The notes below the pieces were generated by a model. It worked only from the letters and a program-made list of their open reading frames with translations. It searched no databases and was not told the origin of the DNA. A stretch of 64,000 bases of DNA from Babesia bigemina (taxonomy: Eukaryota). Numbering within the stretch: position 1 is the first letter of the stretch; every line of letters begins with the position of its first letter. Of the stretch, positions 1 to 64,000 are shown in pieces. The translations under genes and the position numbers were made by a program. Location: positions 2,356,001-2,420,000 of the forward strand of contig NC_027216.1 of NCBI RefSeq assembly GCF_000981445.1, read 5' to 3'.

Positions 1-1689
1 GCCCGGGTGTATGGCGGTTATCATGACGACCGCGGCGTTGTTGAAGAGCGCATTCTTCAGCAGCAGCGTGAGCTTACTGTCACGGTACTTTATCCTGGCC
101 TTTCTCGACGTCGTATCTGCGAGGCCGCTGATGCAGTTGGCCAGAGCCAGCAGCGATTGGTTGATATAAGAGCTTTCCTTCAGCCGTTCGGCGCGCGCCT
201 CGCCTTCACCAGCGCGTTCGGACCCCGCCAGGTCGACGAATGAGAGCCTCGCCGTGGTGTGCTGCGTGCTCACAGTGATCTGCATGATGGCGTGCGACCT
301 GCTTGACTGTCGATTCGCGTCTGTCATCGCCATTTTCCTCGCCTTTATCCCCTTGGCCAGAAGCACGAGGACGCTGTCGCAGTCATCCACCCTGATCACG
401 GTGAGGTGTGGGACACGAACTTCCCCGTTGTCCTCCTGGACATCCAACTGCCTGTTTCCCGTGGTCAGCAGGTCGAATACGCACTCGTTGTACACCTGCA
501 TGAACGAGAAATGCACGAGTGCATCGGGGTACAGCTCCTGCCTGAGTTCGAAAAGGCTCTTTAGCGACAACTGCACGATTCCTTCTTCCTTTTCATCTCC
601 GATCATCGTGTACGTCTTTCCCGCGCTGGTACATCCGTATGCGAAGACGGTCCCGTTAATCCCCTCGAATGCTTTGGGAACCAGGTCTTTCGCGGTGGCC
701 TCGTAGATGTCCTGCTGCGAAGCGCCCCCATCGAACGCGCTGTCGAAGCCGTATCTATATACCTTTGGCCTCTGCGATTCCAGGACGCTGTGAACGTTTC
801 CTGGTTTGTGGACCTCGACAACGTTGTCTACTAGTCGAATGGCCGGGATGCCGTTATCATCAATCGGTCTAACGCGAACGACAACCTTGATATTCTCCGC
901 ACATTCAGCTGGGGTGTTATCTCTCGCCCGGTCAACTGACGGTAGGTCTTCCTGTGATGCGCCATCAACCTCTATCGGTTTACATGGTTGGTTGGTGTAG
1001 TAACTCTCTAGAATCTGACGTATTTCAATAGTCTCATGCACGCTGCTGAATCCACCAGTGTCCACCGACATCGGTGACAAAAACTCTTCCACCTCCTTAT
1101 GAGACTCGCAGTCAAGGAAGAGTGCGTCATCCCTGGCGATGCTGTGGGTGGGACTTGGCAACCTCGATTCCATATTATGTTGTCGTTTAATGCGAGATTC
1201 CGAAGGGCATGATCTTGAGGTCGCGATCATCGGCGTTGTAAACTGATTGTTTTCCGCGCATTTAGTCGGCGTGCTCATGGTTGAGCATGCGGCCACCATC
1301 TCCGCACCGTCACTACTGCTGCCCTCGGCAACTGCCGTATCCATATGATCCGCACTTTTCAGGTTCACAGCGAGGTCACTGACCAGTGGTGCACCGTCGA
1401 GTGCCCCATGCCATGTGGATTGCACCAGCTTCCGGTATCCGCGGTTGCGTGCCACCCTTTTGGGAGTCCCTTTATCGTCCATACCCCGTCTAAACCTCTG
1501 GGTCAAGTTAGAATCTTGAACGTGCTGCAGAGGTTTGGCGCTATCGCCTTCGGCGCTCGGGCGGCCCTGTGGCGACACAAGTCGCAATGCTATCCTCCCA
1601 CTTGGCGACACCCTTTTGGGCGAGGCAGATGTGCATGACGCATCTGCCGTTTCCTTCCTCCCGGCGTCCACTACAGCACTGAGGTCCAT
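1..1689 (-). CDS. Kinesin motor protein, kinesin-8-like, 3' end runs off the window
   Basis: Manual translation in the frame of ATG 1689 gives NIKVVVRVRP, P-loop TVFAYGCTSAGKTYTM, switch II FVDLAGSER and YRDSKLT. Long N-terminal extension before the motor. Absent from the ORF track because it has no stop in the window. Confidence 0.93.
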   Translation of the reverse strand, partial: MDLSAVVDAGRKETADASCTSASPKRVSPSGRIALRLVSPQGRPSAEGDSAKPLQHVQDSNLTQRFRRGMDDKGTPKRVARNRGYRKLVQSTWHGALDGAPLVSDLAVNLKSADHMDTAVAEGSSSDGAEMVAACSTMSTPTKCAENNQFTTPMIATSRSCPSESRIKRQHNMESRLPSPTHSIARDDALFLDCESHKEVEEFLSPMSVDTGGFSSVHETIEIRQILESYYTNQPCKPIEVDGASQEDLPSVDRARDNTPAECAENIKVVVRVRPIDDNGIPAIRLVDNVVEVHKPGNVHSVLESQRPKVYRYGFDSAFDGGASQQDIYEATAKDLVPKAFEGINGTVFAYGCTSAGKTYTMIGDEKEEGIVQLSLKSLFELRQELYPDALVHFSFMQVYNECVFDLLTTGNRQLDVQEDNGEVRVPHLTVIRVDDCDSVLVLLAKGIKARKMAMTDANRQSSRSHAIMQITVSTQHTTARLSFVDLAGSERAGEGEARAERLKESSYINQSLLALANCISGLADTTSRKARIKYRDSKLTLLLKNALFNNAAVVMITAIHPG

Positions 1690-2588
1690 TGTTAGCGACG
1701 CTGTGTAGTCGTGTCTACTCAGGGGCACATTGAAGAAGCGCGCTGAGCCGACTAAACGCCTGGCCAGGTCGACTACACCCGGTGGATTCCAACGAGCATT
1801 CTACAAACGCGGTACAATAAGGTGACGTATTTGTTTGCTGTGTGCTTAGAAGCAGTTAAATGTGCCGTAGTACAGTGGAAGAATCGCGCAGCCTCGCTGC
1901 GTCAACGGTGGCGCAGCTAGCTATAAATGTCCACACTAGCTCATGATACACCTACGATCGCCAAGTAGTACTATTCAACTTCCCGAATCCTCAGAACGCC
2001 ATTCGGCAGCTGTATGTGTTAACTCAGGACATAAGTCAGAGGCACCGAAATTCCAGCCACATCACGGAGTTCCGGTTCTAGTCACAACCAAATTGCGCAT
2101 GGTTATGACGCATATGACCCGGATTATGCAATTCAAAGCGCCTTTACAGGCACGGACAAGCCGAATATCACACCGCTCTGCGTATGCTCGCCGGCGGCGT
2201 TGCTGCAGCGGGGTAAAACAACCGCGATTCGTTCTACAAACATACGCACGGATTCATATAATTCACGTGGAACCCCTGCCCGCATTATGGACCGGTTCGT
2301 TATCATTCATCCTATGTTAGCTCTACACACCGTTGTGTGTTACACGCACGTGTCTACCCTCCCTAGGGACATACGCACCTGAAAACACGCCACCAAATAG
2401 TGAGCACTGTATCTGTGACTTATTTCACACCGCTACTGCCGCCGTGATTGCGTGACGTCGCCTTCATTTTTGGCGTGCCCCCATGTTGCTCCGTAAGGTC
2501 CCGGGCGGGTTGGCGGGGTTTACTTCTTGGTGCTGTCTTGCTTTCATTGGAACCTCTCGCAACGTTCATTTTACCACTGCCACACACA

Positions 2589-3329
2589 ATGCCGGACTTC
2601 AAGGTTGACCTTAGCAAAGTCGCTAGCCGCGAGGGCCTCGTCGAGCTGAACGAATACCTTGCCGACCACAGCTTCGTGGCCGGTTGCAAGGCTCCCTCCA
2701 CCGACGATCTCGCTGTGTTCCGCAAGCTCGGCAACTCCCCGGGCGCTGCGGAGTTCGCACACGTCGACAGGTGGTTCCGTCACGTCAGCACCTGGGCCCA
2801 GAATCCCCCCGCTGACCTCGCCAAGGGATCCCTCCCCGTGGAGGAGAAGAAGGCCGACGACATCGACCTGTTCGGTGACGATGACGAAGACGAGGATGAC
2901 GCCATGAAGAAGAAGATGGAGGCTATGAAGGCAAGCAAGGGCAAGAAGCGCGAGGCCGCCAAGTCGTCGCTGGTCATCCACATCGAGCCCGCCAGCGTGG
3001 AGACCGACCTCGACGAGGTGCTGCGTTTGGTCAAGAACATCAAGATTGAGGGTGTGACGTGGGGTGAGGCCTCGGCCAAGATCCCGCTCGCCTACGGTAT
3101 CCAGAAGTTGCAGGTGTCGTGCACCATCCTGGACGACATCGTCAACACCAACGAGATCACCGACCTGATTGAGGAGCTCGGTCTCACTGAGGCTCAGAAG
3201 GAGGAGCGCCGCATGAAGCAGGAGGGTGGCGCTGACGACGAGTCGGACTACGACTCTGACGCCGACAGCGACGACGAGGTCGTCGGTTTGGTCCAGACCG
3301 CCAACATCGTCTCCTTCAACAAGCTTTGA
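2589..3329 (+). CDS. EEF1B: Translation elongation factor 1-beta (GEF)
   Basis: LNEYLADHSFVAG N-domain, DDIDLFGDD linker, AKSSLVIHIEP...WG....IPLAYGIQKLQ...SFNKL GEF domain; strong GC3 bias; intronless. Confidence 0.95.
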   Translation: MPDFKVDLSKVASREGLVELNEYLADHSFVAGCKAPSTDDLAVFRKLGNSPGAAEFAHVDRWFRHVSTWAQNPPADLAKGSLPVEEKKADDIDLFGDDDEDEDDAMKKKMEAMKASKGKKREAAKSSLVIHIEPASVETDLDEVLRLVKNIKIEGVTWGEASAKIPLAYGIQKLQVSCTILDDIVNTNEITDLIEELGLTEAQKEERRMKQEGGADDESDYDSDADSDDEVVGLVQTANIVSFNKL

Positions 3330-3749
3330 GTTGACGATACTTTTTAATGGATTCCTCTGGGTGGTGCCATTGCGGCACCGCCTGTTACCAAGGCACTTTT
3401 GCCAGTCTATATCGTCACCATTGCGGTAACTAACCCCGCTAATTTCTTAACATCCGTTTCCTCCAGCGTATTGCAACGATGTGTATATGCTGTACAGTGT
3501 GTTGTGGGTAGGCAGACTGCAAATTCAGGGACGACGCGCATGACCCCAACGGGCTGCTGTGCAAACAGTTGCGACATGGCAGCAGCGCCCTCGTGATTGC
3601 GCGCAGGGGCTACACTACAAGTACATCCGAGAATGCGGTAACGTTATTGCTGACGTGCACCGTCAGCCACGTTTACATTAAACTAGATTAGGCTATTTGT
3701 CACGGCAGCGGCAGTTTGCCATTTATGGCAACACTGCACTTACAAAAGG

Positions 3750-5511
3750 TCACACGCAGCTCCATATGGTGTCCGATTCGAATGTCTTGAGCACCACCAC
3801 GTCGCCGTAGTCGACCTTCATGATCCTGGAGCCGTCAATGACGAGTCTGGCGTTTTTGGACAGCGACAGCAGCTTGACCTGCCGTCCCATGAACGACGTC
3901 GCGTCGACGGTGGACCTGTGATCACTTTGCGGCAGTTCACCCGTGACTTACGTGTCGCTGATCGACTCGCGTATGATGCATTTCAGAGTGCTTTGCGACG
4001 CGTCGAACACGAGGCCCGCATTGTGCTCCTCGATGGCCTCGCGCATCATCTTGGCATCGATCACCTTCGCCGCCTCCTTGGGGAATGAGCGGTGGTTGAT
4101 GAGATGGTTCAGCAGCCGGAACCCGTTGTCCATGCTCATTTTGCACATGTTGTAGGCCCACGCCGTGGATCCCGTGCCTGCACGTCGTGAATGCCCTTGG
4201 CTCATTCCGCCCACCTGTTGACACGAGCACGCCGCTGCTTTTGACCCGTATGATCGGCAAGGCGTCCACTTGCACCAGGCCGTAGAAGGTCTTCCCGAAA
4301 TTTTTGTCTGCGATGATGACGTCGTTCACGGCGCCGTAGGGGATGACCCCGTCGCCACTTGCGCAGGCTTCGGCATCGAGGTCGTCCTCGGTGAAGCTCG
4401 ACTCCGTCCCGCAGAAGAGGTTGTCCTCTATAAAGGTTGAGTCTCCCTTGGTCGCCACGATCTCCTGTTCCGCGGCGCTCTGCCTCTTGAACATTTTGAT
4501 CCGAATCTTCTGCCGCGCAACGGGCACGTAATCGCGGTTCACGATAAGCCGTTCGAGCAGGCTCCCTACATAGTCATCGTAGGTAATGTTGTAGATGTTG
4601 GCGACATGCTTGGATATGACGGTGCAGTGGTCCCGCGTGTCGCTGCCGTCGTGATGCGTATCGCAAAAGGAGGCCTTGGTGAGGTTATTCCACTCCTTTT
4701 CGCTGATGGTGTCGGATGCGCACTCCTTCCTGATGAGCGCATCCGACTCGGTGAACCGGATCATGTTCTGCTTGGGCGAGTCGTCCGGCTCCGTGCGCTG
4801 TTCGCCGGAATAGCGCCGAAACACCATGCCCCCCCTCTTGAAGTAGGACATGCACATGGCCCCAACCGACCGTTCAGGGTCGGTATTGAGTCCAACAATC
4901 CAGGGTCGCTGGAGAGATGTTTGCGATGGCGGCAACAGCGCCGCGGCCTCGAGGAAGGTACCGTCCCCGCCTGCGATGGTTAGCCCCTATACCGCACAAT
5001 TGCGTACCCGCACTGATAATGAGGTCGAGTGAGAAGCCGGACCTCTCCAAATCGCTCAGCACGAGGTTGTGCGACTGCGCCTTTACGGCGATGGTGCGGA
5101 GGCGGTAGCGCTCCTTCAGAAGGCGCATGAGTGCGTCCATGATGCCCAGGTGTGTTCGGTGGGTCCTGTAGGCCACTGAGACTTTATAAACATTGCCGTG
5201 TTGCACTTACGTGGAAACCGTTCGCGAATCTCCGAGTCGGTCAGTCCATTTTTGCGCTCCAGGTCGTATTTGGTGATTTTTTCCAGCACAAGCACTTCTT
5301 TGATTTTAAGCTGCTTGAACTTGTCCTGTAGCTCACTGCTGATCGGCGGCTGTGTATTCCGATCGTTGGCGTGTCCGAGCGATGCCCGTGCTAGGGACAG
5401 GAGCGGCCGATGGGTCCCATGCAATGAGTCGCATCGCTGCCGACTGAGAGCCGACGAGGCTCCTCCGAGCCTCAGGGCGCCCATATACGCCCTTACACAC
5501 CGCGACATCAT
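3750..5511 (-). CDS. NADK2: NAD kinase, NADK2 (mitochondrial)-type, multi-exon
   Basis: AGGDGTFLEAA, IVGLNTDPERSVG, AVNDV and KSSGVLVSTG|TGSTAWAYN motifs across short introns; Arg/Ser-rich N-terminal leader; stop TGA at 3750-3752. Confidence 0.85.
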
Positions 5512-5796
5512 GATTCCATCGCCCGATGGAGCGCGTTCGCCAAGCGTAGGTGGTGTCAGCGAGTTAGGCGTCCGGCAGCTGCAGCAGGCTCTACATCAGT
5601 AGGCACAGTTTCAGCACATGGCATGCCTGGCGAGCATTGGCAACATTTTCTGTCCTTAGCCATGTCTAGGGATTCGCCTCGTGATCACAGGTGAACTTGC
5701 AGAATCTTCGCGCCGCGTTTCAAGTATTGTACATCCGCGTTTTAGCGGACAAAACAGGCTCCTTTGGAGTCGTTACGGCACAATGCTGCCCTCACT

Positions 5797-7499
5797 ATGT
5801 ACACACGCGGCTATATAGTATGCTTGGTGGCATTTCACATTTTTTCTGGCGCGTTATGTCTGTCTCCTACTGGCCGCCTGCGCACGTCTTTCCTGCACCC
5901 ACCTACTCGGTACAATACGCTTCACGGCGGCCGCTGGCGTCTGAAGAGCGACGGTGCCGAGCGTGATTCGCCGTATGTGTACGAATTCCCAGCGTTGAAC
6001 CGTCCGGAGTCGCGCAACCTCGTCTACTTCGACAACGCCGCCACGACACAAAAGCCACGTGCAGTAATTGAGGTAGGTGCATTTAACAAAGGATTCCACC
6101 CACGTTTCAGGCCATTCTGGACTACTACAGCAACCCGTGCGCGAACGTTCACAGGTCCCAGCACGATCTGGCCACATCGGCGTCCACAGTGGGTGTCTGG
6201 GATTCCTCCGCCAATGCCAGTTGCAGCGTTACGAGAGCGCCCGACACAACGTGTCCAGTTTCATCAACGCATCGAGCCCATCGGAAATCGTGTTCACCAG
6301 CGGAGCCACGGAATCGATAAACATAGTCGCAGGAAGCTGGTGGTGGGTGGAGAAGCTGCATGTGCCACAGTTGGTTGCAGCCGCGATAACGTGGGACCCG
6401 GTGACGTGATCCTGCTGCCTTTGTCTGAGCACAACAGCAACATAATTCCGTGGCAGCTGCATGCTAACGACAGCGGTTGCCGCATCGGTTTTATCAAGGT
6501 TCGTAACCGCCTTTCGTTCTGTATACGGCGTGCAGCTTACGGAAGACGGTTCAGTCGATTTGGACGACTATAATCGCCTGCTCGATCAAGGCAACGTTAA
6601 GCTCGTTTCATTGGCGCATGCGTCAAACGTGATCGGCCGCGTGCAAGATCTCTCCACGATCGTCAGGTTGGCCCACTCACGCGGGGCGAAGGTGCTGGTT
6701 GACGCCTGCCAGACACTCGGCCACATTCCGGTACGCCATGCAACATTCAACTAATCAGATATGTCACAGATTGACGTGTCATCGATAGGATGCGACTTCT
6801 TGGTGGGTTCGGCCCACAAGATGTACGGTCCCACTGGAGTGGGTTTCCTCTATGCGAAGCGTTCGATCCTGGATTCCATGCGACCTCATAGGGGCGGTGG
6901 CGGCATGGTAAAGGTATTTTGAAGTTTTAGATATGCCGACGTGCGCAGAACGTAACCACTACCCGGTTTGAACTGGAGGACGTACCTCACCGGTTCGAGT
7001 CAGGCACACCACAGGTTGCTCAGGTGATTGGTTTCTCCGCTGCAATTGACTTTTTGAGAGACATAGGGCTGTCTAAGGTATCCACCAGCGCTTATATTCT
7101 GACCTGCCGCAGATTGCCGCATACGAGCGCGAGCTTCTGAGTTACCTGCGTGACCAGCTATGCAAGGTCGCCACTGTCTACAGCCCGGCTCTGGATCCAA
7201 ACTCGGATGAGCACTGCCCCATTGTTTCCTTCAACGTTGACGGAGTGAGCGCTTTCGATATAGCCGCACTGCTGGCAACACATAATATCGCCGTGAGAGC
7301 TGGTGGGTATGATAGTGTTGCGCCGTTCATGTGCGTTTCAGGGCAGCATTGCGCTCACATCCTGCACCGTGACTACCTTAAGGTAGACCACAGTCTGCGG
7401 GTGTCGTTGGCGCTGTACAACACCCGTGGGGAGATCGACGAGTTCGTTCGTCGCCTTTCTGAAGCCGTCGACCGTTTACGCACGGCGTCTGCACAATGA
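5797..7499 (+). CDS. sufS: SufS-type cysteine desulfurase, likely apicoplast-targeted, multi-exon
   Basis: VYFDNAATTQKP, EIVFTSGATESIN, EHNSNIIPW, VDACQ, SAHKMYGPTGVG, RFESGTP, AVRAG|QHCA; signal peptide followed by a basic transit-like stretch. Confidence 0.93.
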
Positions 7500-9109
7500 C
7501 GCTCACCCGGTCCCTCGCACGGCTGAAGTCCAGGAGTCCTTACCTGGGGTTCTTCCGCAACACCCCTTTCTATAGAAGTGAGTTCGGCGTGGTTAGGCAC
7601 GATATATGACTCAGGATCTGGCGGCGACTCTATCCTTAGGGTTAACCCCCGACTGGTTCCGAGCAAGCAGCTGGGAAAGACCTTGCTGCGCATAGGCACG
7701 CTGGGCATGGACCGCGCCAAGTTGGAACGCATACTGATCACATGTGCTACCCAGATGGGACAGGCGTTGGACGATGTGAACCTGAGCACGTGCCTCTCCT
7801 TGATGGTGCGACTGCAGATATCCAACCCGCAGTGCCTGGAGAGCCTGGTGCCGTATTGCTACCGGATATCCGATCTGGAGCGTGCCATAGGTAGGATAGC
7901 GTCAGATAGCAACCTTAAGCATCCATGCAGCCTGTTGTCACCTAATCGGCATGGTGCCAGGCAGCCGAGACTCGCCCAGCGCACGGGCATTCGTAGTACA
8001 CGTGTCGCAGCGTGTTCCCCTCGAAGGCCATTCACTGCTTTTGCGCGACTTGGGGCGTTTATGCGAGTCTCTTCGCGTCCTAGACCTGTACTGTGAAGAT
8101 TTGGGCGAATTCCTGGCTTCGTACGTTTCCTGATTACCATTTCACACCGAGTGCAGCGTGATTGAAGATGAGCTGATTCACTCCGAGTCCAGCGAGGACG
8201 CGGTGTACATTACGTCTGTTCTCGGCTATTTGGGTCGTATGGGAGTAGGCAGCGTGCCACTGTGGCGGCTGTTCAGCCGTTATACGGCCACGGAGGGTAT
8301 CCACAGCAACCCGAGGGTGTTGATTAAGGCGTTGGAGTCGTTTTGCGACCGCCGAATCAAGCATGAGTCGCTGCTGAACCAGGCTGGCGACGCACTGGCC
8401 CTTGTGTTGGACTCGTTACGCCCGTCTGAAGTTGCCCGTGTCGCGGATGTGTACTCGAGACTCGGATTCTACCACAAACGGCTGGCCGAGGTGCTTATTC
8501 TTGGCGCGGAGCGTGTCACACCATTTCTGGACGCAAGCGACTCGGTGAAGCTGTTGCGAACATTCGTGCAGGCGTACTCGCAGCCAGGCACGCACGCTGC
8601 GATCACCCAGGACCCATCACTATCGCATCGCCATCGCAGGGCCCTGTACCTGACGTTCAACCGCTGCACCACAGGGTTGAAGTAGGTTTCGAGTTGTTTT
8701 GTACACCTTCTACAGCAATGTGAGCAAGGGTGAGCTGCTGGTAATCGCCAGCGCGATGCAACTATTGCCCTTTACCCCTCCAGCGTCGCTGCAGCATTCC
8801 ATTCGGCGGCTGCTGGCCCGTGCCACTGGGCCCTGTGTTGAGCCTCGCGAAGCACTGAACCCATTTGCGAAAGCCGGGATACAGGAGCACCCACCATCTG
8901 CGGGCCAGTTAGCACATACGGCAGCCCCGGACTCGAGTCCACCTCACGTGCGGTACAACTCCAGACAGCTGGCCGCCATGGCTCTTGCAAACGCGCGGCG
9001 TCGCCGATTGCAGCTAACCAGCTCCGATGCAGTGCTGCTTTCACGCATGATCGAGCCTGACGCACAAGGTCGCGGTGCGGAGGCACCTCAGGCCGCGATA
9101 CCAACATGA
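7496..9109 (+). CDS. Hypothetical alpha-helical protein with mitochondrial-like leader (possibly RAP/FASTK-like), multi-exon
   Basis: Exon 1 MTLTRSLARLKSRSPYLGFFRNTPFYR (7496-7577) splices through a 37-nt GT-AG intron (7578-7614) in frame into ORF 7578..8096; continues via ORFs 8158..8685 and 8699..9109; Leu-rich helical repeats. Confidence 0.65.
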
Positions 9110-9222
9110 CGTGAACGCCCAGCGTGCCCCGCCAGGCATTGTATCGCCACCAGGCTGCTGGCGTCACACTCGCCCACCATAAAACAAAATGCAGCTATTG
9201 TGCTAATGTTAGGATCATCTGT

Positions 9223-10602
9223 TCAGTCGTACTTGTCCAGGATATAGTCCTTGTCGAAGTGGTATATCCTGACGTTACCGTCCTCTCCTCCGCTGACGTA
9301 CCCGTTACCCTCCGCCAGGAACGTCAGGGTGTTGATGGGACCGAAGTGCCCCTTGATGCTCCCAATCTCAACCTCGTGTATCAGGTGGTGCAGCAGCGCC
9401 TGGAATTTACCCTCGGAGGCGGCTGCAGGGCGTTCACAAAGGCGACGAGCTTAACGTACCGGTGGTTGTGACTTCGTCGGCCGACTGCCCTCCTCCCAGC
9501 AATATGTGTGCCTTTTCGACACGATCCATCTTGAAACACGGCGAAATGACGCACGCATTCAGCGGGCGGTCAGTTTTGTAGTTCTGCGCGGCATGTGGTC
9601 GGGCTGTGCACGGCGTACCTTTACGGTGGTCCAGTTCAGAGTTTCCCAGAGCTTCGCGGTACCATCCGAAGAACACTGCAGACAATTGCACTCGACGGTG
9701 GGGCGCACCTACCGACAGCATGAAGAGCCCGTAGAGGTCGAACGAGATGCACGTGACAGTCTGCGTGTGGGCCTCGATGACGTGGAGATTGGTGCCATTC
9801 TCGGCATCCCAGACCTGAGCGCCCTTGCCAGCGTGTAAAGCGTGCGTTACCTGTATCGTGCCATTCTCGTGGCAGGTGATGACGTCTTTGTCCAAGGCCC
9901 CCCAGTGGCACTGTATGGCTCTGGATCTGTAGCCCCTCTGTGTCCACAGGATGCGATGTTCAACGGCCAGACCGCCTTCCTCCGTCTGCTCGAAATCAAG
10001 CTGCAGGCGCATGACGCGGTTGCGGGCTGCTCGTTACCTTGTAGACCTTGAGCGCCATGAACACGGACTCTCCGAAGTCGTCGTGGATCATGACAAACTT
10101 GTCCTGCTTCTGCGGGTTGCGGTTCCACTCGACGTACCTAACGCAGTTTTACGCCGCTGAGCGTTTCGGTACTCACTTGCAGGCACCCTCGTCCTTTATG
10201 TCCGCGATCATCTCCCCCGTGAAGGTGTCGAGGATCAGGATCCTGGCGTCACCGGTCGCGGCGATGAGCATTTTGGAGTCGACAGTGACGTCGCACGCCC
10301 ATATGGCACCACGGCCAGTGTTGTACTGCCCTGCGAAACGTGACTTTGCTGTCTACCGTGTGCGTGCGACCCACCGATCTGCTGCCCATTGTCGGTCCTC
10401 CAGAGAAGCAGACTCGCGTCCTGCGCGGATATAAAAACTAGTCGGTAAGTGGGACGCGGCCGAACGGCGATTTCGGGCGGCCTCGGCGCCTTTGCTCGAC
10501 ACATTCACGCACCTTCCCACAGGTGAACAAAAGGTCTCCCTCTCTGTTGGTCTTGACACACGTCAAGGGCCTGCGATGGCCTCTGAGGACTAGAGGTCGC
10601 AT
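9223..10602 (-). CDS. EIF3I: Eukaryotic translation initiation factor 3 subunit I (WD40), multi-exon
   Basis: [30 protein letters not shown] start; [38 protein letters not shown] end. Confidence 0.95.
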
Positions 10603-10752
10603 TGTGACGGGCGTTTTACGAGAAATGGCGGCTCCCAGCGGCGCCTCGCCGCCCCGCCTACATTATAGGGCACGCGATGGAATCCCAGCGCGCCGTCGCA
10701 AGGGCTGCCACGCCGTGGTTGAGAACAACTATTAGTACGATTAAGGTTGAAT

Positions 10753-12037
10753 TTAGAGGTCAAAGGCTTCTTTGGTCTCGTGCGACTCAGTTTCGACGAT
10801 GTCGGCAGACATGTATGTGTGGACTATAGCGTTGCAGATGCGTGACAGGTCGAAGCTCTCCCTGAGGGTTTGGTGGTTGGCCTCGGACATGATGCCGGAG
10901 CTGCGCGGAAATGTGGCGGCAAAACTGTGTGACTCACCTGACGAGGTCGCGGGCGATGGACATGAGTCCGGCCTTGGACTGCAGGCTGCAGCCGGTCTCC
11001 ATAAGCAGGTACACGGTTTTCGGGGCCACGGCGCACGATTCCTTGCCGTTTATCATCACCACACCGCACTTAGACACGGCCTTGCAGTCGTCCAGGGCCA
11101 ACGCAGAGCACTCGATCTCGGCGACTCTGTCGCTGCTGAGCTCCTCGAGCATGTGCTTCCCGTCCTCCAGGTCCTTCTGGAGCTTTTCGTTCTCCTTTTC
11201 AAAGAACGCTTTAAGCTCCTCCTCCATTCTCTCCAAATCCTCGGTGGTGGCGTTGTTGAAGGTGTTCTTCGCCATCTCGAACGCGTCCTCCAGCTGCTTG
11301 AGCTTCTCGGGGTCCACGCTGGACATCGCCTTGGTGATCTCCTCCGCGGTGGTGGTGTTGGTGAGGTCGTAGTGCATCACCACGATCCCTTCGGAGGTGG
11401 TGGGAATGAGGTTGATCGCCAGGTTTGCCGCGACGTATGCGTTGGCGAGGTCCTGTACCCCAATGCCGAAGCTGGAGGGGTTCTCCGAGCGCTTGCCGCC
11501 CTGCCTCACGGCGATGTCTTGCAGTGAGGTGGTAGAAGCGATGCCTGAGTCAGCGGAGTTGCCCGAGAGGCTCGACCACTCAGCAGCGACCTCGGCCTGG
11601 AGGCCGCTGATGATGCTCTCGGAGACCTTGCCGCAGTCCTCGAGGTCAGCCAGACGGAAGGAGAACTCAAGCGGTTCTTCCCTGCCGGTGATCTCCCCTT
11701 CGGGGTCGCTGAGAACTGAGCAGCCGCTTGCGGTGGTCAGAACCAGCACCTCGCCGAGCGGCAGCATCGCCTGCGCGGTGTACACCTTTTCGGGGTCCAT
11801 GGCGGCCTTGCCTGCCGCGGCGTCGCGGAGGTCCCTCATGTACTCGCCAGCGTCGAAAGTAAGCGCTTCATTGTCTACTTCGTCCGCCCTCGAGGGCTCG
11901 TCCTCGGCGACGGTGACAACGGCTTCGTACTCGTCGATGACCGCGGCCGGCTCCTCACGACCGGCTTCCGACCTCGCGAACTGAGGCGCGAGACACAGCA
12001 GCAGCAGGTTTACGACACACAAAAGCTTTAGTTCCAT
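10753..12037 (-). CDS. Secreted acidic protein with Cys-rich C-terminus, rhoptry neck protein RON12-like (tentative)
   Basis: Signal peptide MELKLLCVVNLLLLCLAPQFA; acidic coiled coil; C-terminal C..C..CG.VMINGKESC...YLLMETGCSLQSKA...ICNAIVH, which I recall as resembling Plasmodium RON12; one intron about 10901-10937. Confidence 0.55.
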
Positions 12038-13543
12038 CCTGTACTGCAAGTTTGCTAAGCGCGTTCGGAAGACGCGCGGCTGTTACGCCTTATTCTGTCT
12101 ATATCCTCGGGTGCGTGCGTAGTGAGCGGTGATTCCACTGCACACACAACGTTTAAGCGATGGAATCTTGTTCGAAACTTGGTAAAACAGCACTATCACG
12201 GGTTTTGCGATAGTTAGGGTGCCCCCTAGCGGCAGCAACCCGGCGTACGCCGCGGCGTTCCACCCGAGGTGTGGAATCCTGCTTGTGGGGGTTCCAGCAA
12301 TCATTGCGGGATCCCGTAGTCCCTGTTATGATAATGTTGTGGTGGTTAAATGCAGGGAGTTGCCGACCCATTTTCCCGGGAGGCGCTTTTGGGTCGCTAC
12401 CCCGCAGTGCTCGGCAAAGCTTCTTGGACACGTGTGTCTTTCTATATTTCGCCTAATATTAGCGGTTGTGCGAAGATTTGTAGCGACGATTCACACTCAA
12501 ACGATATACGACAGTGTATCCCGACGGAAGACAGAGTAGATCGTCGCCGAATGCATACTTTGGCGGCAGCGACTTGAGCGGCACACATACGTGCAATTCA
12601 GTCGGTCGATAATTCGGAGCCTTCCACGTCTCACTGAATTTGTGAGCTAAAGCGCATATAATGTCATATTAAAGAGTACGTAAAGCGATCTGGAAACAAA
12701 GGGGCACTATGAAGGATCATAGGCACACCGTCCTACGACTTGAGGCGATAATATTGCGATGCGTTTCCAATTCTCGCCGACTTCCGGCCATATTCAAAGA
12801 CCATTTCGCACTTGGATTTCGTAAAGCATACATTTATATATCCGCACGGTATCACGACCATAAGTCCGAACGTAATTCCGGTATTGCGCCGTGTGCCGCA
12901 AACAACGTGCCTTCCACGGGTTTACGAATGGACCGAGCTTGCGAAGCTGCTGTCCACTAAGCGCCAACATCAGTCTACGGCGTATTTGGTGTGAGCAAAA
13001 CCAGCCGCGGTCAATTGGTCTGAGGGTCTCCGCAGCTGCTCTAAAGTGCTGCTGCCAGCGCTAACTATGATTTAGAGGCCTGTTCGTCACAGATTGCACA
13101 TCGTATAACGCAGCAACTAGGCTTATCACCATTCACGTTGCCTGCTATGGGCTAGAATGGCCATGCGCATTTCGTGCTGTGTGCCTGAGTCACCGTATTG
13201 TCAGAACCTTCCCTCCCGGGGGCAACCATCTTTGGGACTGGCAACTGGAAGGGGTCCCAGTGACGCACTGCGCGTGTTTCCACCTAATACAACACCAGCT
13301 AGGAAGGCTACCGATCACCGACTACATTACATTTCATTCTTTGGTGTCTGGATTCGCCACCACCCAGAAACGGCGACCAGTATCGAGGGTAGCAAGGCTC
13401 CCCAGACACACTGATAGGTACATTTTGCGTATAGTACGTTACAATTACAGGGCCAAGGAGGCAGGAGTTTGTACAGATCGCCGTCTGAGCTAGAGTGGTA
13501 CAAGCATCCAGTGATGCGGTGGGCTCTATGGGACATCGTCACA

Positions 13544-14474
13544 CTAATTCTGTATTCCACCATACAGAGCTTCCATGACAGTTCGGAAAGCTGCATTCTC
13601 GTTAGTTTGTTGAACGGTATATTTGGCGGAATCTTTCACCGCCTGTGATGCGTTGTCGACCGCGAACGAGTGGCGCACCAGCTGCATGGCCTCGATGTCG
13701 TTCGCGGCGTCGCCTATGTATCCACACTGATCTGGCGTCAGACCCAGATGTTTCAGAACGGATGCGATGCCACTTCCCTTAGTAATGCCCATGGGAGTGA
13801 GGTCGGTAAGGTCGTTGAGCGCACGCTTCGCGATGAACTCAACGTCCTCCATGTCCTGGAATTTGTGTGCCAAGTTATCGTAATACACCACAATGACCTT
13901 CATGATTTTGTCGGCCAACAGCTCATCCACAGTCCGGAGAGTGAACGGGGTTTGGAGCCCGAGGCTGGCGGTCAACTCGTCGAAGAAGGACATGTCGTCA
14001 GTCACCACGTGCCACTGGCTGCGCGTGAGGAACATTGTGTACTTCTCGTGTTTCGCCTCTACGATGCGGTCAATTATACGTTTGAGCGTGTCGGTGTTGA
14101 ACACAGCTTCCGTGAGCACCTCTCCATTCCGGCCATACACGGCTCCGCCGTTGTAGTACACCCCTGGATAACCGGTGAATCCCAGCTTTTCTACCAGATC
14201 ACGCGGCAACACACGCATGGCATCTTCATATCCGCGCCCTGAATCACCGATGAAAACGCTTTGCGGCTGTTAACGTACCAGTGCAGAAGAAGATGTCTAT
14301 GCCGTTCTCAACGGCCCAGGAGAACGCGTCGAGGTTGCGCTGAAACATGGCGGGATCTTCCGCCAGGAAGGTTCCATCTATGTCCGTTCCGAAACATTTG
14401 GGCGGGATCTCTGGTCTAATGAAATTTGTTATCGCAACCGGTGCGTTGTTGCTGGAGGTGGCGTCATCGTCCAT
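13544..14474 (-). CDS. Cof-type HAD hydrolase (HAD-1), two exons
   Basis: Motif I DIDGTFL, FFCTG|R, YPGVYYNG, motif III/IV K...IGDAANDIEAM. Confidence 0.92.
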
Positions 14475-14723
14475 CTGCACATGATGGGAGGATGAAAAAC
14501 GAGATGCCTCGCGAGCCGCGTTGGCATAGTCGACAGGAGATGGACAGAGACCCATCTCCCAAGCGCAATATTTTCGTCTCAAAAATCGCAGAAAATAGAG
14601 AATTTTTCCGCCTCTCCACCCCACACGATGACATTACACACAAACTCGCGGTGATGTGCAACCCACCAGGAAGACCGACCGGCGTCTTCTAGCGTCTTTC
14701 CACCACGTCCTGTCTTTATAATG

Positions 14724-15680
14724 TCACTCCACGTTGATTCCGTATAGGAGCTGCGCCATTTTGGCGAATGCGGCCTGATCGTTGGTCTCCTCGAGCACGT
14801 TCTTGGCGGAGGCCTTAACGCTGTCTGACGCGTTACCCACGGCGAACGACCACTGGGAGGCCTGCAGCGCTTCCACGTCGTTAGAACCGTCGCCTATGAA
14901 CGCGAAGTCGCCGCTTTCGGCATTCTCGTGACCCAGCAGCGCCCGGAGCCCCTCCAGCTTGTTCACGCGCGGCGGATTTATGCAGGTGATTTCCATCGCC
15001 CCCTCTCTGGCAACGTAATCTACCTCGGGTTTTGCGTCCATGTACAACTGGACCTTGTCGAATCGGTAGCACAGAATGTGGGTGATCTCCGCCCCGCAAA
15101 TCTCGTCCGCCGTGGATTCTATTACGGGGCTCGGGAGGTTCAGGTTCCTGGCCAGCAACTCTGTCAAGTCCTTGTCGTGCGCCAGGGCGTAGTACTCGTT
15201 CGGCGCTTGGAATAACACATGTGCTCCGAGCCTGTGTTCCTCGAGAATGTCGCAGACATCTCTGATGAAGCTTTTGCTGAAGGAAACCGTGACAATGAGT
15301 TCACCTAGTTCGTTGTAGACGGTCGCGCCATTCTGGTAGACGCCCGGGTAACCTCTGTAGACTCCGTCGGTGTACAGGTCGTCTAGGACGCCTAGGGAGG
15401 CTTTGAGCATGCGGCCTACGTGATATTGGGCGACTTTGCATTAGCCAGTACCTGTGACGAGGACAGGCCTGTACCCAGACTCCACAAGCTTTCGGAACGC
15501 CCGCCTATTTTTGGCCATGGCCGCGGCGTCGTAGGTGTGGAACGTGTTGTCCACATCGATGCCGATGTATTTCGGAGGTTTGCCTGCGAGGCGCAGCGTC
15601 CGGCAACCGTCGGATGTCGGCGCGTTAGGCGAGCACGTTGCCGTTGCTGCGCAGCCCGGCGCGAGTGGTGGCTGCGTCAT
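14724..15680 (-). CDS. Cof-type HAD hydrolase (HAD-2), two exons
   Basis: DVDNTFH, LVTG, YPGVYQNG, NK...FIGDGSNDVEAL. Confidence 0.92.
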
Positions 15681-16106
15681 CTTCACCTGTCTTCCGTTTT
15701 GAGACACGTACGACTAGTTGCAAAGCACGCTCGCTTCGCTGCCGTATGATAATGGCCACCAGTCACGTACACCGGCCGCTACACGTTGCGTCTCCGGCGA
15801 GCCATACACACAGCGGCATGGCCCCGCATCAGCTGTCTACTGCGGGAATACAACGGAACACATTGATGCCTGCAGTTTTGCAGCGGATGCAGTTTCGGCA
15901 AGTTTCAGGAAGCTGCCGTCGCACCGTCCGCAACGCCAGCCGTACCGCGGCTGCGGGTGTGCGAGATGCGGCATACGTACCTCTTCGCGATGCAAGTGCG
16001 CATCATCGCAACTGTATAGCCAGTGGATGCCGCATCGCCGCCGATGTGTCGCTGGAAACGCCGGCCTCCGGACGCGACGCTGCGCCGGCGGTGTCTGGAA
16101 GGCGCT

Positions 16107-17263
16107 TCACTTCGGCGCCAGCGAGAGGTCGGGTTCAACGTACACGAACTCCTCCTGGTACTGGCCGAGTAGGTTGCAGGACGCGGCGCACGTGTATACC
16201 GCCACGCTGGCGAAGTCCAGGCGCACCGGGCCCAGGTGCACCAGCATCTGCGGCAGCACCTGGAACTCGAACGACCGCTGCCCCCCGCAGTTGCTGCACA
16301 CGGGCACCACCTCCTTGTCTTCGGGCGCGTCCTTGGTCGTGGCGCACGTCAGTTTGGGAGCGCGGTCGCTGGTCCACATCGGCTTCCCGTCGCGGCAGTA
16401 GTACACCACGTCGTTGGGCGTGGTTCGCTTGCAGAAGCGCTCGAAGTTGCGGTCCACAACGAGCCGCTCCTCCTGAATGGCCTCGATGGCCTTCTCCTCG
16501 GACTCGTCGAGCTCCTCCTCATCACCAGCTGAACGACATCAGCCTACTTTAAGGCCGTAACCCACCTCCACGCTGAGCCTTCATTTCCTGGTACTTGCGA
16601 TACAGCTCCTTCTCGTGCGCGAGGTAGTTCTCCGGCTCCAGTATTTCACCCTCGCAGATGCGCAGCAGCGCCTCCGGCAGGGTGGCCTCCAGCGTCTGCT
16701 GTGTGGTCGCGATCTTGCACCTCGGGTGCAAAGCTCGCCAGCCTGCGGATACATGGCTCGGCTCGCGCTGTCCACTTACCGGCGTACGAAGTGAAGTCGT
16801 GCACCACGCTTGCAAACGTCAACTGCTCGCCGGGTTTAGGCTCGCCGTCGCTGGGCAGTCCGCACGCCGGGCAGCACCGCTGGGCGATGATCGTGTCTGG
16901 CTGCGGGAACAGCATGCCGTACGGCTGCGGGTGGGACGCGTAGTGCGCGTTTGTCCGCGGCAGCTGCGAGCGCAAAGCGCGCCAGTGCGTGCCGCACGGC
17001 TGGCACGCGAACAGGTAGATGGTCCGGTGGAAAGCGTCTCCGGATGGTTCTTCGTCGTCCGGTGCGTACAGCTGCAAAACGAACGTCATGACGCCGGCGC
17101 ATTTCGGGCACACGAAGGCCTCCTCTTGGGGGAGATTCTCGGGCTCCAGCCATGCGGGCCGCCCGCCGATCTTGCTGGGAAAGAACTGGCGCTGGTACTC
17201 CCACGGCTTTCCGCTCTCGACCTTCGCGAAGAGCTCCGTGCTCTCGTACTCACTATCGCCCAT
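16107..17263 (-). CDS. PDCD2: PDCD2/TSR4-like protein, multi-exon
   Basis: SKIGGRPAWL, CPKC...FVLQLYAP, FHRTIYLFAC, C-terminal CSNCGGQRSFEFQVLPQ...LDFASVAVYTC...EEFVYV. Confidence 0.9.
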
Positions 17264-17492
17264 TGGGACCGATAGACACGCGTGAAACAACTGCCTGGTA
17301 ATATAAATGAATGCAATGTGAGATTTCCTGCCGGAGAAGGCGACTCCCGTGGCGCGGTGATGCCGGTCGGCGCGCGCCGCGGTGTGCGGGTACGGCGATC
17401 GGCTCCGTGGCACCAGATATCATGACGTCCGGAACCGCCGGGGGCACTACTCGCAGCTAAAAGGCACGGATCTCACACATATCGCAGGCAAG

Positions 17493-18272
17493 ATGTGGAT
17501 GGGCAAGATCGGAAACAAGTCCGCCTCCTTCATCAACCACAAGCACTTCCACCCGGGCAACAGGAGCAACCTGGAGAAGGTATGGCTGGCGGAGGAGAAG
17601 CACAAGGCGGAGCTGAAGCGCCAGAAGGAGATGCGGGAGAAGCTGGCGGAGGAGATACGCATGACGCAGTTGAAGCGCCAGCTAAGGGAGCAGGAGGACC
17701 AGCGCTACAAGGAGTACCTGCTCGAGCAGCGGCCGCCCAGCAAGTACCAGGTGCCCGCGGCAGGGTCGAAGCTGGACGGCAGCGAGGCCGGACTGATCAT
17801 CACCAAGCCCGCCACGGAGGCCCAGCCCAGGAGCCGCGATGCGGCCAGCCACAAGCTGGTGATCAGGTCGAGCTACCGTGAGGACGTCCACGAGTGCGGC
17901 CACTCGAGCGTCTACGGCAGCTTCTACGACCGCGCTACGGGGCAGTGGGGGTACCGCTGCTGCGGGTCGCTCAAGCGCGGGGCGGCGTGCCCCCTGAAGC
18001 GCCGAGCCGGCTCGCGCAAAGGTGCCGCGAGCGACCCGAAGGACGCCCAACAGGGACACACGCCCGCTACGGACGACGGCAACGATAACAGCGGCCACGA
18101 AGCCGCCGCCGAGGACGATCGCAAATCGCATTCAGGGAAGCGCGAGCTGGAGGACGACACCGGCTCCCCAGCTGAGCGCTGCCCAGCCAAAGCCGCCAAG
18201 CACAAGCGCCGAGGCGACCTGAGCCTCGCGGAGGCCTTGGACAAGCTAAAAAAGATGGAGGCACTGGACTGA
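17493..18272 (+). CDS. Cir_N/CWC25-type N-terminal domain protein with Slu7-like motif (putative splicing factor)
   Basis: FINHKHFHPGNRSNLEKVWLAEEK (Cir_N) plus SSYREDVHECGHSSVYGSFYD...WGYRCC; intronless. Confidence 0.8.
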   Translation: MWMGKIGNKSASFINHKHFHPGNRSNLEKVWLAEEKHKAELKRQKEMREKLAEEIRMTQLKRQLREQEDQRYKEYLLEQRPPSKYQVPAAGSKLDGSEAGLIITKPATEAQPRSRDAASHKLVIRSSYREDVHECGHSSVYGSFYDRATGQWGYRCCGSLKRGAACPLKRRAGSRKGAASDPKDAQQGHTPATDDGNDNSGHEAAAEDDRKSHSGKRELEDDTGSPAERCPAKAAKHKRRGDLSLAEALDKLKKMEALD

Positions 18273-18303
18273 CTGCAATTTTACAAGTCACAGTCCACAA
18301 CGC

Positions 18304-21300
18304 TCATTTCTTAGTGGATAGCGTGCGCTGCTTCTCCGCAGACGCCACCACCTTCTCCTCGGTGATGAGCCCCTGCGTGTATTTTATAGCTGGGTTGCGT
18401 CACTGCGACCAACCTTCATCTTCCTAATGTAGTTGATGATCTTGCGCGGCACGTTGGACTGCAGCATGCGGGCCATGTTGAACCCTGCGTCCTCGAATTC
18501 CTGAGCGCGCTTGGCGGCAGATAGACTCACACCCACCTCGTCGGTCATCGACACCTCGGGGAACGGGTCGTCGGGGTTCATCTCCCAGTGGCTGAACTGC
18601 AGGTGGAACACCACGCCGCCAGAGGCCTTCGACCTCAGGTCCTGGGCGAGCCCAAACGACTCCGACGCCGGAATGAGCCCCTCGATCACGAACGTGTTGG
18701 TGCAGTTCCGCACGTTCTCTGCGACGATCTGCGTCCGCCGCTTCTGCAGCACGCTGTACATCTTGCCCAGCACACCCTGGTCGCACTGCAGCTCCAGACG
18801 CAGCATGACCTCGTATATCCTCGGCCTCCCGCGCTGCATGATGGCCTTGCGGCATATGTTGCGCATCGTGGATATGATCTGCGCGCGTTGAGTCGGACGA
18901 GTGTGGTCGCTTACGTTGCCAGCAGTGGACACCCCGGAACCGGATCTGCGCGACGACTGGAAGGTGAGTACGTCGCTGAATTGCGATAATGTGTCCTGGA
19001 TGTCATCGGCGCCGGATTCGAAGGTTGTGTGCTCGTTGGTCACTAGCTTCACGTGGCTGCCGATGCGCATGTAGCCCTCCCCCTCGTCTTCCTCGGCGTC
19101 GGATGCTGGCTCCGACTGCGTGTCTTTGGCGTCGCCTTGGAATTCCCTCTTGTGCAGCAGCTTGGACAGCACGTCGTTTCGCGTAGTTTCCTCTGACGCG
19201 TCCTCGCGTTGCGCCGGGCTTGTCGGCTTCCGCGCCTTGTACAAGCTGCGTTCCGGACTGGCGTCTGGGCACGGGGTGCTGATGGTGTACATCCCCTCAA
19301 TCACGAACGCGACGCCGCGCAACGGCTCCTCCGTACAGGGGCCGAACTGCGACGCCACTTCGAACCCCGACATCACTGCTGAAATGGCCTTTGACCATTC
19401 GATGGTGCTGATCTTCTCGGGCTGGTAGGTGTCCCTGAATCGCCACTCCATCGGAGGTGGACGCACGAGCTTTTGACGGTCGGTGGAACTTGGTGCCGCG
19501 GCCTCATCGCCAGCGGTTGCAGGCGCTGCCAGCACCTTCAGCCCGTTATTGTCGTTGTAGAAGAGCATGGTGCGGCTGCCGCGATTGGTGCTGATTGCCC
19601 AGAGGTGGCCGACATCCAGCGTTGCTCCACGCTGTACGGTGCTCGACCTCCACGTGGCCACAATGTCATTTTCCAGCTTCTCCAGGTAACAGCTCATGCG
19701 TTGCTCCAGCGCGCCCGTTGCGAACTGCGGCGGCGGCTCGCCTCCGTAGATCGCGCGTTTTATGTCGTTGTTGTTGTTCTCCACGTAGTCCAACACCTGC
19801 TGCGGCATCTGCACGGTGCGCACGAGCAGCACGGTGTCGCCCGAAGGCGTCACCGCGTACTCGGTGCCGAGTTTTAGCGCAGCCGCGGTGATGTAGGTCC
19901 CGGGCAACCCCTTAATCGGCGTCACCAACTTGTGATCCACCGTGGGGTCCGGCTCGGCAGGCTGCTCTTCGGCGGCATTCGAGTTGTTCTGCCACGGGGG
20001 GAAGTTGACCATTTTGCTCAGCGCCTTCGAGTACGCCACTGCGCTGGTGTCCGTTGGCGGCAGGTTGACGACGCCCTCCCTGACCGACACACGCGGCTTC
20101 GACACCGTGATCGGCACTTTGGCGTACAGATTGGCCAGGTCGTTGACGCACCGCTCAAGGTGAATTTCACCGCAGCACGCCAGCACGTATTCGCCGGTCT
20201 TCAGCACATCCAGCTCGATTGCCGGGTCCGAAATGTACAAATACGCCAGACCCATGAGGAACTCTTGAGTGTGCTTGACATTTTGCGGTTCTACCGAGAC
20301 GCGAATGATGGGGTTGTTGAACTGCGTGGGATGTAATAAAGGGGTATGCGTGACATACCTCCAAATTCAGCGGTGGGAACCCGGGGAAGGACGGGTCACT
20401 GCTCAAAGTGAGGTGCCTATCAACGCTGCAGAGGTTGCCCTGACGCGTGAATCGGCTGCGATTGTCGAATTCGTCACCCAGGTTCTTCACCTTCTGGCGG
20501 TGAGGGTCCCCCAGAGACAGGATCCACGCCATAACCTCCTTGACCTGCACCTACGTTACGCACACCGGGGCACAGCGCTTACGTGATCCATGTTGTCCCT
20601 GCGCCCTGCGTCCGACGCGTGGGGTGACGCAGCATCTCCCGGCGAGGAGCCCGGCTGCGACAGGTGCAGCGCGACGATGTTTCCCGGCCACCCAGTATCC
20701 ACGTCGAGGAGATCGGCTCCCATGCATATCATGATCCTTTTCACACAGACCGTTCTCTGCCGTACGTCGCTGTGGATGTCGTCTGCGAAGCCGCAACCCG
20801 CGGCGGGCCTCCGGGCAGCGCAGATGTAGAGTTCGCTGCCGACCTTGAGGCAGCCGCTGAAGATGCGCGCAAACGCCACAAATTCCTCCGCAAGCTCGTC
20901 GCCATGCAGCACATCGCCAGTGAGTCTCATGATGTTCAGGTCGCAGCCCAGGAATTTCGCAACGTGCACCACTGTCGGTGCCGTGGGCTTGCACGATATG
21001 ACCTCCTCGTAAGCTGGGTAGTCCAGCACGGCAGGGCAGATGCGTTTCAGCCGCTTTTTCGCGGCCTGAACTGGGTTATGCAGACAGTCCACAATCATCC
21101 GCACAATGCCGCTTGGAATGGAAATCCACGAACCCATCACGGTGGTCAGCAGCTCCTCGCGCTCCTCCGCGGCAGGAGTGGCCGAGCTCTCGAGCAGCCG
21201 CGACTGGCGGGCACTTAGCGTGGCTCCTGAGTACCTGACGCACTTTTCGATGTCAGCAGGAGACCAATTTGTCATGATGGCATCGTACACCTTCCACACC

Positions 21301-22166
21301 TGCTCCAGCACAAACTGCACGAAAAAGGGCTTCTCACGGCCGTGGCATGGTTTCAGCGTTTTGCTGCGCGGGCAGTAGTAGAGATCGCTCCAGAGCGCCT
21401 TCAGGATCCCGCCGCTTTTCGCGGGAGGCACATTGAGCTTATGTACGATGTGCTCCGCGAACTCCGGCAGGTTTATGCACCACCGGTGTAACGCGCTGCA
21501 GAACACCACGTTGCCCTCAGAAGGACAGAAGAACCACTTCTTAGCACTCACGTCCACCTTAATGCCCTCCTCGTCCGCGTCGACGTTGAGGTACTCGTTG
21601 TACATTTGGAACATCAGCGCATTTACCTGGTCGACCAAATCGCGCAACCGTTGGTACGCCTCCACCGGCGTCATGTTCAGGTCCAGTATCAGCTTGTCGA
21701 TCTTGTTAAGCACCAGCGCCGTGCGGACGCTCTCTCTCCACGCCTGCCGTAGAACGGCTTTCGTCTGCGGGCATATGCCCTCGACGGCGTCGACGATGAG
21801 CAGCGCTCCATCGCACAGCCGCGCGGCGGTAGACACTTCAACGGAGAAGTCCACGTGACCCGGACAGTCCACGAGGTTTATGATGCACGGCGAGTCGTTT
21901 AGCGCCTTGGCGCTGCCTGTCCGCACGGTCGGATTGTTCGGGGAGTATATGAGCGAGATGCTGGACGACTTGATCGTTATCATGCGTCTCTGCTCGTCGT
22001 CGCGGTTGTCTAGATAGCGCAGCTTCCCGGAGAGCCTCTCGCTGATTATACCGACGCTCGAGATGAGGCTGTCGGACAGCGTGGTCTTGCCATGATCAAC
22101 GTGAGCGAGAAAACACACATTTCTGATGTGCTCGGTGAAACTGAGCATATCAGCACGTTCTGACAT
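18304..22166 (-). CDS. EFL1: Elongation factor-like GTPase 1 (EFL1/Ria1, 60S maturation), multi-exon
   Basis: IRNVCFLAHVDHGKTTLSDSL, RYLDNRDDEQRRMITIKSSSISL, DCPGHVDF, NKID, GEIHLERC, C-terminal EEKVVASAEKQRTLSTKK typical of EFL1 rather than eEF2. Confidence 0.93.
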
Positions 22167-22370
22167 TTTTCTTAGGTGACCTCATCGATGTGCATCGTTT
22201 AAGTGAATTAATGTACGAGTTGAAATCGACCGCGCAGTGCGAGCGTTGGCCGGCTGCTGGAGCGCTACAAAGACAAAGCGCACTACCAATAGCTAGCCTA
22301 ATGACGCACCTATTCAAATCTAATTGCGCCGCCTAGGGTTCTGGACTAATCAGCCGTAGAAGTCCTTAGT

Positions 22371-23097
22371 TTACGGGAGTACCTTCACGATCACTTCCTT
22401 GAAGCAAACCATCTTGGGGCCCTCGTATGGATTACCGTATGCGAAATCCACGTAGTATTTGCCTTCCATGGCGCCTGGGTAGATAATGATGGCCCCTTTT
22501 GCGTATTCGGGCCCTTCTGGAGGTGGAAACGTGTACTCGGCATCGTTGTTATCTTGATTACCGCCGCGGCAATTAACGTCCTGCGGCTTCCTGACATTGC
22601 GCGATATAAATGGTTGTGCATTGATCCCGTGCGCTCGCCGACCTGTCATCGTTATGACCCTCATGAACTTCTTAGTCAAAATCTTTTGGTAGTACTTTTG
22701 ATGATGTCCTTTAACTTCCTTGTGTTCTTCCTCGTTCAAAACGCCAATGCTCATCCAATCGTTGCCAGTAGCTCTCTCGCAATCTGCGGTAACGGCGTAA
22801 TACATAGGTTCCTTGAGGTCGCTCTTGCGTACTGTGATCACCAGGGGCTTACGATCCAGACCGTCGTATGTTCCGAGATGAATATGGCGCTTGTCATATT
22901 TGCTGCACAGCTATACACATATTAGTGCGGCTGACTGACTTGATAAGGTCACATTTTGAACCATCAGGGCAACGTGTCGCTACCTTTATGCCCCGGTGCG
23001 AATTCGTCGATGCGTGGTCATCTCCGAAAACCGAAATCGAACCAATGGAAAATACCAAATAAAATATTACATACAACTTGGCTACAAAGGACGACAT
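22371..23097 (-). CDS. Secreted tandem-family protein, copy 1 (2 exons)
   Basis: Signal peptide MSSFVAKLYVIFYLVFSIG; intron GTCAGT...GTGCAG splices in frame; C-terminal YGNP.GPKMVCFKEVIVKVLP. Confidence 0.85.
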
Positions 23098-24188
23098 TTT
23101 CTCAACTCGCAAATTTTACTCCTACAAGCCGCGCGGCGCGTGTCGGCTATTGCCCTATGGATAAACCCGATGCGGCAACATCTGCGTTTGCAGTGTTGCA
23201 TGAATTGTTCGCAACAATACTCTGATGCAGGCGATGCATCCAGTTTGCCGAGAACCTGTCTTTGCGTGCTTGATTCAGGGTCGATGTTGTAGCGGGCTCA
23301 CGGCAGACACGGCATCGGTCGGCGGAATGCGCATATTCCACACAAACGCACACGTGTGGAACATTTCCGATATTTGTCGCGCATCATGATCAAGTGGCTT
23401 CGTCAAGGCTAAGCCACGGCTTTGGGCTGAGCGTGGCAACAGCACCTGGCCACGTTATCACCGTCGGAACGTATTGCGCACCTGTAGGCAACCACCGCCG
23501 AAATTTCTCGTAGCATGTGCGTATCTGCTTAATCAACGGCGCATGTCTGTGCGGGATTCTCGCAGCCAATGTGACGGATTTCACGCGGAAGCCAGTGTTA
23601 TCACCATCCACCGCCTTTTCACCGACTAGTACATAAGACATAATCGCACGACGCTGTGCTCTGTAGTCGCCTCGCACTCGTCGCCCCTCGACTCTGCCGT
23701 GATAGACAACGCAACATCGTCGACTCCCTCCCTGATGACGAATGAGACACAACCGGGCACAGGGATATGACGCACTCCTTCATTAACATGCTCCCTAACC
23801 AACTCGCATGGGTTGTTGGAGGGGTTATTCACCCTGATATCGTCATAGACATGGGGCGTGCAGTAAAAGGGCTTTACGATGCATGGGAGGTATCAAACAC
23901 AAATGCCGAGCATCCGGGCGTATTAAGAACCTGAAGGCAGACACCACTCAGAGCACATCTAAACCGGGAAATATTAAATCGACGTGACATTGTTGCCAAT
24001 CGACCTCATCGATATGGGTCGTTTACGTAAATTAATGTACGTGTTGAAATCGACAGCGCGGAGTGAACGATAGCCGGCTGCTCGAGCGTGCAATGTCAAA
24101 GCACACTGCTCACAACTAGCCATACGACACACCTATTCAAATTGAATTGCGCTGCCGAAGTGTGTGAACTCATCATCCTGGAATTTCC

Positions 24189-24957
24189 TTAGTACGGGAC
24201 CACCTTCACGATCACCTCCTTGAAGCAAACCATCTTAGGACCCTTGTCTGGGTTGCCGTATGCAAACTCCAAATAGTAATTGCCTGCGTCAACCTCAGGG
24301 TTTATTATGATGCTTCCCTTCGACATTTCAGGACCATCAACTTCTGGAATCTTGAACTCGTGTTCGACGGCCTCGCCGCTTGGCGTTATACCAGAAGGAG
24401 CACCATCCGGGTAGCCTTTTAGCCGCTTAAGATCTTCAACAGTGTACTTAATGTTGCTGGGTACGAACGAAAGCGTTTCGATGCCGTGAGCAGACTGTCC
24501 GAACCTCAAGGTGCGCTCCATGAACTCTTTGGTCAAGATTCCATTGAAGTATTTTTGATGCTGTCCATCAGCCTTCTGGTGTTCTTTAGAGTTCATGATT
24601 CCAATGCTCATCCAGAAGTTACCAGTAAGCACCTTGCTAAGCGCGGTAACGGCGTATACCAAACGTTTCTCGAGTTTGCTCTTGCGCACTGTGATAACCA
24701 ACGGCCCATTGTCTCTCGTGTTGTCAAAAGTTCCTAGATGAATGTGGCGCTTGTCAAGTTCGCTGAGTAGATATTAATACATTGTCGTGACTGACTCACT
24801 TGATGTAAGCGCATTTGCCAGTATTCCGGCAATGTGCCTGCGTCTTCATGTTCGGTCGCGGATTCGCGGATGCTTGATCATCCCCGAAGGCCGAACGCGC
24901 GCCGATGAAGGCTGCGAAGAAAATCAGAGCAAACGATCTGCGTACAAACGACGACAT
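24189..24957 (-). CDS. Secreted tandem-family protein, copy 2 (2 exons)
   Basis: MSSFVRRSFALIFFAAFIG signal; in-frame intron GTGAGT...ACTCAG; same C-terminal motif. Confidence 0.85.
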
Positions 24958-26053
24958 TTTCGCAAGTAACGGAATGTGAAGTGGTGTCTGCGCGGCGCGT
25001 CTTAGCTATAGCCCTATAGATAAACCCGATGCGGCAACACCTGCATTTGCAGTGTTGCATGAATTGTTCGCAACAATACTCTGATGCAGGCGATGCATCC
25101 AGTTTGCCGAGAACCTGTCTTTGCGTGCTTGATTCGGGGTCGATGTTGTAGCGGGCTCACGGCAGACACGGCATCGGTCGGCGGAATGCGCATATTCCAC
25201 ACAAACGCACACGTGTGGAACATTTCCGATATTTGTCGCGCATCATGATCAAGTGGCTTCGTCAAGGCTAAGCCACGGCTTTGGGCTGAGCGTGGCAACA
25301 GCACCTGGCCACGTTATCACCGTCGGAACGTATTGCGCACCTGTAGGCAACCACCGCCGAAATTTCTCGTAGCATGTGCGTATCTGCTTAATCAACGGCG
25401 CATGTCTGTGCGGGATTCTCGCAGCCAATGTGACGGATTTCACGCGGAAGCCAGTGTTATCACCATCCACCGCCTTTTCACCGACTAGTACATAAGACAT
25501 AATCGCACGACGCTGTGCTCTGTAGTCGCCTCGCACTCGTCGCCCCTCGACTCTGCCGTGATAGACAACGCAACATCGTCGACTCCCTCCCTGATGACGA
25601 ATGAGACACAACCGGGCACAGGGATATGACGCACTCCTTCATTAACATGCTCCCTAACCAACTCGCATGGGTTGTTGGAGGGGTTATTCACCCTGAGATC
25701 GTCATAGACATGGGGCGTGCAGTAAAAGGGCTTTACGATGCATGGGAGGCATCAAACACACATGCCGAGCATCCGGGCGTATTAAGAACCTGAAGGCAGA
25801 CACCACTCAGAGCATATCTAAACCAGAAAATATTAAATCGATGTGACACTTTCGTCAGTAGACTTCATCGATATGGATCGTTTACGTTAATTAATGCAAA
25901 AAGGATGACATCGACGGGGCGGAGTGAAAGCTAGCCAACTGCTCGAGCGTGCAATGTCAAAACGCACTACAAATAGCTAGCCCTACCACACACCTATTCA
26001 AATCTAATTGCACTGCCGACGTGTTTGTACGCTTCATACCTAAAACCCGTAGT

Positions 26054-26813
26054 TTACGGCAGTACCTTCACGATCACTTCCTTGAAGCAAACCATCTTGG
26101 GGCCACCGAAGGGATTTCCATATGCGAAATCCAGGTAGTACTTGCCTTCCGCTACCTCTGGATTGATCATGATGCTACCTTTAGAGTATTCTGGGCCATC
26201 GGTCTCCGGCATGTTGAACATGGATTGGGTGTCTTCGCTCAACTCTATTTCGTACTGGGAACCCTCGGGATAACCTTTTAGCCGCTTAAGATCTTCAGGT
26301 GTCAATTTCACATTATACGAGATGAATGAAAGTGTCTCTATGCCGTGTGCGTATTGTCCGAACCTCATCGTATCGCACATAAATTTCTCAGTCAAAATCT
26401 TTCTGTAGTAATTTTGGTGATGCCCCTTAACCTCCTTGTGTTCTTCCTCGTTCAAGATTCCAATGCTCATCCACTCGTTACCAGTAGATTGCTCACTAAG
26501 TGCGGTTACGGCGTATACCCGACGTTCTTTAAGGTTGCTCTTGTGCACTGTGATCACCAGGGGCTTACGATCCAGACCGTCGAATGTTCCGAGATGAATA
26601 TGGCGCTTATCAAGCTCACTGTATTAATATATATGTGCACAACGAAAATACTGACTTGATAATAGCGCAGTCCGCACCTTTGGGACAGCGTGACGGTTTC
26701 GTTACGTCTGCGTGCGCATTGGCCGATGCATGCTCATCCCCGAAGACCAAATGCGCGCCGATGAAGGCTGCGAAGAAAATCAGAGCAAACGATCTGCGTA
26801 CAAACGACGACAT
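26054..26813 (-). CDS. Secreted tandem-family protein, copy 3 (2 exons)
   Basis: Same exon structure and motifs as copies 1-2. Confidence 0.85.
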
Positions 26814-27907
26814 TTTCGCAAGTAACGGAATGTGAAGTGGTGTCTGCGCGGCGCGTGTCGGCTATTGCCCTATAGATAAACCCGATGCGGCAACATCTGC
26901 GTTTGCAGTGTTGCATGAATTGTTCGCAACAATACTCTGATGCAGGCGATGCATCCAGTTTGCCGAGAACCTGTCTTTGCGTGCTTGATTCAGGGTCGAT
27001 GTTGTAGCGGGCTCACGGCAGACACGGCATCGGTCGGCGGAATGCGCATATTCCACACAAACGCACACGTGTGGAACATTTCCGATATTTGTCGCGCATC
27101 ATGATCAAGTGGCTTCGTCAAGGCTAAGCCACGGCTTTGGGCTGAGCGTGGCAACAGCACCTGGCCACGTTATCACCGTCGGAACGTATTGCGCACCTGT
27201 AGGCAACCACCGCCGAAATTTCTCGTAGCATGTGCGTATCTGCTTAATCAACGGCGCATGTCTGTGCGGGATTCTCGCAGCCAATGTGACGGATTTCACG
27301 CGGAAGCCAGTGTTATCACCATCCACCGCCTTTTCACCGACTAGTACATAAGACATAATCGCACGACGCTGTGCTCTGTAGTCGCCTCGCACTCGTCGCC
27401 CCTCGACTCTGCCGTGATAGACAACGCAACATCGTCGACTCCCTCCCTGATGACGAATGAGACACAACCGGGCACAGGGATATGACGCACTCCTTCATTA
27501 ACATGCTCCCTAACCAACTCGCATGGGTTGTTGGAGAGGCGATTCACCCTGAGATCGTGATAGACATGAGACGTGCAGTAAAAGGGCTTTACGATGCATG
27601 GGAGGCATCAAACACAAATGCCGAGCATCCGGACGTATTAAGAACCTGAAGGCAGACACCACTCAGAGCATATCTAAACCAGGAAATATTAAATCGATGT
27701 GACACTTTCGTCAGTAGACCTCATCGATATGGGTCGTTTACGTAAATTAATGTACGTGTTGAAATCGACGGCGCGGAGTGAAAGTTAGCCGGCTGCTCGA
27801 GCGTGCAATGTCAAAGCACACTGCTCACAACTAGCCATACGACACACCTATTCAAATCTAATTGCACAGCCGACGTGTTTGTACGCTTCATACCTAAAAC
27901 CCGTAGT

Positions 27908-28631
27908 TTACGGGACCACCTTCACGATCACCTCCTTGAAGCAAACCATCTTGGGGCCACGGAACGGCGATCCGTAAGCGAACACTATATGATATTTGCC
28001 CTCCGTGATTGTTGGTGTTATGGTTAGAATTGCCTTCGAATTTTCTGGCTGTCCTACAGATGTTTTGGACGTAGAAACACCCTTGTCGCCTTCTGACATG
28101 GCGGCATCAACAGGAGTTCTCTTGACATTCTGCTCTACGAAAGGATCCATCTGTATTCCATGGACGCACTGTCTGTACATCATGGAATGCTCCATGAACT
28201 CTTTGGTCAGGATATCGTCGAAGTATTTTTGATGCCGTCCTTTAACCTCCCTGTGTTCGTCATCGTTGAAAATTCCCACGCACATCCACTGGTAACCAGT
28301 GGATATCTGACTCAATGCAGCAACGGTGTATACAAGAGGTTCGTCCACCTTACTTTTGTGCACCGTAATTACAAACGGTTCACGATCTACATTGTCGTTA
28401 AACGTTCCAAGATCGATGTAGTGGTTTCCGCATTCTCTGTATAGCAATGAATGGGCATTAGGAGCGAACTAACGTGACAAAAGCAAATCCTGCATCCTTA
28501 GGGCAGTGTGCCGGCATCATCATTTTCGGTCCATGAGATGCTGCTGCTTTAGCATCCCAAAAAACCGAAAGAGCACCGATGTAGGCGCAATGTAAAATGA
28601 CGGCAAACAAACTAAAAGCAAACGACGACAT
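27908..28631 (-). CDS. Secreted tandem-family protein, copy 4, most divergent (2 exons)
   Basis: MSSFAFSLFAVILHCAYIG signal; intron GTTAGT...ATACAG in frame; YGSPFRGPKMVCFKEVIVKVVP. Confidence 0.85.
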
Positions 28632-29336
28632 TCAAGTAAAACACGGGTTGTGATGTATTTTCCGCGTGGCGCGTGTTCGTTACAGCAGTACACACTATAC
28701 CTTGCCACAGCTCACCCAGATACTATGCCGCATGAATTGTTCGCAACAATACTCTGATGCAGGCGATGCATCCAGTTTGCCGAGAACCTGTCTTTGCGTG
28801 CTTGATTCAGGGTCGATGTTGTAGCGGGCTCACGGCAGACACGGCATCGGTCGGCGGAATGCGCATATTCCACACAAACGCACACGTGTGGAACATTTCC
28901 GATATTTGTCGCGCATCATGATCAAGTGGCTTCGTCAAGGCTAAGCCACGGCTTTGGGCTGAGCGTGGCAACAGCACCTGGCCACGTTATCACCGTCGGA
29001 ACGTATTGCGCACCTGTAGGCAACCACCGCCGAAATTTCTCGTAGCATGTGCGTATCTGCTTAATCAACGGCGCATGTCTGTGCGGGATTCTCGCAGCCA
29101 ATGTGACGGATTTCGCGCGGATGCGAGTGTTATCACCATCCACCGCCTTTTCACCGACTAGTACATAAGACATAGTCGCACGACGCGTTGAGCCATTTTT
29201 GGTTTGTATGTTTAAGTAGTGCTTCTCAGATGTATGCCTCGGCCTGACCCTTGTCTTGATCACCATACAAGTCTTCCGCACTAACTCAGTTCACCATTGC
29301 GATTTACACATAGGCCCTATAGGAGTCCTGGCGATC

Positions 29337-30232
29337 ATGAAGCGCACTCTAGACGAAGGCAACTCCGCGGCCAATATTAACCAAATGTCGTACGTTGGCA
29401 TACGTCGCAACCATCATTACCCAGGCAATCCCAAAAACCAGAGACGCAGGCCGTGCTGCCATACATCCATGAGTTCGACGAAGGTAACAGCGAAACACAC
29501 GACTAGTAGTCAAATTATGCAGTGCAGAAGCAGCTACTCGACATAGACGAGGAGTGTGCGAATCGTCAGATTGAAATTCAACGCGAGTATGATCGGAAGA
29601 AGCAGCCTCATTTCAAAAGACGTCAGGCATGTGTTATCTATGACTTATTCAACGGTGTGCAGGAGATCATCAACAAAATCCCCGGATTCTGGGCGAGGGC
29701 CATCCTACACCACCCTGCTCTCAGCTACCTCACTACCGCCGATATGCCCGTACTCGAACTGCTTGAGAAGGTGGAATTGGATGACAACATCGATAACAAT
29801 GGCTCCTATAAGGTCACACTGACGTTCGGCGAGGGCGCACGCGAATATATGGAACCGCTGGTGCTGACTAAGCACGTTCGGTTTTCCGATAACAAGGAAG
29901 ATGTCGTGGAATGCACGGAAATTCATTGGAGACCAGGCATGGTAGGAAGCGCAGCACGTGCCGCCAATGTTTCGCAGAACCCCATCGATGTCGCAATTAA
30001 AGCGCGATCTGACGAACGCTGCATCGATTGGTCGCTGTTCGAATGGTGGGTTACAAGCTAATGTCTGTACAATCAATTAAGGTTCACCAAAGACGAATGG
30101 ATAAATAGGCCAGATTTTGGTGAGATTTTGCGCCGTGAGTTATGGCACGCCCCGCTCGCGTACTACTTGGACACCGTATCGGTAGACTTTGTCGACGACG
30201 AGTATGACATGCTCGAAGAAGACGACGACTGA
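29337..30232 (+). CDS. Nucleosome assembly protein (NAP/SET-like), intact, multi-exon
   Basis: VQKQLLDIDEEC...YDRKKQPHFKRRQ|EIINKIPGFW, CTEIHWRPG, SLFEW|FT, acidic tail EEDDD*. Confidence 0.9.
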
Positions 30233-30261
30233 CTTGCCACTGCAATTAACACGTATTGACT

Positions 30262-31138
30262 TCAGCCTTGGTCGGCATTTAGTAGAGCTGAGTGCAGTTT
30301 TCCATTTCTGTGCGCGGTGCTGCCTCCGAAGCACGCGGCGTAATCCAAAACGGCACTCCGAGCGGCGATGACCGGTGCATCTACGGTAGAAGCGGCACGC
30401 TGACCACCGGCCTGGTGGACACAATGCGCAATACGCTGCATGTGTTTGCCAATACGTCGCTGGAGCATTGATGCGTCGTCCAGCACTACCAAGTGACGGT
30501 CCGCGAGTGACAGCGCAAGCTCCAGTCTCTGGGCAGTGCTGTGGCGCAATTTAGTCGTACAACATGTGCGGTTCAACACAGATGCCCCTCTTATAGTTAC
30601 CGACGCGTCTTCTCGATGCCGCTTGATGCACATCGCCACATGCGCAGCATCTCCATCCGATACGCTGGCCGTGGCGGTGGCGCACAGCATGTTAAGCAAT
30701 GGTGTTATATCTAGCACGGTATGACGACTAGCGAGCAGATAGGAGATGCGCTGCAGGGCCATCTCGTCCAGTGATTCACACCTTAGCGACAGGCAATCCA
30801 CACACTGCCGAAGGTTCATGCTCGCACAACGGCCGCAGACATCGCCGGTAACACACAAATCCAGAACGCCTCCTAGCGCCACGTGGCTGCGCAGCACTGA
30901 TAACAGCTGGTCGTGGTTCAAGTTGCGGACGACCACTGGCAATACCCTGGCCAATGCAGGCACCAACAACGCCAGTACGACGCTGTGCTCTGTAGTCGCC
31001 TCGCACTCGTCGCCCCTCGACTCTGCCGTGATAGACAACGCAGCACCATCGACTCTCTCCCTGATGACGAATGAGACACAACCGGGCACAGGGATATGAC
31101 GCACTCCTTCATTAACATGCTCCCTAACCAACTCGCAT
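30262..31138 (-). pseudogene. 5'-truncated duplicate of the last ~290 codons of the 984-aa gene
   Basis: Near-identical to 35093-35969; fused upstream to array spacer; no ATG of the parent gene. Confidence 0.85.
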
Positions 31139-31521
31139 GGGTTGTTGGAGAGGCGATTCACCCTGATATCGTCATAGACATGGGACGTGCAGTAAAAGGG
31201 CTTTACGATGCATGGGAGGTATCAAACACACATGCCGAGCATCCGGGCGTATTAAGAACCTGAAGGCAGACACCACTCAGAGCATATCTAAACCAGGAAA
31301 TATTAAATCGATGTGACACTTTCGTCAGTAGACCTCATCGATATGGGTCGTTTACGTAAATTAATGTACGTGTTGAAATCGACGGCGCGGAGTGAAAGTT
31401 AGCCGGCTGCTCGAGCGTGCAATGTCAAAGCACACTGCTCACAACTAGCCATACGACACACCTATTCAAATCTAATTGCACAGCCGACGTGTTTGTACGC
31501 TTCATACCTAAAACCCGTAGT

Positions 31522-32301
31522 TTACGGCAGTACCTTCACGATCACTTCCTTGAAGCAAACCATCTTGGGGCCACCGAAGGGATTTCCATATGCGAAATCC
31601 AGGTAGTATTTGCCTTCCATGGCGTCTGGGTGGATAATGATGCTGCCTTTCGATACTTCTATCCTATTTTCAGAGGTGAACTCGGGCGGGATATTGACCT
31701 CTTTGCCGTCTTGAGTGGTGTCAACATGTGTTAATGCCTCGGACTGAACACGTGCCTCATCGCGGACTAAACGGCGCATGTCATCGTTTATACTTGTGAC
31801 ATCTCTGGGTGCGAAAGCAAGCGTTTCGATGCCATGTGCAGAAACTCCGACCCTTATGGTCCGCTTCATGAACATCTCTGTCAAAATATTTTTGTAGTAT
31901 TTTTGATGATGTCCTTTAACTTCCTTGTGTTCTTCCTCGTTCAAGATTCCAATGCTCATCCACTCGTTACCAGTACCTACATCGCTCAGCGCGGTAACTG
32001 CGTATACCCGACGTTCTTTGAGGTTGCTCTTGTGCACTGTGATCACCAGGGGCTTACGATCCAGACCGTCGTATGTTCCTAGATGAATATGGCGCCTATC
32101 GAACTCGCTGTAATAATATTATGTTTATTATAAATGGACTGACCCGATAAAAGAGCAGTCCGCACCTTTGGGGCAATGTGACGATGTCGTTATGTCTGGC
32201 TGCGGATTCTCGGACGCTTGATCATCCCCGAAGGCCGAACGCGCGCCGATGAAGGCTGCGAAGAAAATCAGAGCAAACGATCTGCGTACAAACGACGACA
32301 T
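31522..32301 (-). CDS. Secreted tandem-family protein, copy 5 (2 exons)
   Basis: Same signal peptide and C-terminal motif; longest variable loop. Confidence 0.85.
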
Positions 32302-33397
32302 TTTCGCAAGTAACGGAATGTGAAGTGGTGTCTGCGCGGCGCGTGTCGGCTATTGCCCTATGGATAAACCCGATGCGGCAACATCTGCGTTTGCAGTGTT
32401 GCATGAATTGTTCGCAACAATACTCTGATGCAGGCGATGCATCCAGTTTGCCGAGAACCTGTCTTTGCGTGCTTGATTCGGGGTCGATGTTGTAGCGGGC
32501 TCACGGCAGACACGGCATCGGTCGGCGGAATGCGCATATTCCACACAAACGCACACGTGTGGAACATTTCCGATATTTGTCGCGCATCATGATCAAGTGG
32601 CTTCGTCAAGGCTAAGCCACGGCTTTGGGCTGAGCGTGGCAACAGCACCTGGCCACGTTATCACCGTCGGAACGTATTGCGCACCTGTAGGCAACCACCG
32701 CCGAAATTTCTCGTAGCATGTGCGTATCTGCTTAATCAACGGCGCATGTCTGTGCGGGATTCTCGCAGCCAATGTGACGGATTTCACGCGGAAGCCAGTG
32801 TTATCACCATCCACCGCCTTTTCACCGACTAGTACATAAGACATAATCGCACGACGCTGTGCTCTGTAGTCGCCTCGCACTCGTCGCCCCTCGACTCTGC
32901 CGTGATAGACAACGCAACATCGTCGACTCCCTCCCTGATGACGAATGAGACACAACCGGGCACAGGGATATGACGCACTCCTTCATTAACATGCTCCCTA
33001 ACCAACTCGCATGGGTTGTTGGAGGGGTTATTCACCCTGAGATCGTGATAGACATGAGACGTGCAGTAAAAGGGCTTTACGATGCATGGGAGGCATCAAA
33101 CACAAATGCCGAGCATCCGGACGTATTAAGAACCTGAAGGCAGACACCACTCAGAGCATATCTAAACCAGGAAATATTAAATCGATGTGACATTTTTGCC
33201 GATCGACCTCATACATATGGATCGTTTACGTGAATTAATGCAAAAAAGATGACATCGACGGCGCGGAGTGAAAGTTAGCCGGCTGCTCGAGCGTGCAATG
33301 TCAAAGCACACTGCTCACAACTACCCATACGACACACCTATTCAAATCTAATTGCACAGCCGACGTGTTTGTACGCTTCATACCTAAAACCCGTAGT

Positions 33398-34127
33398 TTA
33401 CGGGACCACCTTCACGATCACCTCCTTGAAGCAAACCATCTTGGGGCCACCGAAGGGATTTCCATATGCGAAATCTACGTAGTATTTGCCTTCCATGGCG
33501 TCTGGGTAGATAATGATGGTTCCTTTAGAGTATTCCGGGCCTTCTGGAGGTGGGATCATGAACTCGGGATCGATGTCATCTTTATCACATCCTCGGAACA
33601 TTACGTCCTCCGGAGTCCTCCTGACATTACGCGATATAAATGCTTGTGCCCGTATCCCGTGCGCACGCTGCCCCGTCAACGTGATCCTCTTCATGAATTG
33701 CTTAGTCAAAATTTTTCTGTAGTAATTTTGATGATGCCCTTTAACCTCCTTGTGTTCTTCCTCGTTCAAAACACCAATGCTCATCCACTCGTTACCCGTG
33801 GCCCTTTCGCTGTCTGCAGTAATGGCGTAATATCTAGGCTCATTGAGGTTGCTCTTGTGCACCGTGATCACCAGCGGCTTACGATCCAGACCGTCGAATG
33901 TTCCGAGATGAAGGTGGCGCCTTTCATATTTACTGCACAGCAATATAAATACCATAGAAGCTGACTGACTTGACAAGGTCGCATTTTGAACCATCAGGGC
34001 AACGTGTCGCTGTCTTCATGCACGGGTGATCATTGTAGGATGGTTCATCATCCCCGAAGGCCGAACGCGCGCCGATGAAGGCTGCGAAGAAAATCAGAGC
34101 AAACGATCTGCGTACAAACGACGACAT
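33398..34127 (-). CDS. Secreted tandem-family protein, copy 6 (2 exons)
   Basis: Same structure; shares blocks with copy 1. Confidence 0.85.
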
Positions 34128-34833
34128 TTTCGCAAGTAACGGAATGTGAAGTGGTGTCTGCGCGGCGCGTGTCGGCTATTGCCCTATAGATAAACCCGAT
34201 GCGGCAACACCTGCATTTGCAGTGTTGCATGAATTGTTCGCAACAATACTCTGATGCAGGCGATGCATCCAGTTTGCCGAGAACCTGTCTTTGCGTGCTT
34301 GATTCAGGGTCGATGTTGTAGCGGGCTCACGGCAGACACGGCATCGGTCGGCGGAATGCGCATATTCCACACAAACGCACACGTGTGGAACATTTCCGAT
34401 ATTTGTCGCGCATCATGATCAAGTGGCTTCGTCAAGGCTAAGCCACGGCTTTGGGCTGAGCGTGGCAACAGCACCTGGCCACGTTATCACCGTCGGAACG
34501 TATTGCGCACCTGTAGGCAACCACCGCCGAAATTTCTCGTAGCATGTGCGTATCTGCTTAATCAACGGCGCATGTCTGTGCGGGATTCTCGCAGCCAATG
34601 TGACGGATTTCGCGCGGATGCGAGTGTTATCACCATCCACCGCCTTTTCACCGACTAGTACATAAGACATAGTCGCACGACGCGTTGAGCCATTTTTGGT
34701 TTGTATGTTTAAGTAGTGCTTCTCAGATGTATGCCTCGGCCTGACCCTTGTCTTGATCACCATACAAGTCTTCCGCACTAACTCAGTTCACCATTGCGAT
34801 TTACACATAGGCCCTATAGGAGTCCTGGCGATC

Positions 34834-35063
34834 ATGAAGCGCACTCTAGACGAAGGCAACTCCGCGGCCAATATTAACCAAATGTCGTACGTTGGCATAC
34901 GTCGCAACCATCATTACCCAGGCAATCCCAAAAACCAGAGACGCAGGCCGTGCTGCCATACATCCATGAGTTCGACGAAGGTAACAGCGAAACACACGAC
35001 TAGTAGTCAAATTATGCAGTGCAGAAGCAGCTACTCGACATGCTCGAAGAAGACGACGACTGA
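34834..35063 (+). pseudogene. NAP copy with 666-bp internal deletion (in-frame mini-ORF)
   Basis: Matches 29337-29544 joined to 30211-30232 at a GACAT microhomology (35037-35041). Confidence 0.88.
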
Positions 35064-35092
35064 CTTGCCACTGCAATTAACACGTATTGACT

Positions 35093-38047
35093 TCAGCCTT
35101 GGTCGGCATTTAGTAGAGCTGAGTGCAGTTTTCCATTTCTGTGCGCGGTGCTGCCTCCGAAGCACGCGGCGTAATCCAAAACGGCACTCCGAGCGGCGAT
35201 GACCGGTGCATCTACGGTAGAAGCGGCACGCTGACCACCGGCCTGGTGGACACAATGCGCAATACGCTGCATGTGTTTGCCAATACGTCGCTGGAGCATT
35301 GATGCGTCGTCCAGCACTACCAAGTGACGGTCCGCGAGTGACAGCGCAAGCTCCAGTCTCTGGGCAGTGCTGTGGCGCAATTTAGTCGTACAACATGTGC
35401 GGTTCAACACAGATGCCCCTCTTATAGTTACCGACGCGTCTTCTCGATGCCGCTTGATGCACATCGCCACATGCGCAGCATCTCCATCCGATACGCTGGC
35501 CGTGGCGGTGGCGCACAGCATGTTAAGCAATGGTGTTATATCTAGCACGGTATGACGACTAGCGAGCAGATAGGAGATGCGCTGCAGGGCCATCTCGTCC
35601 AGTGATTCACACCTTAGCGACAGGCAATCCACACACTGCCGAAGGTTCATGCTCGCACAACGGCCGCAGACATCGCCGGTAACACACAAATCCAGAACGC
35701 CTCCTAGCGCCACGTGGCTGCGCAGCACTGATAACAGCTGGTCGTGGTTCAAGTTGCGGACGACCACTGGCAATACCCTGGCCAATGCAGGCACCAACAA
35801 CGCCAGTACGACGCTGTGCTCTGTAGTCGCCTCGCACTTGTCGACCCTCGACTCTGTCGTGATAGACAACGCAGCACCATCGACTCTCTCCCTGATGACG
35901 AATGAGACACAACCGGGCACAGGGATATGACGCACTCCTTCATTAACATGCTCCCTAACCAACTCGCATAGGCAGGCGATGTCATGTGGTTGCCATTCAA
36001 CCGTATTGCTGTTGTTCTGCAATGTCTTTAGGAACGCGGATAACTGGCTCGTAGACAGCATGCCATGCTTCTGCAGCAGACTAAGAGCTCTGACTCGCCC
36101 ACCAATGCGTACTGAACCATCCCCTAAAACTATAGCGTCAGAAGTTAAAAAGCGATTCAGGACATTCTTTGTGACCCTCGCCTGCTCAGGCATTAACCTG
36201 ACCGCCACGCCGAGGTCTTTGAGTAGAGAAACAAATTTGTCCATCTGCACCATTAGGTGAATGAGGTGCCTCAACTGGGTCGGAGGCAATGTCGATTCCG
36301 AAATTCTCTGCAGCATTGCAAGAGACCACTTACTTAACGTCATCACATGATCATCGCTGCACTGGCCATTGGCAGCGGCGGAAAGAACCATGTAGTAACC
36401 AGCCTTAAGCTGCGCGACATTATGATCAATTTTAGCACATGAAATGTCGTCAAAGAATGCGGAGACGAATTTCAGCATATGTCCACGGATAGGAAACAGG
36501 TGCGTCGAGTGATGACCATCCATACAACTGATGCGATCTACATGCTTTACAAATGCGACAGCCGAATTCAATATTTTCATATGAGATACTTCCACAGCTT
36601 TAAAATCATCTGGGCAATCCTCAATCCCCCTAGCAATAGCCGACGGCCCAGCCGGGCCTGAAGTCACACTTGCGCTACACAGACGTTTCTTTAGGGCTGT
36701 CGATCGTACCACCAAGACGCTTGCCGCCTCTAACAACCGACTAAGACCCGCTACACAACCGCTAGATGCCAGTGTACTTGCAAACGATGAAACTGGCATC
36801 TTGTCGCACATGCAAGAAAGCATCTCAAAGAAACTACGAACATGGCCGAGAGTCAAGTACACGTTACCTTGCTTCGACAGAGCGCCATGCTGCGTCAGTG
36901 GTGACGCAACGTCCTTGACTTCGGTCGAAGACTGTAGTTGTGGGTGTTCGATTGAAGTCGGCTCTTCTTCGTGGTCATAGGCAAGTGGCCTTTCTGTGGC
37001 ATCTGCGTTACAATCCGCCGCATAGGAATCGTCATTTATACGTTTTGATGACGTGATATCCTTGAATTCGCCATCAGATCGGTGATTTAGCAGCATCAAC
37101 AGCCTTTTGAAAAGTTTCAGGAGTAGCTTCTCTTCAACTTTAGCAAGCCGATCCCCGTGCTTAAGAATCACGCTCATCGTGCAAAGCGTCCTTAAAAAGT
37201 CGAACGAGCATAGTTCCTGCTTTCGCGATTCCATAACCTCCATTAGAAGTTGTGCAACCTCCCTGTTGCATATTGTGGAGCTCGTGTTGAGCAGGTGCCA
37301 CAGCTTCCACACGCAATCGAGGTCTAATCCGGACGACGGAGAGTCCGCATACCAGACCGCGTGACTGCTTTCATCACCACGACCGTCAATTATATTATCC
37401 AAACTCCCTATGTGTCGTTGCGGCTCTAACTTTAGGTCGATAACTCCGCGGCGGAGCTCCCGTTTGGCCGCCGCTGCAACTTTATCAAGCAGCCCAGCTG
37501 CAATGCGTTCCACTTTTGACTTCAAAATATGGTCGTGACATCTGAATTGGCACAATCCATGCAGAATCTGGTGCGCAGTATTGAAGTCTAGCTCCCAACG
37601 TGAATTCGTAAGCTGACTAATGTGCTTGTCCAGCATTGACCACACCGTGACATCACTGCAACCCTGGCGAATTACATTGCAAACAGCAGCCTTGAAAAGT
37701 GAGTTGTCATGCAGCGTACAGTTTTCATTGCGATGCCAAAGGCGGCCCCTGTGTGCATGGAAGCCATTTAATGCGGGAGCGTTTGATCCTTCCGTACAGG
37801 GCCAGCGGCTATTCCCGGCGGTCTGCTCAGGTGAGCCACCAGGCTCCAACACATTATAACCCCCTCTACCACTAGCATCCTCCCATCTAGTTGCAACCCT
37901 AAGGAGATCTGCTCGTGACTTCGCCTCGACCAAGGCGTGTAAAACAGACACGTGACCCCTAGCCTGTGTCGAGGATTCCGCGGCTGTTGCGCTGGAGAAG
38001 GCCTTCGCAGCGCTTATCCCGGCAGACGATCGACTGCCTAATATCAT
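35093..38047 (-). CDS. Hypothetical 984-aa helical protein, possible mitochondrial leader
   Basis: Single long ORF; MILGSRSSAGISAAKAFSSATAA leader; no recognised domain. Confidence 0.8.
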   Translation of the reverse strand: MILGSRSSAGISAAKAFSSATAAESSTQARGHVSVLHALVEAKSRADLLRVATRWEDASGRGGYNVLEPGGSPEQTAGNSRWPCTEGSNAPALNGFHAHRGRLWHRNENCTLHDNSLFKAAVCNVIRQGCSDVTVWSMLDKHISQLTNSRWELDFNTAHQILHGLCQFRCHDHILKSKVERIAAGLLDKVAAAAKRELRRGVIDLKLEPQRHIGSLDNIIDGRGDESSHAVWYADSPSSGLDLDCVWKLWHLLNTSSTICNREVAQLLMEVMESRKQELCSFDFLRTLCTMSVILKHGDRLAKVEEKLLLKLFKRLLMLLNHRSDGEFKDITSSKRINDDSYAADCNADATERPLAYDHEEEPTSIEHPQLQSSTEVKDVASPLTQHGALSKQGNVYLTLGHVRSFFEMLSCMCDKMPVSSFASTLASSGCVAGLSRLLEAASVLVVRSTALKKRLCSASVTSGPAGPSAIARGIEDCPDDFKAVEVSHMKILNSAVAFVKHVDRISCMDGHHSTHLFPIRGHMLKFVSAFFDDISCAKIDHNVAQLKAGYYMVLSAAANGQCSDDHVMTLSKWSLAMLQRISESTLPPTQLRHLIHLMVQMDKFVSLLKDLGVAVRLMPEQARVTKNVLNRFLTSDAIVLGDGSVRIGGRVRALSLLQKHGMLSTSQLSAFLKTLQNNSNTVEWQPHDIACLCELVREHVNEGVRHIPVPGCVSFVIRERVDGAALSITTESRVDKCEATTEHSVVLALLVPALARVLPVVVRNLNHDQLLSVLRSHVALGGVLDLCVTGDVCGRCASMNLRQCVDCLSLRCESLDEMALQRISYLLASRHTVLDITPLLNMLCATATASVSDGDAAHVAMCIKRHREDASVTIRGASVLNRTCCTTKLRHSTAQRLELALSLADRHLVVLDDASMLQRRIGKHMQRIAHCVHQAGGQRAASTVDAPVIAARSAVLDYAACFGGSTAHRNGKLHSALLNADQG

Positions 38048-38200
38048 ATATGTGCTATAGTTTACTCATTATGTGTAAGGATGCTGCGAACAAACTCCCA
38101 GGCTTCGTATCGCAAGGATCTCTCCACACACGGCGGCCACGATCTAGACGTGCACACATCAGAATAATGTAGCTGATTTAGAATGCGTACACGTATATAG

Positions 38201-39733
38201 ATGTATGTTATTGGTTCCTGCTGCGTTGCGGCGGCCGTGATCGTGTCATCGACGCAGCTCTCTGCCGTTTACGCACGCACATCCGACGTCGGAGGCAGCC
38301 TTCCTGTTGTGACGGAGGGTTTGATCGGCTGCGCCGATGGATCTGAGGGTGTCAGATGTAGTCCTGAGTCCTCTGAGCAGCCGGGATCGTTGGAAGACCG
38401 CGGAATCACGGATGCCCCGGTGACCTTCCGCCAGGCCGACCTTCCTATGTTGTCATCGCTGATAGGTAGGTGCACAGCCTGCACTCGATATACGCGTACA
38501 GCGGCCTACGGGGGTCAGGCCATAGCGCTGAATGCAATTTTCACGGCATTGGCGCTGCTGGCACAGCGGCTGCAGGAGCTGCTTGACATCGACACGGGTG
38601 CGCTCCTCCTAGGCCGGCTAACTGGGTTGCTAACGGTGACTATCGGCGGATACGCTGCGTACAAGCTCTCCGAGCAGCTGCTGGAGCTCACGCTGGCAGC
38701 ATTGTCCTCCGGATCTGCATCGCGCACGTGTAAAGAGATCCTTGCGCACTTGCGGAGGCGCGCCAGCCGGTCAATTACGGCGCCACTTGGCGCAATCGCC
38801 GCAGTAGGACATGCAGCTCAGACGTGCACGGTGGTTCGAAGTGCCGCTAAGGGGCTGGCGCCACGCCTCACGCCACTGGCTGCAGCCATGCGTGACGTGA
38901 GCGGCGTGAGATATGCCCGCGCCGCAGTCCCGTCGTGGCTTTCGTATTCAGACACGAGTGTAAAGGAGGCCGCGGTGATAGCGGCGTACTGCATCTCGAC
39001 GTTTCTCCTCCTGGGAGGCAGGTGAGTCGAAGCCGGATGCGCGATGATAACCAGCCGCAGCCTGCACTCCTTCACGCCGAGCAACGTTACACATCCCGGT
39101 GCTTTCGCAGTGCCTAGCACGTCGCTGTCGGCTGAAGGGTACACATACGCGAACAGGAGACAGAAGCGCGTTATACAGCAGCTTGGTCGCACGTACGGCT
39201 GCCACAGCTGCGGCCGGTCCTCGGCTTCCGGCCAGTACATCGCCGACCACCAGCCGCCGTCGGGGGTTATAAAGCGCCGACTTCGGCGGCCGGTGGTGAA
39301 GTTGCTCGTCGATCACCACATAGTGCCGCTATCGTTGGTGCGGCCCAGACAGTACTTCTACCCGCAGTGCCCGGCATGCTCAGCAGAGCAGTCGAATGCG
39401 GTTCGGACGAACAGGTGAGTTTGGCGCGGTTTGTAATTTTTTTCGTGTGTAAAAACGCTGCGGTAGCCGCTACGGGCCCAGCTGCCTCCATGTGCGTCGC
39501 ACGCGGCCACGATAGGCGCGTTCTCACAGCTGCGCAGGAAGAAGGTGGTTACACACTACGGTGTATTCAGGCCGTACTACCTCTGTGCAAGCGGATATCT
39601 GGTCGGCAGGTAAAGTCTACATGTGTGGGATAGATTCCGTCGCAGGCTGCTGCTAGACACGCGTTGGCGCTTCCCGTGCCCGCCCCGGCGGAAAGCTTTG
39701 GTCAGGCCTAGCAACAGGGTAAACGGCGCTTAA
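38201..39733 (+). CDS. Signal-peptide/multi-TM protein with C-terminal CxxC..DH..CxxC (HNH-like) domain, multi-exon; 3' exons tentative
   Basis: Hydrophobic N-terminus and TM segments (38201-39021); intron 39022-39060; then PGAFA...GCHSCG...YIADHQPP...FYPQCPACS.EQ; later exon VVTHYGVFRPYYL. Confidence 0.72.
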
Positions 39734-39747
39734 AATCTTTCGCCAAA

Positions 39748-40298
39748 ATGCGCCGCCTCCCGGCCCTGTTCGCGCTGCTCTTCGCAGCCCTGCTGGGCGC
39801 CAGCGGCGATATCATCTCGGACGAGGACTGTTTCGCCGAAAGCGCCGAGCGCGCCATCGACAAACTATCGCAATCTGGAAACCCAGACTTCTTGGAGGAA
39901 GTCAAGGCCTTCAAACACAGCCCGTTTCTGCTCGCGGTGCGCTACTGCCTCGGCCCGGAGGCGTCAAATTCGAGCCAGGACTTCGTCTCCTGCATTCTGT
40001 CGTTCAGCTCATGCTCCCGCGGGGGCATGGAGGTAGTGGACTGGGAACTCTGCGCCTGTGACACCTTCTACTGCATTATGCGGGAGTGCGCTCAGCGGTG
40101 GCTGGAGGACATGGGCATCTCGGACCTTTCCGTGAGTCACCCTATGTCGTAGCTAAATGTGCGCAGTGCATCAAGCCGTGCCTCGAGAACAACTCTAACT
40201 GTATCGTGCGCCAAACCGGTGCCCTGGGCAGGTTGGCGTTACCCCCGGTGAAGGAGAGACGTGGTCCAAACCCCTATGAGACAACACCGATAACTTAA
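39748..40298 (+). CDS. Small secreted Cys-rich hypothetical protein
   Basis: Signal peptide MRRLPALFALLFAALLGASG; multiple Cys; intron 40132-40166 joins in frame to CIKPCLENNSNC...PIT*. Confidence 0.7.
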
Positions 40299-40332
40299 TG
40301 CTGGGTGCGGCTCAAGCACCGAACCCGGATAT

Positions 40333-41297
40333 TCATTCGCACGGCACGCCGTACACTAGTTTCATTACAGTGTGGAATGCGCCTTCCTCATTAGTCTCGG
40401 CGAGTGTGTACTTGGCGAAATCCTGCACGTTCGCCTCCGCATTCTGCACGGCGAACGACAGCTCGCAGAGGCTCATCGCCTCCACGTCGTTCGTGCCGTT
40501 GCCAATGAAACCGCAATCCGCACTGGTGACCCCGTAGCTCTCCAGCAGCACCTTTAGGCCCTCAGCCTTCGTAGAAGTGCACGGAGTGACGTCCCAGGCG
40601 CCAAAAGATCCCTCCTTCAGGACATAGTCCACGTCGCACTTAACGTGAGGTTGCTGCGTGATGACCTCCTTGTGGTGAACAATCAGGAGTGATATCTTCT
40701 TCAGTAGCAGGTCGGCGGGTGTGACCACGGTGGGCGGATCGTGCATATCGACGTCCGCAAGAATCTCTTTCATGCAGCTGGAGTCGTCGCACAGCATGTA
40801 CGCTCCGTTCATGTCGCAGAACGCCACGTATTTTTCCAGCTGATGCGACACGAGGAACTCACAGAACACCGTCAGGAACTGAGCCCCGAAAACGTTCATC
40901 CGCAGCACCGCGCCCGACCCGTCGTACACCACAGCGCCGTTGTGGTACACGCCGGGGTAGCCGCGGTACCCGGTGGAGCGCACAAACTGCTCGTCCAGTA
41001 CTGCCATCGAGCTCACGTGAGGTCGGCCTGAGGCATTTGACGGACAACACGCATGTACATACCTGTACAAAAAAACACATTGAACCCGGCCTTGAGGGTG
41101 TTCGCGAAGGCGGCACGGTTCTTCCTCATTACCTCGGCCTCCGCAGACAGAAACGTGCCGTCAATGTCGACAGCGAAGAGCGCGGGCCGTGGAAGGCGGC
41201 GACCGTACGGTGATACATCGCCGACATTGCGGCACAGGTCGTTGCTTGCAACGTTCTGCAGCGGTGGAGCCACTAAACGTTGCACGGCGGTGTCCAT
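40333..41297 (-). CDS. Cof-type HAD hydrolase (HAD-3), two exons
   Basis: AVDIDGTFL, FFCTG, YPGVYHNG, TKAEG...FIGNGTNDVEAM. Confidence 0.92.
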
Positions 41298-42137
41298 TTC
41301 AACAACAGGCAGCTGTGGTCACTGCCGGCTACACTACATTCAGATGCGCTCCAAAATATGCAGGGGGAGCCCTGCAAGGCTCCGCGGTATACGTTCAGTT
41401 GGCTGTCTATTAAAATATGACATGGTGCTGGCGCAAGAATCCGCCGCCTGACAATGGAGTACGGCAGGGTCTCACACCCCCGACCTGCTCGGCCGCCCTG
41501 CCATTTCCATGCAAATTTTGGCCCTTCTGATCGCGTTCGTCCCGTTGAGTGGCCAACGGATATTTGAGTCGCTCGGATCAATGCTCCTCACATCGCGCAA
41601 ATGTACCACCGCGAACCTCGCGCCGCGACGTTGCTTTAGCAGATGCACGGTGGACCGGGTACAAATCTATACCGTATAGGCAGATCAGCGATGGTATATA
41701 ACACAAGTGTTTAGGGGTATGCGACTGACGCCATTTTGAGGGAGCCGCGTGTAGCTGGCATAGGCTGCTCATTGTGCTCGGTTGGAATTCACCCAAATTT
41801 TTTTAGCGACTAGAGGAGTTCGTGATCGGTTTAGAAAGCACTGGGTTGTCGGGTGTAACGCGGCGATTCCGTACGTTCACCGTAGGCGCCGCTGTGCCTT
41901 CGTCGATATCCGCCCGGCTGAGGTCAGGGGAATCCGTCGTTACGCAACTGTAACGCAAACCGTTTGCACTATGTACATATTAGGTTGCTTTAGCAGCTTC
42001 TGCAGTTTGTCGGTGGCGTGAGTTGACGGCGCATGTGGAAGGCTGCCGTCGCTCGGAAGCCGTTTATAGCACTGCTCGTCGTAATCACGGAATACGGTAA
42101 CACGTTGCTGTTTTGTGAAGCGGCTTAAATCTGCCGG

Positions 42138-43028
42138 CTACTCCACGTTGATTCCGTATAGGAGCTGCGCCATTTTGGCGAATGCGGCCTGGTCGTTGGT
42201 CTCCTCGAGCACGTTCTTGGCGGCGGCCTTCACGCTGTCTGACGCGTTACCCACGGCGAACGACCACTGAGAAGCCTGCAGCGCTTCCACGTCGTTAGAC
42301 CCGTCGCCGATGAACGCGAAGTTACCGCTTTCGGCCAACTCGTGACCCAGCAGCGCCCGGAGCCCCTCCAGCTTGTTCACGCGCGGCGGGTTCACGTCAG
42401 TGAGGCCGCACGTTCCGATCTTGCCCATGAAGTCAACATCGGGTACGCCAGGGATGTGGTCCCTGATGTCCTTGTACTTGGACACCATAATCTGCACGAT
42501 GTTGGACTTCAAGATATCCTCAGCAGAGACCACGTGCAGCTTGGTGTCCAGATCCCAGATTTCGCACATCTTCTGCCAGCACGCCGACTCCTCCACCAGT
42601 GCGTACATCTCCGAGGCCGACAGGAAGACCACGATGTGCTCAAGGGATCGGGATTTTACCATGGCGCAGAAGTCGCGCAAAAACGATTCGCTGAACTTCA
42701 CTTCCTTCACAAGCTCGCCGCGTTCGTTGTACACGGTGGCGCCATTTTGGTAAACACCAGGGTAACCGTTGTACACCCCGTCGGTGGACAGCTCGCCGAG
42801 CACGTACTGGGCTACGTGGAGCGGGCGGCCTGCGTAGCATTGGACGACCTTTCATTAACCCGTACCTGTGGCGAATAGCGGACGGTAGCCGCTCTCCAGA
42901 AGCTTGCGGAATGCGCGCTTGTTTTTGGTGAAATTCGCGACATCGTGGGTGTGGAACGTGTTGTCCACATCGATGCCGATGTATTTCGGAGGGTCGCTGG
43001 GAGGAACGAACGTAGATGTCGACGACAT
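42138..43028 (-). CDS. Cof-type HAD hydrolase (HAD-4), two exons
   Basis: IDVDNTFH, FATG, YPGVYQNG, FIGDGSNDVEAL. Confidence 0.92.
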
Positions 43029-44522
43029 TGTGTAGTAAGCAGGTTTTGATATGTAATGCTCGCTATGGCACGGTGGTCTACTCAGCGACTTCCTTGTGAT
43101 CAGGCACACACGAGATCCGCGCCACACCAGAAGTACGCTTCAACAAATAACCTGGTATGCGGATTCAGGCGTGTTTGTTAACGTCTGCAGTGTCAAGGTT
43201 GCATTAGATAAATTTGTCAGGGTCATGTTGATTTTTTGCACAGTACGTGTGCGCGGGTGGCTTTGATGTCTAAGTTCAGCGCAAATGTGTTTACTGGATG
43301 CATTTGAATCTAGGGAGCGCGGTGCTTAATTCGCGCAATGATCAGATTACGATGTACGTGCCAAGTGTTGGTCTGTCTTAACCATCTGTGATCTCGCATG
43401 ATGATGATGTCGCTCATGAGACTCACACATCCGTCGCATCGTAACATCTGCTGCACGGGTTTACAATGACATCTGTGGCACATAGTATAGTTAGGTATGC
43501 GTGTTAATTGATGTTCTTATTGTTTACAAGCGGCGGTCGTATGTGCAACCAAAGCCGAGCCTGAAAGGCGATAAAGTTGATGCCAGGTTGACAAACATGG
43601 TTCTTCCACATTAAAGGTGAATTTTTCATCGTCTTTCAACCAGTTGCAACACCGCTGCGACGCAATGCTTACGCGAATGCGGTACCTTCTAGGCTGGTGG
43701 CCGATGCGTCCTTCACTAGGCCTGTACAGCCACTATCCCTGCTGCTTTATGTATCCAGGGAGAATAACTGGTGTCATGTGTATCCGCGTGATCGCAAAGG
43801 TACTGGAAAACGCGGCGTTGTGATCATGCCCGGTACATGTGAAACTCCGTGGTATTCCATATGATTCAGCAACCTAGTTTTCCCCGCTGCCAGTGCAGGA
43901 CGCTGCTGCTTTCTGTACGACCTCCTTAACCGTAATATAACCCAACGCCATCACACAGGGAGGCACGTCCGCGTAAGCGTCGCAGCTGTAGATGTTAAGA
44001 AGACCCTGCGAAATGAACTCGCTGGCAGGACCGCAACAGTCGCTGGTAACGTACGCTTGCAGAAAGGATTAGGGAGACGTAGTTTTCATGTAGAAACCAC
44101 AGCTACATCCGGCTCTCAGGGTAAAACGGCACATCGTATCGCTATCATGACACAGGCTAACCTCGCAATGCCGCACAAGTCAGCCTTATAGCCAAATTAG
44201 ACAGACGCTCAGGCGACAATAGCCGGATCCGCAAGAGTGCAGCGCGAAATGACAACACAGAAACAGGAAATACATGCATTTAAACATGAATTTATAGGGG
44301 GGTCCATCATAGGTTCGAGTACGCCGGATGCCTACGTCTATATGCAAGGAAGACTACATTAGACCGTGGAAGAATGAGATGCCAGTTGAAGACATCGATC
44401 GGATACTTGCTTGCATCTAATGAAGTTGCAGAACGCGCCTCCCAGCATACCAGAGCCAAAGGCCAAAGTTACCACAAAAACTTAATCGCGCAATCCTAGA
44501 ATGCGCTTAACCGAATATCCAT

Positions 44523-45494
44523 TTAAATCTTGATACCGTAGACCTTCTGCATGGCCTTGGCGAAAGCGGCCTCGTCGCAGGTCTCCTCAAGGGTGATGTG
44601 GGCGGCGGCAATGGCAGCGGGGACGGCGTTACCGACGGCAATGGAAGGAGTGGTGGACTCCAACATGTCAATGTCGTTCAAACCGTCACCAATGGAACCA
44701 CAGTCGCTGGGCTCAGCACCGTAGTAAGCCAAGAGGGCCCTGATGGAGTCGGCCTTGGAGGCGTTGATGTCAGAAACCTGGGTGAATCCGTGGGGGAGGG
44801 GAAGCAGGCTGTAGTTGCTGCTGGGGTCGTAGGTACCCTCGACGCTGCTGACCTCAGAACCTTCCTCAGCGTTCTGGCTGAAGATGGAGTTGAAGACCTC
44901 GTTCACGTTGTTGACAATGACGTTGTACACACGGCGCTTCTTGAGCTCCTCAACGCTGATGATGGGGATCTTGTTGGTGGAAAGGTAAGCCTTGAAGACG
45001 GCCTGGGCCTTCTCGCTGAACTTGCAGATGGTCAGGACCTCGTCGGCGGTCTGGAAGACGGGCATGAACTTGTTGCACTCGTCCTTGGTGGCCATGGCGA
45101 CCTGCTCAAGGAACTCGGGGGTCAATGGGCGCTCGTCAATGATGCGGCCCTGGTCGTCGTAGGTGAGGGCACCGTCAAGGTAGACACCGGGGTTACCGTT
45201 GTAGCCCATGGCGCGGTAGGCATCAGCACCGAACAAGTTGCGGGCAGAGCCGGGGCTGCGGCCAGTGCAGAAGAAGAGGGTGTGGCCAGCGTTCAAGGCC
45301 ATGCGGAAGGCAGCGATGTTCTTCTTCATGGCAGCCTTCTGGGGGGTGGCGAAGGTACCGTCAATGTCGACAGCGAAGTAGTTCGGCTGCCTGGTGAGGG
45401 CGGGGTGCCTCCTGAGGGACTTCTCCTTAGCGTTGACACCGCAGAGGGCGGCAGCACCGACCAGGGCGGTGAAAAGAGCAACGACACCGTTCAT
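44523..45494 (-). CDS. Secreted Cof-type HAD hydrolase (HAD-5), intronless
   Basis: Signal peptide MNGVVALFTALVGAAALCGVNA; AVDIDGTF, CTGR, SIGDGLNDIDML; strong C-ending codon bias. Confidence 0.93.
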   Translation of the reverse strand: MNGVVALFTALVGAAALCGVNAKEKSLRRHPALTRQPNYFAVDIDGTFATPQKAAMKKNIAAFRMALNAGHTLFFCTGRSPGSARNLFGADAYRAMGYNGNPGVYLDGALTYDDQGRIIDERPLTPEFLEQVAMATKDECNKFMPVFQTADEVLTICKFSEKAQAVFKAYLSTNKIPIISVEELKKRRVYNVIVNNVNEVFNSIFSQNAEEGSEVSSVEGTYDPSSNYSLLPLPHGFTQVSDINASKADSIRALLAYYGAEPSDCGSIGDGLNDIDMLESTTPSIAVGNAVPAAIAAAHITLEETCDEAAFAKAMQKVYGIKI

Positions 45495-46748
45495 TTCGAC
45501 GACTTCGTAAGGATAACGCGTAACCTTAAATAAACTGCGAAGAATCTCACAGTTTCGTGTCTTAGGCGACGAAAGAAGCGCAATTAATTGCAGACTTCAC
45601 GACGAGGTGATTTGGGAGTTACCGGTTAAATGTATTAGCAGCAGCCACGTGGATCAGCCCCAAACGCGTGCGTAGTGGGGATCGTGTTACTCATCATACA
45701 TGCATGATGGGGATGTTCTAGAATCTGTCACGGACAGGGAGACTGCGGCGCACACGCGTCCCTGACACGTCGCTGCCGAAACTCCCGAGCGTCATTGATA
45801 TGCGTCATACGATCTCATAAAACAGTTGAAGCTGTTAGGTATTTGCGCGCTACCGTGTGGGAAAGGTGACACACCGCGGCGTGACATAAGATACGGCGGA
45901 CCATTACATGTCACACTTTATCGTGACCGATCCATGTACAATCGTGCGCGTGCCATTTGCTAACAATTTGAAGTGCATGATCGTCAATGGAAGACATAAG
46001 ATCGTGCCGTGTAAATGGTCGAAACATATGACCAGTTCGCTGCCTCTCACGCGCCCTGTTAAAAATTAATTGTTCTATTCGCATCGTCATGACGATCCTA
46101 TTTCATCTGCACAGCGCTTATTTAAAATGTATTTCGCCGCCGGTCTGTCTAAAAGAGTGGCCCGTATCGCGTCAGCTTCCTGCAGTTGTCTGCCTTGCGC
46201 TCCTGCGGCTGGCGTTCGTGCGCGTGTCGCAGTGTGTGATTTGTCTCGCTGCGGTTCCGGGCTTATATGTATCGAATTGGTTGCATGAGCCCTCCTCTGG
46301 GCGTTCCACGGTCGTGTGTGGGCGCTGCAAGCGGGGCTTACGCGTAGTACACTGTTTTCTTAGGGACACATAGACCAAGGCATGCGTTGTTCCACAGTAT
46401 AGTGCACGACACGTGGCGATGTTGTCGGTGCGTATTGCGCTTTATGTCGGCTACGATGGCCACTGCCTGTGCAGTGGAGGCTACTGTGGGTCTACTGTCT
46501 CAAGCTCACGTTTAGCTCCTCTTTTTAACTTATGTAACGCGCTATGTGATTGCGTTGGTCGGGGGGAGGTTGGTGTTCGCGTTTGCCGCGCTACCTCATC
46601 GTGCTGTTTGTGTCAATTGCGTGATACACGCCATCCACTTGCCGTCACGGCATGGTACCGGCGACATTCACTGCCAAGTGATGCAGATTGCTTACAATGC
46701 AACTAGTAACCCAATAACTAAAGCGTAACTCGCATAGCATGGCGTTAA

Positions 46749-49700
46749 TCAGCCATCGACATTGATGTCCAAGCACCCACCCTCCCGTAGCGTTATCCAG
46801 GTGGGATGACATAGTCTGCCAACGGGTGGCCTACAACTCAACAACCCAGCCAACCTACATCTTAACGCGGTGGCTACATCGTGTAATGAAATGGACATTA
46901 GATCACGTTGAATGGACAGTGAATTGAGTTCGTTCGGATCGGACCCGTGTAACTCTATACCGAAATTGTGGAAGTACGACACAAGCTCCCCGGTTGTCCG
47001 CGGCGTCCGCCTGGTGAGGCAGTTGAGGTAGGAGGACAGCGTCAGCAGAGGGTTATCGCCGCCGCAGCTAGGAGTGAGGATGGTGGAAAGGGTGATGCCA
47101 TTTTCCGATTTCTCAGGTAAATCATCCTTCCTGAATCCCATCCTGACGCGGCTCTTGAGGCAAGCGTTGCAAGGGTCGAAGGGGTGAGTCTCGAAGGTGG
47201 AGTCCCAGCCGTCAGTCAGGAAGGAGTGGAGGGGGGACGATGTCTTGATGTCACTGCCATATTTAGAATCCTGCCAACCACCAAGGGATTTACCTCGTTT
47301 ACACTGCGCCTTCAGGAACGCCAACTGGTGGCAGCAGGCGTAGACGTAGTCACGCAGCTGGCAGAGGAGACAGGCGGGGTCGGAGGAATAATGAAGCTGA
47401 CTATATACTGATTTGAAGTTGAAATTGGAAAACGCTTTGAAGTCATTGTTATGGGTAATCTTGTAGATAACGGTGGCCGAGTAGAGAGACGCTTCTGTCA
47501 GCTTATCGGCGACATGGGAACTGTTCAGGTTGTAAGGATCTCTGGTGACCTCGAGGGCATCTGGCATATCAAAGACATTCTTGTTAGCATTCTTTAGAAG
47601 GCACTCAACATACTCAGTAATCATCCCAATGAATCCATACGTATTCAATCCAACAAACCAGTAAAGCATTTCCCGAACGGTTCTGGGCGGGGGCAGATGG
47701 TCGGTGTCTGGGGAAGGGGAGGCAGGTGGAGGGGGTGTATCAGTTGAAGAAGTGTCAACGGACCAAGGGTTTTGGCATTCATCTGTGCTAAATGGGTTAA
47801 TTACGCGTTCATCTGCCTCCCTTGGAGAGTCACGTGGCATCCCGGGATCTTCATACCCTTCAAGTCCGATACGTTCCGGCGCAAAGTTCAGATCCAAATT
47901 AGTGTTAGGCAGGCCTGAGAAGCCTTCGTCCTCTGGAGGTTTGAACTCGTCTTTAAGGATATCGGCCGTGTTGGCGTAAGGGTCATCTAGGTCCACGTCG
48001 TTAAAAGTGCGATCGCCATGGTGAGCTAGCTCTATGGACAGGCCGATTTCGGGGTCTACTTTACGTACAGTGCGTTTCGGGAATTCTATTTGGAATCCCA
48101 TGGTTGGTTGTGGCTCAGTGAGGAACGTATCTCTAGGAATCGGCGAGGATGGCAATTCGGCGTCTGGGACGGGGGATCCGCCAAACATGGATTGTGGAAC
48201 TGGGCGTTCTATCTCCTGTAATACGGGAACATTGGTATCGGCTTTTGATGAATTTGTTAGACTGGTGCTGGAGATATTCAAAAATTTGGCCATTGATGGA
48301 TCGTCAAATGTTTGAGTGGTAATAGGGACGTGTCGAAGGATGGGAGGATGCTTATGTGCTGGCATAGCAATACCTGTTGGTTTCATACGAATAGGTTTTG
48401 TAAGCCGTGTAGGCGCCGGAAGCAATTGCATGGCTGATGTGCTAGGAATCTTGGGTGGTTTTATCGGGTGGCCCATTGTAATAGCATTAAATGCAGGAGA
48501 TTGTAGCGTCATAGACTTCGGTATGCCTTTGGACTCTGCTGTAGCATCTCCTATTGCCTGGGTGATCTGTGGCTCTGGTTCGACATGGTCCACGACAGTT
48601 GCTGTAACATCTGAAAATTTCATCCTAGCGCCATCGCTCAACTTCATCACGTCAAAAGATGATGAATCAATAGTATGCCCTTTTGGTATGTTCGTCTGAA
48701 TACCGCCTACAGATAACTCTTGAGTACCGTATATTCGTCGTTTCGTCCATTCTGCCTCCTCATCCTTCGGTTTCTGGATCCAGTCCTTTGCAACTTGAAG
48801 AAGTTTGCGCTGCTCCATTTGATCTTTGTAGTTTTGATACTGATTCAAATTTCGCCGCGCCGCTTCATATTGTTCTTGCATAATCCTTTTCCTCGGCGAG
48901 TCTTGCGACACAACTGTGCCGACGACCGGATTCAAAGTGTACAAATGGTGATCTACAAAAGCAGGTGGATACCGTATTGTATCGATTGCATTGCCTTCAA
49001 TAGCGTGCGGTAAAGATTGCGCCTTTTGTATAAATTCGTCTTGGTCCTTTCGGGCTTCGTCTAATCGTTGTTGCAACGCTTTAGCGTCTGCTTCTCTCTG
49101 CAAATTTGCAATTCCAAGACGTTTTATGGCATCGTTATACTTAGAATCTTGTATCATTCGTTCGGCTTCTTTGTCTGCATCATCTTTCAATTTTTTCTGT
49201 CCTTCATTTACATCGACCGAAACCTTCTGAAGAACTCTATTCATACGATATCTTTTTTCAGCATCACGCTTCTGTTCTTCAATAAGCTTGCTGTAATCTC
49301 TATCTAATTTGCGGTCGCTCAACCCATCCTGTAGAGCTTTTTTCCAATCTTCCACGGAATTGGTAATGAAAGGATCGGGTGGGGTCTCGCCATTTGTAAA
49401 CCACGATGGAACATAGTTGTCTTCCTCTATTGATTCGCCACCGAGATATATAGGACCGTCAACGTCTTGAAAACCTATGTCCCCATACCGCCTACCTCTC
49501 CCTTCTCCGGGTTCATAGTAACCACGTCCATTACTATTACGGCCACCGGTATTCTGACCGGAATGCCCGAGATCAGAACGGCTGGGCTGCCTTGGAATGG
49601 TGGAGGGTGTGGATGTTGGCGGATAATCACCAACGTTCTGCTTCTCTAATTTTTTGTTCCGCTGCAATCGGTGTTTGGCATCGGGATCTTGTACATTGTT

Positions 49701-52091
49701 TTCTATTTCTTCTACGTATTTCTGCTGTTGGAATTTCCATATGTCTTCTGCAGTATCTTTCAATGTTTCTTCAAGTTTCTTGGCGGCCTGCTTCCTCTTA
49801 TGCTGTTGCTTCGCCGCATAATTATCCAACTGCCTCTGGACTGTTCCTTCTTGTTTCTGTTTTTCCCATTGCTGTTCTGCAGCTATCTGTTGCATTATAA
49901 GATCAGAGCCATTATCATAATCGTCTGGGACCATTGTTCCCACTAATCCACCAAGGTCGGTTGCGCGGGTTGAAGAAAAAACATTCTGCCCATCTAGATA
50001 TGGCATGCTAATTTGCCGGTCGAGTATGCTTTTCTCATATGCTGCTTGCTTTCTACGTTCATCTTCTTCCAGTCTGCGCGTTTCTGCTGCTTTTTGCAAT
50101 CTAAGTTTTTCTTTATCTTGCTCTCTTATCTGTGCCATCTTCCTATCATATTCATTCTTGTCTTTATCCCACTTTTCGTGTATTTGCTGTTGTGCGGAGA
50201 GATCCCATTTTTTGTCATTTCTGGGACAATACTTTCCGTATCCTGACCCAAAATTATAAGATATGGCACCAGGGCACGTGGTCGAATTCCCAGAACTATC
50301 ACTGCCTGGTCGCTCACCTCCTCCAGCTCCACCGCCACCTGAACCGGAACTCGGCCCAGATGCCGTGTTACTGTCACTCGCACCTGAATGTGCTCCCTCC
50401 GCCTTCTTGCCCTGGTTCTGTGCTCCCTCCGCCTTCTTGCCCTGGTTCTGTGCTCCCTCCGCCTTCTTGCCCTGGTTCTGTGCACCCTCCGCTTTCTTGC
50501 CCTGGTTCTGTGCACCCTCCGCTTTCTTGCCCTGGTTCTGTGCACCCTCCGCCTTCTTGCCCTGGTTCTGTGCTCCCTCCGCTTTCTTACCCTGAGTTTG
50601 ATCATTGCCATCAACAGCACTCTGAGCTTTAGTGGCAGTCGGCTTCGCCGCCTCGGCCTTTGTGACCACAGATTTGGCGGCTTCGGTTTTGGTGTCGGCA
50701 GGTGGATCGTCTTCATCCTGCAACGGTTCATCTGCTTCATCCTCGGACTCTACATCAGACTCAGCTTCAGACTTTTCAGCTGGAGGCTGAGGCACGCCGT
50801 CTTTAGGCTCATCCGGTTGTCTTTCTTTATTTTTTTTTAGCTTACAGATATCACCATTCAAAATGTTCACAAGCTCATTCAATCCTTTACTCTTTTCTTT
50901 AAGCACCTTGATTACACCATCCCAATTCTCGTTCAAAATCTGAAACCTATTGCTTCCCGTTCCAGCGTCGTGACCATAAAAAGTGAATCCGTACGGAAAA
51001 AAGTTCTTGTTGAAATATTTAGTAAGTGCTGTTCTATCTTTCGTAGCCAGGGCATTACGATTAAATAATCTTTCATTCACTCTAACATTTGTCCTAAAAG
51101 AACTAATATTATCCAAATTCTTTATCACCTCACTTAAATTTGTTCTAAACCAACTAGCCATCTTCTTAGCAATGGATTGTTTACTGAGTTTGTCAAGATC
51201 CCGCGCATATCCAGTAAAAGAAAAATGCTTCTGTTTGAAAATTTTCTCAAGAGGCCCTATGAGTCCAGCACAATGTGCTTTTAATTTTTCCCACTCAATA
51301 CATTTATCTTTCGAATATAGATGGCCTTTAAAATCTTGCTCATCTCTCACCTCTGCAAATATTCTGCAAAAGTCTCGCACCAAGCGAATAGCGTTGGCTA
51401 CGTTTGGAATTTGTGTTCCAGACGTTGACAACACAGTCGTGGAATAAACATCGAGGAAAAGATTGTTAGCATTAGTATTCTTGTCCAATATTTTTTGAAG
51501 GTCACCTGCCATATCAGTACCGTTGCGATAACCCTGTCCCATGGGGTACCTATAGCCTATTTTTAGCTCACTGAGCTCAAATCCTCCAGGTATAACACCG
51601 TATACATTGTTACTCTTTGCAACTAGATATTTATCAATATCAGTAACAAGGTTCATAAGTGCATCTAACCGCATACCAATTGTAGCGTACATTGAAACCA
51701 CTCCAACTTCCTTATCCGCCCACCCCCCTCCGCCAAGCGCAGCAAAGTTTCGGTCCACATGGTATCGCAAAAAGTAGAACGCGGATAAAATTTGTGGAAT
51801 ACATGCCAAGAGGGCATTAAGGGCGGGTTTGGTTTTTTTTTCGCCAGTATAACTGCCACGTGGAGAAGTGCATAACTTCTTATGAAAGACTGACAGGTTA
51901 TTAAGAAATTGGGACAACGCGATTTCAATTTGCGTTTGATCAACACCTTCATATTTATCTTTAAGGAGTCTATACAGTCTATTTGCCACCTGACTTCTAA
52001 CAACGCTACGTTTACGATCATTCAGCCACTCCAAGAATTCCAAGCACTCTTTGAGAGTCTTGAAATCAGGAACGCTACCCTTAGCCGCCAT
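46749..52091 (-). CDS. Giant ves-related variant antigen ('ribosome-binding protein 1-like' Babesia family), probably 3'-truncated
   Basis: FKTLKECLEFLEWL N-terminus, GGGGW, IPGGF, PPPRTVREMLYW, LLCQLRDYVYAC, SRVRMGF, CLTRRTPRTTGELVS; NQGKKAEGAQ repeats. Confidence 0.85.
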   Translation of the reverse strand: MAAKGSVPDFKTLKECLEFLEWLNDRKRSVVRSQVANRLYRLLKDKYEGVDQTQIEIALSQFLNNLSVFHKKLCTSPRGSYTGEKKTKPALNALLACIPQILSAFYFLRYHVDRNFAALGGGGWADKEVGVVSMYATIGMRLDALMNLVTDIDKYLVAKSNNVYGVIPGGFELSELKIGYRYPMGQGYRNGTDMAGDLQKILDKNTNANNLFLDVYSTTVLSTSGTQIPNVANAIRLVRDFCRIFAEVRDEQDFKGHLYSKDKCIEWEKLKAHCAGLIGPLEKIFKQKHFSFTGYARDLDKLSKQSIAKKMASWFRTNLSEVIKNLDNISSFRTNVRVNERLFNRNALATKDRTALTKYFNKNFFPYGFTFYGHDAGTGSNRFQILNENWDGVIKVLKEKSKGLNELVNILNGDICKLKKNKERQPDEPKDGVPQPPAEKSEAESDVESEDEADEPLQDEDDPPADTKTEAAKSVVTKAEAAKPTATKAQSAVDGNDQTQGKKAEGAQNQGKKAEGAQNQGKKAEGAQNQGKKAEGAQNQGKKAEGAQNQGKKAEGAQNQGKKAEGAHSGASDSNTASGPSSGSGGGGAGGGERPGSDSSGNSTTCPGAISYNFGSGYGKYCPRNDKKWDLSAQQQIHEKWDKDKNEYDRKMAQIREQDKEKLRLQKAAETRRLEEDERRKQAAYEKSILDRQISMPYLDGQNVFSSTRATDLGGLVGTMVPDDYDNGSDLIMQQIAAEQQWEKQKQEGTVQRQLDNYAAKQQHKRKQAAKKLEETLKDTAEDIWKFQQQKYVEEIENNVQDPDAKHRLQRNKKLEKQNVGDYPPTSTPSTIPRQPSRSDLGHSGQNTGGRNSNGRGYYEPGEGRGRRYGDIGFQDVDGPIYLGGESIEEDNYVPSWFTNGETPPDPFITNSVEDWKKALQDGLSDRKLDRDYSKLIEEQKRDAEKRYRMNRVLQKVSVDVNEGQKKLKDDADKEAERMIQDSKYNDAIKRLGIANLQREADAKALQQRLDEARKDQDEFIQKAQSLPHAIEGNAIDTIRYPPAFVDHHLYTLNPVVGTVVSQDSPRKRIMQEQYEAARRNLNQYQNYKDQMEQRKLLQVAKDWIQKPKDEEAEWTKRRIYGTQELSVGGIQTNIPKGHTIDSSSFDVMKLSDGARMKFSDVTATVVDHVEPEPQITQAIGDATAESKGIPKSMTLQSPAFNAITMGHPIKPPKIPSTSAMQLLPAPTRLTKPIRMKPTGIAMPAHKHPPILRHVPITTQTFDDPSMAKFLNISSTSLTNSSKADTNVPVLQEIERPVPQSMFGGSPVPDAELPSSPIPRDTFLTEPQPTMGFQIEFPKRTVRKVDPEIGLSIELAHHGDRTFNDVDLDDPYANTADILKDEFKPPEDEGFSGLPNTNLDLNFAPERIGLEGYEDPGMPRDSPREADERVINPFSTDECQNPWSVDTSSTDTPPPPASPSPDTDHLPPPRTVREMLYWFVGLNTYGFIGMITEYVECLLKNANKNVFDMPDALEVTRDPYNLNSSHVADKLTEASLYSATVIYKITHNNDFKAFSNFNFKSVYSQLHYSSDPACLLCQLRDYVYACCHQLAFLKAQCKRGKSLGGWQDSKYGSDIKTSSPLHSFLTDGWDSTFETHPFDPCNACLKSRVRMGFRKDDLPEKSENGITLSTILTPSCGGDNPLLTLSSYLNCLTRRTPRTTGELVSYFHNFGIELHGSDPNELNSLSIQRDLMSISLHDVATALRCRLAGLLSCRPPVGRLCHPTWITLREGGCLDINVDG
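50391..50595 (-). repeat. 30-bp coding tandem repeat, about 7 copies, (NQGKKAEGAQ)n
   Basis: tgc(t/a)ccctccgc(c/t)ttcttgccctggttctg repeated head to tail. Confidence 0.97.
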
Positions 52092-52510
52092 CCTATCCAC
52101 TTCCAGTCACCCACTAACCCACCCTTACAAAACTTCACCACTAGCCTCCAGGACTATGTGAACTGGGAAACACTACAGTGATCACACCTCTAAGGTGACG
52201 CCGCTTAATACAGCATGGCAGACAACTAAGTGTGCTCGGTGAAAGGGCTACGAAGTAAGACGCTGAATAACACCAATACGCATCATACTGTAACAATGAC
52301 GCACCTAAACCATATTGCAAAATCCATGAACCATCACAAGAATCCTATAGACATACCACTCACCAGAGGAGGGAAGGCGACAAGGCAGGGCAGCCATGCT
52401 GGAGTGAGGAGGTGGAGCGTGGTATCGAGGTGGTATTAACAGTAGGGATTGTGGGTGTAAATGGAGCAGTAAAAACAGACATTTGATTAGACCTTAGGTG
52501 AGGCGGTATG
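52092..52510 (-). promoter_or_regulatory. Conserved upstream/5'UTR block of the giant variant gene; inverted homolog of 57932-58312
   Basis: Reverse-complement similarity, e.g. GTGTTATTCAGCGTCTTACTTC, ACACTTAGTTGTCTGCCATGCTGT, CCCTCCTC(A/T)GGTGAGTGGT. Confidence 0.75.
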
Positions 52511-52655
52511 TCAGCTGCTCGGCCAGTAACTAGCTCAGGTACTTGGTCACCACTTTGGTCAGGTGCTAGGTCACCTCACTGCTCATGTGATTTGTCATCA
52601 ACGCAATCGTTACTGTCTAGACATTAGATGTCAGTTGGCAGTTAAGTTATTCTGC

Positions 52656-53096
52656 TTAGCTGCGCAGTAGATACCGCACCCTGTGGAACGGCCGGATGCG
52701 GAAGTAGATCATGACACAGATGACGACGATGATGAGGGCGACGGGGACGATGATGTAAGGGGCGGGGTTGGAGGGAGAGGTAGATGGTGGACCGGTGTGA
52801 GGATCTGCACGGGGGGGAGAGGCGGCACGGGAGGAAGAAGAGCCACGCTGTGGACTGGGGGAATCAGGGGAACGATATACTTTTATGCGTTTCGCGACAC
52901 AACAGTTACATTGACACCTGGTGTCACATTGTTTACATCTCACATGATCGCACTGCTCTACTCCACTCATGAGCGAAAGTCGAAACTTAGCGCATCGAAG
53001 ACAATATTGCTCACATCCTCCACAACACCACGGACAACAATAACATTTAGTTAAGGTACAGGTTGTCTTACACTTACACGGCGGAGTATAGCTCAT
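52656..53096 (-). CDS. Small Cys-rich single-TM protein resembling a VESA1 Cys-rich domain plus C-terminal anchor
   Basis: 18 Cys in the first 66 aa, Pro/Ser linker, TM YIIVPVALIIVVICVMIYF, basic tail RIRPFHRVR; upstream 38-nt GT-AG intron 53126-53163. Confidence 0.6.
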   Translation of the reverse strand: MSYTPPCKCKTTCTLTKCYCCPWCCGGCEQYCLRCAKFRLSLMSGVEQCDHVRCKQCDTRCQCNCCVAKRIKVYRSPDSPSPQRGSSSSRAASPPRADPHTGPPSTSPSNPAPYIIVPVALIIVVICVMIYFRIRPFHRVRYLLRS

Positions 53097-54347
53097 CTTC
53101 CCCTCTCCCTCCCAGTCCCCTCAAACTGCAAACATATATCAATCACCTAAGCAACGCACTCACCAACCTGCAACCATGAACCACGTGCCCTTACCGCTGC
53201 AACTGCCAGCCCATTCTTGCAGGGCCAGTCCATTGACACCCGTATGCCGGCAGCTATACCACAGCCGCGTGTCATGCAGTACAGAGATAGCAGTCCCATA
53301 GGGAGGGTATATGTAGATTGCTTACCTTGCCTCACATATACCTGAGCAAGTGTATTGCAGGTTCTTAGACCCCAAAAGAATAGACGAGCTTTATTCATCA
53401 CTGCCCATGTTGCATTCGTGATGGATCATTAAAATGATTGCGATGCCGCTGGATTATTGGCCCCACCTGTCATCCGGCACGCATGTTATGCTACCAAAAA
53501 CAACGCGTCGCACTTCAGTAGGCTATTTAGTTTTCTCAACTTAGATATGATAGAAATACTATCCATAGCGTCTCACATAACGTTTTGTTGTTAATTCTGT
53601 ATCACTCAATGTTACACTGAACTTCAAATCCCAACGGTGATGGTGTCTAACCCCCTGCTGAACTGGGATTTCCCGAACGCTGTTCACCTGCTTCGGCGAC
53701 TAACCCCTTTTCCACCATGTTTGTCTTCTTATTACTGATTAACAACCCAACATGAGCAATCATGTTTTCTTGTTGCCCATCCCATCAATCTGTGGGCTGT
53801 CACTGAGCTGGGCAGCACCTATACAGTCGCAATTTGCATTTACCAATGTGACTTACTGCAACATTACATAACATCACATAGAGTCTATAGTGAGCATCTG
53901 ACGATGAATTAAGGCAGTAGGCGTGTGTTTCGCAACCCATTGTTCGACACGGCCAAACACCGAATGGTGGTCGCTCATCAACATTGGTGAAATAAGTGTC
54001 GTCCGTCGCTAAGCACCACGTATTACTCATTGCTACGTATTAAGGACGTTGTCAGTTTTTGGAATTGTGACCATACAGGGAAACGGTAGCAGCCCACCTT
54101 CCCAATGTATACAGGAGAAAGTGTATAACGAAGAAGTGAGACGTATTTTCATTTCAATCTACTAACCAGGCATTATGTTTTACACAGAAGTTATAATGAC
54201 TAAAAAATGCTATTGGATTTGCAACTACAGGAATTTCAACAAAAACCTATGATGCCACTGGAGACACAAACCAACATAACGACCAACATGCACTATGACA
54301 ATTAAAGTGGCTAATTGCCAAACAAGTTATCACACCATAGTTACCAA

Positions 54348-57197
54348 TTACTTGGCGTAGTAGTTCTCGATCTGGATGGTGGATAAAATGACCCCCTTGA
54401 TGGTGACGCAGCGACACTCCAACGGCGGCGTCTGGCGCAGCGTTTCGCCGGGTCCAATGAGTTCACTGTCGAACCGCAGTATAACAAAGTGATTACTCCG
54501 AGATGCTACAAACGACTTGCTGACATAGCTTACGTTCTTCACTTCACCGTTCACCCAGATCTGGTCGAAGCAGTTGGGTGGGTCCAGGACGTACGGTGCT
54601 GGGCAGTAGAACGCCGCTTCTTTAGCATTCTGAATGTCGATCTTGCAACCGATTTGTCGTCCGGAAGCGTCGTACAGTTGGGGTGTCTCAGGTTTAAACA
54701 GCTCATCCGATTCGTAAGTAACTCCGCAGCCTTGCATGTACGGGTCAGTGGTTTCGACGTGTATCTCAACGACGTGCCACGTGTATCTTACCGATGATCG
54801 TACGATATTGCCAGTCGACGGCGAGGATACTTCACTATTGATAGTGATAAAATCTGACGGTTTAGGATATTTACCGCAGACAAAAGTCATGGGCACAAAA
54901 TCTATGTGAATCGGATTCTTAGATATAATAATGCCGCCTCTATTTGATTTGAAGCCCAATTCATGGACGGCAGGCGTTGACATCATTGTATGGACTTCGA
55001 AGCCACCTGGGGTAGTAGCAAGTGAATCGCTGTGCGACGTGTGAACTAGCGCAGACCTATCTGCCATATAATTTGCAGTATAATGATGATACTCATGCAG
55101 TCGTGGCAGCCACATTGGTCGTATCCTCAAGTTATTTGAATCGTACTGCGCCTCACGTTCAATATTACAGCTTATGATCAACGAGGTGCCTACATGCAGT
55201 GTTATGGGCACCCGTGGGATATACTGTATCATAAGCAATTCGGGTGGGGTAGTTCGGCCACCTGGCAATCCTAGTTCACTCAAAGGCACCAGCATATGGG
55301 TAACTAAAATTTTGGGTGCATCTTTGTGACGTACGGTGTACGTTTTACGGTCGCTTAGACTCTGATCGAATACTATTCTAGATTTTTCGTATCCTCGTTT
55401 ATCGACGCAGACGCAAGCATAGCTGAAGGGTCTATTATTTCGAAAGTCAAGTCTTAATAACTGAAATCCAAGGATACGCTTCATCATCACTGTCTTCAAA
55501 GATCCAGCAAGTGGCGTGATGCGATTGGATTTAAGATCGTATCCCGTGGAGTCACAATTATCTGGCATGAGCACTTCGTCCGGTAGGCAGTGTATACCAG
55601 CCCACAAAATGCTCGATTGTTTGTTGTATGTGCACTCGTATGTTTGTCCAATAGTGTTACTCCACCGTTTAGTTGAGCAATACATTTTGCTGATTTCCGA
55701 ATCGAATACTTTATGTGACGCACGGTCGCAACCAACCGTCTTGTAGTGATGTGTAAATGCGAATGACACATTCACTACAGCGCGAATATTATCAAATACG
55801 TAGTTGTTGATCGCCTTCAATGTCCAATGATAAAAAAACAAATTCAATCCCCTTATTAACGTAAGCGGCTTGTTTTCACGGTATTTCAGTTTTATCTCTC
55901 CTCGTGAAATATTGGAAGCATCCCACTCAAGGGCATCGCCAGCGATTACCTTATGGTAGATTACGTCTCTGTAAATATCATCATAAATTGTTGTAAGTTG
56001 TCTCAGCGTCATCAGGTTTTTCGGCCGGAATTCAGTTTTGAATAAATAATTAGGAGGAGTGCGAGAGCGTATAGATACTGGTGAATCTTTTTGAGAGGGG
56101 TCGGTGTCGCCATTTTCTATAGGGAATCTTATTGTCAATGTGCTGCCTGGGTGTAACACTACAGAGCACCAAGGGCCACGTATTGGGTGTATACGGTGGC
56201 GAAATATTTTGCTTGCGATATCGCAGACGTAGTCAGTTTTAGACCGTAGCTCCATCCTGGCCTTCACGCGGGATGTTTCTGGATCGACGCACTTGCATTC
56301 CCCATTGAATGGCGGGAATGCTAATTTCTGAAAATATTGCGCCACCACCCAAGGTCGATGATGATCAAAACTCCAATAGAAATGTGGTCTATGGGGAATC
56401 GTGATTTTACCGTCCGTGTCCAAGAGGGACTTCATGCAATCCGCGGGTTCAATTCGGCCTTCGCAAACAAATCCGATGCGAGCATTCGACATAGGGTCTA
56501 CTACACATGATCGCGTACCAGTAACGGGATCCACGGTAACTTCATAATCCGCATTAAACAGTGGCGAAAGTCGGCTGCCACAACCTTGAAGAGGCAGATG
56601 CGTCTCGCCTCTGTACAAGAAGAATATACCCAGACCCTTTCCAATTACCCCCAATTCATGAGCCAATGGTGTTACAGAGTTCCAAAGTAGTTGCCTCATT
56701 TGTGTGACACTCTCTAGTCGGTCCAGGTGACGCTGCAATATATCTGACAAGAACAAATCTCGGGGCCCACAGATGAATATCAGACGACGCTCGTTGATGA
56801 CGTAGAATTCATTCCTTGGTATGTCGAAGTGCAGGCGACTTTGCGACGGATTGGATTGCACTGTAACAAATTCAACAGGCCTATCAGTGACGACAACTTC
56901 CGCAATAGCGACGGAACGAATTTTGCCATTGCCACCAACGTATGCGTTATGATAACCGTTCTCAATCTTTGTAGGTTGTGGATGCCAGACGTATTCGGTG
57001 TTGTTGACTACGCGTGGACATATGACAGGTGGGAATTCAGAGAATTCGAAATATGTGTGGCAGCTAACGATGGCGTTGTTGCTCAGCAAGTCGTGTGGAT
57101 CTCCGAAGTCACAGATGAACGTCTCAATGGGCCGGAAAGAATACAGCATTGTTGCGCATAACGCCAACATAAATTTCATTACGATGGGACGTCCCAT
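54348..57197 (-). CDS. 6-Cys (s48/45-domain) family secreted protein, 949 aa
   Basis: Signal peptide; repeated modules QGCG...C..D......F.C......P..C...ECKC/ACVC/ECRC typical of s48/45 domains; no hydrophobic GPI tail (ends IENYYAK). Confidence 0.75.
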   Translation of the reverse strand: MGRPIVMKFMLALCATMLYSFRPIETFICDFGDPHDLLSNNAIVSCHTYFEFSEFPPVICPRVVNNTEYVWHPQPTKIENGYHNAYVGGNGKIRSVAIAEVVVTDRPVEFVTVQSNPSQSRLHFDIPRNEFYVINERRLIFICGPRDLFLSDILQRHLDRLESVTQMRQLLWNSVTPLAHELGVIGKGLGIFFLYRGETHLPLQGCGSRLSPLFNADYEVTVDPVTGTRSCVVDPMSNARIGFVCEGRIEPADCMKSLLDTDGKITIPHRPHFYWSFDHHRPWVVAQYFQKLAFPPFNGECKCVDPETSRVKARMELRSKTDYVCDIASKIFRHRIHPIRGPWCSVVLHPGSTLTIRFPIENGDTDPSQKDSPVSIRSRTPPNYLFKTEFRPKNLMTLRQLTTIYDDIYRDVIYHKVIAGDALEWDASNISRGEIKLKYRENKPLTLIRGLNLFFYHWTLKAINNYVFDNIRAVVNVSFAFTHHYKTVGCDRASHKVFDSEISKMYCSTKRWSNTIGQTYECTYNKQSSILWAGIHCLPDEVLMPDNCDSTGYDLKSNRITPLAGSLKTVMMKRILGFQLLRLDFRNNRPFSYACVCVDKRGYEKSRIVFDQSLSDRKTYTVRHKDAPKILVTHMLVPLSELGLPGGRTTPPELLMIQYIPRVPITLHVGTSLIISCNIEREAQYDSNNLRIRPMWLPRLHEYHHYTANYMADRSALVHTSHSDSLATTPGGFEVHTMMSTPAVHELGFKSNRGGIIISKNPIHIDFVPMTFVCGKYPKPSDFITINSEVSSPSTGNIVRSSVRYTWHVVEIHVETTDPYMQGCGVTYESDELFKPETPQLYDASGRQIGCKIDIQNAKEAAFYCPAPYVLDPPNCFDQIWVNGEVKNVSYVSKSFVASRSNHFVILRFDSELIGPGETLRQTPPLECRCVTIKGVILSTIQIENYYAK

Positions 57198-57931
57198 TCT
57201 GATTAACGGTGTGGCGTGGCACAGTCAAAGGTCTATCGTGTATCTATAGCTTCTTTGGTAAACCAAAGCATTTCAATGGTATGAAAAAATTGCCTACGTT
57301 ATCCCAATATATGAGAAACACATCAATATTTTATTGTGAGCGCAAGTGGTTGTCCAAGTATCGCGGCAATTGTGTGTCTGGTTGCGTAGGAATTTTCTCC
57401 AGCGTCGCCAGCTGCGATTTTCACCAGAGCAGGCCATAATATGCGGTACGAAATTGTATGTTACGTGTTGTAATTGTTATAAACCCATCGTATTTGCCAT
57501 AATACCCGCATTAACATTATTGCATCAATGCACGGATGAAACGTGCCGCGTTTGATTCTCGAAAGCGCGCCATACCCATTGTTGAGATTGCGATTAGCAA
57601 CCGCGACAATTTCGTGTCGGCTGAGACATACATTATAAACATCTCTCAAGAAGTGGTGAAGAACGTGATTGGGAGGCTCTGCGCTAGCAGATAAGCTTCT
57701 AGCTGGTCTCAAGCGATGACTTGCGACGGCGTTGTGTGCACATACCATACTACGCATAGACACCAGTTTGGCAAGCGTAAACACGCGTGAATACGGACAT
57801 ACCTATCGCCGCATTATGAAAATCTCCCGTTTAATGAATTGGTTACACGACAAACCAGTTCTAGGATGAATATTCGCAAGGTCCGAGGGACAGGCTAGAC
57901 ACCTAGCACACCCAGCCCACCTAACAGCACA

Positions 57932-58312
57932 CACCTACCACCTCACCTAACATCTAACCAACTGCCTCCCCGACCTTTCCATCACCACCCATCCTCCCAC
58001 TTAAGCATGGCTGCCTCGGCTTGGCGCCTACCCTCCTCAGGTGAGTGGTGTGTCTATAAGAATCCTGTGATGGGTAATGGATTTTGGAAAATGGTTTAGG
58101 TGTGGCATGGTTTTAGTGTGATGCGTATTGGTGTTATTCAGCGTCTTACTTCATAGCCTTTCCACCTACTACACTTAGTTGTCTGCCATGCTGTGTTAAG
58201 CGGTGTCACCTTGGAGGTGTGATGACTGTAGTGCTTCCCGGTTCACATGGTCCTGGAGGCTGGCAGTGGTGTTTTGTGAGAGTGGATTAGTGGGTGATTG
58301 GAAGTAGACAGG
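57932..58312 (+). promoter_or_regulatory. Conserved upstream/5'UTR block; inverted homolog of 52092-52510
   Basis: See partner feature. Confidence 0.75.
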
Positions 58313-61300
58313 ATGGTGGATAAAGGTAATATACCTGAGTTCAGGACTCTTAAGGAGTGCTTGGAATTCTTGGAGTGGTTGCATCATAATAGAGGCGCAC
58401 AAGGCCAGCTGGCCAATAGACTGATGCGGCTGCTTAATGGCAAATACAATACTGTTGATCAACAGCAAATTGAACCCGCACTGTCACAGTTTTTAACTAA
58501 TGTATCCAAGTTTCATACGAAATTGTGCAAAAATCCACAACGGTCGTATACCGGCGAGCGAAAAGCTAAAAATACCTTAAACGCTCTCCTTCAGTGCATC
58601 CCTAAGGTTCTTGCAGCTTTGTATTTTTTGCGGTACAATGTGGACGATGGATTCACAAGAGTGGGCGGTGGGGATTGGGCGGGTGAAACGGTTGGGATGA
58701 TCGAACTGTACGCTGCGCGTGGTCCAGAGTTTGTTAGACGGATGATAGCGAGTGCCGGAAAAATTGATAGATACCTCATTGCGCAAGATGACGTTGAGTA
58801 CGGTGTTATACCTGGTGGATTCGGGGCAGGTGAGTTGCAACCTGGTTATAAGAATGGCTATTCCCCAGCCTCTGCTATGGCAGGGGACATTATAAAGATT
58901 CTGAATAAAGAAACTAATAAAAACAATCTGCTTCTCGATGTTTATTCAACTACAGTGTTATCCACGACCGGGTCCGACACTGCAAACATCGCAAATGCCC
59001 TTCGCTTGGTTCAAGATTTCTGTAGAATTTTCGGAGAAGTACGAGATGAGCAAGATTTTAGGAATCATTTATATTCGAGAGACAAATGCATAAATTTAGA
59101 TGAATTAAAAAGGCAATGCAAAAAACTTATAGTACCGCTTGAAAAAATATTCACCAAGGACCGTTTTTCCTTCACGGGATATGCTAGAGAATATCAATAC
59201 CTTACAAAGGAGAACATTGCGAAAAAAATGGCAAGTTGGTTTAAAACACATCTGAATGCAGTGAATGAGAAATTGAAGAGAATTGATACACAATCCGGTG
59301 TAATCAAAAAACCACGCAAGGACAACCTTGCCGCCTATTTCAACAAACATTTCATTCCTTACGGATTCACATTCTATGGCTACGATTTCGGAAAAGGAAG
59401 CAGTCAGCAAAAGATTTTGACGGATAATTGGGTTAATGTAATTAATGAGCTAAAGAGAGAAGGTGACGGCCTGGCAAAGTTGAAAACGATTTTGGATGGT
59501 GAGGGTTGTTTAATGGAAGAGGAAGATGATAATGAAGTTGAGGACGAAGAGGCTAAGGAAGAACTAGAAATTCCGGATGAAGATTTGGAAGATGTAGAGT
59601 CCGAAGATCATACGCCTTTCACCAAACCCGATGCCGCCAAGCCTGTGGTCACCAAAGCCGAAGCGGCGAAGCCGACTGCTACCAAGACGGAGGCAATTAA
59701 AACTGAGGCTGCGAAGCCTGTTGTAAGTCAATCCGAAGTAACTCCAAACCAGGGCAAGAAATCTGAGGGAGCACAGAACCAAGGCAAGAAAGCGGAGGGG
59801 GCACAGAACCAGGGCAAGAAAGCGGAGGGGGCACAGAACCAGGGCAAGAAAGCGGAGGGGGCACAGAACCAGGGCAAGAAAGTGGACAGCCCTCAAAGCC
59901 AAAATAATGGTCAAAGTGAAGAAAAGCCTGGGAGTTCACAAGTCGCACAGGCGGCACAAACTAATACTTCAAGTGATTCAAGGGGAGGCTCTGAGTCACC
60001 TGGTGCCCATGATCCCAGTAGTGGTCAGGGCCCGGGTGACCAGGCGGCTACCTCCGGCGCTAGTCAACAGAGTGGTCAAAAGGCTCAGCCAGGTTCAGGT
60101 GACAGTAAGACGGCATCCTCTACTGCAGGATCTGGTCCAGGTGGCGGTGGAAAAGGTGATCATAGTCGTGACCCCGTAACATGTGATGGTGGTATAAGTG
60201 CTACTCTGAATGGCCAAAACTATTGTCAGCCAAAATCTCATTGGGGCAATCGTACACCATTCGTACCAACTGAAATCACCGAAAAGATGTGGGATGATTT
60301 TAAAAATCGACATCATCCTACGACAATGCAAAGTGTTCCTTCTATTCATACGCCTAGTTCCTCCCAACCTTTACATTACGTTCACGGTGACCGTGTTGTC
60401 AGCCAACGTCAACCCTTTGAAACACGGAAAAGGGTTAGGGGGCAGATTGGTCAAGGAGAATTACCTAAAGTTACCGGATTGGCTATCGATGATCCGTTTT
60501 TTGAGCAGCAGAGGATAATAGAAAATGAATACAAAACCGTGCTTAAGGACAACGCATATAAGTGGCAAACAGATCGAATGAAATTCTATGATGAACTGCA
60601 AGAACGACTGACTAGAGAGGCTGAAACCGAAAAGGAAATGAAAGAAGAACAACGCAAGGTGGAGCGTAGACTAGAAATGGACGCTAAATATAAAACTGCC
60701 ATTGAACGGCTCACAAAGCAAAATCTACAGAGAGAAGCAGACGCCAAGGCGTTGGAAAAACGATTTGAAGAAGCGACCAGAAAAACGGACGAAAGACGTA
60801 GACAGGAAGAAGCAGAGGAACGTGAAAAACAAAAAGAAGAGGAACATAGGACACGATTGCAACAACAAGCCTATTATGATCACGCTAACTCGTTGAACGG
60901 TAAGCCAGCTCCCGATCCCACTGATTTTACTTTAATGCAGAATGAGGCCATTAATAGGAGTAGAGCGTACAAAGAAGCAGAGAAAATAGAGAGAGAAAAG
61001 AATCTGGAACTTAAAAAGGCACTGTATGCGGCTCAAAAAATTAATTTGCCGCAGCATATACCAAAACCAAGAAGCATACAACCTCCCCTCGTGAATTTGG
61101 ATGGGCATGCTTCTGTGTTCGTGAATCAAATGGAAGGTATTCCACTGAGTAGTTCTTCAAAAGGAAATGACAACGTTTCCGGACTTCGGCAAATTACGTT
61201 TTCCACGTCATCTGTGCCAACAACCGCAACCCTGTCCGGGCAGACTCCCCATAATCCAACAGAATCGCCAGCAACTGCCACACTAGACGACTCAATCATA

Positions 61301-63142
61301 CCTGCATTTACGGACGTCACTGCTATTAATATAAAAACACCTGCTGATCCAAATAAATACTACTACGGAGAGTTTACAGGGAACGTTGTGAAAGACCACT
61401 CAAACGTCACACGGCGAAAGGAGCTGGCAGCTAATGCGTTTAAAGTTCAACGAAAGTTATTTGAACAGCGCGAGCCCCAACTGCTGGCAGTAGACAACCA
61501 AATAAAGCAATCAGTGCAGAAAAAGGAAGAGGATGTCGAAAACTGGCAAGAAGCGCGGAGAAGTGACTTTCTGAAAGGTATTCAAAGAGATATTCAAAGT
61601 CGGGTCACGAGTGCGGATGGTGATGCTGTGTTCATGTCAGGGAATCCTATTACATACCAAAAACCTGTTCTCGTGATAGGACAAGTTGTGAAAAATAATC
61701 CTGACACAAACGGCAAACGAAAACAGGAGGCATATAATATTCTTCGTTCGCAAAATTTTGATGTCACAGGCGATAAAATTCTGATTCCCAATATTCCACC
61801 TAAGCCCCTTCCGCTACTTCCCTCCATTGGCATTCCGGCTGGCAAACCATTAAAAGAGGCCAAGCAAATACCGCCCTTACCGCCGCTGCCGTACCCACTC
61901 TCTGTTCCTGCCATTGCTTCTGAGCCTGAAGGCATTGATCTGACAAAACAGAAACGTACCACGGAACGTACGCCCGTGATACTCCCGGAGGTTATCCCTC
62001 CTCTCACTGGGCAGCTTGATGTTCTACCCATGGAAAATTCAACCGACTTTTCGGGTAGTACAATCGTACATACACCAGCTCATATACCAACGGTCTACAT
62101 TCCACAAGACAGTGCTTTCGAGACCTTTGTGCCGTCGGAACCAACAGGCGATCCCATTGCTGATCCCAAGACAAAGCCTCCGCGGAAATCCCTCACTCCG
62201 GTAGAAATCGAAGCTCATCCAGGGGTCATGATTGATGAACCGATATGTCAGCTGTATTCCCCAGAGTTGGTTACAAAAAAGGTTCCTAGCACTGATCACA
62301 GTATAGCTCCGCCCCGAACTGTGCGTGAGATGCTGTGCTGGCTCAGCGATTTGCCGCATGCCCTGGGATATGCCAATTTAATCAACTACATCTTAAATTT
62401 GTTTGAGGGGTCTGAATCAATAGAAGCCATCCCAGAATCTATTTCATCGGACGATGTCACCGAAGCCTTATCCCAATCCTGTAGCCACGCCAGTTCTGTG
62501 CTGGCAGGTATCGAAGGGCCTGTGCCCATTGACCTTAACAAGTTGCACTATGAACGCTACGGCGCTCCACTGATGTACTACTCCGAAGACCCCTACACGC
62601 TTCTATGCCAATTGCTGAGCTATGTCTACGCCACTTATCATCAGCTATCTTTCCTGCGCACCCAGTGCCGGAGGGACTCCGACCAGGGTGGGTGGCGTGA
62701 ATGTCAGTACGGTAAAAATGTAAAGGCATCGGAATATTGGCTCTGCACCAAAGATCCATTAGACCCCATGAAATTACAAAGTCATGGTTGCGACCCTTCC
62801 CCCTTGCAAGGTTTTCTCACTGACCAGTCCGATATCTCCACTTACTGGTATCAGAGGAATGATGTATGCCAGAAGAGCCGCATTAAAATGGGTTTTCTTC
62901 AGAAACATTTTCGAGATAAGCATAAGCATGGGTTCTATACCTACAACTTGCTGACTGGGGCGTGTTATAATAATGTAGATCCACTTGAGAAACTTTGCCG
63001 ATATCTTGTATGCCTCACCAGAAGGACGCCGCGTACCACCGGGGAGCTTGTGTCCTTCTCCCATCATATCGGCAATGAGTTGCAAGGTATGTGTCAGGGT
63101 TGTCTTTACTTGGCACCGCCATCACCAAGTCGTATGACCTAA
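58313..63142 (+). CDS. Giant ves-related variant antigen paralog with NQGKKAEGAQ repeats, probably 3' frameshifted/truncated
   Basis: FRTLKECLEFLEWL, GGGDW, IPGGF, APPRTVREMLCW, LLCQLLSYVYA, SRIKMGF, CLTRRTPRTTGELVS. Confidence 0.85.
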   Translation: MVDKGNIPEFRTLKECLEFLEWLHHNRGAQGQLANRLMRLLNGKYNTVDQQQIEPALSQFLTNVSKFHTKLCKNPQRSYTGERKAKNTLNALLQCIPKVLAALYFLRYNVDDGFTRVGGGDWAGETVGMIELYAARGPEFVRRMIASAGKIDRYLIAQDDVEYGVIPGGFGAGELQPGYKNGYSPASAMAGDIIKILNKETNKNNLLLDVYSTTVLSTTGSDTANIANALRLVQDFCRIFGEVRDEQDFRNHLYSRDKCINLDELKRQCKKLIVPLEKIFTKDRFSFTGYAREYQYLTKENIAKKMASWFKTHLNAVNEKLKRIDTQSGVIKKPRKDNLAAYFNKHFIPYGFTFYGYDFGKGSSQQKILTDNWVNVINELKREGDGLAKLKTILDGEGCLMEEEDDNEVEDEEAKEELEIPDEDLEDVESEDHTPFTKPDAAKPVVTKAEAAKPTATKTEAIKTEAAKPVVSQSEVTPNQGKKSEGAQNQGKKAEGAQNQGKKAEGAQNQGKKAEGAQNQGKKVDSPQSQNNGQSEEKPGSSQVAQAAQTNTSSDSRGGSESPGAHDPSSGQGPGDQAATSGASQQSGQKAQPGSGDSKTASSTAGSGPGGGGKGDHSRDPVTCDGGISATLNGQNYCQPKSHWGNRTPFVPTEITEKMWDDFKNRHHPTTMQSVPSIHTPSSSQPLHYVHGDRVVSQRQPFETRKRVRGQIGQGELPKVTGLAIDDPFFEQQRIIENEYKTVLKDNAYKWQTDRMKFYDELQERLTREAETEKEMKEEQRKVERRLEMDAKYKTAIERLTKQNLQREADAKALEKRFEEATRKTDERRRQEEAEEREKQKEEEHRTRLQQQAYYDHANSLNGKPAPDPTDFTLMQNEAINRSRAYKEAEKIEREKNLELKKALYAAQKINLPQHIPKPRSIQPPLVNLDGHASVFVNQMEGIPLSSSSKGNDNVSGLRQITFSTSSVPTTATLSGQTPHNPTESPATATLDDSIIPAFTDVTAINIKTPADPNKYYYGEFTGNVVKDHSNVTRRKELAANAFKVQRKLFEQREPQLLAVDNQIKQSVQKKEEDVENWQEARRSDFLKGIQRDIQSRVTSADGDAVFMSGNPITYQKPVLVIGQVVKNNPDTNGKRKQEAYNILRSQNFDVTGDKILIPNIPPKPLPLLPSIGIPAGKPLKEAKQIPPLPPLPYPLSVPAIASEPEGIDLTKQKRTTERTPVILPEVIPPLTGQLDVLPMENSTDFSGSTIVHTPAHIPTVYIPQDSAFETFVPSEPTGDPIADPKTKPPRKSLTPVEIEAHPGVMIDEPICQLYSPELVTKKVPSTDHSIAPPRTVREMLCWLSDLPHALGYANLINYILNLFEGSESIEAIPESISSDDVTEALSQSCSHASSVLAGIEGPVPIDLNKLHYERYGAPLMYYSEDPYTLLCQLLSYVYATYHQLSFLRTQCRRDSDQGGWRECQYGKNVKASEYWLCTKDPLDPMKLQSHGCDPSPLQGFLTDQSDISTYWYQRNDVCQKSRIKMGFLQKHFRDKHKHGFYTYNLLTGACYNNVDPLEKLCRYLVCLTRRTPRTTGELVSFSHHIGNELQGMCQGCLYLAPPSPSRMT
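59747..59887 (+). repeat. 30-bp coding tandem repeat, about 4.5 copies, (NQGKKAEGAQ)n
   Basis: aaccagggcaagaaagcggagggggcacag repeated; variants NQGKKSEGAQ and NQGKKVD. Confidence 0.97.
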
Positions 63143-63823
63143 TGCCTAATCTACTACATATCATAGTTGACGGGGTAATACGCTCGGCACTCGGGATGGC
63201 GGGATGTGAGATACAGACGAAATGTGCCCATGCCTTCTCATGTTGTTAGTAAAATGCATTGCTAGGTGGGCGGCCATACACCTCAGTAGCTGACGATTGC
63301 CATTTAAGATGAAGTTGTGGGTCATCTATCGGGTAGACTAATGTCACACAGTAATTTTGTATTTGGATAAATGATCTGTGGAGGCGTGTACATAGGCGAG
63401 ATAATTGGTTATGCCTTTATGTCGTAGGAAATACAGGAAGCTTCAGGCTGTTTAATATAATACACTCAACCGCATGTAACTTTTCAAGGTTTGATGCGTC
63501 TTTGCAAATGCACCAATGCCTATAGTTCCAGCACATTCCATTTCTATTTAAATGTTGTACACCCAATGGCATGCGTTATACATATTGCATGTCTAGTTAA
63601 TGGTATGAACTTTGCTGCGGCAGGGCATAGGTAACATCATCGTACCTCTACAGTACGTATGCGTGCTCCGCACAGATTTTACTTGATTTAAATAAGCTAA
63701 TCTTGGAGAGGTGCGGACAGCTCCTGTGCTATCCCGTGATTGAGAGACGCTTAAAGGCTCGACATAATAAGACCAAACATTTCAGACTAATAGCAGTCGT
63801 TTAAGTAATAACATCATTACAAA

Positions 63824-64000
63824 ATGGTATACAATTCGTTGACTGAAGCCCCGCATACTTTCAGGGAGGGTATTGACTGGTTGATTGCTCTGAAGGGCAA
63901 CGATGCTGAGAAGAACTTGGCTGCCATGGGCGCCGCACTTCACAAGTTCTTGGCAGACAAGCCTGTTGGCAAGATGGAGCTGCCAGCTCTCGAAGAAGTC
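63824..64000 (+). CDS. ves1: Variant erythrocyte surface antigen-1 family protein, 5' part only
   Basis: MVYNSLTEAPHTFREGIDWLIALKGNDAEKNL...; the SLT.AP....E.IDW motif is the VESA1 N-terminal signature. Confidence 0.82.
   Translation, partial: MVYNSLTEAPHTFREGIDWLIALKGNDAEKNLAAMGAALHKFLADKPVGKMELPALEEV

What the first reader, a model, noticed from the sequence alone, without database searches (positions are those of the whole stretch)
39061..39415. Bacterial polymorphic-toxin-like HNH nuclease domain on a signal-peptide/TM protein
Seen: PGAFAVPS...RQKRVIQQLGRTYGCHSCG...YIADHQPP...QYFYPQCPACSAEQ, i.e. CxxC-DH-CxxC, the zinc-binding treble-clef layout of HNH endonucleases. It recalls C-terminal tips of bacterial RHS/polymorphic toxins (PGP.A...GCHTCG...DHQPP...YPQC..CS..QG, from memory). 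Here it follows a hydrophobic leader and several TM helices in an intron-containing gene. Inference: a domesticated bacterial or endosymbiont nuclease, membrane-tethered, possibly apicoplast-located.
Basis: partly seen in the sequence, partly recalled or inferred. Interest (0 to 1): 0.7.

Follow-up and report, generated by a model that had tools for sequence, protein, structure and literature searches.

The report
Ancient toxin-derived nuclease on membrane anchor
This Babesia gene carries a domain shared with bacterial competition toxins, but it belongs to an old gene family found in many eukaryotes and described in 2011-2012; it is likely a membrane-anchored DNA-cutting enzyme, though that activity is untested.

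Summary
Exon 39061-39414 of Babesia bigemina BBBOND_0110840 encodes a CxxC-DH-CxxC-Q domain with true bacterial homologs. These sit at the C-terminal tips of RHS toxins, with Imm21 or Imm33-like immunity genes next door in 39 of 70 loci scanned. The predicted fold resembles HNH nucleases, but weakly (Z up to 4.2). This is the NGO1392-like (Tox-SuFu-Nuc) clade, which Zhang, Iyer and Aravind reported in 2011-2012 with this signature, these immunity partners and members in apicomplexans, choanoflagellates, animals, stramenopiles and green plants. It is not a Babesia- or plastid-specific capture. The hydrophobic hairpin and C-terminal tail are homologous to those of animal, oomycete and algal relatives, which points to one old acquisition. 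Not found in the passages I read: the conserved membrane anchor, and a signal peptide seen only in apicomplexans and Vitrella. In Plasmodium and coccidia a basic stretch follows it, so apicoplast targeting is plausible; in B. bigemina that stretch is acidic. Contigs from three probable RNA runs confirm two downstream introns but show the intron joining the membrane part to the domain unspliced. Nuclease activity and location are untested.

The parts
38201..38465 (+). Exon 1: start codon, predicted signal peptide (about 25 residues), acidic low-conservation stretch
   Evidence: the signal peptide is judged by hydropathy only
38466..38501 (+). Probable 36-nt in-frame GT-AG intron that the public gene model reads through
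   Evidence: removing it deletes a 12-residue insert absent from B. ovata, B. bovis, B. gibsoni and T. parva; no transcript cover
38502..39021 (+). Exon 2: conserved hydrophobic helical hairpin, variable linker, third hydrophobic helix ending in GG
   Evidence: hairpin scores 21.5 bits against a profile of 79 eukaryotic homologs (known apicomplexans removed); shuffles reach 5.7, bacteria 3.4; helices in model
39022..39060 (+). 39-nt GT-AG intron with an in-frame stop; joins the membrane part to the nuclease-like domain
   Evidence: public model and piroplasm orthologs are continuous across it; seen unspliced in contigs of X1-X3
39061..39414 (+). Exon 3 (the finding): NGO1392-like / Tox-SuFu-Nuc HNH-fold domain, CxxC-DH-CxxC-S-x-x-Q
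39415..39537 (+). 123-nt intron
   Evidence: skipped in contigs of 3 of 3 runs, GT..AG
39538..39609 (+). Exon 4: eukaryote-specific tail (H...R.YH-like motif) leading into a C-terminal helix
   Evidence: 13.6 bits against the tail profile; shuffles reach 4.2, bacteria 1.0; covered in contigs
39610..39645 (+). 36-nt intron; differs from the public gene model
   Evidence: skipped in contigs of 3 of 3 runs; the resulting frame matches B. bovis and Theileria C-termini
39646..39733 (+). Exon 5 to the stop codon; corrected protein of 432 residues

Best explanation
The exon encodes an NGO1392-like (Tox-SuFu-Nuc) HNH-fold domain within an old eukaryotic gene, and the protein is likely a membrane-anchored, metal-dependent housekeeping nuclease rather than a toxin. 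Shown here: homology to bacterial toxin tips, retention of the full signature, and a hairpin + helix + domain + tail architecture shared by apicomplexans, stramenopiles, green algae, choanoflagellates and animals. Inferred from HNH chemistry (established knowledge, recalled): four cysteines bind a structural zinc, the Asp of DH binds the catalytic metal, and the His activates water to nick DNA. Inferred from anatomy: helices on both sides hold the domain on one face of a membrane, so it would cut DNA that reaches or is tied to that membrane, most simply organelle DNA being repaired or cleared. In apicomplexans and Vitrella a gained signal peptide would route it through the ER, plausibly to the apicoplast. 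My odds: family identity about 0.93, active nuclease about 0.65, apicoplast location in Babesia about 0.35.
For: Signature invariant in 123 homologs. DH in 99 of 99, Q in 99 of 99 and S in 96 of 99 eukaryote-type rows, against 72, 73 and 71 of 74 bacterial ORFs. Eukaryote versus bacterial profile: probability 99.9, E 4e-32. 65 of 71 parsed bacterial copies end within 30 residues of the stop. Next gene is Imm21 in 20 and Imm33-like in 19 of 70. RHS repeats lie upstream in 20 of 46 scanned. A MafB + PT-HINT protein with a related tip and an Imm33-like neighbour was found (L106). Table 2 of PMC3482391 gives the same signature, partners and eukaryote list. Model pLDDT 94.5; the first 17 of 40 structural matches are HNH-type nucleases. 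Hairpin and tail homology. Atlas models of diatom and cnidarian clusters align over about 236 residues.
Against: Structural scores are low: best Z 4.2, under the tool's stated chance range, and Foldseek found nothing at E<=0.001. Pfam gives no hit for the exon. The residue after the last Cys is Ser, not the Asn/His usual in HNH enzymes (recalled). My paper searches found no assay of this clade. NGO1392 itself was not obtained; the bacterial profile found 0 of 176 genomes in the MafB-bearing family, and the L106 tip is divergent (E 5.7e-6 and 0.008 in a small search). No SuFu neighbour appeared in 70 loci. The intron joining membrane part and domain is unspliced in the contigs seen. The stretch after the signal peptide is acidic in B. 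bigemina. The 81-column tree cannot separate hypotheses.
Confidence: 0.62

Rival explanations
1. The domain has lost catalysis in eukaryotes and serves as a zinc-stabilised nucleic-acid- or protein-binding module on a membrane, as reported for the toxin-derived GHH domain of teneurins.
For: Ser follows the last Cys; weak structural scores; eukaryote-specific flanks and a basic insert between DH and the second CxxC could change access to the site; teneurin precedent.
Against: DH, S and Q are the same in bacterial toxin tips that keep immunity genes, and DH is kept in 99 of 99 eukaryote-type rows; teneurins lost their catalytic residues.
Confidence: 0.2
2. It is still a weapon or a self-destruct nuclease: secreted or released from the membrane to damage host, competitor or symbiont DNA, or to destroy the cell's own DNA in programmed death.
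For: Signal peptide in parasites; toxin ancestry; the CIDE/DFF40 precedent for a toxin-derived death nuclease.
Against: Slow, species-tree-like divergence among piroplasms, coccidia and animals; presence in free-living algae and invertebrates; helices on both sides of the domain; PMC3113570 argued the same from low divergence.
Confidence: 0.08
3. The domain was captured separately by apicomplexans or Babesia, from a bacterium or through the plastid endosymbiont.
For: A tree holding piroplasms with bacteria is not rejected (p-AU 0.69); no Cryptosporidium name among the best 120 of 556 hits.
Against: The hairpin and tail of B. bigemina are homologous to those of other eukaryotes and not to the bacterial ORFs tested; plastid-free lineages carry the gene; plastid-bearing brown algae and the Ostreococcus cluster show no hydrophobic leader. 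Eukaryote monophyly is also not rejected (p-AU 0.59).
Confidence: 0.05
4. In B. bigemina the 39-nt intron is mostly retained, so the membrane part ends at its in-frame stop and the domain is rarely translated, or only at certain stages.
For: One contig bridges 38975-39411 unspliced while splicing the next two introns; two others begin inside the intron; none shows the junction.
Against: Three runs of one study, contigs only, low depth upstream, RNA status guessed. The domain is intact and 93% identical in B. ovata. Transcript-derived homologs (P0020, P0189, P0201, P0054) carry helix and domain in one ORF.
Confidence: 0.05

Closest known systems
NGO1392-like / Tox-SuFu-Nuc clade of HNH/EndoVII-fold nucleases (Zhang, Iyer, Aravind 2011, PMC3113570; Zhang et al. 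2012, PMC3482391)
   Same: Signature CxxC, DH, CxxC, Q; RHS and MafB/HINT carriers; Imm21 and Imm33 partners; eukaryotic members in apicomplexans, choanoflagellates, animals, stramenopiles and green plants.
   Different: No SuFu neighbour appeared in my 70 loci. The prototype itself was not compared.
Classical zinc-binding HNH endonucleases (Gme HNH 4h9d, McrA 6ghc, GVE2 HNH 5h0o, T4 EndoVII 1e7d, ZRANB3 HNH 5mkw)
   Same: Best structural matches; CxxC..DH..CxxC layout over about 70 residues.
   Different: Z 3.1-4.2, rmsd 3.5-6.5; no Pfam HNH hit for the Babesia exon; Ser/Gln instead of Asn/His in the helix; long helical insert; membrane anchor.
Other toxin-derived eukaryotic HNH domains: CIDE/DFF40 and teneurin GHH
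   Same: Bacterial polymorphic toxin tip recruited by eukaryotes.
   Different: Different HNH clades, limited to animals or to animals plus choanoflagellates; the teneurin domain is inactive and keeps its RHS stalk, whereas this family has no RHS part and keeps its signature.

Membership tests
NGO1392-like / Tox-SuFu-Nuc | Signature CxxC, DH, CxxC, Q | tested here: met
   invariant in 123 rows; signature from Table 2 of PMC3482391
NGO1392-like / Tox-SuFu-Nuc | Bacterial homologs at C-terminal tips of RHS, MafB or HINT carriers | tested here: met
   65 of 71 within 30 residues of the stop; RHS in 20 of 46; P0154, L001; MafB+PT-HINT in L106
NGO1392-like / Tox-SuFu-Nuc | Immunity partners Imm21, Imm33 (also SuFu, Imm13, Imm38) | tested here: met
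   Imm21 in 20 of 70 (19 over the cut-off), Imm33-like in 19 of 70, 2 other families, 29 without a family, no SuFu
NGO1392-like / Tox-SuFu-Nuc | Eukaryotic members in apicomplexans, choanoflagellates, animals, stramenopiles, green plants | tested here: met
   named members
NGO1392-like / Tox-SuFu-Nuc | Direct similarity to the prototype NGO1392 | tested here: inconclusive
   prototype not obtained; a stand-in of the same architecture (L106, 1 of 34 MafB loci) matches the eukaryote profile at E 5.7e-6 in a small search; 0 of 176 genomes with the bacterial profile
HNH/EndoVII fold | beta-beta-alpha-metal fold with zinc knuckles | tested here: inconclusive
   first 17 of 40 matches are HNH-type (some assigned from recalled knowledge of Cas9, Cap5, PtuB) but Z<=4.2; Foldseek none; Atlas feature hits to HNH clusters 0.78-0.80
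HNH/EndoVII fold | Metal-dependent nuclease activity that needs the DH pair | not testable with these tools
   no assay found in my searches
Polymorphic toxin system (the Babesia gene itself) | Carrier domain upstream and adjacent immunity gene | tested here: not met
   no Pfam carrier domain in the upstream exons; next ORF has no family; further neighbours are HAD hydrolases
Apicoplast-targeted proteins | Signal peptide followed by a basic, acid-poor transit peptide | tested here: inconclusive
   B. bigemina: leader present, next 40 residues 6-7 acidic and 2 basic; Plasmodium 3-4 acidic, 6-7 basic, 11-13 N+K; Vitrella, Selenidium and Cystoisospora basic. Simple counts, no trained predictor; piroplasm rules uncertain

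The most novel reading that the evidence does not exclude
An interbacterial toxin tip was fused to a membrane hairpin early in eukaryote evolution and kept as an organelle-membrane nuclease. Apicomplexans and their algal relatives then gave it a two-part leader and moved it to the plastid, where it is a membrane-bound nuclease for the apicoplast genome with no counterpart among my hits from their vertebrate hosts.
Probability: 0.25. Interest if true: 0.62.

Novelty: already known. Interest (0 to 1): 0.3.

Why it matters
It is a neglected one: Pfam and NCBIfam give no significant model for it, members are named 'hypothetical' or 'conserved membrane protein', and I found no experiment on it. The conserved membrane anchor argues against the soluble DNA-repair role first proposed and gives a testable question: which membrane, and which DNA. 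If the apicomplexan form is an apicoplast nuclease, it would be a new part of plastid genome upkeep and a possible drug target. No vertebrate name appeared among the named hits I saw, but I did not test absence.

Tried and rejected
Pfam, NCBIfam and PDB sequence searches gave nothing significant for the exon; PHROGs gave only E 0.03 to an HNH family. Foldseek on the domain (PDB, viral) and on the full-length B. bovis model found nothing at E<=0.001. The wide structural search of the full-length model could not be run, so the fold of the membrane part is untested. The phage collection had no tblastn match. Trees on 81 columns are unresolved; neither eukaryote monophyly nor piroplasms-with-bacteria is rejected. 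The first tree is the quick version with 93 rows; the second dropped tandem-domain rows, L106 and further rows to reach 50. No whole genome is held, so copy number and intron positions in relatives are untested. Cryptosporidium was not among the best 120 of 556 hits, which is weak evidence. Paper searches: TGME49/TGGT1_278170 gave 0 papers; other locus tags gave only unrelated listings; apicoplast+HNH+endonuclease gave 5 listings, none on this gene by listing, one checked by passage. Three toxin papers checked by passage search do not treat this clade. Earlier scan findings: none. A soluble isoform from the in-frame ATG at 39044 inside the intron was considered; that base differs in all three runs, so it is not conserved. 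Supplements were not seen, so the published member lists and alignments of the clade and the Toxoplasma or Plasmodium localisation and fitness tables remain unchecked.

Full report
Observation. The window is Babesia bigemina: the exon matches BBBOND_0110840 at 100%. The exon runs 39061-39414 and encodes CxxC, DH, CxxC and a following S-x-x-Q. The pattern occurs once in the window and in 0 of 200 shuffles. Pfam and NCBIfam give no significant family for it.

Gene structure. The best model has five exons and 432 residues. Contigs from 3 of 3 probable RNA runs of one study skip 39415-39537 and 39610-39645. The second intron corrects the public model's last exon and makes the C-terminus match B. 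bovis and Theileria. A 36-nt in-frame intron at 38466-38501 is inferred from four orthologs. Depth upstream is low and contigs drop rare forms, so this does not show absence. The junction rests on canonical sites, on continuity in the piroplasm orthologs and on transcript-derived homologs that hold helix and domain in one ORF.

Bacterial homologs. A search of 1.84 billion representatives gave 643 hits at E<=0.001; the best 150 include an RHS repeat-associated protein with the domain at its tip and eCIS-core proteins with two copies. Two plasmid records match: one at the tip of a 2226-residue RHS protein followed by an Imm33-like gene, one in an RHS cassette behind a larger RHS-type gene. A genome scan with a bacterial alignment confirmed 204 of 272 candidate stretches and kept 80 from many phyla. 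My pattern parsed 71 of the 80, and 65 of those 71 end within 30 residues of the stop. The next gene, scanned in 70, is Imm21 in 20, Imm33-like in 19, another family in 2 and unassigned in 29. RHS repeats lie upstream in 20 of the 46 longer hosts scanned. Eukaryote and bacterial profiles align at probability 99.9, E 4e-32.

Fold. The domain model has pLDDT 94.5. Foldseek found nothing significant. The wide aligner's first 17 of 40 rows are HNH-type nucleases, led by Gme HNH, McrA, GVE2 HNH, T4 EndoVII and ZRANB3, but the best Z is 4.2. The agreement of the names is suggestive; the scores alone are not evidence.

What is known. Zhang, Iyer and Aravind (PMC3113570, two passages read) reported that the HNH/EndoVII nuclease of the Neisseria toxin NGO1392 occurs in animals, plants, stramenopiles and apicomplexans, judged it unlikely to be a toxin there, and suggested DNA repair. 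Zhang et al. (PMC3482391; abstract, section 21, first part of section 47 and table passages read) list the clade as NGO1392-like or Tox-SuFu-Nuc, signature CxxC, DH, CxxC, Q, with partners SuFu, Imm13, Imm21, Imm33 and Imm38; Imm21 is listed with this toxin alone. Jamet et al. (PMC4287609, two passages) identify NGO1392 as a MafB with an intein. I could not obtain NGO1392. One of 34 MafB loci fetched (L106) has MafB, PT-HINT, a CxxC-DH-CxxC-S-x-x-Q tip and an Imm33-like neighbour, and matches my eukaryote profile at E 5.7e-6 in a small search. The bacterial profile found 0 of 176 genomes in that family, so the MafB tips are a divergent branch. Membership rests on signature, partners, carriers and spread, which all agree. 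The supplements were closed and may list Babesia or the membrane helices.

Spread and age. Named homologs include piroplasms, Plasmodium, coccidia (Toxoplasma TGME49_278170), Cardiosporidium, Selenidium, Digyalum, Vitrella, oomycetes, brown algae, Ostreococcus, two choanoflagellates, a chytrid, a sponge, Trichoplax, cnidarians, echinoderms and amphioxus. The domain tree is too short to decide origin: eukaryote monophyly (p-AU 0.59) and piroplasms-with-bacteria (0.69) both pass. The flanks decide it. A profile of the hydrophobic hairpin from 79 homologs, known apicomplexans removed, scores B. bigemina at 21.5 bits, against at most 5.7 for 100 shuffles and 3.4 for 89 bacterial ORFs. The C-terminal tail scores 13.6 against 4.2 and 1.0. 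Plasmodium scored near background in both. Atlas models from diatoms and cnidarians align with B. bovis over about 236 residues. One old fusion inherited vertically is the simplest reading; the direction bacteria-to-eukaryote is taken from the papers and was not shown here.

Targeting. A hydrophobic leader is present in most piroplasm, all Plasmodium, and the Cystoisospora, Selenidium and Vitrella models, and displaced from the start in Toxoplasma and Neospora. It is not evident in Digyalum, Eimeria, stramenopiles, Ostreococcus or opisthokonts. In Plasmodium, Cystoisospora, Selenidium and Vitrella a basic stretch follows, as in plastid-targeting leaders (recalled rule). In B. bigemina the stretch is acidic. 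These are residue counts on gene models, not a trained prediction. The ancestral job cannot be plastid-specific, but a later move to the apicoplast is plausible.

Mechanism. All signature residues of the bacterial toxins are kept. Those toxins travel with immunity genes, so they are likely active, and the eukaryotic domain likely is too. The full-length B. bovis model places long helices at 77-111, 119-153 and 229-246 before the domain and 380-406 after it, which would hold the domain at one membrane face. I commit to a membrane-anchored housekeeping nuclease acting on DNA at an organelle membrane. Activity, substrate, topology and compartment are all inferred.

Verdict. Real feature and correct fold guess, but a published family with published apicomplexan members. 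Added here: the conserved membrane anchor, the leader gained in apicomplexans and Vitrella, a corrected gene model, and an unresolved question about one intron. Interest 0.3.

Noticed in passing
window 39022-39060: All three probable RNA runs carry sequence of this stop-containing intron unspliced while the next two introns are spliced; possible regulated intron retention or an internal start, or a low-depth artefact.
   Followed up: partly
window 39610-39733 and 38466-38501: The public model of BBBOND_0110840 uses a different last splice and probably reads through a 36-nt intron; the corrected stop ends 14 nt before the next gene's ATG at 39748.
   Followed up: yes
window 39748-40250, + strand: Small cysteine-rich protein with a signal peptide and no Pfam family; an intron at about 40132-40166 is spliced in contigs. 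The Babesia sp. Xinjiang model BXIN_0248 appears to fuse it to the nuclease gene, probably an annotation merge.
   Followed up: partly
window 40333-43139, - strand: Two tandem HAD-family hydrolase genes (Pfam Hydrolase_3).
   Followed up: partly
proteins P0026, P0050, P0070, P0103, P0116, P0136, P0167: A subfamily with two tandem copies of the domain, bacterial where named (P0026), some behind an eCIS core domain and one also with a GNAT domain; not mentioned in the passages read.
   Followed up: partly
protein P0154: An RHS toxin tip that is closer to eukaryote-type sequences (53% to P0015) than to the main bacterial group; a possible sister lineage of the eukaryotic family, unresolved in the tree.
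   Followed up: partly
L030, L043, L052, L061, L063, L068-L071, L075-L077, L079-L084, L088, L092, L093, L096: Downstream genes of about 120-135 residues with no Pfam family; candidate unnamed immunity proteins for this toxin.
   Followed up: no
window 35093-38065, - strand: A 990-codon open frame without a Pfam family, head to head with the nuclease gene.
   Followed up: no

What the first reader, a model, noticed from the sequence alone, without database searches (positions are those of the whole stretch)
50391..50595. Mammalian RRBP1/p180 ribosome-binding decapeptide repeat inside a parasite variant antigen
Seen: TQGKKAEGAQ followed by (NQGKKAEGAQ)n, a GC-rich 30-bp repeat in an otherwise AT-richer gene. 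Known: NQGKKAEGAQ is the tandem decapeptide of mammalian RRBP1 (p180 ER ribosome receptor). As I recall, Babesia genes like this are auto-annotated 'ribosome-binding protein 1' because of it, though the rest of the protein is ves-like. Inference: host-to-parasite capture of a repeat exon, or exact molecular mimicry. It could act as a self-epitope decoy or engage host ribosomes/RNA, for example in reticulocytes.
Basis: partly seen in the sequence, partly recalled or inferred. Interest (0 to 1): 0.85.

Follow-up and report, generated by a model that had tools for sequence, protein, structure and literature searches.

The report
Parasite antigen wears host repeat peptides
A cattle blood parasite's variant surface-antigen gene carries, in a predicted floppy linker, near-exact copies of two of the host's own repeated peptides (from the ribosome receptor RRBP1 and from collagen VI); the RRBP1 peptide recurs in surface-type proteins of mycoplasmas, a trypanosome and a monkey malaria parasite, which likely points to a shared way of passing as 'self' to the immune system.

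Summary
The repeat is real: seven in-frame decapeptide units at 50388-50597 (minus strand), and five more in a paralogue at 59747-59896. Both lie in Babesia ves1a-like genes. The unit is the RRBP1 decapeptide (56 residues identical in a row to a mammalian RRBP1).

It is one tile of a mosaic. Just upstream lies a second host peptide, the K/A/P/T repeat of cattle collagen VI alpha-3 (21/22 and 29/32 residues here; 33 in a row in a B. bigemina paralogue). B. ovata paralogues carry titin PPAK units.

The RRBP1 array also sits in mycoplasma P97/P110 adhesins, Trypanosoma vivax GPI-type proteins and a Plasmodium coatneyi KIR stalk; the collagen peptide recurs in mycoplasma adhesins. Babesia and mycoplasma share no other 8-mer.

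Codons vary while the peptides stay fixed, so selection acts on the peptide. DNA capture is not shown: collagen silent sites are saturated and the RRBP1 signal is borderline.

Best reading: self-peptide camouflage or tolerance (0.5), untested. Ribosome binding is unlikely. The mycoplasma-RRBP1 link is in print; I did not find the Babesia mosaic or the cross-kingdom recurrence in the paper library.

The parts
46749..52091 (-). ves1a-like gene 1 (1780 aa from the first ATG): predicted helical N-domain, disordered linker with host-like peptides, long variable middle, conserved Cys-rich region; lacks the last ~250 aa with the transmembrane end
50628..50693 (-). Collagen VI alpha-3-like peptide (residues 472-493), 21 of 22 residues identical to the cattle protein, longest exact run 14
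50388..50597 (-). RRBP1/p180 decapeptide array, 7 units (the finding)
58313..63142 (+). ves1a-like gene 2 (1609 aa from the first ATG), divergently oriented paralogue, 55% identical in the N-domain, also without the transmembrane end
59621..59716 (+). Collagen VI alpha-3-like peptide (residues 442-473), 29 of 32 residues identical to the cattle protein, longest exact run 21
59747..59896 (+). Second RRBP1 decapeptide array, 5 units

Best explanation
The repeat is one tile of a mosaic of host peptides (RRBP1 and collagen VI alpha-3 here, titin in paralogues) in the predicted disordered linker of a Babesia ves1a-like variant antigen, and it likely serves as self-camouflage: the host would be tolerant to these abundant repeated self-peptides, so the shared part of the antigen would draw little T-cell help or antibody. 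Shown: peptide identity, position behind the N-domain, fixed peptide with varying codons, recurrence in unrelated pathogens. Inferred: surface display (by homology to B. bovis VESA1; the two copies in the window lack the membrane anchor and may be silent donors or secreted forms), tolerance as the selective force, and independent gain in each lineage. Origin is open: capture of host RNA/DNA long ago about 0.5, stepwise convergence under immune selection about 0.3, pathogen-to-pathogen transfer about 0.15.
For: (1) Three different host proteins are matched at one position of one gene family. RRBP1. COL6A3: the only PDB hit of 177,635 sequences, E 2.7e-11, 33 identical residues in a B. bigemina paralogue. 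Titin: the 5 hits among 1.84 billion representatives are all titin PEVK-type pieces, 2 of 5 named titin, and Pfam PPAK passes its cut-off in 3 B. ovata proteins. Their host functions are unrelated; what they share is being long self repeats. (2) Selection on the peptide: interior units of the window arrays show 4 synonymous and 0 replacement codon variants (binomial P 0.0016); mycoplasma arrays have pS 0.60-0.83 and pN/pS 0-0.13; the collagen core differs at 6 of 42 nt between the window's two genes, all silent. (3) Recurrence in stalk or linker positions of unrelated surface proteins: mycoplasma P97/P110, 8 T. vivax proteins with predicted signal peptide, Cys-rich head, repeat and GPI-type tail, and a P. 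coatneyi KIR. (4) Hints of host matching: the macaque parasite's KIR has its longest run (19 aa) with macaque RRBP1 among 10 mammalian proteins, next best 18; mycoplasma collagen pieces match different ruminant variants (28, 23 and 19 aa); 128 of 140 Babesia and 712 of 763 mycoplasma interior units equal a fetched mammalian unit. (5) Two B. bigemina genes with this label are more than 120-fold up in blood stages (PMC9806345 passages). (6) Precedent: KIR stretches of up to 36 aa match macaque CD99 (PMC4413850 passage).
Against: No immunological test on Babesia was found or run. The one dataset found (T. vivax peptide array with cattle sera, PMC9529106 S1 Table) does not discriminate: the 5 repeat-bearing 15-mers have log fold-change -0.19 to -1.08, none significant, but the 6 other peptides of that protein are not significant either. 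Pigs immunised with a P97 C-terminal fragment holding R1 and R2 made anti-P97 antibody, epitopes unmapped (PMC3932138 passages), and a reference title lists P97R1 as a diagnostic antigen. R1/R2 regions have reported binding activities, a competing reason for conservation. In 3 Babesia MFS transporters the array follows what I infer to be helix 4, a loop that faces the cytoplasm in canonical MFS topology, which does not fit antibody camouflage. RRBP1 and titin are intracellular, so B-cell tolerance to them may be weak (general knowledge). The 1-residue margin for macaque is slight, and the cattle collagen variant may simply be ancestral among ruminants. Both window copies lack the anchor.
Confidence: 0.5

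Rival explanations
1. Ligand mimicry for adhesion or host modulation: the Lys-rich repeats would bind host partners (heparan sulfate, fibronectin, plasminogen, chaperones), and identity with host peptides is kept because the partner recognises them.
For: Mycoplasma R1/R2 regions are reported to bind heparin, fibronectin, cilia and GRP78, and R2 is the same decapeptide in another phase (PMC9542919 passages). Collagen VI is a matrix protein. B. bovis VESA1 mediates cytoadhesion (PMC5660447 passage).
Against: Charge-based binding does not need 33-42 exact residues. RRBP1 and titin repeats are cytosolic and have no extracellular partner known to me. Paralogues carry collagen, titin, both or neither before the array. 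PMC9542919 calls the function of R2 unclear, and the region needed for GRP78 binding was R1-2.
Confidence: 0.25
2. Biophysical spacer: the repeats are soluble, flexible stalks that lift a head domain; they were picked up or converged upon for that property, and immunity is secondary.
For: The linker is predicted unstructured (pLDDT below 50 from model residue 434 on). Unit number varies from 2 to 18 among Babesia paralogues.
Against: A spacer should tolerate substitutions. Replacement changes are purged, and those that occur fall mostly in the set common in mammals (mycoplasma 6 of 7, P 0.002; Babesia 5 of 8, P 0.04).
Confidence: 0.13
3. The repeat binds host ribosomes or RNA as in RRBP1.
For: [quoted passage not shown] A few Babesia MFS transporters may show it to a cytoplasm (topology inferred).
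Against: p180 has 54 units, the window arrays 5 and 7. In T. vivax, KIR, mycoplasma and ves1a the array is in predicted extracellular parts. The idea cannot explain the collagen and titin tiles.
Confidence: 0.05
4. Assembly artefact or host contamination.
For: No contig of run X1 bridges repeat and flank.
Against: The array is in frame in two genes of the window and in 30 further Babesia proteins of two species. Its codons differ from the host-like contigs. Run X1 holds both a unique flank piece (230 nt, 1 difference) and repeat contigs with 0-1 differences at similar low depth.
Confidence: 0.02

Closest known systems
Plasmodium knowlesi KIR mimicry of macaque CD99 (Pain et al. 2008, seen only through PMC4413850 and PMC3050887 passages)
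   Same: Exact host stretch of 20-40 aa inside a member of a variant surface family; the P. coatneyi KIR found here has the RRBP1 units just before its predicted membrane helix.
   Different: Here the copied peptides are tandem repeats of RRBP1, COL6A3 and titin, several are joined in one linker, and the same ones recur in unrelated pathogens.
Mycoplasma hyopneumoniae P97/Mhp271 repeats R1 and R2
   Same: R2 is the same decapeptide in another phase; its match to pig KIAA1398/RRBP1, and an R2-like gene in M. suis, are noted in PMC3091866.
   Different: Treated there as an adhesin motif of unclear meaning. No shared sequence with Babesia outside the two host motifs. Whether R1 itself matches pig COL6A3 was not tested; ruminant-type mycoplasma adhesins do carry ruminant COL6A3 pieces.
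Mammalian RRBP1/p180 ribosome receptor
   Same: Decapeptide unit, including the T-starting first unit (35 identical residues with P0142).
   Different: No membrane anchor, KP-rich region (PF05104) or coiled coil in the parasite protein; 5-7 units against 54.
Babesia bigemina / B. ovata ves1a family
   Same: N-domain 24-51% and C-region up to 76% identical to named members; low-complexity region after about nt 1250-1500 as described in PMC4066756.
   Different: The papers read describe only a low-complexity region; both window copies lack the terminal transmembrane domain.

Membership tests
ves1a (B. bigemina/B. ovata VESA1a) | Homology along N-domain and C-region to ves1a cluster members | tested here: met
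   BLASTP to 21 named 'ribosome-binding protein' or BBBOND proteins, E down to 1e-137; genes with that label sit in cluster 2 = ves1a in the supplement of PMC5660447 (6 rows seen). The exact accessions were not matched one to one (no hits for 6 locus tags).
ves1a (B. bigemina/B. ovata VESA1a) | Conserved C-terminal domain with one transmembrane helix | tested here: not met
   tblastn of the last 330 aa of 4 full-length paralogues matches only their first 68-78 aa (plus one weak 38-aa piece) and nothing downstream in the window. 15 of 21 paralogues have the full end. The window copies are therefore filed as ves1a-like truncated copies, not as full members.
ves1a (B. bigemina/B. ovata VESA1a) | Low-complexity region after the N-domain | tested here: met
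ves1a (B. bigemina/B. ovata VESA1a) | Display on the infected red-cell surface, antigenic variation | not testable with these tools
   Shown for B. bovis VESA1 only; the fields are blank for B. bigemina in the table of PMC4413850.
RRBP1/p180 family | N-terminal membrane anchor with KP-rich region PF05104 and C-terminal coiled coil | tested here: not met
   No Pfam family for P0001; PF05104 found in mammalian P0005. The database label is a misannotation.
RRBP1/p180 family | Tandem decapeptide | tested here: met
Host-to-parasite horizontal transfer | Silent sites closer to host DNA than the shared peptide explains | tested here: inconclusive
   Collagen piece: 22 differences in 98 nt against about 22 expected at saturation. 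RRBP1: host-like contigs differ at about 11% against 20% under uniform codons; best piece 2 of 43 nt; P(8 or more of 10 codons) 0.003-0.05 before allowing for picking the best contig.
Host-to-parasite horizontal transfer | Flanking host sequence carried along | tested here: not met
   Sequence on both sides of the tiles does not continue into RRBP1 or COL6A3.
Mycoplasma-to-Babesia transfer of P97 R1+R2 | Shared non-host sequence | tested here: not met
   All 124 shared 8-mers belong to the two host motifs: 103 occur in fetched mammalian proteins, 21 are variants of the same motifs.
Immune-evasion self mimicry (KIR-CD99 type) | Exact host peptide in a variant surface family, under selection | tested here: met
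Immune-evasion self mimicry (KIR-CD99 type) | Reduced host response to the mimic | tested here: inconclusive
   Only the T. vivax array, which does not discriminate.

The most novel reading that the evidence does not exclude
Unrelated pathogens of mammals (Babesia, Plasmodium, Trypanosoma, respiratory and blood mycoplasmas) have each drawn on the same small library of host tandem repeats (RRBP1, collagen VI alpha-3, titin) to build the exposed stalks of surface proteins, keep them matched to their own host species, and use them as high-dose self epitopes that silence or actively dampen T-cell help. These few repeats would mark the deepest holes in the mammalian immune repertoire.
Probability: 0.35. 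Interest if true: 0.92.

Novelty: new variant of a known kind. Interest (0 to 1): 0.86.

Why it matters
Linear self-mimicry by parasites is often claimed on short, weak matches. Here the matches run 20-56 residues, are under purifying selection, come as a mosaic of three host proteins and recur across bacteria and two protozoan phyla, so the camouflage idea can be tested directly with peptide arrays and T-cell assays on existing cattle samples. It explains why many Babesia ves1a genes are mislabelled 'ribosome-binding protein' (168 label occurrences in the B. ovata gene table). It also bears on vaccines and diagnostics: constructs that include P97 R2 or these linkers contain host sequence, which may blunt the response or risk self-reactivity.

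Tried and rejected
No whole genome is held for the window, so no genome-wide count of tiles was made.

DNA pattern scans for two tandem units found 0 in viral contigs, 0 in metagenome contigs and 5 stretches in 2 mycoplasma species in genome contigs. That scan has blind spots: a P97-type array turned up in another held genome, G250. The collagen pattern found 0 in metagenomes, so no named mammalian DNA was obtained for codon comparison. The single-unit pattern in 401 genomes of the class gave arrays only in G001 and G250, and 11 single hits against 13 control hits.

Sequencing runs: no RNA holder listed; one small-share holder. No contig bridges repeat and flank.

GC contrast as proof of foreign origin was rejected. 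The Pfam Pentapeptide_2 hits, and the beta-helix that a review proposes from modelling, were not reproduced in my model of the 7-unit array. Foldseek gave no match for the N-domain (none at E 0.001 or better); the wider structural search was not run. Gly-X-Y pieces downstream in B. ovata give only generic collagen hits (best E 0.003) for one protein and none for another. The whole linker against PDB gave nothing useful. The atlas did not answer, so the acidic stretch before the collagen tile is unassigned. Pain et al. 2008 is not held. Earlier findings of the scan: none.
Full report
OBSERVATION. The minus-strand ORF 46749-52106 encodes seven decapeptide units at residues 504-573 (nt 50597-50388), in frame. 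A paralogue on the plus strand (58298-63142) holds five more at 59747-59896. The unit pattern occurs 12 times against 0.00 in 100 shuffles. The repeat is GC-richer than its gene (0.61 vs 0.46), but its GC3 (0.71) lies within the range of four other window ORFs (0.49-0.80).

THE GENE. Both ORFs match B. bigemina and B. ovata proteins labelled 'ribosome-binding protein' in the N-domain and the C-region. In the supplement of PMC5660447 such genes sit in cluster 2, the ves1a cluster (6 rows seen; text). The only link to RRBP1 is the repeat. AlphaFold on the first 615 residues (17-row alignment) gives a helical domain of about 415 residues and pLDDT below 50 over the linker; the fold has no PDB match. 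Both window copies lack the last ~250 residues with the transmembrane helix, which 15 of 21 paralogues have.

WHO ELSE HAS THE DECAPEPTIDE. The search of 981-3124 aa proteins gave 175 hits, 120 listed: 7 mammalian RRBP1, 14 Babesia-type (one is the window's own), 99 mycoplasma adhesins; 55 were not shown. The search of shorter proteins scored only the top 7993 candidates and gave 62 hits: 13 RRBP1 or RRBP1-like, 17 Babesia, 22 mycoplasma, 8 T. vivax, 1 P. coatneyi KIR and 1 weak IF-2. In T. vivax the array lies between a Cys-rich head and a GPI-type tail; in the KIR just before the predicted membrane helix (my reading of the sequences). Among prokaryotic genomes, arrays were found only in mycoplasma-type genomes. 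M. hyopneumoniae R2 is the same unit in another phase, and PMC3091866 notes its match to pig KIAA1398 and a similar gene in M. suis. I recall that Wilton et al. 1998 noted the likeness of R2 to the dog protein; I did not see that paper.

A SECOND AND THIRD HOST PEPTIDE. Laying host-sized runs on gene 2 showed a 1929-nt contig on the stretch before the array, with nine listed differences, all at third codon positions. A protein search with that stretch gave 15 hits among 66 candidates: 2 ruminant collagens, 11 Babesia proteins (one the window's own) and 2 mycoplasma P110/LppT-type proteins. The collagen is COL6A3: architecture VWA-repeat-FN3-Kunitz and top match to PDB 9han_C, although UniRef labels the Bos entry COL28A1. 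The window stretch hits 9han_C alone among 177,635 sequences. Exact runs with the Bos protein are 14 and 21 residues in the window, 33 in B. bigemina P0199 and 42 in mycoplasma P0200. B. ovata paralogues carry titin PPAK units at the same place. Of 41 Babesia proteins fetched, 37 carry the RRBP1, 19 the collagen and 15 the titin motif; they were found through these motifs, so this is not a family frequency.

SELECTION. Interior units of the two window arrays show 4 synonymous and 0 replacement variants (8 units; P 0.0016); with the end units included, 6 against 7 (P 0.03). Mycoplasma arrays are far more scrambled at silent sites, with the peptide nearly fixed. The collagen core differs at 6 of 42 nt between the window's genes, all silent. 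Units within an array are not independent, so the P values are indicative.

ORIGIN. Babesia and mycoplasma sequences share 124 8-mers, all within the two host motifs, which argues against transfer of a gene piece between them. Runs X2 and X3 show no long or close cover of the parasite flanks, yet hold short contigs on the arrays; I infer that these are host RRBP1. The listed pieces differ at 48 of 419 nt (array 1, 8 pieces, gapped chance pieces left out) and 77 of 690 nt (array 2, 14 pieces, partly the same contigs), about 11%, against 20% for random codons. Pieces under 80% were cut off, and 4 and 32 pieces were not shown. The best piece has 2 differences in 43 nt; 8 or more matches in 10 codons has P 0.003 under the gene's codon use and 0.05 under that of other window genes. 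The collagen contig differs at 22 of 98 nt; if it encodes the Bos peptide (29 of 32 residues shared), about 22 are expected at saturation (arithmetic). So DNA capture is not shown. Runs of 33-42 exact residues are hard to get without a template, which keeps capture slightly ahead of stepwise convergence.

FUNCTION. [quoted passage not shown] The tiles sit in the part of the antigen that variants share. I therefore favour tolerance-based camouflage (0.5) over ligand mimicry (0.25), spacer (0.13), ribosome binding (0.05) and artefact (0.02). The evidence on immunogenicity is thin and mixed: the T. vivax repeat peptides were not reactive in infected cattle, but neither were the other peptides of that protein, and pigs can respond to a P97 fragment holding R1 and R2. 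Host matching is hinted at but not established.

LITERATURE SEEN. Ten library searches. The motif strings occur only in p180 papers, one Mhp271 paper and unrelated texts; no listing joins Babesia with titin, collagen VI or RRBP1 mimicry. Passages only: PMC9806345, PMC4066756, PMC5660447, PMC9542919, PMC3050887, PMC3091866, PMC12491259, PMC4413850, PMC11732093, PMC3932138, PMC9529106. Abstract only: PMC2120505. One reference line: PMC7968261. Supplements were searched for PMC5660447, PMC4066756 (file 1 not searchable; it may bear on ves1a membership) and PMC9529106. Most subscription papers are outside the library, so absence from print is not proven.

VERDICT. A real and striking case of linear self-mimicry, a new variant of the KIR-CD99 kind: a mosaic of host repeats in ves1a linkers, with the same repeats reused by unrelated pathogens. 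Mechanism inferred, testable now. Interest 0.86.

Noticed in passing
P0170, P0179, P0183 (B. ovata, B. bigemina): The RRBP1 decapeptide (3-4 units) is also inserted in a loop of MFS-type transporters, a second, unrelated placement within Babesia; the loop is inferred to face a cytoplasm.
   Followed up: partly
P0148, P0150, P0154, P0156, P0162, P0167, P0184, P0185 (T. vivax): A family with predicted signal peptide, Cys-rich head without Pfam family, RRBP1-repeat stalk and GPI-type tail; one member is TvY486_0030430, listed as single-copy in PMC9529106.
   Followed up: partly
L026-L033, L036; P0200, P0207: Mycoplasma P110/LppT-type adhesins carry ruminant COL6A3 repeat pieces, up to 42 identical residues; 9 of the 12 genomes hit among 401 look real. 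This suggests that P97 R1 may be the pig counterpart (not tested).
   Followed up: partly
P0077, P0152, P0168, P0202 and others (B. ovata): Titin PPAK units stand before the array and run on from the end of one unit into the next, as in the spliced host protein rather than in genomic exons.
   Followed up: partly
P0135 526-575 and other B. ovata linkers: Short Gly-X-Y collagen-like runs follow the array; no exact host source found.
   Followed up: partly
window 50694-50850 (-): Acidic stretch before the collagen tile, partly conserved in a paralogue (P0209); might be another host tile.
   Followed up: no
window 46749-47000 and 63050-63142: Both ves1a-like ORFs break off shortly after the same conserved motif, as do at least two named paralogues (P0119, P0121): possibly a recurrent breakpoint.
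   Followed up: partly
window 54348-57224 (-): 6-Cys (s48/45) gene between the two divergent ves1a-like genes (Pfam E 1e-12).
   Followed up: no
window 22350-34800: ORFs of 122-129 and 186-205 aa recur about every 1.85 kb on the minus strand: a tandem gene array.
   Followed up: no
window 63824-64000 (+): Start of another gene whose N-terminus I recall as ves1b/ves2-like.
   Followed up: no
model m95834315c5c6: The ves1a N-domain (about 415 aa) is predicted as a confident helical fold with no Foldseek match in PDB.
   Followed up: partly
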